NCBI GenBank assembly: GCA_020062745.1
Contig: JAGUVT010000017.1
Span: 1 to 58,145 of the forward strand
Direction: 5' to 3'
DNA from: Deltaproteobacteria bacterium
GTDB lineage: Bacteria > Bacillota > Desulfotomaculia > Desulfotomaculales > JAGUVT01
DNA length: 58,145 nt
Below are positions 1 to 58,145 of the stretch, piece by piece. The notes below the pieces were generated by a model. That model ran no database searches and had not been told where the DNA came from. It saw nothing but the letters and a program-made list of their open reading frames with translations. The position numbers and the translations under genes were made by a program. Each line of letters starts with the position of its first letter. Positions within the stretch are counted from its first letter, which is position 1.

Positions 1-2
1 CC

Positions 3-1046
3 GGGTACCGCTGGTGCTGGGCGGAAATATTCGCCGGCATCCTGTGTGTTGTCTTCTTTCAGGCACTGGCCGCCGTTGCCATTGTCTTCTACCTGAGAGG
101 ATTCGCTTTTCCGCGGACCGTTCTTCTGTTTGCTCCCTTCGCGCACCTTATTCTCCTTTCTGCTTGGCGGCGCCTAACCTGGCACATCGAGAGAGGAACG
201 CAGGGCATCCAGCGGGCGCTGGTCGTTGGGCGTCGTGCCGAGGCCGCCGCGCTGGCCGAAAAGTTGGAGGCCATGTCCTTCGGTATGATCCGGGTGGGCG
301 GCCTGGTGACTGAACGGCCGGAAGGTGAAGGAAACGGTATCCTGGTGCGAGGCCGGGAACCGGACTGGGTCGGCGGAACAGCAAGCGCGTGCGCGGACGC
401 CCGCCCCGTCCTGGGGGATATTGCTGCCTTCTGTGAGTGCCTGGATGCGTACCGGCCGGACACAGTCTTTGTCTGCACCGGTCTTTCCGCTCAGGACAAG
501 GCCGAGGTGATCTACGCCTGTACGGTCCGCGACGTGGCTGCTTACATGGTGCCGGACTTTTACGAGATTCTGATTGCCCGGTCGCGGCTGGAGAAGGTGG
601 ACGACATTCCCGTCTTCTCCGTTGGGCGACTGTCCATTCCGGAAGAGGCACGCCTGCTGAAGCGGCTGATCGACATCGCCTTCTCTCTCTCCGGCCTGAT
701 CCTTGCGGCGCCGCTGATGTTCCTGGTCGCGGCGGCGGTGCGCCTGGATTCGCCCGGGCCGGTCTTTTACCGGCAGCGGCGTTTCTCAGAGTACGGCCGG
801 CCCTTTTACCTATACAAATTTCGTACCATGACGGATGGGGCCGAGGGTGCCACCGGGCTGGTGCCGGCCGATGCCGATGACCCCCGGGTGACCCGGATGG
901 GCCGGATTCTCCGCGTCGCCCGGCTGGACGAGCTGCCCCAACTGATTAATGTGCTGCGCGGCGAGATGAGCCTGATCGGCCCGCGCCCCGAAAGGGCCTT
1001 TTTTGTCAAAAAGGCCCTTACTTTAGTCCAGGGAAAGATTAAATGA
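3..1046 (+). pseudogene. Undecaprenyl-phosphate sugar transferase (WcaJ/CpsE-like); 5' end outside the window, C-terminally truncated
   Basis: The frame is open from position 3 (TM segments, then KRLIDIAFS, DSPGPVFYRQRR, LYKFRTM, RLDELPQLINVLRGEMSLIGPRPER). It stops shortly after PRPER and lacks the usual KPGITG/D-x-x-Y tail. Truncation occurs at the palindrome/direct repeat at 992-1118. Confidence 0.8.
992..1019. repeat. Perfect 12-bp inverted repeat (AAGGGCCTTTTT-tgtc-AAAAAGGCCCTT)
   Basis: Read directly; sits at the truncation point of the sugar transferase. Confidence 0.85.
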
Positions 1047-1118
1047 CCTCGGGGTTACTTCTTCTTGTCTATGAAAGCCCCGCTTATTTGCGGAGAGGGC
1101 CTGGTATAAGGCCCCTTT
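1022..1118. repeat. Direct repeat copy 1 (97 bp): 3' end of the fliT-like gene plus downstream flank
   Basis: Matches 3554-3650 with 4 mismatches by eye; on the minus strand it encodes KGPYTRPSPQISGAFIDKKK*. Confidence 0.92.
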
Positions 1119-1124
1119 GGGTTG

Positions 1125-1448
1125 TCAGGAGGGGCTGAGGGGTCCTTGCGTTGCCGGAGAGGGTTTTACATCTCGTTCGAGCCGGTTACCCAAAACGTCT
1201 GCGGCAACATCTAAATCATAATCAGCTTGGAGCCCTAACCAAAACTGAGGCGATGTGCCGAAGTAGCGGGCTAAGCGCAGGGCAGTATCAGCCGTGACGC
1301 TGCGTTTCCTTTGCACAATCTCGTTGATCCGGCGTGGATGCACGCCAATATCCAAGGCTAAACGGTTTTGGCTCAAACTCATTGGTCTTATAAATTCTTC
1401 CATCAGCACTTCCCCGGGATGGACAGGTTTCAGCTTATTCTTGTTCAT
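1125..1448 (-). CDS. higA: HigA/VapI-family addiction module antitoxin (HTH), orphan
   Basis: HPGEVLMEEF...LSQNRLA...RRINEIV..KRSVTADTALRLARYFGTSPQFWLGLQ signature; RBS AAGGAG upstream. Confidence 0.9.
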   Translation of the reverse strand: MNKNKLKPVHPGEVLMEEFIRPMSLSQNRLALDIGVHPRRINEIVQRKRSVTADTALRLARYFGTSPQFWLGLQADYDLDVAADVLGNRLERDVKPSPATQGPLSPS

Positions 1449-1460
1449 ACAGTATTCTCC

Positions 1461-1475
1461 TTAGTGATAGTCAGT
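1461..1475 (-). pseudogene. Possible scar of the higB toxin C-terminus (TDYH*)
   Basis: The minus strand reads act gac tat cac taa just upstream of the higA RBS; HigB toxins typically end in -DYH*. Confidence 0.55.
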
Positions 1476-1555
1476 GCTCTCCAATCAAAAATAAAAGTGG
1501 CATTCCCTCGCTCTTCGTGCTAAAATACAACTAAACCAGTTAGGCAGGCGTTGCC

Positions 1556-2548
1556 ATGAACATCGAAACCACCGCGATCAAAATGGACGAACTGATTAAA
1601 AAGCTTTTCCATTTATCGAAAAAGCCCATCCTCAACATCTTAAACGCCCTGTACGACGACAACCTGGCCGAAACGTCCCAGGTGAGCTACGGCAGTACGG
1701 AATTCATCCGGGACGACCTGGTCAAAAGCACGGCCGACATGTTTATCGAAGTCGCCGCCGGCAAAACTATTTACCGGTACCACATTGAATTTCAAACCAC
1801 CTACGACAAAAACATTGTCATCCGGATGTTCCGCTACGGTTTTGAAAAAGCCAAAGAACTCCTGGATCTATCCGACTTAACCAAACCTTTAGAAATGGAG
1901 TTCCCCGACCCCCGGGTGATCTTTATCGAAGAAAACGAGAAAACACCTGACGCGCTCCAGCTAAGGATTAAGATTCCCAAACAAGCATCCCTGCTCTACC
2001 AGGTGCCGGCGTTTAGATACTGGCTTTACGACGCCCAACAACTTTACGCCAAAAAGATGTACCTTTTGCTTCCCCTGCAGGTGTTCAAGATCCGCAAATA
2101 CTTAAAAGCCAAAGGAAAGATGGACGCCGAAGCATACCAAAACCTTCTGCAAACGGCCGAAGAAGTCGTCAAAACCGTCACTAAAGCCTTGGCGGAAGAG
2201 AAGATCACCCCCGAAGACGCCGGGGAAATGCAGGCCATTATGCTCAACATTGTAGAATACCTGTACGGTAAATACGGTGATTACAGCAGAATCGACCAGG
2301 AGGTGAAAAGCATGATCAAGACTTTCTACGACCCCGGGTTGGTGGAAAAAGGCAGGCAGGAAGGCAGGCAGGAAGGGAGCCGCTTAATCCTGCAAAAACA
2401 AATCAAGAAACGTTTCGGCGTGGTGCCCCAGGATATTGAAGAAAGAATCAACACTTTAGAGCATGCCGAGCTCGAGGCGTTGGCCGAAAAGATCCTGGAA
2501 ATAACCACCGAAGAAGAACTGCGGCGGGTAATTGCGGTCAGGCATTAA
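1556..2548 (+). CDS. Rpn/YhgA-like PD-(D/E)XK nuclease-family (putative transposase) protein with DUF4351-like C-terminus
   Basis: ADMFIEV...YHIEFQT...IRMFRYG core, GRQEGRQEG repeats, C-terminal LILQKQIKKRFG...ELEALAEKILE. Confidence 0.75.
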   Translation: MNIETTAIKMDELIKKLFHLSKKPILNILNALYDDNLAETSQVSYGSTEFIRDDLVKSTADMFIEVAAGKTIYRYHIEFQTTYDKNIVIRMFRYGFEKAKELLDLSDLTKPLEMEFPDPRVIFIEENEKTPDALQLRIKIPKQASLLYQVPAFRYWLYDAQQLYAKKMYLLLPLQVFKIRKYLKAKGKMDAEAYQNLLQTAEEVVKTVTKALAEEKITPEDAGEMQAIMLNIVEYLYGKYGDYSRIDQEVKSMIKTFYDPGLVEKGRQEGRQEGSRLILQKQIKKRFGVVPQDIEERINTLEHAELEALAEKILEITTEEELRRVIAVRH

Positions 2549-2643
2549 AGTATTTTAATCATCGACATGTCCCTGGCCGGTCCGGTTTTAAAAACCGATC
2601 CTGGCAACGGGCAAAAATTGCCAGCACACTGGAGGTGAAGGCG

Positions 2644-2990
2644 ATGAGTGATCCCGTCCTGCAAAAGGCAATTAAAGAATGGCAAAGGCTCAGCCAGGAC
2701 CCGAAAACCAGGGCGCAGTACCTGTCCCCGCTTAAAGTAGAAAATGGATTACTATTCCGCAATGAAAACCGCCGAGGCCCGAGGTAAAATTAAAGCAAAG
2801 CAGGACGCCATCGGCAAGTTTCTGGCCAAAAGGTTTGGGCAGGTTTCTGCCGAAATCCAGGCAAAAATTCAGCAACTGACCGGCCTGGAAACCCTGGATC
2901 GGGTTATGGGGGAACTCTTTGCGGCCAGTTCACCCGCCGAAGCCCGGCGGATTATTGAAGAAGGACTGAATAAAACTTCCCCATCGATTC
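2644..2990 (+). pseudogene. C-terminal fragment of a second Rpn-family protein, frameshifted
   Basis: MSDPVLQKAIKEWQRLSQDPKTRAQYLS, then a frameshift near 2740 into DYYSAMKTAEARGK...FLAKRFG...LETLDRVMGELFAA. Confidence 0.65.
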
Positions 2991-3207
2991 GAATCCGTCC
3001 AAAAAGGCCGCCCCCTGGCCGCGGAGTACCTGCTCACCTTCGGCGTCAAGCCCTTCAGGCACCACCCCGGCTATGGCTGCATCAAGCCCGGCGAGCCGGA
3101 TACCGCGCCGGCTACCGGGCGGCGGAGTTCAAAGAAAAGCCGGACGAACAAACCGCCCTGGCCTACCTGGAAAAAGGCTGCCTGTGGAACAGCGGCATGT
3201 TTATGTT
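2991..3207 (+). pseudogene. Internal fragment of mannose-1-phosphate guanylyltransferase (ManC-like)
   Basis: AEYLLTFGVKPFRHHPGYGCIKPG, then a frameshift into EFKEKPDEQTALAYLEKGCLWNSGMFM; these match ManC motifs TFGIKP, TGYGYI, FKEKP and WNSGMF. Confidence 0.75.
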
Positions 3208-3213
3208 GGGTAA

Positions 3214-3390
3214 GAAGGAGTTACCGTGGATTTGGATGACAAAAACCATATCGTTGGGATGGAAATCCTGGACGCCTCGGAGAAGCTCCGGGACCAGTTG
3301 CACCGGATTGAATTGAGCGGCCTGCCCCCCTGGGAATTGCCTGGGAGAAAAATCTTATCGTCTTTGAAACCAGGGCAACAGGATTTGTAG
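3214..3390 (+). pseudogene. C-terminal half of a DUF2283-like small protein
   Basis: EGVTVDLDDKNHIVGMEILDASEKL; no N-terminal half, and an in-frame TAA directly precedes it. Confidence 0.6.
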
Positions 3391-3403
3391 AATTTCTTCC
3401 TGT

Positions 3404-3438
3404 AAACCCCCGCAGCCAGCAATGGGCGCGGGGGTTTT
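3404..3438 (+). terminator. Intrinsic terminator-like hairpin (AAACCCCCGC...GCGGGGGTTTT)
   Basis: GC stem followed by a T run; the group II intron stub starts a few nt downstream. Confidence 0.6.
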
Positions 3439-3444
3439 ATAATG

Positions 3445-3547
3445 GTGCGCCCGGCATGGGCGGTAGCTTGGCGGTGAAAGTCCGCTATGGACTTGGCAGT
3501 GGGAACCATTAGCCAATGGCAAGGGTGTCCATCGCGAGGTAGAATCT
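3445..3547 (+). mobile_element. 5' fragment (start of domain I) of a group IIC intron; no RT ORF and no domains V/VI
   Basis: Starts GTGCGCCCGGCATGGG, contains GGTGAAAGTCC and GCAAGGGTGTCC...GAATCT as in IIC introns, and lies just after a terminator hairpin (the IIC target preference). Confidence 0.75.
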
Positions 3548-3553
3548 AAACTT

Positions 3554-3650
3554 TTTAGTCCAGGGAAAGATTAAATGACCTCGGGGTTACTTCTTCTTGT
3601 CTATGAAAGCCCCGCTTATTTGGGGAGAGGGCCTGACATAAGGCCCTTTT
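3554..3650. repeat. Direct repeat copy 2 (97 bp), overlapping the 3' end of the fliT-like gene
   Basis: Matches 1022-1118. Confidence 0.92.
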
Positions 3651-3970
3651 TTGAAAGACTGCAGGTTTTTCAGCTTGTTTATAATATCTCTCCGCTTGTT
3701 TTTCACTATCTTAATATTTTGTTTGTCCAGATCCTGTGTCTTTAAAAACAGGGCATTGATTTCTTTTCTTATCGGCTCCGGCCCGTCCTTCTCCCTTATT
3801 TCCGTTGCCAGTTCCATCGCATTTCCTCTTTCTGCCAAAAGGCAGAGCAATTCATGTAAAGATTCTTCTCCAAGTTCTCCCTGGAGCAGGTTGAATTGCT
3901 TGAGGGTATTCTGATAGATTCCTTCGGCCAGTTCCAGTGCTCTTTGGGCGTTATCAGGCATTTTTTTCAT
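3587..3970 (-). CDS. Flagellar chaperone, FliT/FlgN-like
   Basis: Directly downstream of and overlapping fliS; helical ~125 aa protein ending GAFIDKKK. Start is ATG 3970 or 3961. Confidence 0.65.
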   Translation of the reverse strand: MKKMPDNAQRALELAEGIYQNTLKQFNLLQGELGEESLHELLCLLAERGNAMELATEIREKDGPEPIRKEINALFLKTQDLDKQNIKIVKNKRRDIINKLKNLQSFKKGPYVRPSPQISGAFIDKKK

Positions 3971-4361
3971 CCTTACCGTTAGGCTTGTTTTGTTGAGAAA
4001 TTTTGATTGCCTCCGCCCACGTATTTCGCAAGTCTTCAATTATTTTTAGAATTTCCAGGAGGATCAGCTTATCTTTTTTGATATTGGCTTCCACCAGTCT
4101 ATGGTACATATACTCGTAGAGGCTGGATAAGGGTTTGGCTATTTCGTAATTCAGATCCAGGGCGTCTCTCAAGTGGATGATAATATCCTGGGCCCTGATT
4201 ATAGCGTTGTTTGTCCCGCTTATGTCTTTTTTATCCAGACATGAGCAGGCCTGGTTGATAAACCTGACGGCCCCGTTGTATAACATCAAAAGCAGTTGCT
4301 CCGGGCTGGCATTAAGGATGGCGTTTTGCTGGTATTGCTGATAAGGGTTGAGCAGCGCCAA
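3954..4361 (-). CDS. fliS: Flagellin export chaperone FliS
   Basis: NPYQQYQQNAILNASPEQLLLMLYNGA...LSSLYEYM..RLVEAN. Confidence 0.95.
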   Translation of the reverse strand: MALLNPYQQYQQNAILNASPEQLLLMLYNGAVRFINQACSCLDKKDISGTNNAIIRAQDIIIHLRDALDLNYEIAKPLSSLYEYMYHRLVEANIKKDKLILLEILKIIEDLRNTWAEAIKISQQNKPNGKDEKNA

Positions 4362-4376
4362 TTAACCAATCACCTC

Positions 4377-5948
4377 TTATTTATTTGTGGTAAGTTGAGA
4401 AAGCCAGGCGCTTTGAGCGTTCATCTGGCTGATGGCCACCTCGAGCGCGGTAAACTGTTTTACGTACCGTTCCTCGACTTGCACCAGATATAGTTCTAAG
4501 GTGCTTATCCGTTCATCAATGGTGCGGATGGAATTGCTTAAATTGTCGTTTTCGTAAAGAGAAAAGCTGTTGGGGTTGCCGGCCTCGGTGGTGACGCTTT
4601 TAATAGCGGATGATACCGCGTCGTAAATCTTAAGACCGATACCTTTTTCATCGGTAGTGGCCCCGTCCTGGGTAAACAGGTTGGTAACGCCCTCAATATT
4701 CTGGCTGATGGCTTCCTTAAGCTTTGTTTCGTTGATGTAGAGTTTACCGTTTTCATAATAACTGCCGGTGGTTATGCCGATCTGCGATAACTGGTTTAAA
4801 GTTGCCGGCAGCCCGCTGACGATTGAGGCCATTGAGGCACGGAAGTCGCTCATTATTTTATTGAGCAGGGAATTGTTGCGTAAAAGGCCGCTGCGGGCTT
4901 TTTCCTCCCACTTTTCGATTTGAGTGTCGGTGAGGTTTTCTTTTTGCTCGTCGGTCAAAGGGAGGTAATCGCGGTATCGTTCTTCACTTAACTTGTCGCT
5001 TATCTGCTCGATCAGCTTATTGTATTCTTCCACAAAGGTTTTGATGTTGTTAAAAACCTGGTCGATATCGCTTTGGACGGTGACTTTTACGGCGTCTGCC
5101 GCTGCCATGCTGGCGGTTTTGGCTTTTAGGTCAAAAGTTACTCCGTTTAGCGTGAAATTGTTGGTGTGCTCGACCACATCCAGGCTGTTTATGGTCATGG
5201 TGGCATCCTTGCCGCCCTGCTCGTTGGCCTGGCTGATATTGAGCACGCTGGCCAGGAAGCCGTCCGTATCCGTAATCTCAATTTCGTATCCGGCGGAGTT
5301 GTTGTTTCCTGTTTTGGTGGTGGCCAGGGAGATGCCGTCGCTTGTGGACCCTTTGGCGTAAAATGCGGTCAGGTCGAGGGAACTGTTGCTGATTTCCGTG
5401 AGCACGTCGTTTAAACTTTTTGTGTTGGCGTCAAAGCTAAAGGTTTGCTCGTTGCTTGTGCCGTCGTGGTTATATGTTTTTAAAGTGAAGGCAAAGGTGG
5501 AATGCGTATCAAAAAACGCCCCGCCGGCAAGCTTGCTTTTTTGCGACATCAGGGTGGCGTCAGGATCAACGGGGTTGCTGACATCTGTCGATATTTTAGC
5601 CGAGCTGACGTTGCTGGCAATTTCAGCGAGTTGGCTGATGTTAATGGTATAAGTGGTATTGGGTGTGTTGGTGGCCGGTTCGGCTGTGACTATTGTTTCA
5701 TTAGTAGAAACTGCTTTTTTGACCTGAAAGGTTGATTGTAGTTTTATGGAAAGCGCCCAACCGGAACGGAAACTGAGGAGAGAAAGGTTAATTCCTCTTA
5801 AATCCTCTCTTTTCCATTCCATTATCTGCTTGTTTTGTTTTAGTTTGTCGACTGGAATACGCTTTACGGCCATCAAGTCCCGGATCATGCTTTCGGTATC
5901 CAGGCCAGACGCCAGTCCGCTGATGCGCAGGATGCTGTTTATATTCAT
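4377..5948 (-). CDS. fliD: Flagellar filament cap protein FliD
   Basis: RISGLASGLDTESMI N-terminus; PLTDEQK...WEEKARSGLL; QFTALEVAISQMNAQ C-terminus. Confidence 0.95.
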   Translation of the reverse strand: MNINSILRISGLASGLDTESMIRDLMAVKRIPVDKLKQNKQIMEWKREDLRGINLSLLSFRSGWALSIKLQSTFQVKKAVSTNETIVTAEPATNTPNTTYTINISQLAEIASNVSSAKISTDVSNPVDPDATLMSQKSKLAGGAFFDTHSTFAFTLKTYNHDGTSNEQTFSFDANTKSLNDVLTEISNSSLDLTAFYAKGSTSDGISLATTKTGNNNSAGYEIEITDTDGFLASVLNISQANEQGGKDATMTINSLDVVEHTNNFTLNGVTFDLKAKTASMAAADAVKVTVQSDIDQVFNNIKTFVEEYNKLIEQISDKLSEERYRDYLPLTDEQKENLTDTQIEKWEEKARSGLLRNNSLLNKIMSDFRASMASIVSGLPATLNQLSQIGITTGSYYENGKLYINETKLKEAISQNIEGVTNLFTQDGATTDEKGIGLKIYDAVSSAIKSVTTEAGNPNSFSLYENDNLSNSIRTIDERISTLELYLVQVEERYVKQFTALEVAISQMNAQSAWLSQLTTNK

Positions 5949-5963
5949 AAGTTGGCCCTCCTA

Positions 5964-6338
5964 CTACCTTTTTTCATCTATAAACAAGCCGGCTATTTCC
6001 CACATCTTGGCAACCGCATCCAGGATTTCTTCCGGCGGTATTTCCCGAATAACTTTGTTTGTCTGATTATTAATTACTTTGACCATAATTTGTTTTGTTT
6101 CTTCGTGGATGTAGAATCTAAAGCTGCAGTCGGTGCCGTTTAAAGCATTGTTGGCTTTTTCGATTGCTTCTATTAATTTTCTTTCTCCTGTTGAAACCTG
6201 GGTATCCGCCGGTTTCTCCGGGACTTCCGCTGCCTCACCGGTTTTATCGCCCGGCTTTTTTCGGCCCTGGTTTTTGAGATTGGCCTGCAGGTTAACCGGC
6301 GGTGTGGGAGCGACCTGGCTGATCCCGTCGATTTTCAT
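5964..6338 (-). CDS. flaG: Flagellar protein FlaG
   Basis: FYIHEETKQIMVKVIN..T.KVIREIPPEEILD...AGLFIDEKR. Confidence 0.92.
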   Translation of the reverse strand: MKIDGISQVAPTPPVNLQANLKNQGRKKPGDKTGEAAEVPEKPADTQVSTGERKLIEAIEKANNALNGTDCSFRFYIHEETKQIMVKVINNQTNKVIREIPPEEILDAVAKMWEIAGLFIDEKR

Positions 6339-6373
6339 GGAGACCTCATCCTCCAGATAAATTATTTACCTAT

Positions 6374-6401
6374 TTATCGTTAAAGGCGGTTTAAAACTTT
6401 A
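6374..6401 (-). promoter_or_regulatory. Sigma28/SigD-type promoter for flaG-fliD-fliS
   Basis: TAAA-N16-AACGATAA on the minus strand versus consensus TAAA-N15/16-GCCGATAA. Confidence 0.55.
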
Positions 6402-6418
6402 GACTTTTAGTTTTTAAG

Positions 6419-6455
6419 TAAAGAAAGGAAAGACCGCAGTGTTGCGGCCTTTCCC
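6419..6455 (-). terminator. Rho-independent terminator after flagellin
   Basis: GGAAAGGCCGCA-acac-TGCGGTCTTTCC followed by TTTCTTT. Confidence 0.8.
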
Positions 6456-6462
6456 GTGGTCT

Positions 6463-7284
6463 TTACCGGAACAATTGGAGTACGTTCTGCGGGATCGTAT
6501 TGGCCTGGGCCAGCATGGAAGTAGCGGCCTGGTTTAAGATGTTCAGCTTGGTAAAGTTGGTCATTTCCTCTGCCATATCTATGTCGCGGATACGGGATTC
6601 GGCTGCGGTCAGGTTTTCAGCGATGGTTCCCAGGTTGTTAACTGTGTGCTCCAGGCGGTTCTGGTAGGCGCCCAATTTGGACCGCTCGGTAGAAACCGTT
6701 TCAATTGCACTATCAACTGTAGTGATGGCAGCTTGAGCCAGGGATACCGTAGAAACGCTTAAGCCGGAAAGAGCCGCCAGTGCGGCGCCGCTGACTGTCT
6801 GCATGTTGCTCATAGAAACAGTGATGGTCTGGCCGGAGCTGGCCCCTACCTGGAAGTTGAATGAAACGCCGCTTGCCAGAAGCTTTTGGCTGTTGAACTC
6901 GGTGTCGGTGGCGATACGGTTGATTTCACTCAACAACTGGCTTACCTCTGATTGAATTTGGGTCCGGTCGGCGTCTGTAAGGGTTCCGTTGCTTGCCTGG
7001 ACGGCCAGCTCCCTCATTCTCTGCAGGATGGCGTGGTCTTCGTTTATGGCGCCCTCGGCTGTTTGAATCATGGAGATGCCGTCCTGGGAGTTCCTGGAAG
7101 CCTGCTCCAACCCTCTAATCTGGCTGCGCATTTTTTCGGAGATGGCCAGTCCGGCAGCGTCGTCGCTGGCCCGGTTGACCCTTAGACCTGAGGATAAACG
7201 CTCCATAGCTTTGGATAAGGACACCTGGTTGCTTACCAGTTGGCGAGAGGCGTTTAACGCCATGATGTTGTGGTTGATTCTCAT
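6463..7284 (-). CDS. fliC: Flagellin (short, 273 aa)
   Basis: MRINHNI...[26 protein letters not shown]; [11 protein letters not shown]...[15 protein letters not shown]. Confidence 0.97.
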
Positions 7285-7290
7285 TTAGAT

Positions 7291-7325
7291 TCCTCCTTGA
7301 AGTAGTTTTTGGGGCATCCCTGCCC
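7291..7325 (-). promoter_or_regulatory. Putative tandem CsrA-binding sites in the flagellin leader
   Basis: Hairpin GGGCA-GGGA-TGCCC with GGA in the loop, plus the AAGGAGG SD; same architecture as the B. subtilis hag leader. Confidence 0.65.
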
Positions 7326-7379
7326 TTCTCTTGGTTGACAACCACTTTTGACTTTGCAAAAGGCCTTTTGCACTTATTT

Positions 7380-7406
7380 TTATCGGTTGTTTTTCCGGCA
7401 ACTTAA
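7380..7406 (-). promoter_or_regulatory. Sigma28/SigD promoter of flagellin
   Basis: TTAA-N15-ACCGATAA on the minus strand. Confidence 0.7.
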
Positions 7407-7493
7407 GAGTTGGGGGAGCTTTTTTGAAAAATATGAAGGAAAATTGGAAAAGGGGGAAAAAGAGAGTTTTGTTGAACTTTTAGTTGAAGGGTA

Positions 7494-7521
7494 TAAAGCG
7501 CCTGGATGGGAGGAACGAAAA
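7494..7521 (+). promoter_or_regulatory. Possible sigma28-type promoter for the maf operon
   Basis: TAAA-N16-AACGAAAA, close to the flaG promoter TAAA-N16-AACGATAA. Confidence 0.4.
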
Positions 7522-7573
7522 GTAAATAAGGAATTTAGTTAGATTGTTTGATTAAAAGAGGCGGTGATGATTT

Positions 7574-8008
7574 GTGAGGGTACCGGTTGATGGAAAGATG
7601 CTTTGTTTGGGTGATTTTATAGTTGATGTTTTAAGTACGGCTAAAGATTACCTCCCCCGTTTGAAAACAGGTTTAAAAGTTGCCTCCCTTTATTTTCAGT
7701 CCCGGGAGGAAGAAAAGGGGTCAATTGCTTTTCTTGAGATTTTAGAAGGGCTGGAGTGGGTAAATCAATTAATGGATAAAAGAGGGCTTCTTTTTAGCGG
7801 AAGATTGGCTTCCGACCGGGAGATAGATTTGAAAATCGGGGGTTATAAAGAAAAGTTAAGGGAGATGCTCGCTGCCTGGGAAAACAGGGATTACCTGTTG
7901 ATCGGCGACCTTCTTGAATATGAATTGATTCCCTTTGTTGATTATTTGATCATTAAGTTTGATGAGGCGATGTTGCTGGTAAGGGGAGAAGGCGAGGATG
8001 TTCTTTGA
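7574..8008 (+). CDS. Hypothetical helical protein of the type found beside maf genes
   Basis: ILEGLEWV...AWENRDYLLIGDLLEYELIP; overlaps the maf start. Confidence 0.7.
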   Translation: MRVPVDGKMLCLGDFIVDVLSTAKDYLPRLKTGLKVASLYFQSREEEKGSIAFLEILEGLEWVNQLMDKRGLLFSGRLASDREIDLKIGGYKEKLREMLAAWENRDYLLIGDLLEYELIPFVDYLIIKFDEAMLLVRGEGEDVL

Positions 8009-9827
8009 GAAGAACCTGGCTGTAATAAGGGAGAGGTTTCCTGAATTGACGGAGAAAGTAAAGCTTGAATCTTCTTTTTGCCGGGCGGCCGTAGCTAAGA
8101 ACGGCTTGCCGACTTTAAAAGCCATAGAGGGCGGGCGGGAGTTTTACCTTCACAGCCCTTATGATCCGGCTAATGAAGGCGACAGGTGGGCTGAAGGGCT
8201 TGATGCCACCGGCGAAAATGTTATTTGCGTTTTAGGAATCGGCATGGCCTATCACCTGGAAAAGGTCCTTGAGCGTTTTGCCGGTGTTTCCGTATTTGCC
8301 GTGGAACCGGCCGGCGGTCCGTTTTCGCTGGCGCTCCGGGAACGTGACCTCAGTCATCTCCTGGCGCATAGAAATTTAAATCTGTGCCTGGAGGAAGACC
8401 CCCTGGCCATCCGTGAATTTATCCACACCAGGATTAGTTATGAAATGATTGAAAAATTAAAGGTATTTGATTATCCGCCCATTGCCCGCGCCTTTCAGGA
8501 AAATTTTAAAGAAGTTAAAAAGGCTGTACTGGAAGGGGGGACGGCCGTATATGTTGATGTGGTTACCATAAGAACTTTTTATAAGCAGTGGACGGAAAAT
8601 GCTTATAATAATTTATTTCCCATCGTTCGCTCGCCGGGAGTTAAAGAGCTTTTCGGCCGGTTTGAGAATGTTCCCGGGATAGTGGTGGCTGCCGGTCCTT
8701 CCTTAAACAAGAATGTTCGCCTTTTAGCGGAAACAAAGGGCAGGATGCTGATTATTGCCGTGGATACGGCCGTGCGGGTTTTAATGAAAGAAGGGATTAC
8801 CCCGGATCTGGTGGTTACCATTGACCCCGAGCCTCTTACCAGTAAGCTTTGGGAAGAAGTAAAAACGGACTTATGTATTGTATTTGAAGCCGGTGTGCAT
8901 CACTGGATTCCCAATAATGTTGACGGCCGCTTTTTTGCTGCCAGGTGTAATCATTACCCCATGCTGGTCTGGCTGGAATCTGTCTTTCCGGAGAAGGGCC
9001 GGCTTGAGTTGGGCCCGTCTACAGCCAGTGTGGCTTTTAACCTGGCTTATAAAATGGGCTTGCGGCCGATCGTGATGGTCGGACAGGACCTTGCTTTTAG
9101 TGAGGGGTTGACCCATGCCAGGGATACAATGTTTGGCAGAGAAGTGGAGTCAGGGGAAAGCCTGGTTGAAGTGGAAGGTTATTATGGCGGCAAAGTAATG
9201 ACCAGTTGGCCTTTGCATTCTATGCTCCAATGGTTTGAGACCCGCATCAAGTTGCTTGAAGACTGTATGGTTATTAATGCTACTGAAGGAGGAGCGAACA
9301 TCCGGGGCACGGCCGGGATGGCTTTAAAGGAGGTTATAGCGCGTTTTGCTCTTCCGGAAGGGCAGGATTTTGCCGGTCAAATCAGGGAACTTCATGCCGG
9401 TTTGGACCGGGAAATCGAGGCTGGAAAAAATTTTGCCAAACTGGGGTCTTTGCTTCAGGGGGCGTTAGTGGATGTAGAAGAATGCAGGAGAGCCTGCGCA
9501 CGGCAGATTAAGTTAGCCGGGAGGCTGGTTGAAACTTGTGCCCGCAAGCCGGACAGCTACCGTATCCGGGAACTGGAAGGGCAGATTCAAAAGGCGAATA
9601 AGATCCTTTTGAAGGCCAGAAGTAAAATCCTGCATCTGCACCTGGCCTTTAATCCTTCCATAGAAGCCAGCCTGGGCAAAAGTTTTTTGCCGGTCTGGCG
9701 GGAAGGGATGCGGGGCGGTGAATTGGAGACTTTTATAAGTATTTCTGAGGAGTTAAAAGAAAAAGCTGATGAGATTATTTCGTATTTGAAAACCGTCCTG
9801 GCTAAAATTGAACGAAAACCTGGTTGA
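7998..9827 (+). CDS. maf: Motility-associated factor (Maf/DUF115) flagellin glycosyltransferase
   Basis: FEKNL..., LHSPYDP, VVAAGPSLNKN, IAVDTA, PDLVVTID, VGQDLAF...THA, INATEGGA motifs; adjacent to flagellin. Confidence 0.88.
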   Translation: MFFEKNLAVIRERFPELTEKVKLESSFCRAAVAKNGLPTLKAIEGGREFYLHSPYDPANEGDRWAEGLDATGENVICVLGIGMAYHLEKVLERFAGVSVFAVEPAGGPFSLALRERDLSHLLAHRNLNLCLEEDPLAIREFIHTRISYEMIEKLKVFDYPPIARAFQENFKEVKKAVLEGGTAVYVDVVTIRTFYKQWTENAYNNLFPIVRSPGVKELFGRFENVPGIVVAAGPSLNKNVRLLAETKGRMLIIAVDTAVRVLMKEGITPDLVVTIDPEPLTSKLWEEVKTDLCIVFEAGVHHWIPNNVDGRFFAARCNHYPMLVWLESVFPEKGRLELGPSTASVAFNLAYKMGLRPIVMVGQDLAFSEGLTHARDTMFGREVESGESLVEVEGYYGGKVMTSWPLHSMLQWFETRIKLLEDCMVINATEGGANIRGTAGMALKEVIARFALPEGQDFAGQIRELHAGLDREIEAGKNFAKLGSLLQGALVDVEECRRACARQIKLAGRLVETCARKPDSYRIRELEGQIQKANKILLKARSKILHLHLAFNPSIEASLGKSFLPVWREGMRGGELETFISISEELKEKADEIISYLKTVLAKIERKPG

Positions 9828-9852
9828 CAATTGTAGCACATTTGTGTACTAT
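9824..9852 (+). promoter_or_regulatory. Sigma70/SigA promoter of TA module 1
   Basis: TTGACA-N17-TACTAT with a CACA-tt-TGTG palindrome in the spacer. Confidence 0.7.
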
Positions 9853-9880
9853 TAGTGTAACTAATAAAAAAAGGAAAGAG

Positions 9881-10177
9881 GTGTTTCCTATCCGCTTTAT
9901 CAGCGTGCGCGACTTAAGATTGAAATCGGGTGAAATTTGGCGCGAGCTGCAAAAGGAAGGGGAACTGGTAATCACTTCTAACGGAAAGCCGGTGGCGGTT
10001 CTTTCCGGCATAGAAGCTGATCGCCTGGAGGAATACCTCCGGGCCCTGCGTCGCGCCCGCGCTGCCCTGGCCGTAAGTAGAATTCAGGAACGTTCCCGCT
10101 ATAAAGGGCTGGACGAGATTTCCGGGGCCGAAATCGAAGCTGAGATTCAGGCTGTCAGGCGGAGCCGGCCGCGATGA
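9881..10177 (+). CDS. Phd/YefM-family antitoxin
   Basis: RFISVRDLR...ELVITSNGKPVAVL; ATGA overlap with the PIN gene; probable GTG start at 9881. Confidence 0.85.
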   Translation: MFPIRFISVRDLRLKSGEIWRELQKEGELVITSNGKPVAVLSGIEADRLEEYLRALRRARAALAVSRIQERSRYKGLDEISGAEIEAEIQAVRRSRPR

Positions 10178-10587
10178 AAATAGTGCTGGACACGAATGTT
10201 TTGGTTTCCGGGCTGCTCAAATCCCACAGTCACGCGGGGACAATTGTACGGATGGTTGCTGGGGGTCTGTTGCAGGTTGTTTATGATGCCCGGATTTTGA
10301 CCGAATACAGGGAAGTGCTCAACCGTCCGAAATTCGGCTTTGAAAAAGTAGAAATAGGGGATATCCTTACCCAGATTGAAATGGAAGGCATCCTGGCCGC
10401 AGGTCGACCTTTGCCGGAGAAACTGCCGGATCCCGATGACGAACCCTTTCTGGAAGCTGCCCTGGTTGTTGATGGAACCGTCCTGGTGACCGGAAACAAA
10501 AAACACTTCCCGGCATCGGCCAATCAAAAAGTGGTTGTTTTAAACCCGGGGGAATTTATTTCTTTTTACCGGGAAACGGTTCAGTAG
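10174..10587 (+). CDS. PIN-domain putative toxin (PIN_3/VapC-like)
   Basis: KIVLDTNVLVSG...ILTEYREVL.RPKF...DPDDEPFLE...LVTGNKKHF. Confidence 0.9.
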   Translation: MKIVLDTNVLVSGLLKSHSHAGTIVRMVAGGLLQVVYDARILTEYREVLNRPKFGFEKVEIGDILTQIEMEGILAAGRPLPEKLPDPDDEPFLEAALVVDGTVLVTGNKKHFPASANQKVVVLNPGEFISFYRETVQ

Positions 10588-10603
10588 AGCGATTGATGTG
10601 ATC

Positions 10604-10710
10604 CTTGAAAGGCCTGGTTATGGACAGGATCAGTTCGGTGGATATCAACGATGCAGTGGACTTTAACGCTGGCGGAAAGCATTATGCAGGCCGGCTTATT
10701 TGATTGGAGG
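10604..10710 (+). pseudogene. 3' remnant of a neuA paralog (diverged direct repeat of 13268-13373)
   Basis: About 87% identical by manual alignment, mostly synonymous changes plus one indel; encodes LKGLVMDRISSVDIND. Confidence 0.85.
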
Positions 10711-10717
10711 GAATTTT

Positions 10718-11788
10718 ATGATGAAGCCTTTTAAGATCGGCGAGAAGTTTATCGGCGATGGTTGCCCCGCTTTTGTGGTTGCCGAGATGGCCTGGTCTCA
10801 CGACGGCTCCCCGGAAAAGGCTGAAAAGATTGTGGGAGGGGCGGCGCGGGCGGGCGCCGATGCCATCTGTTTTCACCTTACTTCTCTGGAAGACTACATG
10901 GTTCCGCATTACGGCAGCGGCCCGGGGCGGGTTTCGGCCGGCAAGGAGAGCCAGGAGATTTTCAAGTACCTGCAGAGCATCAATTTAGGCCGGCAGGATT
11001 GGGAGAAGCTTTTTGCCCTGGCGAAAAGGGCCGGGCTTCTTAGCTGCGCCATGTGCAACGACCTGCCCAGCGTGGAACTGGCTGCTGCTTTAAAACCGGA
11101 CGCCTATGTTGTTTCTTCCTCCTGCTTTGTTGAGGAGGAACTGGTGAAAACCGTGGGCGGGCGGAAAAAGCCGGTCTTTTTAAGGATTGGCGGAGCCCTC
11201 CTGGGAGAAATTGAAAGAGCCATTCAGTTGTTGAAAGAAGCCGGTAGCACGGACCTGGTTTTAATTTACGGCTTTCAGAATTATCCCACCAGGCTGGAAG
11301 ATCTTAACTTGCGATTCATTTCTACCCTGAGGCAGATCTTCGGCCTGCCGGTGGGGTTTGCCGACCACACCGACGGGGACTCCGAACTCGCCCTGGTTGT
11401 TCCTTTGCTGGCCCTCCCCTTTGGGGCAAGCCTGATTGAGAAGCACCTTACCCATGACCGGAGCCTGCGGGGCGAAGATTTTGAGTCGGCTTTAAACCCG
11501 GCTGAGTTTGCCGGTTTTGTTTCCCGGCTCAGAGAAATTGAAAAAACCTTCGGCTCATCAACCTTAAGGCCGCTTTCGGAGGCGGAATTGAGCTACCGGC
11601 TGGTTTCCCGGAAACGCACTGTCGCCGGGGTGTATATAAAGGCGGGAGAAGAAGTGACCGGCGAAAAGATAAGCTTTAAGAGAGCGGACGAAGGGGTATA
11701 TCCCGATGAAAGCAGGTTTCTTTTAGGCAGGAAAGCGAAGACGGAGATTAAAAGGAATGAAGGGATCACCCGGGAGAAGCTGGTATGA
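10718..11788 (+). CDS. Divergent NeuB-family (nonulosonate synthase-like) protein with SAF domain
   Basis: NeuB fold motifs NYPT, VGFADHT, IEKHLT and a C-terminal SAF domain, but AEMAWSHDG and AICFHL replace AEAGVNHNG and AVKFQT. Confidence 0.8.
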   Translation: MMKPFKIGEKFIGDGCPAFVVAEMAWSHDGSPEKAEKIVGGAARAGADAICFHLTSLEDYMVPHYGSGPGRVSAGKESQEIFKYLQSINLGRQDWEKLFALAKRAGLLSCAMCNDLPSVELAAALKPDAYVVSSSCFVEEELVKTVGGRKKPVFLRIGGALLGEIERAIQLLKEAGSTDLVLIYGFQNYPTRLEDLNLRFISTLRQIFGLPVGFADHTDGDSELALVVPLLALPFGASLIEKHLTHDRSLRGEDFESALNPAEFAGFVSRLREIEKTFGSSTLRPLSEAELSYRLVSRKRTVAGVYIKAGEEVTGEKISFKRADEGVYPDESRFLLGRKAKTEIKRNEGITREKLV

Positions 11789-11845
11789 TTGGCAGGCGGT
11801 TGGTCAAATAAGATCATTCCCTGGTAGAAACTATTTGCCACGGGC

Positions 11846-11874
11846 TTGACATATAACATATATGTCATTATACT
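11846..11874 (+). promoter_or_regulatory. Sigma70 promoter of TA module 2 with a palindromic operator
   Basis: TTGACA-N17-TATACT, overlapped by the perfect inverted repeat TGACATATA-aca-TATATGTCA (11847-11867). Confidence 0.8.
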
Positions 11875-11894
11875 ATTTTCCAGGGGTGATCTAA

Positions 11895-12122
11895 ATGAGA
11901 AAAACGATGGTTTATCTGGATGAGGAGCAGTTTCTTGTCTTGAAAAAAGTAGCCGCCTCCTCGAAAAAAAAGGCCTCGGAGATTATCCGCGAAGCATTGG
12001 CGGCTTATCTCCAGGAAAAAGACCGGATTGATTATTTTTCCTTTGTCGGGATTGCCGCAGGACCCGAAAACGGCTGTGCTTCCAAGGAAGCTGAAGATAT
12101 TCTCAAGGAGGTTCTGCGTTGA
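11895..12122 (+). CDS. CopG/ribbon-helix-helix antitoxin (VapB-like)
   Basis: MRKTMVYLDEEQ..LKKVA....SEIIREAL; overlaps the toxin start. Confidence 0.85.
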   Translation: MRKTMVYLDEEQFLVLKKVAASSKKKASEIIREALAAYLQEKDRIDYFSFVGIAAGPENGCASKEAEDILKEVLR

Positions 12123-12535
12123 TCCTGGTTGATACGGGAGCATTGTATGCCCTGGTGGACAGAAATGACGTTAACCACGTCGCAGCCGGGAAGTTTTACC
12201 GGAAGGTGGCCGGGAAAGAGATTCTATGCACGTCAATCTCCGTCTTGACCGAGGCGTGGTTATTGATCGATGCCCGCCTCGGCAATTATTTTGCGAATCA
12301 ATTATGGAAAGGAATTTGCGACGGCGCCCTGGAAATTTTGCCGTTGGAAAGAGAAGAGTTGCAGATGGCTTTGGAAATTGAAAACAAGTATGGCGGCGCC
12401 GGCTTCGGTTTTGTAGACGCTACCTGCTTTGCCCTTTGTGAAAAGCACAAGATTCGCCAGGTGTTTACGTACGACAAAAAACATTTTTCCATTTACCGGC
12501 CTCGCTTTGTTGAAACCCTGGAATTGCTGCCGTAA
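12119..12535 (+). CDS. vapC: VapC-family PIN toxin
   Basis: ILVDTGALYALVDRND.NH...VLTEA...FVDATCFALCE...VFTYDKKHF. Confidence 0.88.
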   Translation: MILVDTGALYALVDRNDVNHVAAGKFYRKVAGKEILCTSISVLTEAWLLIDARLGNYFANQLWKGICDGALEILPLEREELQMALEIENKYGGAGFGFVDATCFALCEKHKIRQVFTYDKKHFSIYRPRFVETLELLP

Positions 12536-12581
12536 AGCAGGTTGACGCATTTCATAATTTTATCGAATAAAGCATCTAAAT

Positions 12582-12660
12582 TGATGAGGCTGTTTCGTAT
12601 TTAAAAACCGCCTTGTCCAAAATTAAACCTGTAAAAGACCGGAACACGGAGGGAAGGTAA
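12582..12660 (+). pseudogene. 3' remnant of a maf paralog (diverged repeat of 9767-9813)
   Basis: 38/47 nt identical; DEAVSYLKTALSKIK versus Maf DEIISYLKTVLAKIE; its TAA overlaps the neuA ATG (TAATG). Confidence 0.8.
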
Positions 12661-13385
12661 TGACGGCAGCCGGTATAATTCTGGCCCGCGGCGGCTCGAA
12701 GGGGGTGCCGCGTAAAAATATAAGGCCGTTGGGCGGAAAACCGCTTATTTTTTATACTATTAAAGCAGCTCTTAAAAGCAGGCTGGATCGAGTTATCGTT
12801 TCGACCGACGATGAAGAGATTGCCGCTTGCGCCAGAGAATTTGGAGCGGAAGTTCCTTTTTTGAGGCCGGGGGAACTGGCTTTGGATGAATCAACTTCTC
12901 TTTCCGCGGTGCTCCATGCCCTAGAGTACCTGGAAACAAAGGAAAAATACTTTTCTCAGGTGGTTGCCGTCCTGCAGCCCACCTCTCCTTTCAGGACCCA
13001 TTTTCACATTAATGAAGGCCTGAAAGCGCTGACGGACTCCGGTGTTGACTCAATAGTGGGATTTTTGCCGGTATTTGAGACGCATCCTTATTTTATGTAC
13101 ACTGTTGACGGCCAAGGCAACTGGACGGAGTACGAAAAAATAAAGGATAAACCCACCAGGCGGCAGGACGTACCTCCCTGCTTTGTTATCAACGACGCTC
13201 TGGTTATCAGCAAAAGGAGTTATTTTGATACCGTTAAAGAAACTTCACCGGTATTCAACCCTTATAGCTTAAAAGGCCTGGTTATGGATCGGATCAGCTC
13301 TGTGGACATCAACGATGAAGTGGACTTTCTGCTGGCGGAAAGCATCATGCAGGCCGGCTTGTTTAACTGGAGGATAATTTGCTGA
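12660..13385 (+). CDS. neuA: CMP-nonulosonate synthetase (acylneuraminate cytidylyltransferase, NeuA/LegF-like)
   Basis: IILARGGSKGVPRKNI, VSTDDEEI, VPFLRP, LQPTSPFR, RRQD, SVDIND. Confidence 0.9.
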   Translation: MTAAGIILARGGSKGVPRKNIRPLGGKPLIFYTIKAALKSRLDRVIVSTDDEEIAACAREFGAEVPFLRPGELALDESTSLSAVLHALEYLETKEKYFSQVVAVLQPTSPFRTHFHINEGLKALTDSGVDSIVGFLPVFETHPYFMYTVDGQGNWTEYEKIKDKPTRRQDVPPCFVINDALVISKRSYFDTVKETSPVFNPYSLKGLVMDRISSVDINDEVDFLLAESIMQAGLFNWRIIC

Positions 13386-13658
13386 TCTTCTTGGGGAACT
13401 GTCCAAAGAGCATGTTAATGCAGTTAAAATCAAGGTTTGATATTGTTGGTGTTATGTTTTTAGCAACCTGACAGGATTAAACGACTGGATGGATTTGAAA
13501 CTCCACCCGGCCATTTGGTTTTTGGGTGGAAAAATCATTATCAATAACAGGTTTCACCCGTATTTGTTTAAGAAGGGCAAGCTTTTTTGTTGCAAAGTAT
13601 ATCTAAAGTTTCAAGTGTTTCTGGATACTTGAAGATGATGACATCAAAAGGTGGTGAG

Positions 13659-14321
13659 ATGTTGAAAGTATTGGTTATTGCCCCCCATCCGGACGATGAA
13701 ACCCTTGGTGCCGGGGGTACGCTTTTAAGACATATAGCTGGCGGTGATGAGGTTTACTGGTGTATAGTTACTCATGCTTTTGCGGACTCTGCTGATGATT
13801 ACCGTCAATGCAGGATTAATGTGATTGAAAAAGTTAACGAAGCTTATGGCTTTAAAGGATACTTTTTGTTGGACTTCCCGGCTGCCGGGTTGGATACGGT
13901 TCCGAGAAAGACAATTATCGATGCGTTATTTTCTATTTTCCATAAAGTTAAGCCGGATACTGTCTACTGTGTTGGGAATGGAGACGTGAACACAGACCAC
14001 GATGTAATATATGAAGCTTTAATGGCTGCTGCCAAGCCGGCTTATGTTCCTTTTTTAAAAGAAATCCTGTTGTATGAGGTGATTTCGAGCACTAACTGGG
14101 CATTTCCGGTTAAAAGTGCTTTATTCTTGCCGAATGTATTCGTTGATATTTCCGGGTTTATTATGAGGAAGCTGGAAATTATTGCTTTGTACGGAGAAGA
14201 AATCAAAGGGCCGCCTCACCCACGAAGCATTGAGATCTTAAAGTCATGGGGGAAGGTGAGAGGGTCGGCGATGAACGTGGAGTACGCCGAAGTGTTTCAT
14301 TTGGCAAGAAAAATCATTTGA
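13659..14321 (+). CDS. PIG-L/LmbE family N-deacetylase
   Basis: VIAPHPDDETLGAGGTL, DVNTDH, PNVFVDIS, PHPRS, YAEVF. Confidence 0.88.
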   Translation: MLKVLVIAPHPDDETLGAGGTLLRHIAGGDEVYWCIVTHAFADSADDYRQCRINVIEKVNEAYGFKGYFLLDFPAAGLDTVPRKTIIDALFSIFHKVKPDTVYCVGNGDVNTDHDVIYEALMAAAKPAYVPFLKEILLYEVISSTNWAFPVKSALFLPNVFVDISGFIMRKLEIIALYGEEIKGPPHPRSIEILKSWGKVRGSAMNVEYAEVFHLARKII

Positions 14322-14344
14322 CTGGGGATTGTTTAAAGACCCTG

Positions 14345-15334
14345 ATGATTTTTAACAAGAGGCAGGTTGTTGCTGTGCAAAGGCTGCTTGAAATCCGGCC
14401 GTATAAGGCGGGGGACGAGGAAAAAATTTTGAGTTTGTTTATGAAGGTTTTTGGCAAAGAAATGAGTGCTGCATATTGGAAGTGGCGTTTTCAGAATAAT
14501 CCGTCGGGCGGTATTTTTATTGATCTGATGTGGGATGACAATATACTGGCCGGTCATTACGCCGTATCGCCCATGAAAACATTAGTTAATGGAGAGAAAG
14601 AATATAACACTGCTTTATCTCTTACGACGATGACCAATCCTGATTATCAGGGGAAAGGTGTTTTTGTCGCTTTAGCAAACAAGTTGTATTCTCGCTTGAG
14701 GGAAAATGGTTTTACTATGGTATATGGATTTCCAAATATCAATATCCACCGCACTCGTGTCAAAAGTTTGGATTGGTTTGATATATATGAGATACCCACG
14801 TTTAGTCTGGACCTGGAAGGGTATGACCGGAAGCATGTTGATTTAAAAAATGTTGTCATTCTAAACAAATTTGATGTGCGTTTTGATTATCTCTGGGAGA
14901 AAGTGAAGGCTGATTTCGGAGTCATTACCGTGCGTGACCGCAAATATCTTGACTGGCGATATTCTTTGAATCCGCAGAATAAGTATTATATATTTGCATG
15001 TGTGGAAGGCGAAGACTTGTCGGGGTACGCAGTGTGTAAAAAGTACAAAAATGAAATCGATATTGTTGATCTGTTAACCGTCAACAACCCGGATGTCGGT
15101 ATGGACTTAATGAAAGGGATTATCGGGTGGGCCAAGAATCAAGACAGTAAAGCCCTCAATATGTGGTTGAATGTAACAAATTCGTTGCATCTTGCCCTGG
15201 AGAAGTGCGGTTTTCGGAATTGCGAGCCCATTACCTTCTTTGGTGCATGTGCGTTGGATGCCGGGTTTCCGCGTGGATTGGTTGGTGATTTCAGGAATTG
15301 GTATTTGACGATGGGTGATTCTGATGTTTATTAA
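14345..15334 (+). CDS. GNAT-family N-acyltransferase
   Basis: YWKWRFQNNP, TMTNPDYQGKGVF, YGFPN, VRDRKYLDWRY..NP; start uncertain (14345 or 14375). Confidence 0.8.
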   Translation: MIFNKRQVVAVQRLLEIRPYKAGDEEKILSLFMKVFGKEMSAAYWKWRFQNNPSGGIFIDLMWDDNILAGHYAVSPMKTLVNGEKEYNTALSLTTMTNPDYQGKGVFVALANKLYSRLRENGFTMVYGFPNINIHRTRVKSLDWFDIYEIPTFSLDLEGYDRKHVDLKNVVILNKFDVRFDYLWEKVKADFGVITVRDRKYLDWRYSLNPQNKYYIFACVEGEDLSGYAVCKKYKNEIDIVDLLTVNNPDVGMDLMKGIIGWAKNQDSKALNMWLNVTNSLHLALEKCGFRNCEPITFFGACALDAGFPRGLVGDFRNWYLTMGDSDVY

Positions 15335-15427
15335 ACCTGCTTGAAAAAATAAAGGGAAGTATGTTTGGAGAGATGGTTTCAGGTTGGTGTTGCAGTTGGT
15401 AAATAAATTGAGAGTTTGGTGATTTCT

Positions 15428-16612
15428 TTGAGAAAAGTGATGGTAGTGACCGGTATTCGTTCTGAATATTTTTTGCTGGAGCCCTTGTTGCAAGAAATCT
15501 ATAGTGATAATCTTTTTGAATTGCAGGTGGTGGTTACAGGGGCGCATTTAAGCCATCGTTATGGTAGTACCGTACGGGTTATTGAAGAAAGTTTTGGTGA
15601 AACAGAGAAGATAACTTCATTGTTTGACACTGATGAACCAATCGGAAGGGTCAAGGGTCTTGGCCTGATTGTTATGGAGTTATCCGAGCTTGTATGCAGA
15701 AAAAAACCTGACTTTCTACTGGTTCTTGGTGATCGGGAGGAATCCCTTGCTGTTGCTACGGTGGGTAATTACCTGAATGTGCCGGTTGTCCATTTAAGTG
15801 GGGGAGACCGGGCAATAGGTAACGTTGACGATCATGTGCGCCATGCAGTAACCAAGCTGGCCCATATCCATTGTGCATTTACCGGGGAAAGTGGCCGGAG
15901 GATAATTCAAATGGGAGAAGAACCCTGGCGGGTACACGTAACGGGTTCTCCCGGGTTGGATGGTATACTTAAGACGCCTTTTATGTCTGTTAAGGAGTTG
16001 GAGAATTCTTTAAAAATCAAGTTGGGCAGCCGGTTTTTTGTAGTTATCCAACATCCTATTTCTTCTGAGATTGTGGAAGGGGCAGAGCAGGTTAGTGCTA
16101 CCCTGCAGTCGATAGTAAATACGGGGGTTCCGGCTGTGGTCATCAGGCCTAACTCTGATGCCGGGTCACATCGAATAATAGATGTGATTGGGGAGTATAC
16201 GAATAATTATGATTTTATTTATAGCTTTTCGAACCTGCCCAGGCTGGAATTTGTGAATTTGCTGCGTCAAGCCGTGGCTCTGGTAGGTAATTCCAGCGCC
16301 GGCATCCATGAAGCACCGTTTTTAAAGTTGCCGGCGGTCAATATTGGGAACCGGCAAAAAGAAAGAGAGCACTCGACGAATGTTGTTTTTGTGCATTTTG
16401 ATGTTGAGACAATCACTTTTTATTTAAGGAAGCTTTTGGAGGATAAAAATTATCGAGAAGTTCTGGCAGATTGTGATTCGCCGTATGGTGATGGGAAAGC
16501 TGTTCCCAGGATAAAAGAATTAATAAAAGAAACAAAGATAGATAACAGGTTGCTCTATAAAGAGTTTATAGATTTAAATCTGGCGACGGGAGTGAAGAAA
16601 CTTGCGAGGTGA
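15428..16612 (+). CDS. neuC: Hydrolysing NDP-sugar 2-epimerase (NeuC/LegG)
   Basis: VVTGIRSEY, VTGAHLS, LVLGDREE, RHAVTKLAHIH, VGNSSAG, NIGNRQ, YGDGKA. Confidence 0.9.
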   Translation: MRKVMVVTGIRSEYFLLEPLLQEIYSDNLFELQVVVTGAHLSHRYGSTVRVIEESFGETEKITSLFDTDEPIGRVKGLGLIVMELSELVCRKKPDFLLVLGDREESLAVATVGNYLNVPVVHLSGGDRAIGNVDDHVRHAVTKLAHIHCAFTGESGRRIIQMGEEPWRVHVTGSPGLDGILKTPFMSVKELENSLKIKLGSRFFVVIQHPISSEIVEGAEQVSATLQSIVNTGVPAVVIRPNSDAGSHRIIDVIGEYTNNYDFIYSFSNLPRLEFVNLLRQAVALVGNSSAGIHEAPFLKLPAVNIGNRQKEREHSTNVVFVHFDVETITFYLRKLLEDKNYREVLADCDSPYGDGKAVPRIKELIKETKIDNRLLYKEFIDLNLATGVKKLAR

Positions 16613-17618
16613 TAAAGTATTTATCATCGCTGAAGCGGGCGTCAATCACAACGGGGACCTGCGGCTGGCCGAACGGCTTGTGGATGCTGCAGTGGAAGCC
16701 GGCGCCGATGCGGTTAAGTTTCAAACCTTTAAAGCTGAGCGGGTAGTTGCGGCGACTGCTAAAAGGGCGGAATACCAGAAGAAAAATATGCCTGAAAAGG
16801 ATGAAACCCAGTTTGCGATGCTCAAACGCCTGGAGCTTGGATTCGATGATTTCAGGGAACTGAAAAGTTATTGCGGCCGCCGGGGAATTGTTTTTTTATC
16901 CTCTCCTTTTGATCTGGAAAGTATAGATTTTTTGGACGAGCTGGGTGTGCCGTATTTTAAAATTCCTTCGGGGGAGATAACCAACCTTCCTTTTTTGCGC
17001 CGGATCGGCCGTAAACGCAGGCCGATTATTCTTTCTACGGGCATGTCCACTCTGGGCGAGATTGAAGGGGCGGTAGAGATATTAAGGAAGGCTGGAACGC
17101 AGGAGCTGACCTTGCTTCACTGTACGACCAGTTACCCCGCGCCGCCGGAAGAAGTCAACCTGCGGGCGATGTTAACTTTAGAGCAGGCCTTCGGGTTGCC
17201 GGTGGGTTACTCCGACCATACCATAGGCTTTGCCGTTCCTGTTGCTGCTGCGGCCCTGGGAGCTTCGGTTATCGAAAAACATCTTACATTGGATTGCCGG
17301 ATGGAGGGACCGGACCATAAAGCTTCGCTGGAACCGGCCGAATTTAAAAGTATGGTGGAAGCTGTCCGGATGGTGGAAAAAAGCCTGGGCGACGGCTTGA
17401 AGAAACCGACCATGCGGGAGTTAGAGATTATGCCTGCTGTGCGGCGCAGCATAACAGCCGCCATGGATATCAGGGCAGGCGAAAGAATTATGGAGGAGTG
17501 CCTGACGGTGAAACGCCCGGGGACAGGTATATCCCCAATATTCTGGGATTTTTTGCTGGAGAGGGAAGCCCGCTGCGATATACTGGTGGATACGGTGTTG
17601 ACGTGGGAAATGGTTTAA
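16602..17618 (+). CDS. neuB: Nonulosonic acid synthase (NeuB/LegI), canonical
   Basis: IIAEAGVNHNGD, AVKFQTF, SSPFD, KIPSGE, ILSTGM, LHCTTSYP, GYSDHT, IEKH, GPDHKAS. Confidence 0.92.
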   Translation: MRGDKVFIIAEAGVNHNGDLRLAERLVDAAVEAGADAVKFQTFKAERVVAATAKRAEYQKKNMPEKDETQFAMLKRLELGFDDFRELKSYCGRRGIVFLSSPFDLESIDFLDELGVPYFKIPSGEITNLPFLRRIGRKRRPIILSTGMSTLGEIEGAVEILRKAGTQELTLLHCTTSYPAPPEEVNLRAMLTLEQAFGLPVGYSDHTIGFAVPVAAAALGASVIEKHLTLDCRMEGPDHKASLEPAEFKSMVEAVRMVEKSLGDGLKKPTMRELEIMPAVRRSITAAMDIRAGERIMEECLTVKRPGTGISPIFWDFLLEREARCDILVDTVLTWEMV

Positions 17619-17671
17619 AGAACCCCGCGAAAATACCTTAAAAGACTTATTTTAAGACAGGGGTTTTAAGA

Positions 17672-18331
17672 GTGTCTGAAAAGGTTGTTCTGGTCGGAGC
17701 AGGTGGACATGCCGGGGTTGTGGTTGATATTTTGCGCCTGCAACCCGGCAGTGAGTTTGAGCTGGTGGGTTTTACGGACACCAACCTGGAACTGGCAGGT
17801 TCTGAAATCTATGGGCTGCCTGTGTTAGGCAACGATGATATATTGGCCGAACTTTTTGCCGGAGGCGTTCGTTGCGGGCTGGTGACGGTAGGAGCCGTCC
17901 GGGTAAATCCCGTGCGGGAGAAATTATATGAAATATTGATTGGTCTTGGATTTGAGTTGATTAATGCGGTTCACCCGGCAAGCGTGATTGCCGGAAACGT
18001 AGTGTTTGGTAGAGGCAATACAGTGATGGCCGGTGTGTTGATCAACCCCGGCGCCGTGGTAAATGAAAATGTGATTATTAATACTGGCGCCGTTGTTGAA
18101 CATGACTGCCATGTTGGCTCCCATGTACATATTGGTCCGGGCGCCCGGATTGGCGGCGGGGTGAGAATTGGCGAGGGAGCCGTTATTGGAATGGGGGCGA
18201 CGGTTTTGCCTTCTCTGAGGGTCGGCAGAAGGGCGATGATCGGCGCCGGCGCCGTGGTTGTCAGGGACGTGCCTCCGGCCGCTACGGTTGTTGGCGTTCC
18301 CGGCCAGGTGGTTAAATGTGCCGGGGACTAG
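17672..18331 (+). CDS. NeuD/PglD/LegH-like hexapeptide-repeat acetyltransferase
   Basis: GAGGHA, HPAS, INTGAVVEHDC and left-handed beta-helix repeats. Confidence 0.9.
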   Translation: MSEKVVLVGAGGHAGVVVDILRLQPGSEFELVGFTDTNLELAGSEIYGLPVLGNDDILAELFAGGVRCGLVTVGAVRVNPVREKLYEILIGLGFELINAVHPASVIAGNVVFGRGNTVMAGVLINPGAVVNENVIINTGAVVEHDCHVGSHVHIGPGARIGGGVRIGEGAVIGMGATVLPSLRVGRRAMIGAGAVVVRDVPPAATVVGVPGQVVKCAGD

Positions 18332-18357
18332 TTTTTTGAGAGAGAGGTATATCTGAA

Positions 18358-19341
18358 TTGAATGGCAAAAAGGTGCTGGTAACCGGGTCGGAAGGATTTA
18401 TCGGCAGTCACCTGGTGGAGCGGCTGGTGGAGTTGGGCGCCCGGGTGAGGGCCGTGGTACTCTATAATTTCGCCAATTCCTGGGGCTGGCTGGAGAGCCT
18501 GCCGCCGGCAGTGCTGGAGGAAGTAGAGGTCTGTCCCGGCGATGTGAGGGATCAGGGCATGGTGAAGGAGGCGTTAAAGGGACAGGAAATAATTTTTCAC
18601 CTGGCCGCGCTGATCGGTATTCCTTATTCTTACAAGGCTCCCGCCAGCTACGTGCAGACCAATGTGGTAGGCACCCTGAACATGCTGGAGGCGGCGCGGG
18701 AGTGCGGGGTGGAGAGGTTCATTCATACTTCGACCAGCGAGGTTTACGGCACGGCTGTCTACGTGCCGATTGACGAGCGGCACCCGCTGCAGACCCAGTC
18801 TCCTTACGCCGCCACCAAGATAGCGGCCGACAAGCTGGCTGAAAGCTATCACCGCACTTTCGGCCTGCCGGTGGTAACTGTCCGTCCTTTCAACACCTAC
18901 GGCCCGCGGCAGTCGGCCCGGGCGGTGATACCCACCGTTATTACTCAGGCGCTAACCTCAAAAGAAGTAAAGCTGGGTTCCCTGCACCCCACCAGGGACC
19001 TTACCTTCGTTAAGGACACCGTGGAAGGGTTTATAAAAAGTGCGGCGGCGGAACGGGCGGTCGGTGAGGTGATCAATATCGGGTCGGGCTTTGAGATTTC
19101 CATCGGCGAACTGGCGCGCCTGATTTTAGGGTTGATTCCGGGCTGCAAGGCGGAACTGGCGGAGGACGTTGAGAGGCGGCGGCCGCCCGGCAGCGAGGTG
19201 GAGAGGCTGTGGGCCGACAACCGGAAGGCGCGGGAACTTTTGGGCTGGCAGCCGGCTTACACGCTGGAGAAGGGGCTGGCGGAAACCGTTGCCTGGTTCT
19301 CACAGGAGGCCGGCCGGTATAAGCAGATTTATAACGTATAA
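18358..19341 (+). CDS. legB: NDP-GlcNAc 4,6-dehydratase (LegB-like)
   Basis: VTGSEGFIGSHL, HLAALIGIPYSY, TSTSEVYG, SPYAATK, RPFNTYGPRQSARAVIP. Confidence 0.85.
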   Translation: MNGKKVLVTGSEGFIGSHLVERLVELGARVRAVVLYNFANSWGWLESLPPAVLEEVEVCPGDVRDQGMVKEALKGQEIIFHLAALIGIPYSYKAPASYVQTNVVGTLNMLEAARECGVERFIHTSTSEVYGTAVYVPIDERHPLQTQSPYAATKIAADKLAESYHRTFGLPVVTVRPFNTYGPRQSARAVIPTVITQALTSKEVKLGSLHPTRDLTFVKDTVEGFIKSAAAERAVGEVINIGSGFEISIGELARLILGLIPGCKAELAEDVERRRPPGSEVERLWADNRKARELLGWQPAYTLEKGLAETVAWFSQEAGRYKQIYNV

Positions 19342-19352
19342 GGGGCGATACA

Positions 19353-20447
19353 GTGATCCCGTTGTGTGTTCCGGAAATCAGGGGCAACGAGTGGAAATAT
19401 GTGAAAGAATGCCTGGACACTGCCTGGGTATCCTATGCCGGCGGCTTTGTAAGCCTTTTTGAGGAGCGGTTTGCTGCCTACATTGGTGCGGATCATGCCG
19501 TCGCCACCATGAACGGGACGGCGGCGCTGCACCTGGCCCTGGTTGCCCTGGGCATCGGGCCGGGGGACGAGGTGATCGTGCCCACCCTTACTTTTGTTGC
19601 GCCGGTCAACGCTGTTACCTACACCGGCGCCACGCCTGTCTTTGTTGATGCCGGGGAGCGCACCTGGAACATGGAGGTCAGGCTGGTGGAAGAGAAGATT
19701 ACCGGTAAAACCAGGGCCATCCTGCCGGTGCATCTTTACGGCCACCCCGTTGATCTGGACCCCCTCCTGGAAATTGCCGGAAAATATGGCCTTTATATAG
19801 TGGAAGACGCCTCCGAGTCTTTAGGCGCCGGGTACAAAGGTAAAAGTGTTGGAGCGGTGGGTGACGCGGGGTGTTTCAGCTTCAACGCCAACAAGCTGAT
19901 CACCACCGGCGGGGGCGGCATGCTGGTTACAAATAATGCGGCGCTGGCGGAAAAGGCCCGCTTTTTGAGCAGCCAGGCCAAAGTGCCGGGGGCGGCTTAT
20001 TTTCATCCGGACATCGGCTACAATTACCGAATGACGAATGTTCAAGCAGCCATGGGACTGGCTCAACTGGAGCAAATTGAGGATTACCTTAAAGCTAAAC
20101 GGGCCAACGCCCTGCTGTATGATACTCAACTGGCGGAAGTAAAGGGCATCGTCAGGCCGCTTGAGGAAGACTGGGCTGTCCATTCCTATTGGCTTTATTC
20201 GGTGCTGGTGGACGGCTGCCCTTTGAGCCGGGATGAGCTGATGATGAAACTGGCGGATGCGGGAATTGAGAGCCGCCCTTTTTTTCTGCCCATACATTCT
20301 TTGCCGCCGTACCGGGACCGGCATTACGGCGATTTCCCGGCGGCCGGGCGTTTATCAGCGCAGGGATTGAACCTGCCTTCTTCGGTGGGCTTGAAAGAAG
20401 AAGAAATCCTCCGGGTATGCCGCAAGTTGAAGGAGCTTGCCGGTTAA
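19353..20447 (+). CDS. legC: DegT/LegC-family PLP aminotransferase
   Basis: IPLCVP, NGTAALHLAL, VEDASES, FSFNANKLITTGGGG, GYNYRM. Confidence 0.8.
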   Translation: MIPLCVPEIRGNEWKYVKECLDTAWVSYAGGFVSLFEERFAAYIGADHAVATMNGTAALHLALVALGIGPGDEVIVPTLTFVAPVNAVTYTGATPVFVDAGERTWNMEVRLVEEKITGKTRAILPVHLYGHPVDLDPLLEIAGKYGLYIVEDASESLGAGYKGKSVGAVGDAGCFSFNANKLITTGGGGMLVTNNAALAEKARFLSSQAKVPGAAYFHPDIGYNYRMTNVQAAMGLAQLEQIEDYLKAKRANALLYDTQLAEVKGIVRPLEEDWAVHSYWLYSVLVDGCPLSRDELMMKLADAGIESRPFFLPIHSLPPYRDRHYGDFPAAGRLSAQGLNLPSSVGLKEEEILRVCRKLKELAG

Positions 20448-20515
20448 GTGCTGCCGCAGTCCGGCGGAAGGGGTTCTTCGAAAGTTTTTGTAATAAGACG
20501 GTTGGAGGGGTAGAG

Positions 20516-21505
20516 ATGGAAAGGGACGTCAAGCCGAACGCCACCTACGGCGAGGTCAGGAGAACCGCGGAAAAGATGGACTGGGAGAAAGCGCGCGGGG
20601 CGGATTACTGGGAGTACCGGCGAAAGTGGACGGAGTATCCGCAGCGGCTTTTCGTGAGCGAGTTTCCGCTGCACCTGGATATTGAAACCACGAACGCCTG
20701 CAACCTGAAGTGCCCCATGTGCCCCCGCAACCAGACCTCTTACCGGCAGAAAAGCGGTTACATGGATTTTGCCTTTTACCGCCGGTTGATTGAAGAAGGA
20801 GCGGAGAACGGTCTGTGTTCGGTCAAGCTCAATTACCTCGGCGAGCCTTTGATGCATAAGGATATTGTCAGGCAGGTGCAGTTTGCTAAAAAGAGCGGCA
20901 TTATTGAGGTAATGCTCAATACCAACGCCACCCTTTTGACGGAGGAATTGTCCCGCCGGCTGCTTGACGCCGGCCTGGACAGCATCTTTTTTTCGGCTGA
21001 TTCGCCCTACCGGGAAAAGTACAACCGCATCAGGGTGGGCGCCGATTTTGACGTGGTTATAAAGAATATTATCAGTTTTGTCGATATAAGGAATAAGGGC
21101 GGCTACCGCCACGTGCAGACGCGGGTGTCCATGGTGGTTATGGACAATGAGCCGGAAGAGTTTGAGGATTATAAAAAGTTCTGGCTGGATTACGTGGACC
21201 TGGTCGGCTTTGGAGAATACGTGAATCACGATTTTGATTACGGTTCTGAAATAAATCCGGCTTTTGCCTGCGCTCAGCCTTTCCAGCGCATGTTTGTGAT
21301 GTGGGACGGTGTTGTCTGCCCCTGCTGCATGGATGATAAGAGGAGCCTGGTAATGGGAGATGCCGGGGCCGAACCGTTGAAGGTTATCTGGCATAATGCT
21401 TCCTACAGGCGTTTGCGGGAAGCCATGATTAACGGAAGGTATCATGAAATCGGCCTTTGCCGCCGGTGTTACGTGCCGTGGGCGAATACGGGAGGGAAAG
21501 AGTAG
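20516..21505 (+). CDS. Radical SAM enzyme with SPASM/Twitch domain
   Basis: CNLKCPMC (CxxxCxxC), GEPL, C-terminal CAQPF...DGVVCPCC...CRRC. Confidence 0.9.
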   Translation: MERDVKPNATYGEVRRTAEKMDWEKARGADYWEYRRKWTEYPQRLFVSEFPLHLDIETTNACNLKCPMCPRNQTSYRQKSGYMDFAFYRRLIEEGAENGLCSVKLNYLGEPLMHKDIVRQVQFAKKSGIIEVMLNTNATLLTEELSRRLLDAGLDSIFFSADSPYREKYNRIRVGADFDVVIKNIISFVDIRNKGGYRHVQTRVSMVVMDNEPEEFEDYKKFWLDYVDLVGFGEYVNHDFDYGSEINPAFACAQPFQRMFVMWDGVVCPCCMDDKRSLVMGDAGAEPLKVIWHNASYRRLREAMINGRYHEIGLCRRCYVPWANTGGKE

Positions 21506-21516
21506 GGGTTTTGTGC

Positions 21517-22272
21517 ATGAGAACGGCTGTCTTTATTACAGCACGGGTAAAGTCATCGCGTCTGCCACGCAAGGCGCTTTTAAAAATAGGCGGTAAAACC
21601 GCTATCGAGCACCTGATCGAGAGGGCGAAAAGAGCTGTCCGGCCGCAGTTGGTGGTGATGTGCACTTCTACCAACCCGCATGACCTGGTTCTGGCCGAGT
21701 TGGCGGTGAAAAATAATATTTACTTTTTCCGCGGCAGTGAAGATGACAAGCTGGATCGTTATTTAAAAGCAGCGGAGAAGTTCCGGGTGGAGTTTATTGT
21801 GACGGTGGATGGCGACGATATTTTTTGCGATCCGGAACTTATGGACCAGGCAATAGAACATTTTTTGCAAACAGAGGCTGACTTCATTACCTGGAATGGT
21901 TTGCCGCTCGGTGCTGCCTGCGCCGGGATTAAAGTCGAAGCTTTGCGCCGGGTGTGCGAACTAAAGGCTGAAACCGATACCGAAGTCTGGGGAGGGTATT
22001 TTACCGAAACGGGTCTTTTTAAAGTGGAGCAAATAGAAGCAGAAGAAGCATTGAGACGGCCGGAGGTCAGGATGACCCTGGATTATCCGGAAGATCTCCG
22101 GTTTTTTGAGCGTATTTTTGCGGAACTGGACGCCGGCGGCCGGTTCTTTTCTCTCCGGGAAGTTCTTTCCCTGCTTGAGGAGAAACCGGAAATTACCGAA
22201 ATCAACCGCGGCGTTCAGGCGGCATACGAAGAGCACCTGAAAAAGTCGGCGCCTGTCAGGTTGAAGAGCTAG
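21517..22272 (+). CDS. SpsF/KdsB-like cytidylyltransferase
   Basis: ITARVKSSRLPRKAL, FRGSEDD, VDGDD, RMTLDYPED. Confidence 0.85.
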   Translation: MRTAVFITARVKSSRLPRKALLKIGGKTAIEHLIERAKRAVRPQLVVMCTSTNPHDLVLAELAVKNNIYFFRGSEDDKLDRYLKAAEKFRVEFIVTVDGDDIFCDPELMDQAIEHFLQTEADFITWNGLPLGAACAGIKVEALRRVCELKAETDTEVWGGYFTETGLFKVEQIEAEEALRRPEVRMTLDYPEDLRFFERIFAELDAGGRFFSLREVLSLLEEKPEITEINRGVQAAYEEHLKKSAPVRLKS

Positions 22273-22319
22273 ACGCCCATACCACCGGGACGGTGCCGGC
22301 AGTTAGTGAAAATACCATG

Positions 22320-22403
22320 TGTCGTTGCGAGGGCGAAGCCCGACGCAATCCTAAGGCAGTATGCGCAGCAGGGGATTGCCATGCCTTAAGGCTCGCAATG
22401 ACA
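22320..22403. repeat. REP/MITE-like palindromic element (GTCRTTGCGAG...GCAATC...GATTGC...CTCGCAATGAC)
   Basis: Nested inverted repeats read directly in the intergenic gap. Confidence 0.7.
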
Positions 22404-22430
22404 AATAGCAAATTTCAGGAAGTGTATTAG

Positions 22431-23153
22431 ATGGTTAAAAGGGATTGGGAACACGGGCTGGAGAGCCAGGGTTATCTTTCTGCCATGTTGCGACGGGCGA
22501 CCGGCGAGGCGCCGGTAATGGAACAGACGAAGCAGTTGGTTGAGCTGATCGGGGAAATCTACCGGCCGGGCATGAGGGTGCTGGACGTGTGTTGCGGCGC
22601 CGGACATTTTTACCCGGCTTTAGAGAGTATTGATGAAGATATGATTTACCACGGCTGCGACATCTCGCCGGAATACGTCGCTGCAGCCAGAAGAGTTTTT
22701 AAAAGGAAGACGAATGCCGGTTTCTTTGAGGGGGACATTTTCAACCTGCCCTTTTCCGACAGTAGTTATGATATAGTGTTTTGCTACACGACCCTCCAGC
22801 ATTTTCCCGACTACCGGGAAGCCGTCCGGGAGTTGTTGCGGGTAACGGCAAAATACCTTTTTATGAGGCTTTTGCTCAGCGACCATACTTATATTATTAA
22901 AAGGTATAAACCCGGCCTGCTGGACGAAAAAGGGCAACCGGCTTTTGTTTATTATAACATCTGGGATCAGGGTGAGTTTGTTGATTACCTGGAAAACGAC
23001 CTGGGATGCGGGGAGATAAAAGTTTATGACGACCGGTTCAACGTGGAAATACCAAAGGCAAACAACTGGGATACATATACCCTGGCCGGGATGCAGATCA
23101 GCGGGAACATCATTTTGACCTGGAAACATGTGCGGGCTGTTAAGGGAGGTTAA
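22431..23153 (+). CDS. Class I SAM-dependent methyltransferase
   Basis: VLDVCCGAG, GCDIS, GDIFNLPF.D.SYDIV, ELLRV. Confidence 0.88.
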   Translation: MVKRDWEHGLESQGYLSAMLRRATGEAPVMEQTKQLVELIGEIYRPGMRVLDVCCGAGHFYPALESIDEDMIYHGCDISPEYVAAARRVFKRKTNAGFFEGDIFNLPFSDSSYDIVFCYTTLQHFPDYREAVRELLRVTAKYLFMRLLLSDHTYIIKRYKPGLLDEKGQPAFVYYNIWDQGEFVDYLENDLGCGEIKVYDDRFNVEIPKANNWDTYTLAGMQISGNIILTWKHVRAVKGG

Positions 23154-23159
23154 TCTATT

Positions 23160-24182
23160 GTGAAATTTCTGGTGGTCGGGCTTGGTTCCATGGGAAAACG
23201 CCGGATTAGGAATTTGCAGCATCTCGGGGCGGGTGAAATAACAGGTTTCGACCCGCGGGCGGACCGGCGGGAAGAAGCCGGTTCCAGGTATAGGATCAAG
23301 ACCTTTGCTTCCTTTGAGGAAGCCCTGGCGGAAGACCCCGGCGCACTCATTGTTTCCACGCCGCCGGACAAACACCTGGAATACGCGCTTAAAGCCGCCG
23401 GGAGCGGCAAACATTTTTTTACCGAAGCCGGCGTAATGACCGACGGCCTGGAAGAGTTGATCGTCCTTTGCCGCGACCGGCGGATAGTAGCCGCGCCGTC
23501 GTGCACCATGCGCTTTCAGCCGTCAATCAGGGTGATAAAGAAACTGGTGGAGGACCGGGTTGTTGGCGGAATACAGGCCTTTACCTACCACAGCGGTCAG
23601 TACCTGCCCGACTGGCACCCGTGGGAGGATTACCGTTCTTTCTATGTCTCACGGAGAGAAACCGGCGCCTGCCGGGAGATTGTGCCTTTTGAGCTGGTCT
23701 GGTTGACCTGGGTACTGGGCGAGGTGGAGTTGGTTTCCTGCTTTAAGGGCAAGCTTTCCGGGTTGGAGGCCGATATAGACGATGTCTATCAGCTTTTGCT
23801 GGGCTTTCAGGGAGGTACCCTGGGCCATATGCTGGTGGATGTGATCGCGAGAGTTCCTTACCGGGTATTGAAACTGATCAGTGACGAAGGGATTATCAGT
23901 TGGGACTGGCGGGAAAAATGCGTGCGGGTTTTCCGGGCTGCCGCCGGTGAATGGGAGGAGTACCGTGAACCGGCAGGCATGGTGGAAAAGGGATATGTTA
24001 TTGAAGAAGAAATGTATATCGCTGAAATGGCGCACTTTATCAAAGCGATAAAAGGAGAAGAACAGTATCAATACAGCCTGGCTGAAGATAAAAAGGTTCT
24101 GGAACTCTTGCTTGCCGCCGAACAGAGTTGGGAAAACGGTATCCACATCCAGCCGGGTGGAATTGGGGGGCAAAGGAAATGA
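23160..24182 (+). CDS. Gfo/Idh/MocA-family oxidoreductase
   Basis: VVGLGSMGKRR, VSTPPDKH, GQYLPDWHPWEDYR. Confidence 0.88.
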   Translation: MKFLVVGLGSMGKRRIRNLQHLGAGEITGFDPRADRREEAGSRYRIKTFASFEEALAEDPGALIVSTPPDKHLEYALKAAGSGKHFFTEAGVMTDGLEELIVLCRDRRIVAAPSCTMRFQPSIRVIKKLVEDRVVGGIQAFTYHSGQYLPDWHPWEDYRSFYVSRRETGACREIVPFELVWLTWVLGEVELVSCFKGKLSGLEADIDDVYQLLLGFQGGTLGHMLVDVIARVPYRVLKLISDEGIISWDWREKCVRVFRAAAGEWEEYREPAGMVEKGYVIEEEMYIAEMAHFIKAIKGEEQYQYSLAEDKKVLELLLAAEQSWENGIHIQPGGIGGQRK

Positions 24183-25285
24183 AAGTAATTCCGGCAGATA
24201 TTCAGGTCAGGCGAGGGGCGACGTTGAAGGAAGCCATAGAAATTATGGATCGGGTGACTTCCGGGGTGGCTCTTATTGTGGATGAGGAAGACCGTTTAAT
24301 CGGTATCCTCACCGACGGGGACATCAGAAGGGCGATTTTGAGAAATGTCGATCTGGGCAGCCCTATTGAGAAGGTCATGAACCGCAGCCCCATTACGGCT
24401 ACCAGGGACTTTACCCGGAAGCAGCTGATGCACCTGATCCGCTGCAAGTCCATCTCGCACCTGCCGGTGGTGGACTCCCGGAACCGGGTGGTGCGGATTA
24501 TATTTGCCCACGAGTTTATTAACGGCGGGGATTTGCCGGTTCGGGCCGTGATCATGGCCGGAGGGCTGGGAACCCGCCTGCGGCCCTTGACTGATGACCT
24601 GCCTAAACCGTTGTTGAAGGTCGGGCATAAGCCTCTCCTGGAGATGATCATAGAGCAGCTTGCTTATGCCGGAGTGAAAAACGTCTATCTTTCTATAAGG
24701 TATAAAGGAAGTAAGATAGAGGAGTATTTTGGTGACGGCTCGCGTTTGGGTGTACACCTGTCTTACCTTAAAGAAAACAAAAGACTCGGTACGGCCGGCC
24801 CGCTGGGCCTGATTAGAGAAGATTTTGCCGAGCCGGTCCTGGTTGTCAACGGAGATATATTGAGCAAGGTGAACTTTAAAAGAATGGTTGATTTTCATTT
24901 TGAGAACGATGCTGAGATGACGGTAGCCGTAAAGCAGCACGTAATAGAGGTTCCCTACGGGGTGGTGGAGGTGGAAAATGACGAACTGGTCGGCATGTCC
25001 GAGAAGCCGGTGCTCAAGTTTTTTATCAACGCCGGAATTTATCTGCTCAATGCCGATATTAAAAACCATATTCCGCACGATACTTACTTTGACATGTCGG
25101 CTCTTATCAGTCTGTTGATTAACCGGAAAAGAAGAATCTGTTCTTACCCGATCAGGGAGTACTGGGCGGATATAGGTTCGCATGGTGATTATGAAAAAGC
25201 GATTGACGATTATGCGAAAAATTTTCAAAAAAATTCTAAAGAAGAGCCGGAAAATAAAAACATCTACGCGCTTGGAGGGAGATGA
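24179..25285 (+). CDS. CBS-domain nucleotidyltransferase (PtmE-like)
   Basis: GILTDGDIRRA CBS pair followed by MAGGLGTRLRPLT..PKPLL, LGTAG, NGDIL, INAGIY. Confidence 0.88.
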   Translation: MKVIPADIQVRRGATLKEAIEIMDRVTSGVALIVDEEDRLIGILTDGDIRRAILRNVDLGSPIEKVMNRSPITATRDFTRKQLMHLIRCKSISHLPVVDSRNRVVRIIFAHEFINGGDLPVRAVIMAGGLGTRLRPLTDDLPKPLLKVGHKPLLEMIIEQLAYAGVKNVYLSIRYKGSKIEEYFGDGSRLGVHLSYLKENKRLGTAGPLGLIREDFAEPVLVVNGDILSKVNFKRMVDFHFENDAEMTVAVKQHVIEVPYGVVEVENDELVGMSEKPVLKFFINAGIYLLNADIKNHIPHDTYFDMSALISLLINRKRRICSYPIREYWADIGSHGDYEKAIDDYAKNFQKNSKEEPENKNIYALGGR

Positions 25286-26604
25286 CCTTTTTCTTGTTTA
25301 CCAGGTCGAAGTTGCTGGCGGAGAAAGCTGCCTGTCTGATTCCCGCCGGGTGCCACACATACAGCAAGGGCGATGATCAGTTTCCGTTTCTGGCGCCGGG
25401 GTTTATTGTTAAAGGCAGCGGTTGTTACGTTACTGATGTTGACGGCAACGAGTTTCTGGACTGGGGTATGGGGCTGCGCTCGGTGATACTGGGGCATTGC
25501 TATCCGGCGGTGCTCGAGGCTGTTTACCGCCAGTTGCAGATGGGTGTCAACTTTACCAGGCCGTCTCCTGTAGAAGCAGAGCTTGCCCAACTGCTGACGG
25601 ATCTTATTCCTTCGGCGGAGATGGTTAAGCTGGCCAAAAACGGTTCCGACGTGACTTCGGCGGCGGTCAGGCTGGCCAGGGCTTATACCGGGAGGGATTA
25701 TGTCGCCGTATGCCGGGAACAGCCCTTTTTTAGTTTTTATGACTGGTTTATCGGTTCCACCCCCTGCAATGCGGGGATTCCGGAAGCCGTGCGGGAGCTG
25801 ACGTTGAAGTTTTCGTACAACGATCCGGCCGGCCTGGAGGAGTTGTTCCGGCTGTACCCGGACCGGATTGCCGCCGTAATACTTGAACCTGTGTCCACCG
25901 AAGCGCCGCAAGCCGGCTTTTTACAAAAAGTGAGGGGCCTGACCCGGAGCAACGGCACGGTTTTGATTTTTGACGAGATGATTTCCGGTTTTCGCTGGCA
26001 CCTGTCGGGCGCTCAGGAGTACTTCGGGGTTGTTCCCGATCTGAGCACTTTCGGCAAGGCCATGGGGAACGGGTTTTCGGCGGCGGCCCTGGTCGGCAAA
26101 AGAGAGATAATGGAACTCGGCGGCCTGACTCATAACAGGGAGAAAGTGTTTCTGCTTTCGTCCACCCACGGCGGGGAAACTCATGCCGTTGCCGCAGCCA
26201 TAGCCACCATTAACGAAATGCGGGAGAAGAAGGTGATCGACCACGTCTGGCGGATCGGACAAAAACTGCAAAATGGCTTTAATCAGATCTGTGAGGAGAG
26301 CGGTCTGTCTGAATATGTCCGGATGTCCGGCTACCCGTGCAGTCCCTTTATAGTCTGCATGGATCGCCGGGGAGAAGTGTCACTTCCTTTGCGCACCCTG
26401 CTTTTGCAGGAGTTTATCAAATGCGGTGTTCTTATCCCTTATATTTCAATATCATTCTCGCACACAGAAGAAGAGGTGGACAGCACTCTGGAAGCGTTGC
26501 GCAAAGTTCTTGTCGTTTACCGTAAGGCCATGGACAAAGGGGTGGAGCGTTTTCTTGTCGGTCCGCCGGTAAAGCCGGTGTTTCGAAAGTATAATTGGCT
26601 TTAA
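25282..26604 (+). CDS. Class III PLP aminotransferase (GSA-aminomutase-like), glycan-locus type
   Basis: HTYSKGDDQ, KNGSDVT.AAVRLARAYTGR, FDEMISGFR, TFGKAMGNG. Confidence 0.85.
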   Translation: MTFFLFTRSKLLAEKAACLIPAGCHTYSKGDDQFPFLAPGFIVKGSGCYVTDVDGNEFLDWGMGLRSVILGHCYPAVLEAVYRQLQMGVNFTRPSPVEAELAQLLTDLIPSAEMVKLAKNGSDVTSAAVRLARAYTGRDYVAVCREQPFFSFYDWFIGSTPCNAGIPEAVRELTLKFSYNDPAGLEELFRLYPDRIAAVILEPVSTEAPQAGFLQKVRGLTRSNGTVLIFDEMISGFRWHLSGAQEYFGVVPDLSTFGKAMGNGFSAAALVGKREIMELGGLTHNREKVFLLSSTHGGETHAVAAAIATINEMREKKVIDHVWRIGQKLQNGFNQICEESGLSEYVRMSGYPCSPFIVCMDRRGEVSLPLRTLLLQEFIKCGVLIPYISISFSHTEEEVDSTLEALRKVLVVYRKAMDKGVERFLVGPPVKPVFRKYNWL

Positions 26605-26623
26605 GCATTTTTTCCAAGGGAGG

Positions 26624-28090
26624 TTGATGACGGCTATGGTTAAGAGATTTGTTTTCGGAGCGGTTTTTTTAGCTGTATTCCTTTGTACTCTGCCGGCTTT
26701 CGCGGCCGGGCCGGCCATTGAAAAAATTGAAGTGAACGGCGAGCCGGCGGCGCAGGTGGCGGTGGTTACCGGCAACACAGTGAGTATTGCCGTTTATGCT
26801 CCGGAGGCGGAGTCGGTGCGGGTGGGCTCGCAGAGCGCCGCTCTGGCCGGCGGCAAGTGGGTGGTAGAAAATTATGTCTTGCGTTCCGGCAAAAACAGTG
26901 TTTCCATTGTAGCGAAGAGCGGCAGCGGCAGCACCACCCAACAGATCATACTGACTTATTTAAATCAGGCCCTGCCGGGGGCGAATTATTACACCCCGTC
27001 AATATTAAATGTCAAATCCATTGACGCTTTCAACAAAGCCTGCCTGATCAGTTTTCCCCAGGGCGATTTTCTAAATGATGAGGGTACGGCTAAACCGGCC
27101 GGTGATCAGAGCATCACCATAAGTGTTTTCGCCCCCGGCGATAAACCCGATCAGTATCATACCTTTGTAAGCCAGGTATACAGGGTGTCGGTGGCTGAAA
27201 GCAATTACAAGCTGGTCTGGCCGGGAACCGTTACGATTCAATATGACAGCCAGGTCAGCATTGCTTCCGGTGATTACCTTACAGTATGGTACAGTACGGA
27301 TAATGCGTGGAGCAGCAGCGATATGATTCTGGGCGGATTTGTGGATACCGGTAAACGTACCATCACCGTGCCTTTTGCCGTACGTGATGGAGACGAGGAC
27401 GGTAGTTACGATCAGCATGGGTATTATGCGGTATTTATCGCCAACCGGGATTTTGCCGAATTTGACCGTAATATGGTGCCGGACCCCAACCTGGAATGGT
27501 CGCGGCCGTATGTGCTTCCTTTATGGGCCAAAGGGGTTATGGAAAGAAGTACTGCCAGGGGGGAAGATTATTTCGGGTTGATTAAAGACGGCAGCTTGCA
27601 GGAAAAAGAAGCATCCAGGCTGGAGTTTACCAGGATGATTGTAAAAGGGATGGGCTTTCCCCTGGTAGACGTTTCCGGAGCTTATACTCCTACCTTTGAT
27701 GATGTTACCAAGGCGGTATATCCTGATGATTTTGTTTACGTTGAGACTGCCGCCAGGCTGGGTATTATCAACGGCTTCCGGGAGGGCGGCGAGGCTTTGT
27801 TCAAACCCGGTGATTTTTTGACCAGGGAGCAGGCTGCCACCGTCATTGCCAGGGTGGCGAACCTGGCCGTTAATGCTGACCAGGATAAGGTAAGTGCTGA
27901 ACTGGCCAAAATATTCAAGCTGGATTATGCTGATATTTCGGCCTGGGCCCGGCCGTATGTGCTGGCGGCTTATAAAGGAGGCTATATTAAAGGTTATGGA
28001 GACGGTTCTTTCGGTCCGCTGGAACTGTTTACCAGAGCACAGGAAGCCAAGTTGGTTTATTACCTGATTAAAAAAGCAAAAAAAGTTTAA
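26624..28090 (+). CDS. Secreted S-layer homology (SLH) domain protein
   Basis: Signal peptide (PAFA/AG) and C-terminal SLH-like repeats (SRLEFTRM, FKPGDFLTREQAA, WARPYV..AYKGGYIKGYGDGSFGP...TRAQ). Confidence 0.82.
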   Translation: MMTAMVKRFVFGAVFLAVFLCTLPAFAAGPAIEKIEVNGEPAAQVAVVTGNTVSIAVYAPEAESVRVGSQSAALAGGKWVVENYVLRSGKNSVSIVAKSGSGSTTQQIILTYLNQALPGANYYTPSILNVKSIDAFNKACLISFPQGDFLNDEGTAKPAGDQSITISVFAPGDKPDQYHTFVSQVYRVSVAESNYKLVWPGTVTIQYDSQVSIASGDYLTVWYSTDNAWSSSDMILGGFVDTGKRTITVPFAVRDGDEDGSYDQHGYYAVFIANRDFAEFDRNMVPDPNLEWSRPYVLPLWAKGVMERSTARGEDYFGLIKDGSLQEKEASRLEFTRMIVKGMGFPLVDVSGAYTPTFDDVTKAVYPDDFVYVETAARLGIINGFREGGEALFKPGDFLTREQAATVIARVANLAVNADQDKVSAELAKIFKLDYADISAWARPYVLAAYKGGYIKGYGDGSFGPLELFTRAQEAKLVYYLIKKAKKV

Positions 28091-28207
28091 AAAAATTCCC
28101 AAAAATATTACCATTAAAAAAGGATTTTTGCTAAAATTAGCTAAGTATACAACGGTGAATCGAAAAATGTCGGTTATTTCGGGATGATAATTAGCTGAAA
28201 GGGTGGA

Positions 28208-28627
28208 TTGAAGGTGTCATTGTTTGACGGCGATATTATGGTGGCCTTGAAGAAATCGCTTGATGCCGGGGCTTTAAGGCAACGGGTGATAGCCAATAAT
28301 ATTGCCAATATAAATACACCTGGTTTTAAAAAGTCGGCGGTTAGTTTTGAAGAGCGCTTAAAAATGGCTCTTACCGGGCCGTCGTCGGGGATTGCTTTAA
28401 AAACTTCCGATCCCAGGCATATTTCTGCGGCTTCTTCCCTGGCGGAATTGCAGCCGCAGGTGGTGAAGGTAAGCGACACCGCCATGCGCCCGGATGGCAA
28501 CAATGTGGATATAGACCAGGAGATGGTTCAAGTGGCTGCCAATACAATAAATTATAACGTTGCAGGGCGGGCGCTTAATGGACAATATAGTATCCTTGAT
28601 TACGTAATTACAGGGAGGAGACTGTAG
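28208..28627 (+). CDS. flgB: Flagellar basal body rod protein FlgB
   Basis: RQRVIANNIANINTPGFK, DGNNVDIDQEM. Confidence 0.95.
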   Translation: MKVSLFDGDIMVALKKSLDAGALRQRVIANNIANINTPGFKKSAVSFEERLKMALTGPSSGIALKTSDPRHISAASSLAELQPQVVKVSDTAMRPDGNNVDIDQEMVQVAANTINYNVAGRALNGQYSILDYVITGRRL

Positions 28628-28630
28628 TTT

Positions 28631-29053
28631 ATGAACCTGTTCGGCTCTTTTGGGATCAGTGCTTCCGGCCTTACGGCGGAACGCCTGCGGCTGGATGTGA
28701 TTGCTAATAATCTGGCCAACGTCAGTACCACCCGCACAGCGAAAGGAGGGCCTTTCCGCCGGCAGTATGTTGTTTTTGCCGAACGTCTTCGTAACTCTCA
28801 TGACGGCGGTCAGTACCGGGGCGCCGGAGTACGGGTGGCCGCCCTGGCGGAAGAGCAAAGTCAGCCCAGACTGGTTTATAAACCCGATCATCCCGACGCT
28901 GATGAAAAGGGTTATGTTGCTTATCCCAACATTAACATTACAAACGAAATGGTGGATATGATTACGGCTACCAGGGCTTATCAGGCTAATGCTACTGCTT
29001 TGGAGGCGGCGAAGGATATAGCCCAAAAAGCGCTGGAAATCGGCCGGCTGTAG
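28631..29053 (+). CDS. flgC: Flagellar basal body rod protein FlgC
   Basis: ISASGLTAERLRLDVIANNLAN, PDHPDAD..GYV.YPN, EMVDMITATRAYQAN. Confidence 0.96.
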   Translation: MNLFGSFGISASGLTAERLRLDVIANNLANVSTTRTAKGGPFRRQYVVFAERLRNSHDGGQYRGAGVRVAALAEEQSQPRLVYKPDHPDADEKGYVAYPNINITNEMVDMITATRAYQANATALEAAKDIAQKALEIGRL

Positions 29054-29114
29054 CACTGGCTTTTTAACGCGTTAAAATGGGTTTTCGACAATACAGCGCA
29101 GGAGGTGTTTTGGG

Positions 29115-29405
29115 ATGACGGTAGAGCCTGTCGGCTTTGGTCTACCTGCTGCATTTACCGGAGGAGGAAAGGATGGCCGGGCAGGTGTCAGCTTTGGTGA
29201 TGTTCTGGCAAGCGCCGTTAATAAGGTCAATGAAGCGCAGTTAAAAGCTGATAAGCTTACCGGGCAATTTTTAGCAGGTGAAATTCAAGATATTCATCAG
29301 GTAACTATAGCCATGCAGGAAGCCAGGCTAACCATGCAACTGGCGTTGGAAGTCCGTAATAAAATAGTGGAAGCATATCAGGAGATGGCGCGTATGCAGG
29401 TTTAA
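29115..29405 (+). CDS. fliE: Hook-basal body protein FliE
   Basis: DIHQVTIA...EVRNKIVEAYQEMARMQV. Confidence 0.95.
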   Translation: MTVEPVGFGLPAAFTGGGKDGRAGVSFGDVLASAVNKVNEAQLKADKLTGQFLAGEIQDIHQVTIAMQEARLTMQLALEVRNKIVEAYQEMARMQV

Positions 29406-29500
29406 GAAACCGGCAGGCGTGAGTTTGGAGGTAAGTACCGGGTGGGGTCTTTCATTATGCGGAAACGTTTTGGTGAAACTTATCTCCAAAGGAGAGTGAT

Positions 29501-31063
29501 GTGATGAATGGGGGGGAACTGTTAAAAGGGTTTGGTATTCGCTGGCAACAGTTGACCCCGGTACAAAAAACACTCAGCATTTTGGTCGGTGCGGGCATGT
29601 TGATCTCCATAGTTTTCCTGGTGCAAACCATGGGAAGACCCGCATATGCTCCTCTTTTTACGCAAATGGACCCCAGGGAGGCGGGGGCTGTAGTGGAAAA
29701 GTTAAAGTCCATGAAAGTACCCTACCGTCTGACGGATCAGGGACGAACAATCGAGGTGCCGGATAAACAAGTTTATGATGTACGGATTCAGTTGGCCAGT
29801 AGCGGTGCATTGGGGAGCACTGGTGCCGGCTTTGAACTTTTTGACCAGAAAAAATTAGGAATGACCGATTTTGAGCAGCAGGTTGGTTATCAGAGGGCAT
29901 TGCAGGAGGAACTGCGGCGTACTATCGTCCAGTTGGAAGGGGTGGAGCAGGCCAGAGTGCATCTGGTAATTCCTCAGAAAAGCGTATTTATTGAGAATCA
30001 AGCCAGCCCGTCGGCTTCTATTGCTTTTAAATTGAAGCCTCTGTCGAAATTAAAGCCGGAACAGGTGCAGGGTATAGTCGATCTGGTGGCGGGCAGCGTG
30101 GAGGGCCTTAAACCGGAGAACATTCACATCATTGATATGCAGGGCAATATCTTGAATGACGCGTCGGGCGGGGGTGATTCACGGGCCCTGGCTTTGAGTG
30201 TTACCAACCAGCAAGAAGTAAAACGGGCCTACGAAAAAGAACTGGAGAAAAAAGTGCAGCAGGTCCTGGAGAAAATTCTCGGGCCGGGTAAAGCAGTGGC
30301 TATGGTAACTGCCGACCTGGACTTTAGCCAGCAGCAGGTTACTACCATCACACCTCTTACCGATCCCGTGGTTTTGAGTGAGCATACTGTAACCGAACGC
30401 GGTTCCGGTGCCGGAAGTAATGGCGGGTCGGCGGATACGCAGAGTAAAATCACTACTTATCCGGCGTCGGATGGTGAAAGCAATGGCGGCTATGCCCGGG
30501 ATGAGTTTACTAAGAATTACCAGGTAGGCAGTAAGCAGGAGACGGTGGTCCAGGCTCCGGGAACACTGCGCCGTCTTTCTACTGCTGTGGTTGTGGATGG
30601 GGATTTGTCCGGTGAACAGGTCCAGAAAATCGAGGAGATGGTAGCAACGGCCCTGGGCGGCGATAGTAACCGGGGTGATCAGATTTTTGTATCTTCGATG
30701 GCCTTTGATACCAGTTACCAGGAAAAACTCCGGCAGGAAATGGAGCAGGCTGATGTTGCCGCCAGGCAGGTGGAAAAAGAGAAACAAAGGCTTAAGCTTT
30801 TGCAATATGGAGCTGTTGGGTTTGGACTGTTGTTGTTGGCTGTTATAGTTGTGGTAGTGCGTTTGAGAAGTGCCAGAGGCGTTGAGGAACCGGTTGGACG
30901 GCAGGTAATACCGATTAGGGAACTGGAGAGAGAAGTGGCGGTTACGGGAGAACAGTTGGCGGGTAACGTCCGGCAGGAAGAAGCCCGGGAACTGGCCAGG
31001 CAGAAACCGGAGGATGTGGCCCAGATTCTGAAAGTGTGGCTGACGGAAGAGCGGGGAGGTTAA
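29501..31063 (+). CDS. fliF: MS-ring protein FliF
   Basis: GFELFD, TDFEQ..YQRALQEEL, ARVHLVIP, RGDQI; two TM segments. Confidence 0.95.
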   Translation: MMNGGELLKGFGIRWQQLTPVQKTLSILVGAGMLISIVFLVQTMGRPAYAPLFTQMDPREAGAVVEKLKSMKVPYRLTDQGRTIEVPDKQVYDVRIQLASSGALGSTGAGFELFDQKKLGMTDFEQQVGYQRALQEELRRTIVQLEGVEQARVHLVIPQKSVFIENQASPSASIAFKLKPLSKLKPEQVQGIVDLVAGSVEGLKPENIHIIDMQGNILNDASGGGDSRALALSVTNQQEVKRAYEKELEKKVQQVLEKILGPGKAVAMVTADLDFSQQQVTTITPLTDPVVLSEHTVTERGSGAGSNGGSADTQSKITTYPASDGESNGGYARDEFTKNYQVGSKQETVVQAPGTLRRLSTAVVVDGDLSGEQVQKIEEMVATALGGDSNRGDQIFVSSMAFDTSYQEKLRQEMEQADVAARQVEKEKQRLKLLQYGAVGFGLLLLAVIVVVVRLRSARGVEEPVGRQVIPIRELEREVAVTGEQLAGNVRQEEARELARQKPEDVAQILKVWLTEERGG

Positions 31064-31066
31064 CAG

Positions 31067-32083
31067 ATGGGTGTTGCCGGAACCAGGTTGACCGGCCCGC
31101 AGAAAGCGGCTATTTTGTTGATATCTTTAGGCGCTGATCTTTCATCACGCGTTCTTAAACATGGATTTTACGATGAGGAAATTGAACGTATAAGCTATGA
31201 GATCAGTACCATGGAACGTATTCCCCAGACTTTGCGGGATCAGGTCATGGATGAGTTTAAAGAATTAAAGCAGGCCAGGGATTACCTGATTCAGGGCGGC
31301 ATTAAATATGCAAAAGAAGTGTTGGAAAAAACTTATGGGGCTTCCCGGGCGGCGGAGATGGTCAGTAAGTTGACCGGTCAGATTAGAAACATACCGTTTA
31401 ATGCTTTGCGGAAGACTGATCCGAGGCATTTAAGCAACTTCTTGCGGGAGGAAAACCCGCAGACCATTGCCCTTGTCCTGGCCCATCTGCATTTGGAACA
31501 GGCTTCGATGGTTTTATCCGCCCTGCCGCAGGAATTGCAAAGCGAGGTGGCCAGACGGCTGGCGATTATGGAGCGCACTTCACCGGAAATTACCCAGGAG
31601 GTAGAGCGGGTTCTGGAGATGAAGCTGGCTTCGGTAATCCAGCAGGAGCATACGTCGGTAGGAGGCATAAAAGCGCTGGTGGATATTTTGAATATGGTCA
31701 GCCGGGGGACGGAAAAAAATATTTTAGAAGAACTGGAAAATGATGATCCGTTGCTGGCCGAAGAAGTCAGGCGGCGAATGTTTTTATTTGAAGACATTGT
31801 TAAGTTGGACGACCTTTCGGTCCAGAGGATTCTGCGGGAGGTCGATCCTAAGGATCTGGCTCTGGCCATGCGCGGCGCCAATGAAGATGTTCGCTCTTGT
31901 GTCTATAAAAACCAGTCCAAACGGGCATCTGATTTGCTTAAAGAAGAAATTGAATTTATGGGGCCGGTACGTTTGAAAGATGTTGAGGAAGCGCAAATGA
32001 AGGTAGTTAAAGTGATCAGGCGTCTTGAAGAAGATGGCGAGATAATAATTTCCCGGGGTGGCGAAGATGCACTTATTGTCTAA
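31067..32083 (+). CDS. fliG: Motor switch protein FliG
   Basis: QKAAILLISLG, ENPQTIALVL, MFLFED, GPVRLKDVEEAQ. Confidence 0.96.
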   Translation: MGVAGTRLTGPQKAAILLISLGADLSSRVLKHGFYDEEIERISYEISTMERIPQTLRDQVMDEFKELKQARDYLIQGGIKYAKEVLEKTYGASRAAEMVSKLTGQIRNIPFNALRKTDPRHLSNFLREENPQTIALVLAHLHLEQASMVLSALPQELQSEVARRLAIMERTSPEITQEVERVLEMKLASVIQQEHTSVGGIKALVDILNMVSRGTEKNILEELENDDPLLAEEVRRRMFLFEDIVKLDDLSVQRILREVDPKDLALAMRGANEDVRSCVYKNQSKRASDLLKEEIEFMGPVRLKDVEEAQMKVVKVIRRLEEDGEIIISRGGEDALIV

Positions 32084-32744
32084 AGTAATTAAAGGAGCCC
32101 GGGTTTGGGATAAAAACCACCAGCTGGTTTTGAAAGAGGAATTCCCGGTACGGTCCAGGTATAAACGAAGTGAAACGGATATTTTAGATAATGCCCGGCA
32201 GGAAGTGGAAGAAATACTGGCTAAAGCCAGGGAAGAGGCCAGGCAAATTATTGCCGATGCTCATAAGGAAGGCTTTCAGGAAGGCTACCGGGAAGCATTG
32301 ACGGCGGCCAATGAAGAGGCGGAAGCCACTCGTGCTTCGGCCAGGGAAGTTTTGAGGCAGGCCGAAGAAATCTTGCAAGAAAAAATAAAACTGCTGGAGA
32401 GTGAGTTAATAAGTCTGGCTGTTGAAATAGCCGAAAAAATAGTAGCCAGGCAGATTACCATAGATGATGAAACAGTGGTGGCTATTGCCAGGGAGGTTCT
32501 GCAACTGGTAAGCGACCGGAAGCAGGTGATCTTTTTCGCCAACCCGGCTGAGGTGGATATTTTACGCAGCAGGAAGGAAGAATTTCTCCAGTTGGTGCCC
32601 CGGCGGACGGTAGTGGAGATAGTTCCCGATGCAAATATTAAACCGGGCGGGTTCCGGATAGAAACGGAACAGGGTCTGGTAGACGCCACTATTGACCAGC
32701 GGTGGTCGAAGCTGCTGGAGGAAATAAGGAGCGATGAAGGTTGA
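32067..32744 (+). CDS. fliH: Flagellar export protein FliH
   Basis: AHKEGFQEGYREA GxxxG repeats, IETEQGLVDATI; lies between fliG and fliI. Confidence 0.9.
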   Translation: MHLLSKVIKGARVWDKNHQLVLKEEFPVRSRYKRSETDILDNARQEVEEILAKAREEARQIIADAHKEGFQEGYREALTAANEEAEATRASAREVLRQAEEILQEKIKLLESELISLAVEIAEKIVARQITIDDETVVAIAREVLQLVSDRKQVIFFANPAEVDILRSRKEEFLQLVPRRTVVEIVPDANIKPGGFRIETEQGLVDATIDQRWSKLLEEIRSDEG

Positions 32745-34081
32745 GCCTCTCAATTGATGTTGATTTTTCTCCGGTGAGAAAAAAAATAGAGCGGGCCACC
32801 AATCTTTTTAAGTTGATCGGCCATGTTTTTCAGGTAATCGGTCTGACTATTGAGGTAAGAGGAATCAAAGCTTCCATTGGAGAGGTTTGTAATATTGTTT
32901 TGCCGGGTGAAGACTTTTCGATGCAGGCGGAAGTAGTCGGGTTTCGAGAGAAGTCTACGCTTTTAATGCCGCTTGGTGAATTGAGAGGAATTTACCCGGG
33001 TTGTCAGGTTGTTCCTACAGGTAAACCTTTAATGATAAAGGCAGGGTGGCATTTACCCGGTCAAGTAGTGGATGGTCTGGGGATGCCTGTAAATCAGGTT
33101 TTTTGTAAACAGGGGAAAAGCATCCCCGTTAATAACCGTCCGCTGGATGCTTTTAATCGCAAAAGAATTACTGAGGTGCTGGTTACCGGAGTAAAGGCTA
33201 TTGACGCCTTGCTCACCTGTGGAAAGGGGCAGCGTCTCGGTATATTTTCCGGTAGTGGAGTTGGTAAAAGTACGTTGCTGGGTATGATTGCCCGGTATAG
33301 CACGGCTGATATTAATGTTATCGGTCTGATCGGGGAGCGGGGCCGGGAAGTACTGGATTTTATCGAAACCAGCCTTGGACCGGAAGGATTGGCCAAATCG
33401 GTAGTGGTGGCCGCCACATCGGACCAGCCGGCCCTGGTCAGGCTTAACGGCGCTTTTGTGGCCAGTGCGCTGGCAGAGTACTTTCGTGACGAAGGTAAAA
33501 ATGTTTTGCTTCTTTTAGACTCGGTAACCAGGTTTGCCATGGCCCAGCGGGAGGTTGGTCTGGCTATCGGCGAGCCGCCGGCGACGAAAGGTTATACGCC
33601 TTCGGTTTTTGCCTTGCTGCCCAGGCTGCTGGAAAGGTCCGGTAATACTCATAAAGGATCGATAACGGCTTTTTATACGGTATTGGTGGAAGGTGATGAT
33701 ATGAATGAACCGATAGCTGATGCCGTGAGGGGAATTTTAGATGGTCATATAGTTCTCGGCCGGGGGCTGGCAGCTCAGAACCATTATCCGGCGATAGACA
33801 TCTTGAATAGTGTCAGCCGGTTGATGCCCGACCTTGCCCTTCCGGAGCACCAGAAACAGGCGGCGGCGTTACGGGAGTTGCTGGCGGCTTACCAGCAGGC
33901 GGAAGACCTGATTAACATCGGCGCCTATGTCGGCGGTTCAAATCCGAAGATTGACAGGGCTATTGAGGCTCGGGAAAGAATTATTGATTTCTTAAGGCAG
34001 TATCCTGATGAACAGGTTTCTTACGAAAATACTTTGGAGTGGTTGGCATCTATTGTAACGGGGGTGACACCGGTTGCCTAA
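32741..34081 (+). CDS. fliI: Flagellar export ATPase FliI
   Basis: GSGVGKST Walker A, GERGREV, DSVTRFAMAQRE, DGHIVL. Confidence 0.96.
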   Translation: MSLSIDVDFSPVRKKIERATNLFKLIGHVFQVIGLTIEVRGIKASIGEVCNIVLPGEDFSMQAEVVGFREKSTLLMPLGELRGIYPGCQVVPTGKPLMIKAGWHLPGQVVDGLGMPVNQVFCKQGKSIPVNNRPLDAFNRKRITEVLVTGVKAIDALLTCGKGQRLGIFSGSGVGKSTLLGMIARYSTADINVIGLIGERGREVLDFIETSLGPEGLAKSVVVAATSDQPALVRLNGAFVASALAEYFRDEGKNVLLLLDSVTRFAMAQREVGLAIGEPPATKGYTPSVFALLPRLLERSGNTHKGSITAFYTVLVEGDDMNEPIADAVRGILDGHIVLGRGLAAQNHYPAIDILNSVSRLMPDLALPEHQKQAAALRELLAAYQQAEDLINIGAYVGGSNPKIDRAIEARERIIDFLRQYPDEQVSYENTLEWLASIVTGVTPVA

Positions 34082-34514
34082 ATTCCTATTCAGACTGGAG
34101 CCTGTTCTGGGTTTCAGGGAGCAGGTTGAACAGTCGGCAAGTCAACGGTTGGCTGCAGCTCAAAAGGAATATGATTTGTGGGTCGAAGCAAGGACGGAAA
34201 CCAGGCGCCGGTTGGAGGCGATTATGGAGCCTGTACCGGAGAAGGGAATGGCTTCTGTTGATGTGGCAGGAGGGTTGCACCGCATGCTTTTTCAGCAGTT
34301 TCTGACGAACAGGATGGAAACTCAATTGGAGAATATGGTTAAAGCCGGGCGGCAAATGGAGGAATGCCGTAATGATTTGGTGGAAGCGAGACGGGAGCGG
34401 CTGGTGCTGGAGAAGTTGAAAGAGAAAAAGTATTTTGAGTACCTGTCCGGGGTGGCGGCAGCAGAGCAAAAGTTATCTGATGATCTGGCTCAGCGGAAAA
34501 AAATTAAGGTTTAA
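34074..34514 (+). CDS. fliJ: Flagellar export protein FliJ
   Basis: FLFRLEPVL..RE..E, LEKLKEK, EQK..DD. Confidence 0.9.
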   Translation: MPKFLFRLEPVLGFREQVEQSASQRLAAAQKEYDLWVEARTETRRRLEAIMEPVPEKGMASVDVAGGLHRMLFQQFLTNRMETQLENMVKAGRQMEECRNDLVEARRERLVLEKLKEKKYFEYLSGVAAAEQKLSDDLAQRKKIKV

Positions 34515-34552
34515 GGGGTTGGGGAAATATAGAGTGCTGAAAGGAGGTGAAG

Positions 34553-35728
34553 ATGATGATTACAGGTGTTTTGGGGTCGATTGGCAGTGAAGGAGAGGTG
34601 TTGTCTGGTAAATATCGTGAGCCTTTAAAAGAAGACTCCGGTACTGGTGGGTTATTCATGCAGATCCTGGGAACCCTGATGGCCTGCGGCCAGGATGTTC
34701 TGCCTGGGCCGACAAGCGCCACGTGCGGCCCGGCGCCGGAAACCAGGGGTTCTAGTCCCTTGATGTGGCAATTAAAATTACCGGGATGGCTGATGGGTAA
34801 ACCGGGCAGTGCATTATTGCAGGGCTTGGAAGAAGTTCCGATGCTGCTCTGCAAGCTTCCTCCCGGCATAATAATGAGGCAGGAGGCGTGGGATAACGAC
34901 CACAGGGCTTTAGCTCTTCAGACGGCTTTCGACGGTTTTAAGGATTCTGGAGTAAAACAGCAATTGGAAATATTGCCGGAACTGCCGGCAGGTTTGCTTT
35001 GCAACCGGAAAAGTCCGGAGGGAGGCCCTGTATTTTTGGAGGAGTTCCCTGACGGAAAAACGCTGTCGGATAGCGAGAAACTTTACCCGCGGTTTCCCTC
35101 TAAGGGCCCGAGCCTTGTTGGAACGCCTGAGTCAAGGCCGGGTGCGATACCGGTAAAAATGCCGGAGGAAAAGCCTTTGGTGGAATACCAGCCGGTTAAG
35201 GCAACAAAGCCGGAGATGGCAGGGGATCTTGCCGGCGCTACGTTATCACCTGGTTTGGCAAAAGGGGTTTCGGCGCAGGCAAATGTGGTGGATGATGTCC
35301 CTTTGGAGCAGGTAACCAGAGTAGTTGTGATGAAGATTCAAAGGTTAATAGACGAAGGACAGCAAAAAGTTAATCTTCAGTTAAAGCTGAAACCTTCTCA
35401 TTTAGGAGATTTGACTGTAAAGATTTACCTGGAAAAAGGAGGTGAATTGAAAGCTCATTTTTATACTGATAACAGTACAGTGAGAGATGTAATTGAAGCC
35501 ACATTGAATCAGTTGAAAGATACTCTGGCTGCACAACGGTTGCTGTTGCAAGAAGCAGCGGTTTTTCTGGGTGATGGAAGTGGTAATTTTAACCGGGACG
35601 GCTGGCTGAACCGTTGTTTTGAAGCAGGTACGAGGTTGCCCGGGCCGGGTAATCAGGTGGCGGAGGATAAGACGGCAATTCTAGAAAATAGTTCGCTGAG
35701 TAATTCGCTTGTTGACTACTTGATTTAA
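34553..35728 (+). CDS. fliK: Hook-length control protein FliK
   Basis: Pro-rich variable N-terminus and C-terminal LKPSHLGDLTVKI...LNQLKDTL; precedes flgD. Confidence 0.85.
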   Translation: MMITGVLGSIGSEGEVLSGKYREPLKEDSGTGGLFMQILGTLMACGQDVLPGPTSATCGPAPETRGSSPLMWQLKLPGWLMGKPGSALLQGLEEVPMLLCKLPPGIIMRQEAWDNDHRALALQTAFDGFKDSGVKQQLEILPELPAGLLCNRKSPEGGPVFLEEFPDGKTLSDSEKLYPRFPSKGPSLVGTPESRPGAIPVKMPEEKPLVEYQPVKATKPEMAGDLAGATLSPGLAKGVSAQANVVDDVPLEQVTRVVVMKIQRLIDEGQQKVNLQLKLKPSHLGDLTVKIYLEKGGELKAHFYTDNSTVRDVIEATLNQLKDTLAAQRLLLQEAAVFLGDGSGNFNRDGWLNRCFEAGTRLPGPGNQVAEDKTAILENSSLSNSLVDYLI

Positions 35729-35741
35729 GAAAGTGGGTGAG

Positions 35742-36149
35742 ATGATGCAGGTTAACGCCCTGGCAGGAAATGCTTTTACAGCATTGGAAGCGCCTGATTC
35801 AGCAAACAGTACGTTGGACAGGGATGCCTTTTTAAAGGTTTTAATTGCTCAATTGCGCTATCAAGACCCGATGAGTCCGATGGATAATACTGCCTTTGTT
35901 ACCCAACTGGCCCAGATGAGTTCCCTTGAACAAATGCAGAACTTGAGCCAGTCTTTAAATTACCTGTTTCAGATGCAAATGGTTAATCAGACTTTGACGT
36001 TGCTTGGCAGGGAAGTGACGGTTGTACAGGAGGATGGGCAACTGGTTACCGGAAGGGTGGAGAAAGCAAGTTTTAAGGACGGTTCGGCCAGAGTGCTGAT
36101 CAGCGGCGGGTGGTACCCGGCGGAAAGGATAGTCGAAGTGGGGATATAA
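35742..36149 (+). CDS. flgD: Hook capping protein FlgD
   Basis: LDRDAFLKVLIAQLRYQDPMSPMDNTAFVTQLAQMSSLEQ. Confidence 0.95.
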   Translation: MMQVNALAGNAFTALEAPDSANSTLDRDAFLKVLIAQLRYQDPMSPMDNTAFVTQLAQMSSLEQMQNLSQSLNYLFQMQMVNQTLTLLGREVTVVQEDGQLVTGRVEKASFKDGSARVLISGGWYPAERIVEVGI

Positions 36150-36219
36150 GTAACTGCTGCCTTGAATAGCGGTTTTGCACGGAGTTTGTCTCTAAAATGA
36201 GTGGCAGGGAGGTGAGAAA

Positions 36220-36609
36220 ATGGATGGTAAAGTACCGGCATGGTTTCCGCCACAGCCGGTGGTTGAGAGGCCGGATGTTGCCAGACGGCCGGGATCTGCT
36301 GCTGACGCTGGGAAGAAGGAAGCATTTGCAGAGCTTTATCGTAAGGAATTAGAACGTTTAACCTTTTCGGCTCATGCTGTGAAGAGGCTAAAGGAACGTA
36401 ATATTGCTCTTAGTGATATGGAGCTGGATAAATTAAGCAGTGCGGCTAGAAAAGCGGCAGTTAAAGGCGGACGGGATGTACTCATACTTTACGGTGGGCT
36501 GGCTTTTATCACCAGCACCAGGAACCATACGGTAGTTACCGCCCTGGATGGCGAATTGTTAGGCGAACATGTATTTACAAATATTGACAGTGCGGTGATT
36601 TTAAAGTAG
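36220..36609 (+). CDS. Flagellar operon protein (TIGR02530-type)
   Basis: LTFSAHAVKRLKERNI, AAVKGG, NHTVVTA, VFTNIDSAVI; lies between flgD and flgE. Confidence 0.88.
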   Translation: MDGKVPAWFPPQPVVERPDVARRPGSAADAGKKEAFAELYRKELERLTFSAHAVKRLKERNIALSDMELDKLSSAARKAAVKGGRDVLILYGGLAFITSTRNHTVVTALDGELLGEHVFTNIDSAVILK

Positions 36610-36616
36610 TTCAAAA

Positions 36617-36670
36617 CCAGCTGGCCCGAAAGGAGGCTGGACCAATCCTGCTGAACGACAGAGGCGGGAT
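36617..36670 (+). promoter_or_regulatory. Twin-hairpin structured leader upstream of the hook gene
   Basis: CCAGCT...GGCTGG and ATCCTGC...GCGGGAT stems with purine-rich loops. Confidence 0.45.
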
Positions 36671-36696
36671 AATTTAGAAAATAGGAGGGTGAAAAG

Positions 36697-37479
36697 TTGA
36701 TCAGATCGTTATACAGCGGTGTTTCGGGCATGCGAAGCAATCAAATACGCATGGATGTAATTGGTAATAATATTGCGAACGTGAATACGACGGGATTTAA
36801 GACCAGCCGGGTTAACTTTCAGGAAATGTTCAGCCAGAATATCAGGGGGAATTCTATCTCAAATATCGGTATCAATTCTGTGAACCCATCCCAGATTGGC
36901 CTGGGTCAGGCAGTTTCGTCTATTGACAGTTTTTTCGCCCAGGGAGCAATGCAGGTTACCGGCAGGACGCTTGATATGGCTGTTGATGGAAATGGTTTCT
37001 TTATGTTGCAGGATGCCCAGTCCGGGCAGAATTATTATACCAGGGATGGGGCCTTTTACTTGAATACCAACGGTGACCTGGTAAACTCAGCCGGACTGTA
37101 CGTGTTGGATTCTTCCGGGAATGCAATCAATCTGGGTACTGATATCAGCGCGTTACGTATTGATAAAAATGGTAAAGTATATGTGAATGGCAGCGAGACT
37201 GAGGCAGCTATTATAGGCATCGGCATTGTTACCAATCCGGAAGGCTTGTTAAGGGCAGGGAATAATCTGTATGTTGTTCCTGATAATACTCCCAACCCGG
37301 GTGAGCCTATGGCTGAAGGTCGCGGTGTGCTGCTTTCCGGGAACCTGGAAATGTCTAATGTTGATCTGACCAACGAGTTTGCTAATATGATTGTTACTCA
37401 GAGGGCTTATCAGGCCAGCGCCAGGGTAATTACCACATCCGATCAAATGCTGCAGGAATTAGTAGACCTTAAGCGGTAA
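36697..37479 (+). CDS. flgE: Flagellar hook protein FlgE (short Bacillus-type)
   Basis: MIRSLYSGVSG..NQIRMDVIGNNIANVNT.GFK, LEMSNVDLTNEFANMIVTQRAYQA; follows flgD. Confidence 0.88.
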   Translation: MIRSLYSGVSGMRSNQIRMDVIGNNIANVNTTGFKTSRVNFQEMFSQNIRGNSISNIGINSVNPSQIGLGQAVSSIDSFFAQGAMQVTGRTLDMAVDGNGFFMLQDAQSGQNYYTRDGAFYLNTNGDLVNSAGLYVLDSSGNAINLGTDISALRIDKNGKVYVNGSETEAAIIGIGIVTNPEGLLRAGNNLYVVPDNTPNPGEPMAEGRGVLLSGNLEMSNVDLTNEFANMIVTQRAYQASARVITTSDQMLQELVDLKR

Positions 37480-37545
37480 GAGGATGAATTTTAACGTGAA
37501 CGGCAGTCTTCAGGCGAAAATCACCTCAGTTAGGACGGGGGTATA

Positions 37546-38043
37546 GTGTTTAAAAAGGCGGAGGTAGAGGAAGAGGAGAGCAGAACAAGAAACGGTAAGA
37601 AAAACGGCAGGCCGGGGTTTTTGATTGCGGTGATGGCTCTGGTGATAGTAATTATAGCGGCTGGAGGCTATTACGGATATTCCATGTTCAAGCAACGGCG
37701 CGCAGCAGTCAAAACGACTGCTGTTGCGCCACAGTTGCAACGCACTTTGGACATGGGCGGCGTAGTGGTAAATCTTGCCGGTTCAACAAGTCGTTATTTG
37801 CGGATAAGTCCTGTAATTGTAATAAAGTACAGTAATGAAAAGAAAATTGAAAAGGAACTGGAGGAGAAAAAGTACGAGATTAAAGACGGGTTGTTAATTT
37901 TGTTGCGCAGTAAGACCGTTTACGAAATTAGCACGGCGGAGGGAATAGAGAGTCTGAAAGAGCAGATAGCTGCTGTTCTTAATGAAATCCTGGAATCAGG
38001 CCGGGTAGAGGAAGTTTATTTTACCGAATTTCTACTGCAGTAA
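37546..38043 (+). CDS. fliL: Flagellar basal body-associated protein FliL
   Basis: One TM segment, VVNLA, C-terminal EVYFTEFLLQ. Confidence 0.92.
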   Translation: MFKKAEVEEEESRTRNGKKNGRPGFLIAVMALVIVIIAAGGYYGYSMFKQRRAAVKTTAVAPQLQRTLDMGGVVVNLAGSTSRYLRISPVIVIKYSNEKKIEKELEEKKYEIKDGLLILLRSKTVYEISTAEGIESLKEQIAAVLNEILESGRVEEVYFTEFLLQ

Positions 38044-38055
38044 GAAGGGGTAGAA

Positions 38056-38412
38056 ATGATCACCGAAGACGAGATCAAATCGTTTCTAAGTAAGATTGAT
38101 AATGATAAAAACGTTATCAAAAAAGTCAGTTTTCCTCCTCTCAGGCACTCAAAGGGAGTGGGGCAGGTTAAGACATGCCTGGAACACCTGCAGGACGTTC
38201 CGGTAACCATTAGCGCTGAGTTGGGGCAATCAACTTTAAAAGTAAAGGATATTCTTAACCTGACGGAGGGCTCAGTAATTGAGATTAATAAACTGGCAGG
38301 AGAAGCCATTGATGTTTTTGTCAACGGGCAAAAATTTAGCCTTGCTGAGGTTGTAGTGGTAAATGACGTATTTGGTTTGCGTATTATCAGTATTTATCCG
38401 CCAGGCAGTTAA
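38056..38412 (+). CDS. fliN: Motor switch protein FliN
   Basis: SpoA domain DVPVTISAELG...GSVIEINKLAGE...EVVVVNDVFGLRI. Confidence 0.88.
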   Translation: MITEDEIKSFLSKIDNDKNVIKKVSFPPLRHSKGVGQVKTCLEHLQDVPVTISAELGQSTLKVKDILNLTEGSVIEINKLAGEAIDVFVNGQKFSLAEVVVVNDVFGLRIISIYPPGS

Positions 38413-38424
38413 ATTGGAGTTATT

Positions 38425-38802
38425 ATGAATGAAGATGTATTATGGGCATTCGTGCGTCTTGTTATTTCTTTACCGGTAGTGCTGCTTTTAGCTTATTTCG
38501 GCATCAGGTATGCATCAGCCAGACGGTTTTATGGATTAAGCGGGGAACGGCGGATGCGGCTGGTCGAGCAGCTTCCCATTGGTCCAAAGGGGTTTTTAAC
38601 TCTGGTGGAGGTGGGTGGGCGATATTACCTTTTGGCTCAACAGGAAGCTTCGATAACCTTGATCAAAGAATTTGATCAAATTCCTGCGGCTCTTGAGATA
38701 GAAGCGGCCGGCCTGGCCGGTTTTGGACGGCGTGCCGCGGGAATCAGGCTGTTGAGAAGAGACAAAAGTTATAAGACAGATGGGAAGATTAATGAGGAAT
38801 AG
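38425..38802 (+). CDS. fliO: Flagellar biosynthesis protein FliO/FliZ
   Basis: TM segment then LVEQLPIGPK..LTLVEVG..YYLL; precedes fliP. Confidence 0.88.
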   Translation: MNEDVLWAFVRLVISLPVVLLLAYFGIRYASARRFYGLSGERRMRLVEQLPIGPKGFLTLVEVGGRYYLLAQQEASITLIKEFDQIPAALEIEAAGLAGFGRRAAGIRLLRRDKSYKTDGKINEE

Positions 38803-39568
38803 CCGCTTTCAGGATAGATTAATTATTGTTCTTCCGGTTGTCATTTGCGCTGTTTTATATGCCAGAGCGGCCGCTTTAGCGCAACCAGTGCCAGTACCTG
38901 ATGTTAATCTGAGTATCGGTCAGAGTGATAACCCGGCTGAGGTTGTTGATAGTGTAAAACTGCTTGTCTTTTTATCTCTTTTGGCGTTAGCTCCGGCGTT
39001 TATAGTAATGATGACCTCATTTACCAGGATTATAGTAGTGCTGTCTTTTTTGCGCAGTGCCTTGGGAACCCAGCAGGCGCCGCCGAACCAGGTGTTAATA
39101 GGTCTCGCTCTCTTTTTGACAGTATTTGTAATGGCGCCTGTTTACCATGAGATAAATGAGCAGGCAATAAAGCCTTACCTCGATAATCAGATTACGCAGG
39201 AACAGGCCCAGGAGTTGGGCGCGAGGCCGCTTAAATCTTTTATGTTAAAGCAAACAAGGGAAAAGGATCTGGCTCTTTTTGTCGGACTGGCCAGGACGGA
39301 ACAACCGCAAAATGCCGAGGCGGTTTCTTTAAGTGTACTGGTACCGGCATTTATTATTAGTGAACTGAAAACAGCCTTTCAAATAGGGTTTCTGTTGTAT
39401 GTACCGTTTCTGATAATTGATATGGTGGTTGCCAGTACTTTGATGTCGGTGGGGATGTTTATGCTGCCGCCGGTAATGATCTCGCTTCCATTTAAGATTT
39501 TGCTTTTCGTCATGGTGGATGGCTGGTACCTGGTGGTGAAGTCGCTGGTAGAGAGTTTTCACCCTTAA
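38792..39568 (+). CDS. fliP: Export gate protein FliP
   Basis: MMTSFTRIIVVLS.LR.ALGTQQ.PPNQVL, PAF..SELKTAFQIG, LPFKILLFV.VDGW. Confidence 0.97.
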   Translation: MRNSRFQDRLIIVLPVVICAVLYARAAALAQPVPVPDVNLSIGQSDNPAEVVDSVKLLVFLSLLALAPAFIVMMTSFTRIIVVLSFLRSALGTQQAPPNQVLIGLALFLTVFVMAPVYHEINEQAIKPYLDNQITQEQAQELGARPLKSFMLKQTREKDLALFVGLARTEQPQNAEAVSLSVLVPAFIISELKTAFQIGFLLYVPFLIIDMVVASTLMSVGMFMLPPVMISLPFKILLFVMVDGWYLVVKSLVESFHP

Positions 39569-39591
39569 AAGTGCAGGTGGAGGGCGGTCGT

Positions 39592-39861
39592 TTGAACGAG
39601 GCGCAGGCTGTTAATATCTTGCGGGAAGCCATTGTTTTAATACTTCTTCTTTCTGCGCCGGCTCTGCTGGTGGCGCTGGTGGTAGGAGTGGTGATCAGTA
39701 TAATCCAGGCTGCCACGCAGGTACAGGAGCAGACTCTTACTTTTGTACCAAAGATTATCGCTGTATTTATTATGTTGTTGGTTTTGGCTCCCTGGCTTTT
39801 AAAAATGCTGGTTAATTTTACGGAAAATCTCTATGCCAGGATACCAACGATGATCCGCTGA
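39592..39861 (+). CDS. fliQ: Export gate protein FliQ
   Basis: QAATQVQEQTLTFVPK. Confidence 0.96.
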   Translation: MNEAQAVNILREAIVLILLLSAPALLVALVVGVVISIIQAATQVQEQTLTFVPKIIAVFIMLLVLAPWLLKMLVNFTENLYARIPTMIR

Positions 39862-39873
39862 GGAGTTGCTCTT

Positions 39874-40626
39874 TTGTTTGAGACATTTTTCCTGGTATTG
39901 ATAAGGGCGACCGCTTTTTTAGTAACCTGTCCGGTTTTTAGTATTCGTAACGTTCCGGCTATGGCTAAAGTTGGCATGGCTTTTGCCCTGGCAGTGCTGG
40001 TTTTCCCGGGTTTGGGAGATTTAAGCCCGCCTTTGCCGGGCGGACTGTTGGGCTATCTGCTGGCTGGAGCAGGTGAGGCGGCCGTAGGTTTGGCGCTGGG
40101 AACAATAGCCGGTTTTATCTTCCACAGTATCCGGATGGCCGGTCATTTTATGGATTACCAAATTGGTTTTGCCATATCGGGCGTGTTTGATCCTGTAAGT
40201 GGTTCCCAAAATACTATTCTGGCTCAGTTCTTTTACCTTTTTGGTCTGGTGCTTTATTTAGGTATTAATGGACACCACAGTTTGGTTCTGGCCCTTGTTA
40301 AGAGTTATCAACTGGTTCCGCTTGCTGCAGCGGTGGTTAAAGGCAGCGCTGTGTTGTCGGTGATCAGGGTTTTTGCTGAAATGTTCGCTATGGCTTTACA
40401 GATAGCTGCCCCATTGCTGGCGGTATTGATTATTACTGATTTAGCTTTTGGCTTTGTGGCCCGTACAGTACCGCAGCTCAATGTATTTATGGTCGGTTTT
40501 CCGCTGAAGATTATTGTTGGTATTCTTACTTTAACTTTTATGGCGCCGTTGCTGGGAAGTTTTTTAGTTAGAGTATTTAAGTTAATCGAGAGGGATGTTC
40601 TGGTTTTAATGAAGGGGCTGACTTAA
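39874..40626 (+). CDS. fliR: Export gate protein FliR
   Basis: AGHFMDYQIGF, DP.SG, ARTVPQLNVF.VGFP. Confidence 0.95.
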   Translation: MFETFFLVLIRATAFLVTCPVFSIRNVPAMAKVGMAFALAVLVFPGLGDLSPPLPGGLLGYLLAGAGEAAVGLALGTIAGFIFHSIRMAGHFMDYQIGFAISGVFDPVSGSQNTILAQFFYLFGLVLYLGINGHHSLVLALVKSYQLVPLAAAVVKGSAVLSVIRVFAEMFAMALQIAAPLLAVLIITDLAFGFVARTVPQLNVFMVGFPLKIIVGILTLTFMAPLLGSFLVRVFKLIERDVLVLMKGLT

Positions 40627-41685
40627 ATGCCGGATAATAACCAGTTGAAAACCGAGCAGCCAACACCCAGGCGATTGCAGGAAGCCCGCCGGAAGGGTCA
40701 GGTGGCGAAAAGCACTGATTTAACGGCAGCACTCATTTTGCTGGGAATGGTAGTGCTTTTTTATGTTTCCAGGGATGCTTTTGTGGATTCTACCAGGCGC
40801 TATTTGACCGGATACTTCAGCAGTATAATCAATCCGCAAAACTTGAAAGACCCTGTTGAAGTATTGTTTTCTACTGCTTCGTATTTTTTATTACTGGCGA
40901 TGCCGGTTTTTGTTTTAGCGATGGTTATGGCCGTTGCGGCCAATTTAATGCAGGCCGGTTTTGTTTTTTCCCGTGAAGCGTTGGTTCCGAAATTAGAAAG
41001 GCTGAGCATTACAGAAGGTATGCGGCGGATGTTTTCCACCAGGAGTCTGGTTGAGTTGGTGAAAGCGATTCTTAAGCTGTTGGTTTTGGGAGTATTGACC
41101 TATTTGTTGATGATAAGACATCTGCCCGAGTTGTTAATGATCTATGAAGGCACACCGGAAAAAATCTTTCAGGTGGTTGCTGACTTTGCCCTGGCTGTAG
41201 TGGGTTACGGCAGTGTTGTTTACCTGTTTCTGGCTTTACTTGATTATCTGTACAGGCGTTATGAGCATTTTAAAGGACTGCGTATGTCTAAACAGGAACT
41301 TAAGGACGAGTTGCGCCAGACCGAAGGGGATCCTTTCTTAAAGGCCCGTCAGCGGGAACGGCAGCGGCAGATTGCCATGAACCGGATCCGGCAGGAGGTC
41401 CCCGGCGCGACCGTGGTAATTACCAACCCGACTCATCTGGCTATAGCCCTGCGGTATAAAGAAGGCGAAGACATTGCTCCCAGAGTGGTGGCCAAAGGAG
41501 CCGGTCATCTGGCTAAAAGGATTATAGAACTGGCCGGTGAACATAAGGTACCGGTTGTCGAAAATAGGGAAGTAGCTCGCCTGCTTTACCGTAATACAGA
41601 AGTTGGACAGGAGATCCCGGTTGAATTTTATCAGGCGGTAGCCGAGATCCTGGCCATGATTTACCGCTTGAATAAGACAGCTTAA
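40627..41685 (+). CDS. flhB: Export switch protein FlhB
   Basis: KTEQPTPRRL, EGDP, NPTH autocleavage motif. Confidence 0.96.
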   Translation: MPDNNQLKTEQPTPRRLQEARRKGQVAKSTDLTAALILLGMVVLFYVSRDAFVDSTRRYLTGYFSSIINPQNLKDPVEVLFSTASYFLLLAMPVFVLAMVMAVAANLMQAGFVFSREALVPKLERLSITEGMRRMFSTRSLVELVKAILKLLVLGVLTYLLMIRHLPELLMIYEGTPEKIFQVVADFALAVVGYGSVVYLFLALLDYLYRRYEHFKGLRMSKQELKDELRQTEGDPFLKARQRERQRQIAMNRIRQEVPGATVVITNPTHLAIALRYKEGEDIAPRVVAKGAGHLAKRIIELAGEHKVPVVENREVARLLYRNTEVGQEIPVEFYQAVAEILAMIYRLNKTA

Positions 41686-41698
41686 AAAGAGGTGTCTG

Positions 41699-43777
41699 GT
41701 GGTGCCTTCCCCGGTAGAGGTTGCGCTAAAAGAACAATGGAAAAGAAATAACGATGTGATTATTGCCGGGCTGGTCATCGGTATAGTTCTCTTGATCATC
41801 ATTCCCTTGCCGGCCTGGATGCTGGATATTTTCCTGACCCTTAGTATTACGCTGGGATTGGTGATCTTGCTGATTACCATGTTTACCACAGAACCCTTGC
41901 AGTTTTCCGTCTTTCCGTCATTATTGCTGGTTACCACCCTCTACCGGCTGGCATTGAATATTTCTTCTACACGATTGATTTTAAGTGAAGCTTCGGCGGG
42001 TAAGGTTATTGCCGCCTTCGGGCATTTTGTGATAAGCGGCAGTTATATAGTGGGAGCAGTGGTTTTTGTAATTATTACGGTTATTCAGTTCGTGGTTATT
42101 ACCAGCGGAGCCGGGCGGGTTGCCGAAGTGGCCGCCCGTTTTACCCTGGATGCCATGCCCGGCAAGCAAATGAGTATTGATGCGGAATTTAACTCTGGAT
42201 TGATTACCGAAGAGGAGGCCCGTAAGCGGCGGCGTCATCTGCAGAGAGAGGCCGATTTTTTCGGCTCTATGGACGGCGCCAGCAAGTTTGTGCGCGGCGA
42301 TGCTATTGCCGGTATTATTATTATTATCATCAATATAGTGGGCGGACTGACCATCGGTCTGGTGCAAATGAACATGTCGGCGGAAGAGGCCTTGCACATT
42401 TATACTTTGTTGACCGTAGGTGACGGATTGGTAACTCAGGTGCCGGCCCTGCTGGTTTCTACGGCGACGGGTATTTTAGTTACCAGGGCTACCTCTGATG
42501 CCACCTTCGGCAAGGATTTGTCCAGGCAATTTTTAAATTTCCCAAAAGTTTTGTTTCTTGCTGCGGCAATTCTGTTCGTATTGGGATTGGTCCCGGCTAT
42601 GCCCAACCTGCTTTTTCTGGTATTATCCGGGATGACGGCTTACCTGGCTTATACTTTGCTGCAAAGCGAGCGTCAGAGACAACTGGCGGAGCAGGAAAAC
42701 TTATCCCGCCAGTCCCGGAGCCGGCCTCAGGAACCGGAGAACGTATTCAGTTATTTTCAGGTAGACCCGTTGGAAATTGAGATTGGCTATAATTTAATTG
42801 TATTGACCGATGAAGAACAGGGCGGTGATCTTCTCTACCGTCTGTCTGCAGTGAGGCGGCAATGCGCTGCCGAAATGGGTATTTTTGTGCGACCGATCAG
42901 GATCCGGGATAACTTGCAGTTAAGCCCCAACAGTTACACTTTTAAGCTCAGGGGTGTACCGCTGGCTGAGGGAGAACTGATGCCGGGCCATTTCCTGGCG
43001 ATGGATCCGACCGGCCAGGCCAAAGAGGTTCCGGGCGTTTCTACTTTCGAGCCCACTTTTGGCCTTAAAGCCTGGTGGGTAACTGCTGCTGAGCGAGAAC
43101 AGGTTGAGCTCTCCGGCTTTACGGTGGTGGACGTTACAACGGTTATGATTACCCATCTGACGGAGTTTATTAAACGTAATGCGCATGAGCTGTTAGGCCG
43201 TCAGGAATTGAAAGAACTCCTTGATGTGGTGAAAGAAAAGAATCCGGCTGTGGTTGAGGAACTGGTACCGGATCTGCTTTCTTTAGGGGAAATCCAAAAG
43301 GTTTTCCAGAATCTGTTGCGCGAGCAGGTGCCGGTACGGGATTTGGTTGCTTTGCTGGAAGCGCTGGCAGATGGAGCACGTGTAAGTCACGATATCGATT
43401 ATCTGACCGAATATGTCCGCCAGGCAATGGCCAGAAACATTTGCCGGCTTTACAGCGTGCAGGGAGAAAAAATATCGGTGATTACTTTACATCCCAAGCT
43501 GGAACAGCGTATTGTGGAGTCTCTTCAGCAGACCCAGTTTGGTCTTTACCCGGTTTTAGAGCCCGATATTGTCCAGCGGGTGTTGGATGATTTGAAAAAG
43601 ATGTCTGAAAAATTAACCGTGCGGGGATTGACTTCGGTGGTACTATGCTCCCCGCGCGTTCGTCTGCCTCTAAGGAGACTCGTTGAAAGGCATCTGCCGG
43701 GTTTGGCAGTGCTGTCTCTTACTGAGATTGTTCCCGGCGTGGAGGTAGAAGCTGTAGGGACGGTGACAGCGGAATGA
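41699..43777 (+). CDS. flhA: Export apparatus protein FlhA
   Basis: RVAEVAARFTLDAMPGKQMSIDA, FFGSMDGASKFVRGDAIAG. Confidence 0.97.
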   Translation: MVPSPVEVALKEQWKRNNDVIIAGLVIGIVLLIIIPLPAWMLDIFLTLSITLGLVILLITMFTTEPLQFSVFPSLLLVTTLYRLALNISSTRLILSEASAGKVIAAFGHFVISGSYIVGAVVFVIITVIQFVVITSGAGRVAEVAARFTLDAMPGKQMSIDAEFNSGLITEEEARKRRRHLQREADFFGSMDGASKFVRGDAIAGIIIIIINIVGGLTIGLVQMNMSAEEALHIYTLLTVGDGLVTQVPALLVSTATGILVTRATSDATFGKDLSRQFLNFPKVLFLAAAILFVLGLVPAMPNLLFLVLSGMTAYLAYTLLQSERQRQLAEQENLSRQSRSRPQEPENVFSYFQVDPLEIEIGYNLIVLTDEEQGGDLLYRLSAVRRQCAAEMGIFVRPIRIRDNLQLSPNSYTFKLRGVPLAEGELMPGHFLAMDPTGQAKEVPGVSTFEPTFGLKAWWVTAAEREQVELSGFTVVDVTTVMITHLTEFIKRNAHELLGRQELKELLDVVKEKNPAVVEELVPDLLSLGEIQKVFQNLLREQVPVRDLVALLEALADGARVSHDIDYLTEYVRQAMARNICRLYSVQGEKISVITLHPKLEQRIVESLQQTQFGLYPVLEPDIVQRVLDDLKKMSEKLTVRGLTSVVLCSPRVRLPLRRLVERHLPGLAVLSLTEIVPGVEVEAVGTVTAE

Positions 43778-45024
43778 AAGTAAAAAAATATGTTGTTACT
43801 GATATGAAAGAAGCGATCAGGTTGATTAAAGGGGATTTGGGCCCGGAGGCGGTGATAATCAGCACCCGTAAGGTAAGGAGACGGGGGTGGTGGGGTTGGC
43901 TGGGTCAAAACCAGTTGGAAGTAACTGCTGCTGTTGATGATTATCACGATTTGAGGGGACAAAGGGGTACTGGAGCGCCGGCGGTAGCCGGTCAAAATTT
44001 AGGGGTAAATTTAAATGAAGTGTTGCCGAATAACGAAAGGCTTTACAGAAGAATTCCTGCTCCGCCAGGAGTGCCTGTTGTAAGTCATGCTGAGAATCTG
44101 GTTAAGCAAAAGGCGGTTGAACCGTCACCCGGCGAAATTGGCTTAAGGCATGATCTGGCCGAAGTTAAAGCTCTTTTACGCCAGGTGGTTAAAAGCAACG
44201 GCGAAAAAACACCGGGCGATCATCTGTTGTTGCGCTGGCGTCAGGTGCTGGTGGAGAAGGATGTGGAAGAGGATATTGTAGAGGAGTTGATGGAAGAGTT
44301 ACGAACCAGGATTGAACCGGAAAACTTTGAGGGTGATGACCGGGCCACTTTTTTGCTGGTTGATAAGGTGGCCAGGATGCTTGAGCCGGTTTGCGGGGAT
44401 AGTGAACATCTCCATAGAGTAATCGCCTTTGTTGGACCTACCGGTGTGGGAAAGACCACCACGCTGGCCAAGCTGGCGGCCCAGATGACGCTTTTTGAAA
44501 AGAAGAAGGTAGCTCTTGTAACCATTGATACCTACCGTATTGGTGCGGTTGAACAACTGAGAACATATGGAGAAATAATCGGTGTTCCGCTGGAAGTAGT
44601 GGTTACTCTGGAAGATTTGCAGCAGGCTTTAAAAAGGCAAAATGATAGTGATTTTATTTTGATTGATACGGCCGGGCGGCCTTCAAAGAATTTACGCCAG
44701 GTTTTGGAATTGAAGCGTTTTCTTGAGGTTATTCAGGAACCGAAGGATATTTTCTTGGTGCTTAGTTCTACTACCAAAAATCGGGATTTATTAAAGATTG
44801 CTGAGGATTTTAAAAAATTGCATTTTAATAAGTTAATTTTTACCAAGATTGACGAAACCGATTCGTTGGGTTGTCTTTTAAATATTCCTTACCGGTTAAG
44901 AATGCCGGTGGTTTACCTTACTGACGGGCAAAGCGTGCCGGATGATATTGATCGGGCTTATCCGAAAAAAATTGCCAAACTCTTAATAAAGGGAGTAGAA
45001 CGGTATGAGGGATCAGGCGGCTAA
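43774..45024 (+). CDS. flhF: SRP-family GTPase FlhF
   Basis: GPTGVGKTTTLAKLAA, DTYRIGAVEQL, DTAGR, TKIDET, GQSVPDD. Confidence 0.95.
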   Translation: MKVKKYVVTDMKEAIRLIKGDLGPEAVIISTRKVRRRGWWGWLGQNQLEVTAAVDDYHDLRGQRGTGAPAVAGQNLGVNLNEVLPNNERLYRRIPAPPGVPVVSHAENLVKQKAVEPSPGEIGLRHDLAEVKALLRQVVKSNGEKTPGDHLLLRWRQVLVEKDVEEDIVEELMEELRTRIEPENFEGDDRATFLLVDKVARMLEPVCGDSEHLHRVIAFVGPTGVGKTTTLAKLAAQMTLFEKKKVALVTIDTYRIGAVEQLRTYGEIIGVPLEVVVTLEDLQQALKRQNDSDFILIDTAGRPSKNLRQVLELKRFLEVIQEPKDIFLVLSSTTKNRDLLKIAEDFKKLHFNKLIFTKIDETDSLGCLLNIPYRLRMPVVYLTDGQSVPDDIDRAYPKKIAKLLIKGVERYEGSGG

Positions 45025-45871
45025 GTTACGTGCTATGGCGCAAAATGTGCCTTACCGCACTGAAGAAAGCCAGGTTGCCGGGCCAAAAGTAATTGCTGTT
45101 ACCAGTGGTAAAGGTGGTGTCGGCAAAACAAATCTGGTAGTCAACCTGGCGGTATTGCTGGCAAGGATGGGGAAAAAGGTAGTGATTTTTGATGCTGATT
45201 TGGGGCTGGCCAATGTAGAAGTTTTGCTGGGTATCACGCCTGCTTACACCCTTTACGATGTTTTATACGGAGATAAGGATTTTAATGAAATTCTAACTGC
45301 CGGGCCGTTCGATCTGAAGGTAGTTTCCGGTGGAACCGGCCTGCACGAATTGGCAAATTTGGATTACGTCCAGCGTGAAAAGTTAGTTAAGGCGCTTAAT
45401 CACCTGCAGGTAGATTTTGTTTTTGTTGATACCGGCGCCGGTATTAATAAAAATGTGCTGGGGTTTGTAGCAGCAGCCGAGGAAGTTATTTTTATAGTTA
45501 CGCCTGAACCGACCTCGTTAACCGATGCCTACGGTTTAATTAAGGTTTTAGCCAAATATAAAATTTATTCAGAGGTAGGCCTGGTGGTAAACCGTACTTT
45601 AAGCGAGCGTGAAGCCAACCAGACGGCGGGAAGAATTGAGGCGGTAGCCGGACGTTTTTTGCAGGTAAAAGTAAAGTATCTGGGTTTTATTTGTGAGGAC
45701 CGGATGGTGGGTCTGGCAGTAAAAAACCAGCAGCCTTTTGTGTTGATGAGTCCTAATGCCGCTGCTTCTAAAAACCTCCTCAGTATAGCTGGCTGCTTGC
45801 TGAATGAGCCCTGCCGGGAAGCTAAAGGGATGAGTAGTTTTGTCGGTAAGCTATTACGTTTGTTTGGATAG
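45005..45871 (+). CDS. flhG: MinD-like ATPase FlhG
   Basis: MRDQAAKLR, SGKGGVGKT, DADLGLAN, PEPTSLTDAY. Confidence 0.93.
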   Translation: MRDQAAKLRAMAQNVPYRTEESQVAGPKVIAVTSGKGGVGKTNLVVNLAVLLARMGKKVVIFDADLGLANVEVLLGITPAYTLYDVLYGDKDFNEILTAGPFDLKVVSGGTGLHELANLDYVQREKLVKALNHLQVDFVFVDTGAGINKNVLGFVAAAEEVIFIVTPEPTSLTDAYGLIKVLAKYKIYSEVGLVVNRTLSEREANQTAGRIEAVAGRFLQVKVKYLGFICEDRMVGLAVKNQQPFVLMSPNAAASKNLLSIAGCLLNEPCREAKGMSSFVGKLLRLFG

Positions 45872-45877
45872 GTGAAA

Positions 45878-46528
45878 ATGAGCAAGAAGATTCTCAGAGT
45901 TAAATTAAAAATTGAGGTTTCCCGGGAAGGGGAAGAGATTTTATACTTTTCTTCAATCCAGGACTTTAAAGAAGAGTATTTTTCCATATCCTTACCTTAC
46001 CGCCGCGGCCGGCCGTTAAATTTACGAATGGGGGACAGGGTAAAGATCACCGTGCCCGGGGATAGTGAGGCTTTTAGCTTTGTTTCGGAGGTGATCGGGC
46101 AGCGAAATGATCCGCTCCGGCTTATTGACCTGGCTTTGCCGGAGCGAATCGAACGCATTCAGCGCCGGCATTTCGTGCGGTTGCCCGTAAATATAGATGT
46201 TTTCTTTGCGGAGGGTGAAGATGCGGAGGAAAACCTGACTTATTTTAAAGCGGCGACTGTTGATTTGAGTGAAGGCGGTATGCGAATCAGGACCAGCCAA
46301 AATTTTCCCTTGGAGACTTGCTTGTGGGTTAAATTTACCTTGCCGCTGGAAGGTAATCCAGTCGAGATATTTACCAGAACACGTGTTGTCAGAACAGTAG
46401 TGCAGTTTCTGGACAGTGGAAAGTTTTACGAGACTGCTCTGGAGTTTATTGACCTGCCCGGTTTGCGGCGGGATCAGATATTTACCTATGTTTTTAAAAG
46501 AATGATCGAGCAAAGGCAGCTTGTTTAA
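45878..46528 (+). CDS. PilZ-domain flagellar brake protein (YcgR/MotI-like)
   Basis: QRRHFVR (RxxxR) and DLSEGG (DxSxxG) c-di-GMP motifs. Confidence 0.9.
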   Translation: MSKKILRVKLKIEVSREGEEILYFSSIQDFKEEYFSISLPYRRGRPLNLRMGDRVKITVPGDSEAFSFVSEVIGQRNDPLRLIDLALPERIERIQRRHFVRLPVNIDVFFAEGEDAEENLTYFKAATVDLSEGGMRIRTSQNFPLETCLWVKFTLPLEGNPVEIFTRTRVVRTVVQFLDSGKFYETALEFIDLPGLRRDQIFTYVFKRMIEQRQLV

Positions 46529-46562
46529 GAGAGATTGTCTTTTGGAATGAGAGGTACCCCCA

Positions 46563-47327
46563 ATGGATACAGAAAAACTGTGGCGTGATTACCGGAATAC
46601 ACGGGATTCAGCAATCCGTCAGGAACTGGTTTTGAATTACTTATGGCTGGTTAAGTACCTGGCTGGAAGATTGGCTGTAAGGTTACCGCCTTGTCTCAGC
46701 CAGGAGGATCTGGAAAGTTGTGGGGTTTTCGGCTTAATGGAAGCTATAGATAAGTACGATCCCGGCCGGGGTATTAACTTTGAGTCTTATGCCCAGTGCC
46801 GGGTACGAGGGGCAATGATTGATGAGATGAGAAGGTTGAATTGGTTACCCCGTTCGGTATGGGACAGATTGAAAAGAATCAGTGAAGTAAAGGATAAAAT
46901 CCAAAGCGAGACCGGTCAGCCGGCTTCGGATGAAATGCTGGCTAAAGAACTTGGTATTAAAGTTGAAGAAGTGCGCAAAGCTGTCCGAAATTATCATATG
47001 GTTAGTTTATCTTCCCTGGAGGAAACCACGTTAACTGCCGAAGGCGAGCAGGTTAGATGGGGGAACCTGTTGGAAGATCCGCTTAGTCCCGATCCTCTTG
47101 AGTCTTTGGAGACGCAGGAAGCGCAGCAGATGCTGATTCAGGCGATTGACAGCTTAAGTGAAAAGGATCGTATCGTTTTAGCCCTTTATTATAAGGAAGG
47201 GCTGACGTTGAAGGAAATAGGCCGGGTGCTGGAGATTTCCGAGTCGCGGGTATGTCAAATTCATGCCCGGGCCCTGGACAGGTTGCGGAACAAATTGAAA
47301 GAGGTAGCTTATGAGCGGTGTGGTTAG
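46563..47327 (+). CDS. fliA: Flagellar sigma factor sigma28 (FliA/SigD)
   Basis: EDL.SCG.FGL.EAIDKYD, RGAMIDEMR, LTLKEIG.VL.ISESRVCQIH. Confidence 0.93.
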   Translation: MDTEKLWRDYRNTRDSAIRQELVLNYLWLVKYLAGRLAVRLPPCLSQEDLESCGVFGLMEAIDKYDPGRGINFESYAQCRVRGAMIDEMRRLNWLPRSVWDRLKRISEVKDKIQSETGQPASDEMLAKELGIKVEEVRKAVRNYHMVSLSSLEETTLTAEGEQVRWGNLLEDPLSPDPLESLETQEAQQMLIQAIDSLSEKDRIVLALYYKEGLTLKEIGRVLEISESRVCQIHARALDRLRNKLKEVAYERCG

Positions 47328-47730
47328 ATATCCTTCCGGTGAGGTATATTTACCGGTTGTTTTGCTGTTAGTGGTGCTGTTTGTTTGTATAGCAATTTAC
47401 CGGTTGTTTAAGAAGCTGGAGAAACATGAAACTTCTTTTACTCATGTTCTGGATGATTCGAAAAGATTGGAAGTAGCCGAACAGGAGGTCAGGTTGGAGA
47501 ACCTTGAATCGAGAATTGAGCTCATCATTTCTCTTATACTCGAGATAAAGGGGCAACTGCACCAGATTAATACGGTTTTTGCATCCAGGGAGGTAAAAGG
47601 GATCAGCCAATACGAAGAAATTTACCAGGCTTTTGACCAGGGGAAAGATATCGGGGAACTGGTCCGTCAGTTTGGACGCGACAAGGGTGAGATTGAATTA
47701 ATCCTTAATTTGCGAAAAGCAAGTAGCTGA
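47311..47730 (+). CDS. Membrane-anchored hypothetical protein (DUF2802/SwrB-like)
   Basis: N-terminal TM segment, coiled coil, C-terminal G.D..EL...GRDKGEIELILNL; follows sigD. Confidence 0.7.
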   Translation: MSGVVRYPSGEVYLPVVLLLVVLFVCIAIYRLFKKLEKHETSFTHVLDDSKRLEVAEQEVRLENLESRIELIISLILEIKGQLHQINTVFASREVKGISQYEEIYQAFDQGKDIGELVRQFGRDKGEIELILNLRKASS

Positions 47731-47743
47731 AGGGGGAACTGTC

Positions 47744-48502
47744 ATGCTGAGAGGAATTTATGCAGCGGCTGCCGGTATGGATGTGCAACAGGCCAGGTTG
47801 GATGTTCTTTCCAATAATCTGGCTAATGTCAGGACCGCCGGCTTTAAAAAAGAAGACTTGCTGGTCGGCCCGTTTTCCGAGCTTTTTTTGCAGTACCGTG
47901 AGGAGCCGTTGGAGAGACCGGAAGCCAACCCGCGGGTAGTGGGGCGGCTTAACCTTGGAGCACAGGTTTATGAGGTGATCCCCGACCTGCGTAATGGGCC
48001 GTTGCAAGAGACTTTTAATCCAACTGATCTGGCCCTGGAAGGCGACGGCTTTTTTACTGTTAATACTGAAGAAGGAACTCGTTACACCAGGGACGGCTCT
48101 TTTACGTTAAATCAGGACGGTTGCCTGGCTACTTCCCGGGGAGATCTTGTTTTGGGTGAGAATGGCCCGATTGCAGTAGGTGAAGGAGAATTTAAGGTTA
48201 GCTCTGATGGGGAGGTGCGGAGCAAGGGCCAGGTAATAGACAGACTGGCGCTGGCTGCTTTTAAAGAAAGGCTGGTTAAGCTGGAAAACAACTATTATGT
48301 TGCGCCGGCTGATGTACAAAAAGCGGAAACGGTCAATTTAAAGGTTAAACAGGGTTATTTGGAAAGATCCAATGTACAGGTGGCTGATGAAATGGTTGAT
48401 ATGATTGGAATAATACATATTTATGAAGCTAATCAGAAGGTGGTGAAAGCTTTAGATGAACTGCTTGATAAGGCAGTTAACCAGGTGGGCAGCGTCAAAT
48501 AA
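47744..48502 (+). CDS. Basal body rod protein FlgF/FlhO-like
   Basis: MLRGIYAAAAGM, NNLANV.T.GFK, DLALEGDGFF, YTRDG, LERSNV. Confidence 0.9.
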   Translation: MLRGIYAAAAGMDVQQARLDVLSNNLANVRTAGFKKEDLLVGPFSELFLQYREEPLERPEANPRVVGRLNLGAQVYEVIPDLRNGPLQETFNPTDLALEGDGFFTVNTEEGTRYTRDGSFTLNQDGCLATSRGDLVLGENGPIAVGEGEFKVSSDGEVRSKGQVIDRLALAAFKERLVKLENNYYVAPADVQKAETVNLKVKQGYLERSNVQVADEMVDMIGIIHIYEANQKVVKALDELLDKAVNQVGSVK

Positions 48503-48573
48503 TCACCTCATGTCATAAGGGGTAATTTTCAGGGCAGGGTTTTTCGATAATGTTGAACAGGAGGTGTCGGTTT

Positions 48574-49356
48574 TTGATTGGAGCTTTGAGTAATGGTGCT
48601 GCCGGTATTAATACTCAGCAGGTAGAGATCGATGCTGTTGCCCATAACATTGCCAATATGAATACTGCCGGCTATAAAAGAAGCAGGCCTCATTTTACTG
48701 AGCTCATGCGCCAGGCTATAGTTGATTCAGGAGTCCCGGTAAGTGCCGGGAATCAGCAGGGGATACGGAAAGGCCTGGGGGTGGCGGTGGCAGGTATCAA
48801 CCGGTCCTTCCAATCAGGGGGGTTGGTGGAAACGGACCGGCAGTTGGATTTAGCCATAGAGGGCGGAGGATTTTTGAAGGTGGGGTTGCCACAAGGTGTG
48901 ACTTGTTTTACCAGGGACGGTTCCCTGAAGGTGGATGACAGCGGGTTTTTAGCCACCAGTGCCGGATACCGGATTCTTCCTGAAATACAAATACCGGAGA
49001 ATTGCCGGAGTGTCAAGGTGGGAAAAGATGGCGCCGTTTTTGTAATCATGGCGGAAGGGACTGAACAGAAAGCAGGTCAAATATTGCTTTATAGTTTTAT
49101 GAATGCGGGCGGTCTGGCTTCTGTTGGTGAGAATTTATATCAACCCACGCCGGCCAGTGGGACATTGCAAGAAGGCGTGCCTTCCTCCGGAGAATTCGGG
49201 GTAGTTCACCAGGGGTTTTTGGAATCTTCTAATGTCGACCTGGCAGGGGAAATGGCAGAGTTGATTGAAGCCTCCAGGGCTCTGGGATTGAATGTTCGTT
49301 TGGTAAAAACGGCTGATGAGATGTGGGGTATGGCGAATAACATAACCAGGTTTTAG
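48574..49356 (+). CDS. flgG: Distal rod protein FlgG/FlhP-like
   Basis: HNIANMNTAGYK, DLAIEGGGF, FTRDG, GENLY, LESSNVD...EM. Confidence 0.85.
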   Translation: MIGALSNGAAGINTQQVEIDAVAHNIANMNTAGYKRSRPHFTELMRQAIVDSGVPVSAGNQQGIRKGLGVAVAGINRSFQSGGLVETDRQLDLAIEGGGFLKVGLPQGVTCFTRDGSLKVDDSGFLATSAGYRILPEIQIPENCRSVKVGKDGAVFVIMAEGTEQKAGQILLYSFMNAGGLASVGENLYQPTPASGTLQEGVPSSGEFGVVHQGFLESSNVDLAGEMAELIEASRALGLNVRLVKTADEMWGMANNITRF

Positions 49357-49380
49357 AAATGTTTTCCGATGGAGGGTTAA

Positions 49381-49887
49381 ATGCAGCCGGCAAATTTTAT
49401 TGAAGAAGCGCCGGTCGGGATTGCTGAGTACAGGATTACCAGCAGTCCGGGCCGCTTGATTGCTTTAGGGTTGGGATCTTGTGTTGCGGTTAGTCTTTAT
49501 GATCCGGTAGCAAAAATAGGGGGGCTTTTGCATGTTATGCTTCCGGATAGTACCCAGTTTAATCATAACAGTATTAAGAAACCATCTAAATTTGCCGACC
49601 TTGGCGTACCGCTGCTGGTGTCGGAGATTAAGGGTAATGGAGGGAAATCAAGTTTACTGCAGGCTAAAATAGCCGGCGGAGCCCAGATGTTTTCAGGGAG
49701 TGACAATGGTTTTGTGATGAATATTGGCTTGCGTAATGCGGAAATGGTCAGGGCGATTCTGCAAAAGTTGGGAATCAAGCTGATTGCTGAAGATACGGGC
49801 GGCAACAGGGGACGGACAATAATCCTGGACACCAGTAGTGGTTCAGTTTATGTGCGCTACGCTGGTTTGCCGGCAAAGGTGATTTAA
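49381..49887 (+). CDS. cheD: Chemoreceptor glutamine deamidase CheD
   Basis: LGLGSCV, HVMLP, KIAGGAQMF, IG.RN, DTGG..GR. Confidence 0.95.
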   Translation: MQPANFIEEAPVGIAEYRITSSPGRLIALGLGSCVAVSLYDPVAKIGGLLHVMLPDSTQFNHNSIKKPSKFADLGVPLLVSEIKGNGGKSSLLQAKIAGGAQMFSGSDNGFVMNIGLRNAEMVRAILQKLGIKLIAEDTGGNRGRTIILDTSSGSVYVRYAGLPAKVI

Positions 49888-49889
49888 AA

Positions 49890-50660
49890 GTGGATTTTGA
49901 TGAATTTAAGGAGAGGATAAGGCACTCATTTAAAATAGATCTCGGCGGATACAAAGAGAAACAGTTAAAGCGACGCCTTAATTCCTTGATGGGACGTTAC
50001 GGTACTGCCGATTATGGTTATTTTTATCAGTTGATGGTTGGAGATCGGGCAGTGCTTAACTGTTTTTTAGATAACCTGACCATTAATGTTTCGGAGTTTT
50101 TCAGGGATCCGAAGATGTTCCGGTTCTTAGAAGAAGTGATTTTACCTGATTTATTGCTAAAAAGACCGGGTTTAAAAGTTTGGAGCGCTGCCTGCGCCGA
50201 TGGTGCAGAGCCTTATTCTGCAGCGATTATTTTAGAAGATCTGGCGCCGGGTAAAAAACATATTTTAGAAGCAACCGACCTGGATCAAAAGATTCTGGTT
50301 AAAGCAAAGGAAGGCCGGTTTTCATCCGAGTCGGTGCGTAATGTTTCAAAAGGCCGGCTTGATCGTTATTTTCTAAAAGATGGCAAGGATTTTTTGTTAA
50401 AAGAAAGAATTAAAGAAAAGGTGATGTTTCGGTTTCAAGATCTTTTAACCGGGGTATTTCGTACCGGCTATGATTTAATTATTTGCCGTAACGTGGCAAT
50501 ATATTTTAATCGTGAAAGCCAAAACCGGCTTAATGAAAAATTTGTGCAAAGCCTTAACTGCGGAGGAGTTTTATTTGTTGGAGGGAGTGAAATAATTATG
50601 AATTACGCTGAACTGGGGTTGACCAGGGTTGCTACCGGTTTTTACCGCAAGGATAAATAG
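49890..50660 (+). CDS. cheR: Chemotaxis methyltransferase CheR
   Basis: LTINVSEFFRD, WSAAC..G.EPYS, ICRNV.IYF. Confidence 0.95.
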   Translation: MDFDEFKERIRHSFKIDLGGYKEKQLKRRLNSLMGRYGTADYGYFYQLMVGDRAVLNCFLDNLTINVSEFFRDPKMFRFLEEVILPDLLLKRPGLKVWSAACADGAEPYSAAIILEDLAPGKKHILEATDLDQKILVKAKEGRFSSESVRNVSKGRLDRYFLKDGKDFLLKERIKEKVMFRFQDLLTGVFRTGYDLIICRNVAIYFNRESQNRLNEKFVQSLNCGGVLFVGGSEIIMNYAELGLTRVATGFYRKDK

Positions 50661-50676
50661 AAAGGGTGAGAGAAAG

Positions 50677-51291
50677 ATGAATCTTTCGCCGTTATTTTTA
50701 GATGCTTTTCAAGAGGTCGGCAATATTGGTTTGGGTAATGCCGCCACCTCTTTATCCCAGATGCTGAATGCGAAAGTAGAAATGAAGGTTCCACGGGCCG
50801 GTTTCTTGTTTTTTGAAGAAATTTTGCCCCTGGTAGGCGGACTTGAGGAAGTAGTTGCCTGTGTTTATTTAAGGGTGGAGGGTGATGTTCCGGGTACAAT
50901 TGTTTTTATTTTTAAACAAGAAAGCGCCTTTTATCTGGTGGACATGTTGCTCGGTCAAGAAAAAGGAACCACCGGCATGCTTGACGAAATGGGTGAATCG
51001 GTAGTCAAAGAAATTGGCAATGTTTTAACAGGCTCTTTTATAAATGCTATTTGTGCCATGACCAGCTTAAACATTGTCACCACTGTGCCAATGTTTGCTT
51101 TTGATATGCTTGCTGCTGTCTTAAGTTCCTGTTTTGTTACTATTAATAATGCCGATGATCAGGTATTGCTCATAGAGACTTCCCTTTTGCAGGATTGTGA
51201 ACAAATTACCGGGCATTTTTTCTTTTTTGCTGATCCTGCTACTCTGGATAAGCTTTTCTCATCCATAGGTTTTACAGCAGGAACGTTTTAG
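50677..51291 (+). CDS. cheC: CheY-P phosphatase CheC
   Basis: Two ExxN motifs (EVGNIG.GNAATSLS and EIGNVLTGS). Confidence 0.93.
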   Translation: MNLSPLFLDAFQEVGNIGLGNAATSLSQMLNAKVEMKVPRAGFLFFEEILPLVGGLEEVVACVYLRVEGDVPGTIVFIFKQESAFYLVDMLLGQEKGTTGMLDEMGESVVKEIGNVLTGSFINAICAMTSLNIVTTVPMFAFDMLAAVLSSCFVTINNADDQVLLIETSLLQDCEQITGHFFFFADPATLDKLFSSIGFTAGTF

Positions 51292-51349
51292 GGATAAGTT
51301 ACGACGGAATGTGGTCAAAAATTGCCCTTAAAAAAGGAGGTATTTACCG

Positions 51350-51718
51350 GTGGGAAAGCGTATCTTAATTGTAGATGATGCTGCTTTTATGAGAATGATG
51401 ATCAAGAATATTGTCAGCAAACATGGCTATGAAGTGGTCGGTGAAGCTGAAAACGGCGCTATAGCCGTTGAGCTCTATAAGGAATTTCGTCCGGATTTGG
51501 TAACGATGGATATAACCATGCCGGAAATGGATGGTGTTGAAGGGGTAAAAAATATTCGCCAGTTTGACCCGGAAGCAAAGATTATTATGTGCAGCGCCAT
51601 GGGACAACAGGCAATGGTAATGGAAGCGATTCAGGCCGGGGCAAAGGATTTTATTGTCAAGCCTTTTCAACAGGATCGTATCTTGCAAGCAATAGAAAGA
51701 GTGCTGGCAAGAAGTTAG
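51350..51718 (+). CDS. cheY: Chemotaxis response regulator CheY
   Basis: IVDDAAFMRMM, TMDITMPEMDG, CSAMGQQ, FIVKPF. Confidence 0.95.
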   Translation: MGKRILIVDDAAFMRMMIKNIVSKHGYEVVGEAENGAIAVELYKEFRPDLVTMDITMPEMDGVEGVKNIRQFDPEAKIIMCSAMGQQAMVMEAIQAGAKDFIVKPFQQDRILQAIERVLARS

Positions 51719-51743
51719 CGGAGGGTGTTTTATGAAGGGAAAC

Positions 51744-52784
51744 ATGAAGGAAATTTTATCTCAGGCTGAGATTGATTCGCTGTTGGCGGCTCTTTCTACC
51801 GGCCGGGTGAAGGCTGAAGACCTGAAAGAAACAAAAAGAGAAACCGGTTATAAATCTTATGACTTCAGGCGTCCAAATAAGTTCTCGAAAGAACATTTGC
51901 GGAAACTGGAAACCCTTCATGACGGCTTTGCCCGCCGGATCTCCACCTTTCTTTCCGGTTATTTGCGGTCTCCTATTATTGTCCGGGTGGCGTCGGTGGA
52001 CTCGTTTACCTTTGATGACTTTATCCGTTCAGTTCCCAGCCCAACCCTTTTGACAGTATTTACTTTAAAGCCTTTAAAAGGCGCTGCCATTATGGAAACC
52101 AATCCCCAGTTTGTTTTCCCTTTACTGGATCTTTTATTTGGCGGTCCCGGAGAAATGCCTAAAAAGGTGCGAGATTTAACAGACATAGAGCTTTCTGTGA
52201 TCAAAAAATTAAATGTTAAGATATTAGAAAATCTTAGTGATGCTTGGGCCGATGTTTATTCCGTTACGCCGGAGATTGAATCTTTAGAAACCAATCCCCG
52301 TATGCATCAGATAATTTCTCTAAATGAGATCGTGGCGGTCATAACTTTTACCACAGTGATTGGCGGGACTATCCGGGGGCTGTTAAATTTATGTTTGCCG
52401 CATGTGGTTTTGATGCCGGTATTGACCCAGTTGTCTTCTTATTACCGGTACTACACTCATGATATTTCTCCATCTGGTGGCGAGGAAGAAAAATTCCTGG
52501 AGTACTGGTTGCTTAAAGCGCCGGTGGAACTGAAGGCAATCGCCGGGAATGCCAGTATTACAGTTTCTGATTTTCTGCAGCTGCAGGTAGGAGATGTATT
52601 GCCGTTGAACTGTAAGATCGAACAAGATTTTGACTTATATGTTAATGACCGTTTAAAATTCAAAATCCAGCCCGGTACTGTCGGCTATCAGATGGCTGTT
52701 CAGGTTACTTCGTTAGTAAGCGAAGGGAGTTGTATGTGTGATGAACCGACTTCTGCGTCAGGAAGAGATCGATGCGCTTCTTAG
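51744..52784 (+). CDS. fliM: Motor switch protein FliM
   Basis: ILSQAEIDSLL, YDFRRPNKFSKE, DLLFGG.G, C-terminal SpoA domain. Confidence 0.95.
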   Translation: MKEILSQAEIDSLLAALSTGRVKAEDLKETKRETGYKSYDFRRPNKFSKEHLRKLETLHDGFARRISTFLSGYLRSPIIVRVASVDSFTFDDFIRSVPSPTLLTVFTLKPLKGAAIMETNPQFVFPLLDLLFGGPGEMPKKVRDLTDIELSVIKKLNVKILENLSDAWADVYSVTPEIESLETNPRMHQIISLNEIVAVITFTTVIGGTIRGLLNLCLPHVVLMPVLTQLSSYYRYYTHDISPSGGEEEKFLEYWLLKAPVELKAIAGNASITVSDFLQLQVGDVLPLNCKIEQDFDLYVNDRLKFKIQPGTVGYQMAVQVTSLVSEGSCMCDEPTSASGRDRCAS

Positions 52785-53856
52785 CGCCGATAAGGCAGAG
52801 CCGGAACAGTCGGAATTGATGGATTTAAGCGCGGAAGAAAAGGATGCGCTTGGGGAAATCGGCAATATATGCATGGGATCGGCTGCGACTTCATTATCCC
52901 TGCTTATAAACAGGAAAGTAGTTATTACCAGTCCTGAGGTGAGGATCCGTGCGCCGGAGGATATTTTTAGGGATTTCCCGTTTCCCTTTATCAACATCGG
53001 GGTTGATTTTACAGAAGGGTTGTACGGTAATAATTTTTTGCTTATGAAAACTGCCGATGCGGCGCTGGTAGCAAACCTAATGATGGGGGAAACCGAAGCA
53101 ACTGATTCGGAGACAGAAAAACTGTCTGAACTCCAGATCAGCGCTACTTCGGAAGCGATGAATCAAATGATTAGTTCTGCAGCTACGGCTATGGCGAGCA
53201 TGTTCGAGCAGAAGATAGGGATTTCTCCGCCACGGATAAATGTGGTGGAAGAAGGAGTGGAACACCCTGACCTCTTTAACGGCGGTTCAGTAGTGGTTAT
53301 ATCCTTTCATATGACTATAGAGGGTGTTTTGGATTCACAAATACTACAGGTTATGGGACTTGATGCCGCACGTGCCCAGTCTGCTCTGATTCTTAATCGT
53401 TTTTCCGAGAACTCCCGGTTATCAGGAGAAAAGGGTATGGCGCAGGGAGAGATGCAAGAAGAAATGCCGGAAGAAATGCCGGAAGAAACAGTGGGCCTTG
53501 CTGATCAAGGTCGGGCGGCATCAAAAACGGAACCTGTTCCACAGGCAGAGGGAACGGAGTATCAGGTACACGGTTTAGAGCAGAAAAAAATGAACCTGAT
53601 TTTAGATATACCGCTCAATGTTACTGTTGTTTTGGGTCGTACCAGAAGACCGGTTAGAGAGGTTTTAAAACTTACGCCGGGAGCAGTTGTAGAATTGGCA
53701 GAGATGGTTGACGAGCCGGTAGAAGTTTTAGTTAACGGAACCCTGGTGGCCAGAGGGGAAGTAGTGGTAGTTAACGAGAATTTTGGCGTGAGGATTACCA
53801 GTATCATCAGCCCGGTGGAACGGGTACAATATTTGTCGAATAAGACAATGATGTGA
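52741..53856 (+). CDS. fliY: Motor switch phosphatase FliY
   Basis: LRQEEIDALL, EIGN and EAMN phosphatase motifs, C-terminal SpoA domain. Confidence 0.92.
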   Translation: MNRLLRQEEIDALLSADKAEPEQSELMDLSAEEKDALGEIGNICMGSAATSLSLLINRKVVITSPEVRIRAPEDIFRDFPFPFINIGVDFTEGLYGNNFLLMKTADAALVANLMMGETEATDSETEKLSELQISATSEAMNQMISSAATAMASMFEQKIGISPPRINVVEEGVEHPDLFNGGSVVVISFHMTIEGVLDSQILQVMGLDAARAQSALILNRFSENSRLSGEKGMAQGEMQEEMPEEMPEETVGLADQGRAASKTEPVPQAEGTEYQVHGLEQKKMNLILDIPLNVTVVLGRTRRPVREVLKLTPGAVVELAEMVDEPVEVLVNGTLVARGEVVVVNENFGVRITSIISPVERVQYLSNKTMM

Positions 53857-53890
53857 ATATTCAGGGAACCGGGTACGGGGGAAATTATTT

Positions 53891-54637
53891 TTGAGGTTAT
53901 TGGGGATCAGCGATATTCACCTTTCTTTTGGTGCGGTGGTAGACCCGGGCAACTGGGATTCCGCAAGAGTCTATAAGCCGATGGATCTTTTTGGTGATGA
54001 ATGGCATGAACACTACCGTAAAATTTATCATAACTGGTTTAAGACAGTAGGCCCCGGAGACGTGGTTTTAATGCCCGGGGACTTTTCATGGGCGCGTAAA
54101 TTAGAAGAAGCCCGCTACGATCTGGATTTTTTAGGTTATCTGCCGGGTCTGATTATCGGGATAGCCGGTAATCACGACTACTGGTGGCAGAGTCTATCTC
54201 AGGTACGTTTAGCATTGCCGCCGAATATGAAAGTGATCCAGAACGACCATGTAGTTGTGGGAGATAATGTAGTCTGTGGTACCAGGGGTTGGCTTTGCCC
54301 GAATGATTCCTGCTTTACCGAAAAAGATCTGAAAATTTACCGGCGTGAACTGATTCGCCTGGAGAACTCCTTAAAGAGTATCCGGTGTGAGTCGGAAGGG
54401 TTGGAAATAACGGTGCTTATGCATTTCATGCCGACCAATGACCGGCATGAGCGCTCTGAGTTTATCGATGTGTTGGAAAATTATGGCGTAAAGAGGGTCG
54501 TTTATGGGCATCTGCATGCAAAAGCCAGCAGGTTACGCTTGCCGGATACCGCCTGGGGAATTAATTTCCATCTGGTCAGCGCTGATTATGTTGGTTTCAA
54601 GCCAGCTTTAATTAAAGATGGTTTCGGCAAAAAATAG
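53891..54637 (+). CDS. Metallophosphoesterase
   Basis: DIH, GD.SWA, GNHDYWW, GHLH motifs. Confidence 0.9.
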   Translation: MRLLGISDIHLSFGAVVDPGNWDSARVYKPMDLFGDEWHEHYRKIYHNWFKTVGPGDVVLMPGDFSWARKLEEARYDLDFLGYLPGLIIGIAGNHDYWWQSLSQVRLALPPNMKVIQNDHVVVGDNVVCGTRGWLCPNDSCFTEKDLKIYRRELIRLENSLKSIRCESEGLEITVLMHFMPTNDRHERSEFIDVLENYGVKRVVYGHLHAKASRLRLPDTAWGINFHLVSADYVGFKPALIKDGFGKK

Positions 54638-54685
54638 ATTGGAATATCATTTTTAAGCTTTGGTAACGTTTGTGAGGTATAAAAA

Positions 54686-54967
54686 TTGGTTGTAGGAATT
54701 ATGACAGTACAGCTTTTTTTAAGTGAGGCTGACACTTTGAAAAATAAAAGGAGGGTGCTTAAAAGCATTATTGATCAGGTTAAGGCCCGCTTTAATGTTT
54801 CCATAGCCGAAGTGGGGGAACAAGACTTTTGGCAGCGCTCCACTGTCGGGGTTTCTTTCGTATGTAACGAGGGGACTTATGCACATAAAGTATTTGCGGC
54901 CGTTATCAGGCTCATCGAAAGTCAGGGGATGGTGTCTGTTGTAGACTATCAGATCGAATTATTATAA
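54686..54967 (+). CDS. DUF503 (YlxP-like) protein
   Basis: LK.KRRVLKSII..VK.RFNVSIAEV..QD.WQR. Confidence 0.88.
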   Translation: MVVGIMTVQLFLSEADTLKNKRRVLKSIIDQVKARFNVSIAEVGEQDFWQRSTVGVSFVCNEGTYAHKVFAAVIRLIESQGMVSVVDYQIELL

Positions 54968-55143
54968 AAGAATTTTTTTATTTTTTGCCAGATCTTATTG
55001 GTCCAGGCCGGTGATTTAAGTAGTGCGGAATTGTAACTGGGGGGGAAAGGCGGGTTGAGTTTTATGTCCGGCTGGATTAAAATATGTTTTAGTTTGCCAT
55101 TTTTGTCCGGAACATAGTGCCATTTCAACTGGCTGTTTTCCAT
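54949..55143 (-). CDS. Small hypothetical protein (64 aa)
   Basis: ATG preceded by GAGGTG at 7-nt spacing; no recognised motif. Confidence 0.4.
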   Translation of the reverse strand: MENSQLKWHYVPDKNGKLKHILIQPDIKLNPPFPPSYNSALLKSPAWTNKIWQKIKKFFYNNSI

Positions 55144-55228
55144 GTCATAACACCTCTATATGATTATATACTTTTCGAATAATTATGGAAGGGTTTAATT
55201 TTGTCGATATTTGAGAACTCGCATGATG

Positions 55229-55257
55229 TTTGCTGATACGGGTTTTTGTGCTATAAT
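55229..55257 (+). promoter_or_regulatory. SigA promoter (extended -10) for ole-oapA-dxs
   Basis: TTTGCT-N17-TATAAT with a TG extension (TGcTATAAT). Confidence 0.7.
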
Positions 55258-55274
55258 ATAAATAAATTAGATAA

Positions 55275-55848
55275 GTGATGCAGTATCCTAGTCAAAACTG
55301 CTTTTTTGAAGGCGGGCCTAAAAATCCGTTAAGGGCACATCGATGAAGTTCCTGGTGCTGGCTGCTGACGCCCAGTTGGGGGTTGGTACTGGGAGTTAAG
55401 GAGGTGGGGCGACCTGCAAAGGCATGCAGGCGTTGACCCTGCCTTCGTGGAGACCCAAGTTTGTGGTGTTCACTCCGGCTTCGCCGGGGTGGTAAGCTAT
55501 GGCTTGGGATTAAACCTGCATGTGGTTACCACTGCGTGCAGCGTAGCCTGCCTTGAGTGGCATGGGAGGATTCCTGGTTTACAGGCCGGCCGGCCGTGGG
55601 CCCGCGGCGGTTGGCCTGGTGGTTGAAACCCTTGTTGCAAAAGAGGCTAGGGAAAGGAAGTTTTGTCGAGGAAAACTCCTAGGCTGTCTGGTTTGCCAGA
55701 ACAGGCCGGAGATTGCAGTGTGGACTGAGTGGTAATCCAGCCCCGGATGCGGCAACGTTCCGGAAACGGGCTTAAAGGGAAACCGCCGGTTTGGCGACAG
55801 CCGGTGACTGTTTGGGAAAACCTGCTGGACCTAAGCCACAATATTTAT
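55275..55848 (+). ncRNA. ole: OLE RNA (ornate, large, extremophilic ncRNA)
   Basis: Hallmark segments TGCAGTATCCTAGTCA, GAAGGCGGGCCTAAAAATCCG, GGGCACATCGATGAAGTTCCTGG, GTAGCCTGCCTTGAGTG, TGCAGTGTGGACT, TGGACCTAAGCC; ~570 nt; followed by oapA and dxs. Ends are approximate. Confidence 0.92.
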
Positions 55849-55895
55849 CCGGCCTGTTATCACTTATCTTGTTATATCCACATGAGGTGGCTTTT

Positions 55896-56497
55896 TTGGG
55901 TAACAATAAGTCTACCGTTTCGAGCAAGTATATTTTTTTGGTTGGCATTAGCTCCTTTTTGGGTGCTATTATTTTTACCCTGCTTTCAGAAACTTTTACT
56001 TCAAGATTAAATAACCTGATGTTATCTTTTATATTTCTATTTTTAATTATAATTGTCAATATCGGCGCTGACATACTTGGTACGGCCGTAACGGCTGCCT
56101 CTCACGTACCTTTTAACGCTAAGGCCGCCAAGCGCATTCCGGGGGCTCCACAGGGGCTGCAGTTGATCTGCAATGCAGACAAAGTGGCCAATATCTGTAA
56201 TGATGTAATCGGTGATATTACTACTACCGTAAGTGGGGCATTAGGGATATCCATTGTTATCCAATTATTAAAACTGGAACTGCCGGCAGGTCAGTTTTGG
56301 CTAAATATTTTTTTACCGCATTGATTGCGGCAATAATTGTATCCGGTAAGGCTGGCGGTAAGAAAGTTGCTCTCAGCAATCCTAATAATGTAGTTTTTTT
56401 TGCAGGAAAGGTATTGGCCCGTTTAGAGAGTCTGATGGGTTTTGGTTTGTTACGAAAGCGGCGATTTAAAGGCAAGCAAAAGGTGGGTAAGGTTTGA
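55896..56497 (+). pseudogene. oapA: OLE-associated protein A (OapA), split by a 1-nt deletion in a T7 tract
   Basis: DILGTAVTAA..PFNAKAAKRIPGA...NADKVANICNDVIGD, then a frameshift at 56308-56314 into FTALIAAIIVSGKAGGK..A; directly downstream of ole. Confidence 0.85.
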
Positions 56498-58145
56498 GTA
56501 AAATCTTAGAACAGATGCGTTCATTACGGGATATCCGTTCTTTAAGTCTGGTTCAATTGCAGGAACTGGCCGAAGAAATCCGCTGCCAGATAATTGAAAC
56601 GGCGGCTAAAAATGGGGGTCACCTGGCTCCAAGCCTGGGGGTAGTTGAACTGACGCTGGCTTTACACCGGGTTTTTGATTCGCCGGTTGATAAAATTGTC
56701 TGGGATGTCGGGCATCAGAGCTACGCACACAAGTTACTTACCGGACGCAGGGAACATTTTGATGCGCTGCGTCTTTATGGAGGTATAAGCGGTTTTCCAA
56801 GGCCGGAAGAAAGTGGGCACGATGTTTTCGGTACCGGACACAGCAGCACTTCCATTTCGGCTGCTTTGGGCCTGGCCGCGGCCCGTGACTTAAATATGGA
56901 AAGATATTCGGTAGTAGCTGTTATTGGGGACGGCGCTATGACCGGGGGGATGGCTTTTGAGGCTTTGAACCATGCTGGGCACTTGAAGAAGAACTTGATT
57001 GTGGTGCTGAACGATAATGAGATGTCTATTGCCCATAACGTTGGTGCTCTGGCCGGGTACTTGAGCCGACTGCGAACCAATCCTAAATACTTTAAAGGCA
57101 AGGAAGAGTTTGAACAACTTTTACGTAAAGTCCCTGCCGGGTCGATTTTTTTTAGAGTTGCCGAACGATTAAAGGATAGTTTTAAATATCTTGTGGTTCC
57201 GGGGATGTTCTTTGAAGAAATGGGTTTCATTTATCTGGGGCCCATTGACGGGCATAATCTGAAGGCGATGATTCGTGTTCTTCAGCAGGTAAAGTCGATC
57301 AAAGGCCCGGTATTGTTGCATGTAGTTACCAAAAAAGGTAAAGGCTATAGCTTTGCTGAGTCCTGTCCGGACCGGTTTCACGGTATCGGCCCGTTTGATG
57401 TGGCCACAGGAAAAGCGGTAGAGGATAACGGAGCGCCTCCTTCTTATACAGAAGTTTTCGGCCGTACAATAGTAAGGCTGGCTGAAAGTGACGGGCGAAT
57501 CGTCGCCATAACGGCAGCGATGACCAGAGGAACAGGTTTGAACCAGTTTGCCAGGCTTTTCCCCGGCCGTTTCTTTGATGTTGGGATTGCTGAACAGCAT
57601 GCTGTTACTCTGGCCGCCGGCCTGGCTGCCGGCGGGTACCGGCCTGTAGTTGCGGTTTATTCTACTTTTTTGCAGCGTGCTTACGATCAGATACTGCATG
57701 ATGTATGTTTGCAAAGATTGCCGGTAACCCTGGCAATTGATCGGGCCGGCATAGTGGGAGAGGACGGGGCTACTCACCAGGGGTTGTATGATTTTTCTTA
57801 TCTTCGTCATATTCCGAATGTGGTTGTTATGGCTCCAAAAGATGAAAATGAGCTGCAAAACATGCTGGCTACTGCTGTTTCCCACCCCGGACCGGTTGCT
57901 GTCCGGTACCCGCGTCGAAAGGGTGTGGGCTGTTTGTTGGAAGATAATTTTGAGATTTTGCCGGTTGGACGTGCTGAGGTGTTGCTGGACGGTAAAGATG
58001 TTACTTTTCTGGCAGTGGGAAGTATGGTTGAAGTTGCCCGGAAAGCAGCCGGATTGCTGGCAGACGAGGGGATTCGGGCAGCAGTAATCAATGCCCGGTT
58101 TGTTAAACCGCTGGACGAGGAATGCATTTTGAGTTATGCTGTTCG
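56494..58145 (+). CDS. dxs: 1-deoxy-D-xylulose-5-phosphate synthase (partial, runs off the window)
   Basis: TTG start; [61 protein letters not shown]. Confidence 0.96.

Follow-up and report, generated by a model that had tools for sequence, protein, structure and literature searches.

A putative mosaic flagellin-glycosylation island with toxin-antitoxin pairs at its junctions

Background

Why do two toxin-antitoxin (TA) pairs sit between interleaved direct repeats inside a flagellin-glycosylation locus? An earlier note on the window (the whole stretch of DNA analysed here, 58,145 nt) read the arrangement as two merged maf-neuA-neuB units in which TA modules had replaced redundant gene bodies, and as a possible device for swapping and locking flagellar glycan alleles. 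The reading preferred here, to which we give a probability of roughly 0.55, is that of a mosaic flagellin-glycosylation (nonulosonic-acid) island that was shaped by recombination and carries the TA pairs as selfish passengers.

Locus anatomy

Self-blastn of positions 1-20000 of the window gave exactly three direct repeat pairs (A/A', B/B' and D1), all of them significant on alignment, each with two copies and none further in the whole 2.69-Mb assembly. The spacings obtained by repeat search were 2815 nt for A, 2664 nt for B and 2532 nt for D1, in line with the 2.8, 2.7 and 2.5 kb first given, and the longest identical runs were 10, 17 and 69 nt, respectively. Annotation with Pfam and NCBIfam bore out the gene order that had been read from the letters, i.e., maf, Phd, PIN_3, a neuA 3' stub, a divergent NeuB (neuBdiv), RHH, PIN/VapC, a maf 3' stub and neuA, with the A and B repeats interleaved:

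7998-9827, +, maf, flagellin glycosyltransferase-like, intact (Pfam MptE-like 133 bits; NCBIfam PseD domain 108 bits)
9767-9813 and 12582-12628, +, direct repeats A and A' (80.9% over 47 nt, E 1.5e-5)
9824-10587, +, TA1 cassette (promoter 9824-9852, Phd/YefM 9881-10177, PIN_3 10174-10587)
10604-10722, +, stub B, a neuA 3' end (tblastn of neuA: 10602-10664 95%, 10669-10710 93%)
10604-10722 and 13268-13386, +, direct repeats B and B' (85.0% over 120 columns, E 4.7e-31)
10718-11788, +, neuBdiv, divergent NeuB-family synthase (Pfam NeuB 164 bits, plus SAF)
11846-12535, +, TA2 cassette (promoter 11846-11874, RHH 11895-12122, PIN/VapC 12119-12535)
12582-12660, +, stub A', a maf 3' end (blastn-detected part 12582-12628)
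12660-13385, +, neuA, PseF-like CMP-sugar synthetase, intact, containing repeat B' at 13268-13386 (Pfam, NCBIfam)
13587-25285, +, remaining glycan island (Pfam/NCBIfam)
1022-1118 and 3554-3650, direct repeat D1 (95.9% over 97 nt, E 9.7e-40)

The first part of the remaining island holds a PIG-L deacetylase, a double GNAT, a UDP-GlcNAc 2-epimerase, a canonical NeuB (16602-17618) and a PglD-like gene, followed by a dehydratase, an aminotransferase, an rSAM-SPASM gene, a second CMP-synthetase, a methyltransferase, a GFO oxidoreductase and a CBS-nucleotidyltransferase. GC content ranges from 0.42 to 0.63 between island blocks, against 0.514 for the genome.

Origin of the two stubs

Both stubs are true 3' ends of neuA and maf and, as had been claimed, carry the ribosome-binding site (RBS) of the next gene. 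In stub B, which overlaps the start of neuBdiv, GGAGGG is found at 10706-10711, ahead of the neuBdiv ATG at 10718; in stub A' the same motif (12648-12653) precedes the neuA ATG at 12660, and the stub frame runs on to a TAA (12658-12660) that overlaps this ATG. Repeat A lies within the maf 3' end and with a 6-nt gap may reach ~9825, while the TGA stop of maf (9825-9827) falls inside the -35 hexamer of the TA1 promoter.

Stub B is frameshifted by one additional base near 10665-10668. It differs from B' at 11 nt but at only 2 amino acids in 34 codons, nearly all changes being synonymous, and so few amino-acid changes were reached in 1 of 100000 random placements. Judged by this substitution pattern, stub B is the remnant of a second neuA allele that was once functional, and a second working allele would imply that part of the unit met here in two or more diverged copies. 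The C-terminal tail of the intact window neuA is changed (...NWRIIC), and that of stub B (...DWREFYDEAF) matches the neuA of a related MAG (P0001; ...DWREFYDDEAF). Repeats A and A' differ at 9 nt and 5 amino acids in 15 codons with no synonymous bias, and the upstream extension of A' beyond 47 nt was not significant (1383 of 2000 shuffles attained the score). By eye, the tail of stub A' agrees with P0138, a relative-type maf, at 16 of 20 positions vs. 10 of 15 for the window maf, and thus appears only modestly closer to the relative-type tails.

A related genome with no TA pair annotated at the locus

One 46,872-nt contig of the related MAG encodes GFO (RJQ30964.1), MT (RJQ30965.1), a legF-like protein (RJQ30966.1) and rSAM (RJQ30967.1), together with neuBdiv (RJQ30975.1), neuA (RJQ30976.1) and maf (RJQ30977.1). 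The accessions of the latter three are consecutive, so no annotated protein lies between them; seven accessions separate neuBdiv from rSAM, just as seven ORFs separate neuA from rSAM in the window. The long neuBdiv call of the relative (P0128) opens with an other-frame reading of the neuA 3' end that is colinear with window positions 10670-10717, and therefore neuA directly joins neuBdiv there, in the way that stub B joins it in the window. Of 64 VapC homologues (E <= 1e-40), none is located on this contig, the absence of TA pairs being taken from the consecutive protein accessions, the P0128 overlap and this protein search, to which a pseudogenised TA or stub would be invisible.

Identity to the relative is uneven, at 91% for neuA (P0001), 90% for neuBdiv (321/356, P0127) and 73% for maf (P0137). 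The rSAM, legF, MT and GFO proteins fall into 90% clusters with proteins of the related MAG, and for PIG-L, the canonical NeuB and legC its contig supplies no cluster-mate. With a TA-free maf-neuA-neuBdiv order in the relative, and a neuA tail there that matches stub B, the window arrangement is on this comparison derived, two TA cassettes having been inserted and the neuA/neuB order permuted.

The divergent synthase itself had been regarded as an extra, redundant neuB, a view that does not hold. It scores under the equivalog cut-offs of TIGR03569 and TIGR03586 and belongs to a conserved six-gene set (rSAM/neuA/neuB/legF/MT/GFO) that is found in the TA-free relative as well as in distant phyla; among the 7 closest loci of other phyla, 3 have neuA immediately upstream of the neuBdiv orthologue.

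A mosaic history and its closest rival

The ancestral order would have been maf - neuA - divergent neuB - seven legionaminic-type genes - rSAM - legF - MT - GFO, coupled by an overlap of the maf stop with the neuA start and of divergent neuB with the neuA tail. Recombination with foreign or allelic DNA may then have brought together two or more diverged copies of a part of this unit, most likely through an imported block with a homologous anchor on one side and an illegitimate join on the other ('3' displacement'), and the redundant pieces would subsequently have been lost. What remains would be a single maf, from a different allele class, a single neuA and a single divergent neuB whose order is swapped, and the two dead 3' stubs, which probably persist because each holds the RBS and start overlap of the gene behind. 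The TA pairs would be selfish passengers exactly at the new junctions, whose constitutive-type, probably autorepressed promoters very likely read into divergent neuB and neuA, and they could put a cost on losing the segment. Of the proposed merger of two units, the TA-free order in the relative and the second neuA allele speak for a part; for a second neuA or maf the locus shows no 5' remnant, and no repeat of the stretch downstream of neuBdiv turned up there (4 of 4 comparisons non-significant), so the merger need not have involved a full second unit, and replacement of gene bodies by TA modules becomes one history among several.

The missing 5' remnants are also accounted for by a history with a single unit, which we consider possible but rather unlikely. 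Two independent TA insertions would each have duplicated the 3' end of the gene ahead (maf-TA2-A'-neuA and neuA-TA1-B-neuBdiv), by a Campbell-type single crossover of a circularised donor fragment or by homology-facilitated illegitimate recombination, and the two TA-stub-gene blocks would later have changed places to give the order seen now. The stubs would then be the resident gene ends and the intact gene ends donor-derived, which fits the ancestral protein sequence and tail in stub B and the changes in the intact neuA end. The genome offers parallels, as local direct repeats enclose 7 of its 21 PIN loci vs. 0.44 expected (7 reached in 0 of 5000 permutations), and the signature is therefore not glycan-specific. 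On contig C92, Phd/PIN comes after an AP_endonuc_2-family gene and before a 170-nt, 96% copy of that gene's end, with the -35 box of the TA promoter beginning 2 nt past the upstream stop, much as at maf/TA1; on C86, at one of the seven loci, the order is tRNA-Ser(CGA), MazE/PIN_3 and then 63 nt that repeat the 3' part of the tRNA at 90%; C10 and C98 have TA pairs enclosed by two-copy repeats. However, the C92 stub differs from its parent by 8 nt and 5 amino acids, mainly non-synonymous (7931 of 20000 random placements were as conservative), unlike B, so the two stubs may differ in origin, and at three of the seven enclosed loci (two on C4, one on C52) the bounding repeats are multi-copy and dispersed or of unknown nature. 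Moreover, TA1 now stands behind maf, not neuA, and TA2 behind neuBdiv, not maf; the extra three-breakpoint block swap that is required has left no trace, the only sequence common to the two cassette starts being the TTGACA hexamer.

Probable passengers rather than a lock

The TA pairs that the mosaic reading treats as passengers (type II; Phd/PIN_3 and RHH/VapC) are, as far as sequence comparison goes, generic, horizontally mobile, promoter-to-stop cassettes. Nucleotide similarity of TA1, whose Phd/YefM antitoxin starts with GTG, to the orthologous cassettes of genomes G015, G008 and G002 is limited to the stretch from promoter to toxin stop, and that of TA2 to seven orthologous cassettes extends from 11846 to 12536-12543. 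Purifying selection acts on the TA genes (TA2 dN/dS 0.08-0.11), which are intact. The seven TA2 orthologues occur in seven different neighbourhoods with unrelated flanks, and beside the three TA1 orthologue loci no glycan genes were detected save for one weak, 36% ptmE-like match ~5 kb away. Flanking repeats were present at 1 of the 10 orthologous loci; TA pairs without remnants in other genomes, which the earlier note had named beforehand as counter-evidence, are thus largely what is seen. Belot et al. 2026 (PMC13617665) report that addictive chromosomal TA systems do not keep conserved neighbourhoods.

Both cassettes have strong sigma-70-like promoters in the promoter scan (TTGACA-17-TACTAT at 9824-9852 for TA1; TTGACA-17-TATACT at 11846-11874, over a palindrome, for TA2), and the sequence scan gave no terminator-like site between either toxin and the downstream glycan gene. 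To this extent the suggestion that SigA promoters drive glycan genes is upheld; the read-through itself we infer from these features.

These observations could also suit a dedicated system of TA-guarded, repeat-bounded glycan cassettes, in which toxins punish loss and TA promoters drive glycan genes. The two units are built alike (promoter, antitoxin, toxin, stub with RBS, glycan gene; 9824-11788 and 11846-13385), the TA cassettes, with intact genes under purifying selection, lie exactly at the junctions, and D1, with 69 identical bases in a run, could recombine. Such a system is nonetheless improbable. Efficient RecA recombination needs an identical run of roughly 25 nt or more, and with at most 10 nt (A/A') and 17 nt (B/B') these repeats have diverged too far to support efficient deletion by homology, which leaves a TA lock hardly anything to prevent. 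Besides, neuBdiv is no spare allele, the orthologous TA loci lie in unrelated contexts, and among five same-order flagellar glycan islands inspected (a sixth locus being only a 3.3-kb fragment) none had a homologue of the window TA genes inside the glycan operon, one having a 32%-identical PIN_3 ~1 kb downstream of maf. TA pairs between repeats occur genome-wide. We see no evidence for a dedicated system that swaps and locks glycan alleles; TA pairs at old reshuffling scars are apparently an ordinary by-product of gene exchange and no new device.

It is very unlikely that the islets are decayed site-specific integrative elements, with A/A' and D1 as attL/attR, which lost their integrase along with other genes and kept only the TA pairs and some cargo. 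A tRNA 3' part duplicated at an islet is a classical signature of integrase-mediated insertion, and it is found at the tRNA-Ser islet with its TA pair on C86 and at a small islet at the 3' end of tRNA-Ala on C54. TA acquisition via mobile elements, then streamlining, is also proposed by Belot et al. 2026 (PMC13617665). Against this, no integrase is located in or beside any islet (8 PF00589 matches genome-wide, none on the window's contig or within ~8 kb of the islets examined), A/A' has no identical core, the target differs in every case, and B/B' and the swapped gene order are left unexplained. An assembly artefact joining two island strain variants in one contig is hardly credible: the genome is a draft of 148 contigs and maf and neuBdiv are recorded on one contig pair only, but the stubs are flanked by complete TA cassettes, each with a promoter of its own, instead of strain-variant sequence. 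Stub B is frameshifted and 15% diverged, the exact protein has records on four contigs for RHH, neuA and flagellin and on two for PIN_3, and many further contigs carry TA islets that are bounded by repeats in a similar way.

The third islet

The claim that a higA gene is likewise followed by a fliT-like remnant holds in part. ORF 3587-4039 (-), which comes after fliS, has no Pfam or PADLOC match and is 'fliT-like' from its position only, and the HTH_3 gene is an orphan with no toxin partner. A 96% copy of the last 64 nt of that ORF plus 33 downstream nt does lie 6 nt past the HTH_3 stop, within the following setting:

3-1046, sugar-transferase ORF, truncated at the islet edge
1022-3650, third islet, bounded by the 97-nt repeat D1
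1125-1448, -, orphan HTH_3 gene (XRE-type; Pfam)
1556-2548, +, Rpn-like Transposase_31/DUF4351 gene, divergent neighbour of the HTH_3 gene
2744-3316, gene fragments

Gene order and direct repeats

Domain searches returned the order maf, Phd/PIN_3, neuA 3' stub, divergent NeuB, RHH/PIN(VapC), maf 3' stub and neuA, in agreement with what the earlier note had read from the sequence, and a blastn self-comparison of positions 1-20000 of the window recovered exactly three significant direct repeat pairs. The longest identical run was 10 nt in A/A', 17 nt in B/B' and 69 nt in D1, and no further copies of A, B or D1 were found in the whole assembly (2.69 Mb, 148 contigs).

Direct repeat pairs at positions 1-20000
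9767-9813 and 12582-12628, direct: A and A', 47 nt, 80.9% identity, E 1.5e-5, spacing 2815 nt
10604-10722 and 13268-13386, direct: B and B', 120 columns, 85.0% identity, E 4.7e-31, spacing 2664 nt
1022-1118 and 3554-3650, direct: D1, 97 nt, 95.9% identity, E 9.7e-40, spacing 2532 nt

Additional remnants were searched for in four comparisons (the sequence after neuA vs. that after the divergent NeuB; the maf 5' region vs. the sequence after the divergent NeuB; the neuA 5' end vs. the maf/TA1 junction; the sequence after neuA vs. the TA1/B junction), none of which was significant, and neither was an upstream extension of A', the score of which was reached by 1383 of 2000 shuffles. A PADLOC defence-system search matched 0 of 10 proteins.

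Junctions and gene stubs

The two toxin-antitoxin (TA) cassettes, TA1 (Phd/PIN_3, behind maf) and TA2 (RHH/PIN(VapC), behind the divergent NeuB), each lie between a gene end and a stub, namely the neuA 3' end (stub B) and the maf 3' end (stub A').

Features of the two cassettes and their junctions
9824-9852: TA1 promoter, TTGACA-17 nt-TACTAT, beginning within maf
9825-9827: maf stop codon TGA, forming part of the TA1 -35 hexamer
10174-10177: ATGA by which the Phd/YefM gene overlaps the PIN_3 gene
10587: PIN_3 stop, with stub B beginning 16 nt further on
10706-10711: GGAGGG in stub B, 6 nt ahead of the divergent NeuB ATG (10718)
11846-11874: TA2 promoter, TTGACA-17 nt-TATACT, over a palindrome and 57 nt past the NeuB stop; best match of the promoter scan (11/12)
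11895-12122: RHH antitoxin gene, overlapping the PIN toxin gene (12119-12535) by 4 nt
12535: VapC stop, with stub A' starting at 12582 at the latest
12648-12653: GGAGGG inside stub A'
12658-12660: TAA ending the stub A' frame and overlapping the neuA ATG

When a 6-nt gap was allowed, the similarity of A to A' extended to the point where the maf stop meets the TA1 -35 element. The proposal that the stubs survive for the sake of the next gene fits what was found, as the ribosome-binding site and the start overlap of the following gene lie in both of them. For annotators, this means that the 'intergenic' stretches 10588-10717 and 12536-12659 are gene stubs and that the stop codon of maf comes from the TA promoter. 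A sequence scan found no terminator-like site in the stretch from toxin to following glycan gene in either cassette; given this absence and the strong, conserved promoters, read-through from the TA operons into NeuB and neuA is plausible.

Stub B corresponds to the last ~40 codons of neuA, in two frames split by one extra base near 10665-10668. Across 34 comparable codons, B and B' differ by 11 nt but only 2 aa, and so few replacements were reached in 1 of 100000 random placements of 11 changes, a synonymous bias which implies that both copies diverged while encoding a working protein, either in two lineages or as two long-lived genes. Stub B would have been dead only briefly, the single frameshift being its sole sign of decay. 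No synonymous signal was seen between A and A' (15 codons, 9 nt and 5 aa differences). The maf tail varies among homologues, and by eye A' is somewhat nearer to the tails of P0137 and P0138, two mafs of the type found in the relative described below, than to that of the window's own maf.

A relative without the cassettes

The arrangement was compared with that of a MAG labelled Peptococcaceae bacterium by its source, in which protein searches placed maf, neuA, divergent NeuB, rSAM, the legF-like gene, methyltransferase (MT) and GFO oxidoreductase (GFO) on one 46,872-nt contig.

Proteins of the relative
neuA: P0001, RJQ30976.1, 91% identical to that of the window
divergent NeuB: RJQ30975.1, 90% identical (321/356)
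maf: P0137, RJQ30977.1, 73% identical
rSAM, legF-like, MT and GFO: RJQ30967.1 down to RJQ30964.1, each in the 90% cluster of the window protein

By GenBank practice, sequential accessions follow gene order. Those of maf, neuA and NeuB are consecutive in the protein records, with nothing annotated between them, and seven accessions lie between NeuB and rSAM, the same number as the ORFs between neuA and rSAM in the window. P0128, the long NeuB call of the source, opens with an other-frame reading of the neuA 3' end that is colinear with window 10670-10717, so neuA runs straight into NeuB in the relative. None of 64 VapC homologues (E <= 1e-40) lay on a contig of 46,872 nt, and none of the 90% cluster-mates of the four TA proteins came from the relative's contig. 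Judged by the accessions, the P0128 overlap and the protein searches, the relative appears to retain the undisturbed, TA-free order, from which that of the window would be derived.

The allele tails differ in the same region: the second frame of stub B ends in ...DWREFYDEAF and the neuA of the relative in ...DWREFYDDEAF, whereas the intact neuA of the window ends in ...NWRIIC. The match between the first two indicates that the ancestral neuA/NeuB junction is kept in stub B and that the intact neuA carries a new tail. The window's maf is of another allele class, being 90% identical to P0136, a further search protein, and 73% to P0138 as well as to P0137.

Among the reference genomes searched there is no close relative. 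A DNA search of 41 genomes of the same order matched the TA1 part and a short neuA piece only; a metagenome scan with maf gave 122 stretches matching a pattern, none of which encoded a relative, and a scan with P0001 gave 17 loci (best full-length match 41%, one 74-residue piece at 59%), the relative's contig not being among them. Homologues of the window's TA genes were found inside the glycan operon in 0 of 5 flagellar glycan islands of the same order (a sixth locus is a 3.3-kb fragment); one of these five has a distant PIN_3 ~1 kb beyond maf.

At the level of sequence, comparison establishes an ancestral TA-free order, two mobile cassettes inserted at new junctions and a permuted neuA/NeuB order, together with stubs that keep the putative start signals of the next gene, one of them from what was evidently a second functional allele.

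The TA cassettes

TA1 was recognised by PhdYeFM_antitox (32.1 bits, cut-off 29.8), TIGR01552 (29.2 bits, cut-off 20.8) and PIN_3 (71 bits, cut-off 27), and the TA2 toxin by Pfam PIN (54 bits, cut-off 23.6), while the TA2 antitoxin gave only sub-threshold matches to RHH families (E 6e-4 to 6e-3). The window's TA2 toxin and two orthologues retain acidic residues, candidates for the catalytic site, near positions 5, 45, 100 and 118.

Three other families of the order carry TA1 orthologues (amino acid identity 69-71% for the toxin and 60-74% for the antitoxin, nucleotide identity 67-74%), and seven genomes carry orthologues of TA2 (70-83%). Nucleotide similarity to them is limited to the stretch from the promoter region to the toxin stop in TA1 and to that from 11846 (the first -35 base) to 12536-12543 in TA2. 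The neighbours of the TA2 orthologues are unrelated (a chemotaxis receptor; a DUF1848 fragment; dehydroquinate synthase and a PilB-type ATPase; an FAD oxidoreductase; a LysM/GH18 protein and a sugar epimerase; unknowns), and beside the three TA1 orthologue loci no homologue of the window's glycan genes was found except for one weak ptmE-like match (36%, 74 residues, ~5 kb off, in one locus). A sensitive self-comparison detected flanking direct repeats at 1 of 10 TA orthologue loci (flanks 1.3-2.5 kb). The frames of TA2 are intact, with dN/dS of 0.08-0.11 vs. its orthologues; in TA1 the synonymous sites are saturated, pN is 0.18-0.24 and the genes are intact. Both cassettes are ordinary mobile TA modules, and probably active ones.

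Two observations were made among the orthologues. In one TA1-orthologue locus (L076, G015:C15), the Phd antitoxin (9181-9473, reverse strand) is broken into two frames by one missing base next to an intact PIN_3 toxin, which would be either an antitoxin-defective TA or a sequencing error. In a second locus (L085, G044:C2; 151-1103 and 1250-1917), a small gene pair (78 and 128 aa) adjoining a TA2 orthologue is bracketed by a 65-nt, 92% direct repeat, so the repeat-bounded TA pattern is not confined to the genome of the window.

The glycan island and the divergent NeuB

Flagellin, flaG, fliD and fliS lie upstream of maf on the opposite strand, with flagellin at a distance of 700 nt. The maf product, a putative flagellin glycosyltransferase, matched MptE-like (133 bits) but stayed under the cut-offs of Maf_flag10_N (20.6 bits, cut-off 23.5) and the NCBIfam PseD domain model (108 bits, cut-off 670).

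Glycan genes behind neuA
Legionaminic-acid-type set, downstream of neuA: PIG-L deacetylase, double GNAT, 2-epimerase, canonical NeuB, PglD-like, dehydratase, aminotransferase
Distal island genes, after the aminotransferase: rSAM-SPASM, second CMP-synthetase (legF-like), methyltransferase, GFO oxidoreductase, CBS-nucleotidyltransferase

The canonical NeuB (16602-17618) scored 483 bits on TIGR03569, over the cut-off. The divergent NeuB (10718-11788) stayed under both equivalog cut-offs (204 bits vs. 399.65 on TIGR03569, 167.5 bits vs. 340.25 on TIGR03586); by Pfam (164 bits, plus SAF) it belongs to the NeuB family, and it should not be named after either equivalog enzyme. A family search found three NeuB-family places in the whole genome, two of them in this island; the reading of the divergent NeuB as the sole NeuB, based on tblastn (no second copy at E 1e-3), was wrong, since the family search finds the one at 16602-17618.

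The best non-self match of the divergent NeuB among all 162 genomes of the order was 35%, and its nearest orthologues (53-60%) lie in MAGs labelled Hadarchaeota, Methanomethylicales, Chloroflexi, Clostridiales and Alphaproteobacteria. In 3 of the 7 nearest loci the order is rSAM - neuA - divergent NeuB - legF - (MT) - GFO, with neuA ending ~5 nt before the NeuB start, and legF follows the divergent NeuB in 5 of the 7, the contigs of the remaining two ending there. A set of six genes (rSAM-SPASM, CMP-synthetase, divergent NeuB, second CMP-synthetase, methyltransferase and GFO oxidoreductase) was common to the window (comparison of 20417-24182) and three loci (L045, L046 and L048) at 50-64% identity, in Hadarchaeota and alphaproteobacterial MAGs, and is probably a pathway to an unknown modified nonulosonic acid that has spread horizontally. 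The divergent NeuB had been regarded as an extra allele, a view which does not hold: it belongs to this conserved, horizontally spread gene set and is kept by the TA-free relative as well. Block GC ranges from 0.42 to 0.63 vs. 0.514 for the genome, and this mosaic, taken with the allele differences, shows an island assembled from pieces with different histories.

PIN loci between direct repeats across the genome

The assembly holds 21 distinct PIN or PIN_3 places (19 + 4, with 2 shared), and a whole-genome self-comparison gave 93 local direct-repeat matches 150-8000 nt apart. After contigs with >3 pairs had been dropped (C102, which has 4, and C79, where 9 pairs form a tandem array), the 44 pairs 400-3500 nt apart were kept, which enclose 2.5% of the genome. 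Seven of the 21 PIN places fell inside a repeat pair vs. 0.44 expected, and 0 of 5000 random placements reached 7, clustering of TA loci in islands being ignored. The test covers PIN/PIN_3 toxins only, and TA1 is uncounted in it as A/A' lies under the search threshold.

Repeat-bounded islets elsewhere in the genome
C92: AP_endonuc_2-family gene, a TA promoter 2 nt past its stop, Phd/PIN, and a 170-nt 96% copy of the end of the gene
C86:15479-16647 (locus L101, 3479-4647): tRNA-Ser(CGA), MazE/PIN_3 in a ~1-kb islet, and a 63-nt 90% copy of the tRNA 3' part; integrase not found nearby
C10 and C98: MazE/PIN and Phd/ParE between two-copy repeats
C54:10119-12005 (locus L107, 2119-4005): TA-less 1.8-kb islet behind tRNA-Ala(CGC) with duplicated tRNA 3' end; ORFs of 130, 97 and 98 aa without a Pfam match

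The repeats bounding the PIN places on C4 (two) and C52 are multi-copy or of unclear nature. The C92 stub and its parent differ by 8 nt and 5 aa, mostly replacements, which looks like in-place duplication followed by decay, unlike stub B. As TA loci between copies of gene ends are seen across the genome, the pattern is a property of TA insertion in this organism and not of the glycan genes. One third of the PIN-type TA loci here are flanked by short local direct repeats, with tRNA and gene 3' ends among them, and this merits a study of its own. Belot et al. (2026, PMC13617665) describe the route by which bare TA cassettes enter chromosomes as still poorly understood; many fresh-looking insertion footprints in one lineage could make this question testable.

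Two of these regions are TA clusters in their own right. The island on C4 (49300-54300, locus L105) holds three PIN toxins, Phd-like and RHH antitoxins and a protein of 390 aa that bears the Fic-type motif HPFxDGNGR. Two different TA pairs in it are flanked by one and the same set of two repeats (161 nt, 92%; 61 nt, 87%), interleaved a-b-a'-b' like those of the window. The dense cluster on C52 (48000-53000, locus L104) comprises a HepT/MNT fusion, Phd/ParE and several PIN genes with short repeats interspersed, one of which, 77 nt long, is dispersed over other contigs in ~8 copies.

Possible histories of the locus

At least three recombination events are inferred. The reading we favour, with a probability of roughly 0.55, is that related strains supplied allelic DNA, which would have entered by way of a homologous anchor on one side and an illegitimate far end, after which the now-redundant parts would have been lost; the TA cassettes would have been passengers at the borders of the imported stretches. 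None of the components is new in kind: type II TA cassettes are known from variable regions, gene stubs as leftovers of recombination and flagellin glycosylation islands as mosaics. If this modest reading is right, the locus offers a clean, datable example of selfish TA cassettes settling at recombination scars inside an operon, and of a dead gene trimmed by selection to the few dozen bases needed for translation of the next.

The main rival does without a second unit: two TA insertions would each have duplicated the 3' end of their target, the donor end now sitting on the intact gene, and the two TA-stub-gene blocks would then have been swapped. We hold this course of events to be unlikely. 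On either reading, the stubs would persist for the start signals that they provide to the following gene. A bolder reading, resting on the surplus of TA loci flanked by short direct repeats across the genome, treats the cassettes as portable junction modules of a recombinase-free cassette process. DNA imported from relatives by a homologous anchor would have their illegitimate end just past the toxin stop, a stub with its ribosome-binding site would put the next gene under the autoregulated TA promoter, the window would contain two shuffled TA-stub-glycan gene units exchanged under the protection of addiction, and the excess of 7 in 21 PIN places would be the genome-wide footprint of this process. 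We regard it as improbable, and distinctly more so than the rival with two insertions. Pure target-site duplication for all stubs was dropped, because the synonymous pattern of B/B' and the allele tails of the relative return weight to two diverged alleles.

The TAs had also been proposed to lock the glycan genes by penalising loss of the NeuB through recombination between the repeats. RecA-type recombination needs about 25 nt or more of identity. The identical runs in A/A' and B/B' (10 and 17 nt) fall below this need, so repeat-mediated loss should be rare with or without the toxins; moreover, NeuB is kept by the TA-free relative, 0 of the 5 other islands have homologues of the window TAs in the glycan operon, and addictive chromosomal TA systems leave their neighbourhoods unpreserved according to Belot et al. 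(2026), all of which speaks against a lock. D1, with its 69 nt, is the only pair that could recombine readily, and its islet is without a toxin.

Comparison with known systems

Flagellin glycosylation islands with maf and nonulosonic-acid pathways are known in Campylobacter, Aeromonas, Clostridium and Geobacillus. The locus resembles them in that maf adjoins flagellin and fliD/fliS/flaG, in its legionaminic-type genes and in a content that varies strongly between relatives; it differs from them in having TA cassettes within the operon and a second, divergent NeuB/CMP-synthetase/rSAM/methyltransferase set that also occurs in Hadarchaeota, Methanomethylicales, Chloroflexi and alphaproteobacterial MAGs. 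A literature search of titles and abstract starts turned up no account of a flagellar glycan operon that contains TA cassettes and stubs bearing ribosome-binding sites, which is not proof of absence from print.

Integrative elements that insert into the 3' end of a tRNA or protein gene duplicate the att site there, and derivatives of them that lack an integrase are cis-mobilisable elements. Here too, an intact target flanks the insert on one side and a partial copy of its 3' end on the other, literally so at tRNA-Ser and tRNA-Ala elsewhere in the genome; flanking direct repeats built from the target gene's 3' end occur at A/A' and D1 and at the C92 and C86 islets. In contrast to such elements, an integrase, an identical core and a common target are all absent here, and the inserts measure 1-3 kb: the genome has eight tyrosine-recombinase (PF00589) matches, none on the contig of the window and none beside the repeat-bounded islets, and the identical runs stay at 10 nt in A/A' and 17 nt in B/B' (69 nt in D1). 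As regards integron cassettes, the contig has no tyrosine recombinase, and the repeats are two-copy gene 3' ends, not a shared attC family.

In superintegrons and integrative conjugative elements, TA cassettes make it harder for chromosomal segments to be deleted. Szekeres et al. in 2007 and Wozniak and Waldor in 2009 are both said to have dealt with TA cassettes acting against such deletion. The proposed lock follows the same logic, by which loss of a TA-bearing segment kills or arrests the cell, but stabilised segments have active recombination sites or long identical repeats, whereas A/A' and B/B' are too diverged to recombine readily.

Belot, Payelleville, Jurenas, Rocha and Van Melderen (2026, PMC13617665) describe addictive chromosomal TA systems in high-turnover spots, with neighbourhoods that are not preserved. 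The cassettes of the window are like the modules of that study in being small and self-contained, with their own promoter, a patchy distribution, a place in variable regions and no mobility gene adjoining; nucleotide similarity likewise spans the whole operon and promoter, and they may be read as selfish passengers. They are unlike those modules in that they sit inside a biosynthetic operon, between a stop codon and a dead gene 3' end, and in that their flanking repeats are gene or tRNA 3' ends in place of Tn3 res-like palindromes.

Orphan 3' ends arising by homology-facilitated illegitimate recombination at Rhs/CDI/T6SS effector-immunity loci are described by Kirchberger et al. (2017, PMC5361080), and with the displacement outlined there our locus shares a module of toxin and antidote, an upstream homologous anchor, an illegitimate downstream join and a resident 3' end pushed back as an orphan stub. 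The displaced genes here are housekeeping-type glycan genes and not the toxin itself, the stubs keep translation signals and not an immunity gene, and two or three events are seen without long arrays. Both stubs come from different biosynthetic genes and lack an immunity partner, and the likeness would be one of mechanism, not of family membership.

The third islet and other features

The third repeat pair, D1, encloses an islet at the start of the window, and two genes in this region had been named 'higA' and 'fliT-like'. The former is indeed an XRE-type HTH gene, but it is an orphan without a toxin partner and adjoins a divergently transcribed Rpn-like (Transposase_31/DUF4351) gene; the latter label is weaker than stated, as the ORF has no family match and had been named from position alone.

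Features in and beside the D1 islet
3-1046, forward: sugar-transferase ORF matching only positions 1-118 of the 179-position Bac_transf profile and breaking off just past a GPRPE motif; a gene cut short where the third islet begins, GC 62.5% vs. 51.4% for the genome
990-1021: 28-nt palindromic, terminator-like hairpin at the break of ORF 3-1046, abutting repeat D1
1125-1448: XRE-type HTH gene ('higA')
1556-2548, forward: Rpn/YhgA-like gene inside the islet, DUF4351 at 52 bits, Transposase_31 slightly under the cut-off
2744-3316, forward: ORF behind 1556-2548, fusing a DUF4351 fragment to a nucleotidyl-transferase fragment
3335-3553: GC-rich stretch with a terminator-like hairpin
3587-4039: ORF labelled 'fliT-like'

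Of the four Transposase_31 matches that a family search returned for the genome, two exceeded the cut-off, and one might wonder if Rpn/YhgA-like nucleases aid illegitimate joins at this locus. A structured RNA at 3335-3553 was considered and dropped, as the folding of the stretch exceeds that of shuffled sequences by a modest margin only (z -2.7 and -2.4), and positions 900-3800 gave 0 RNA-family matches at E <= 1. At gathering thresholds, the only RNA match in the whole window was a full-length OLE (ornate large extremophilic) RNA at 55259-55879 on the forward strand (543 bits, model positions 1-616 of 616), which is consistent with an anaerobic Firmicute host.
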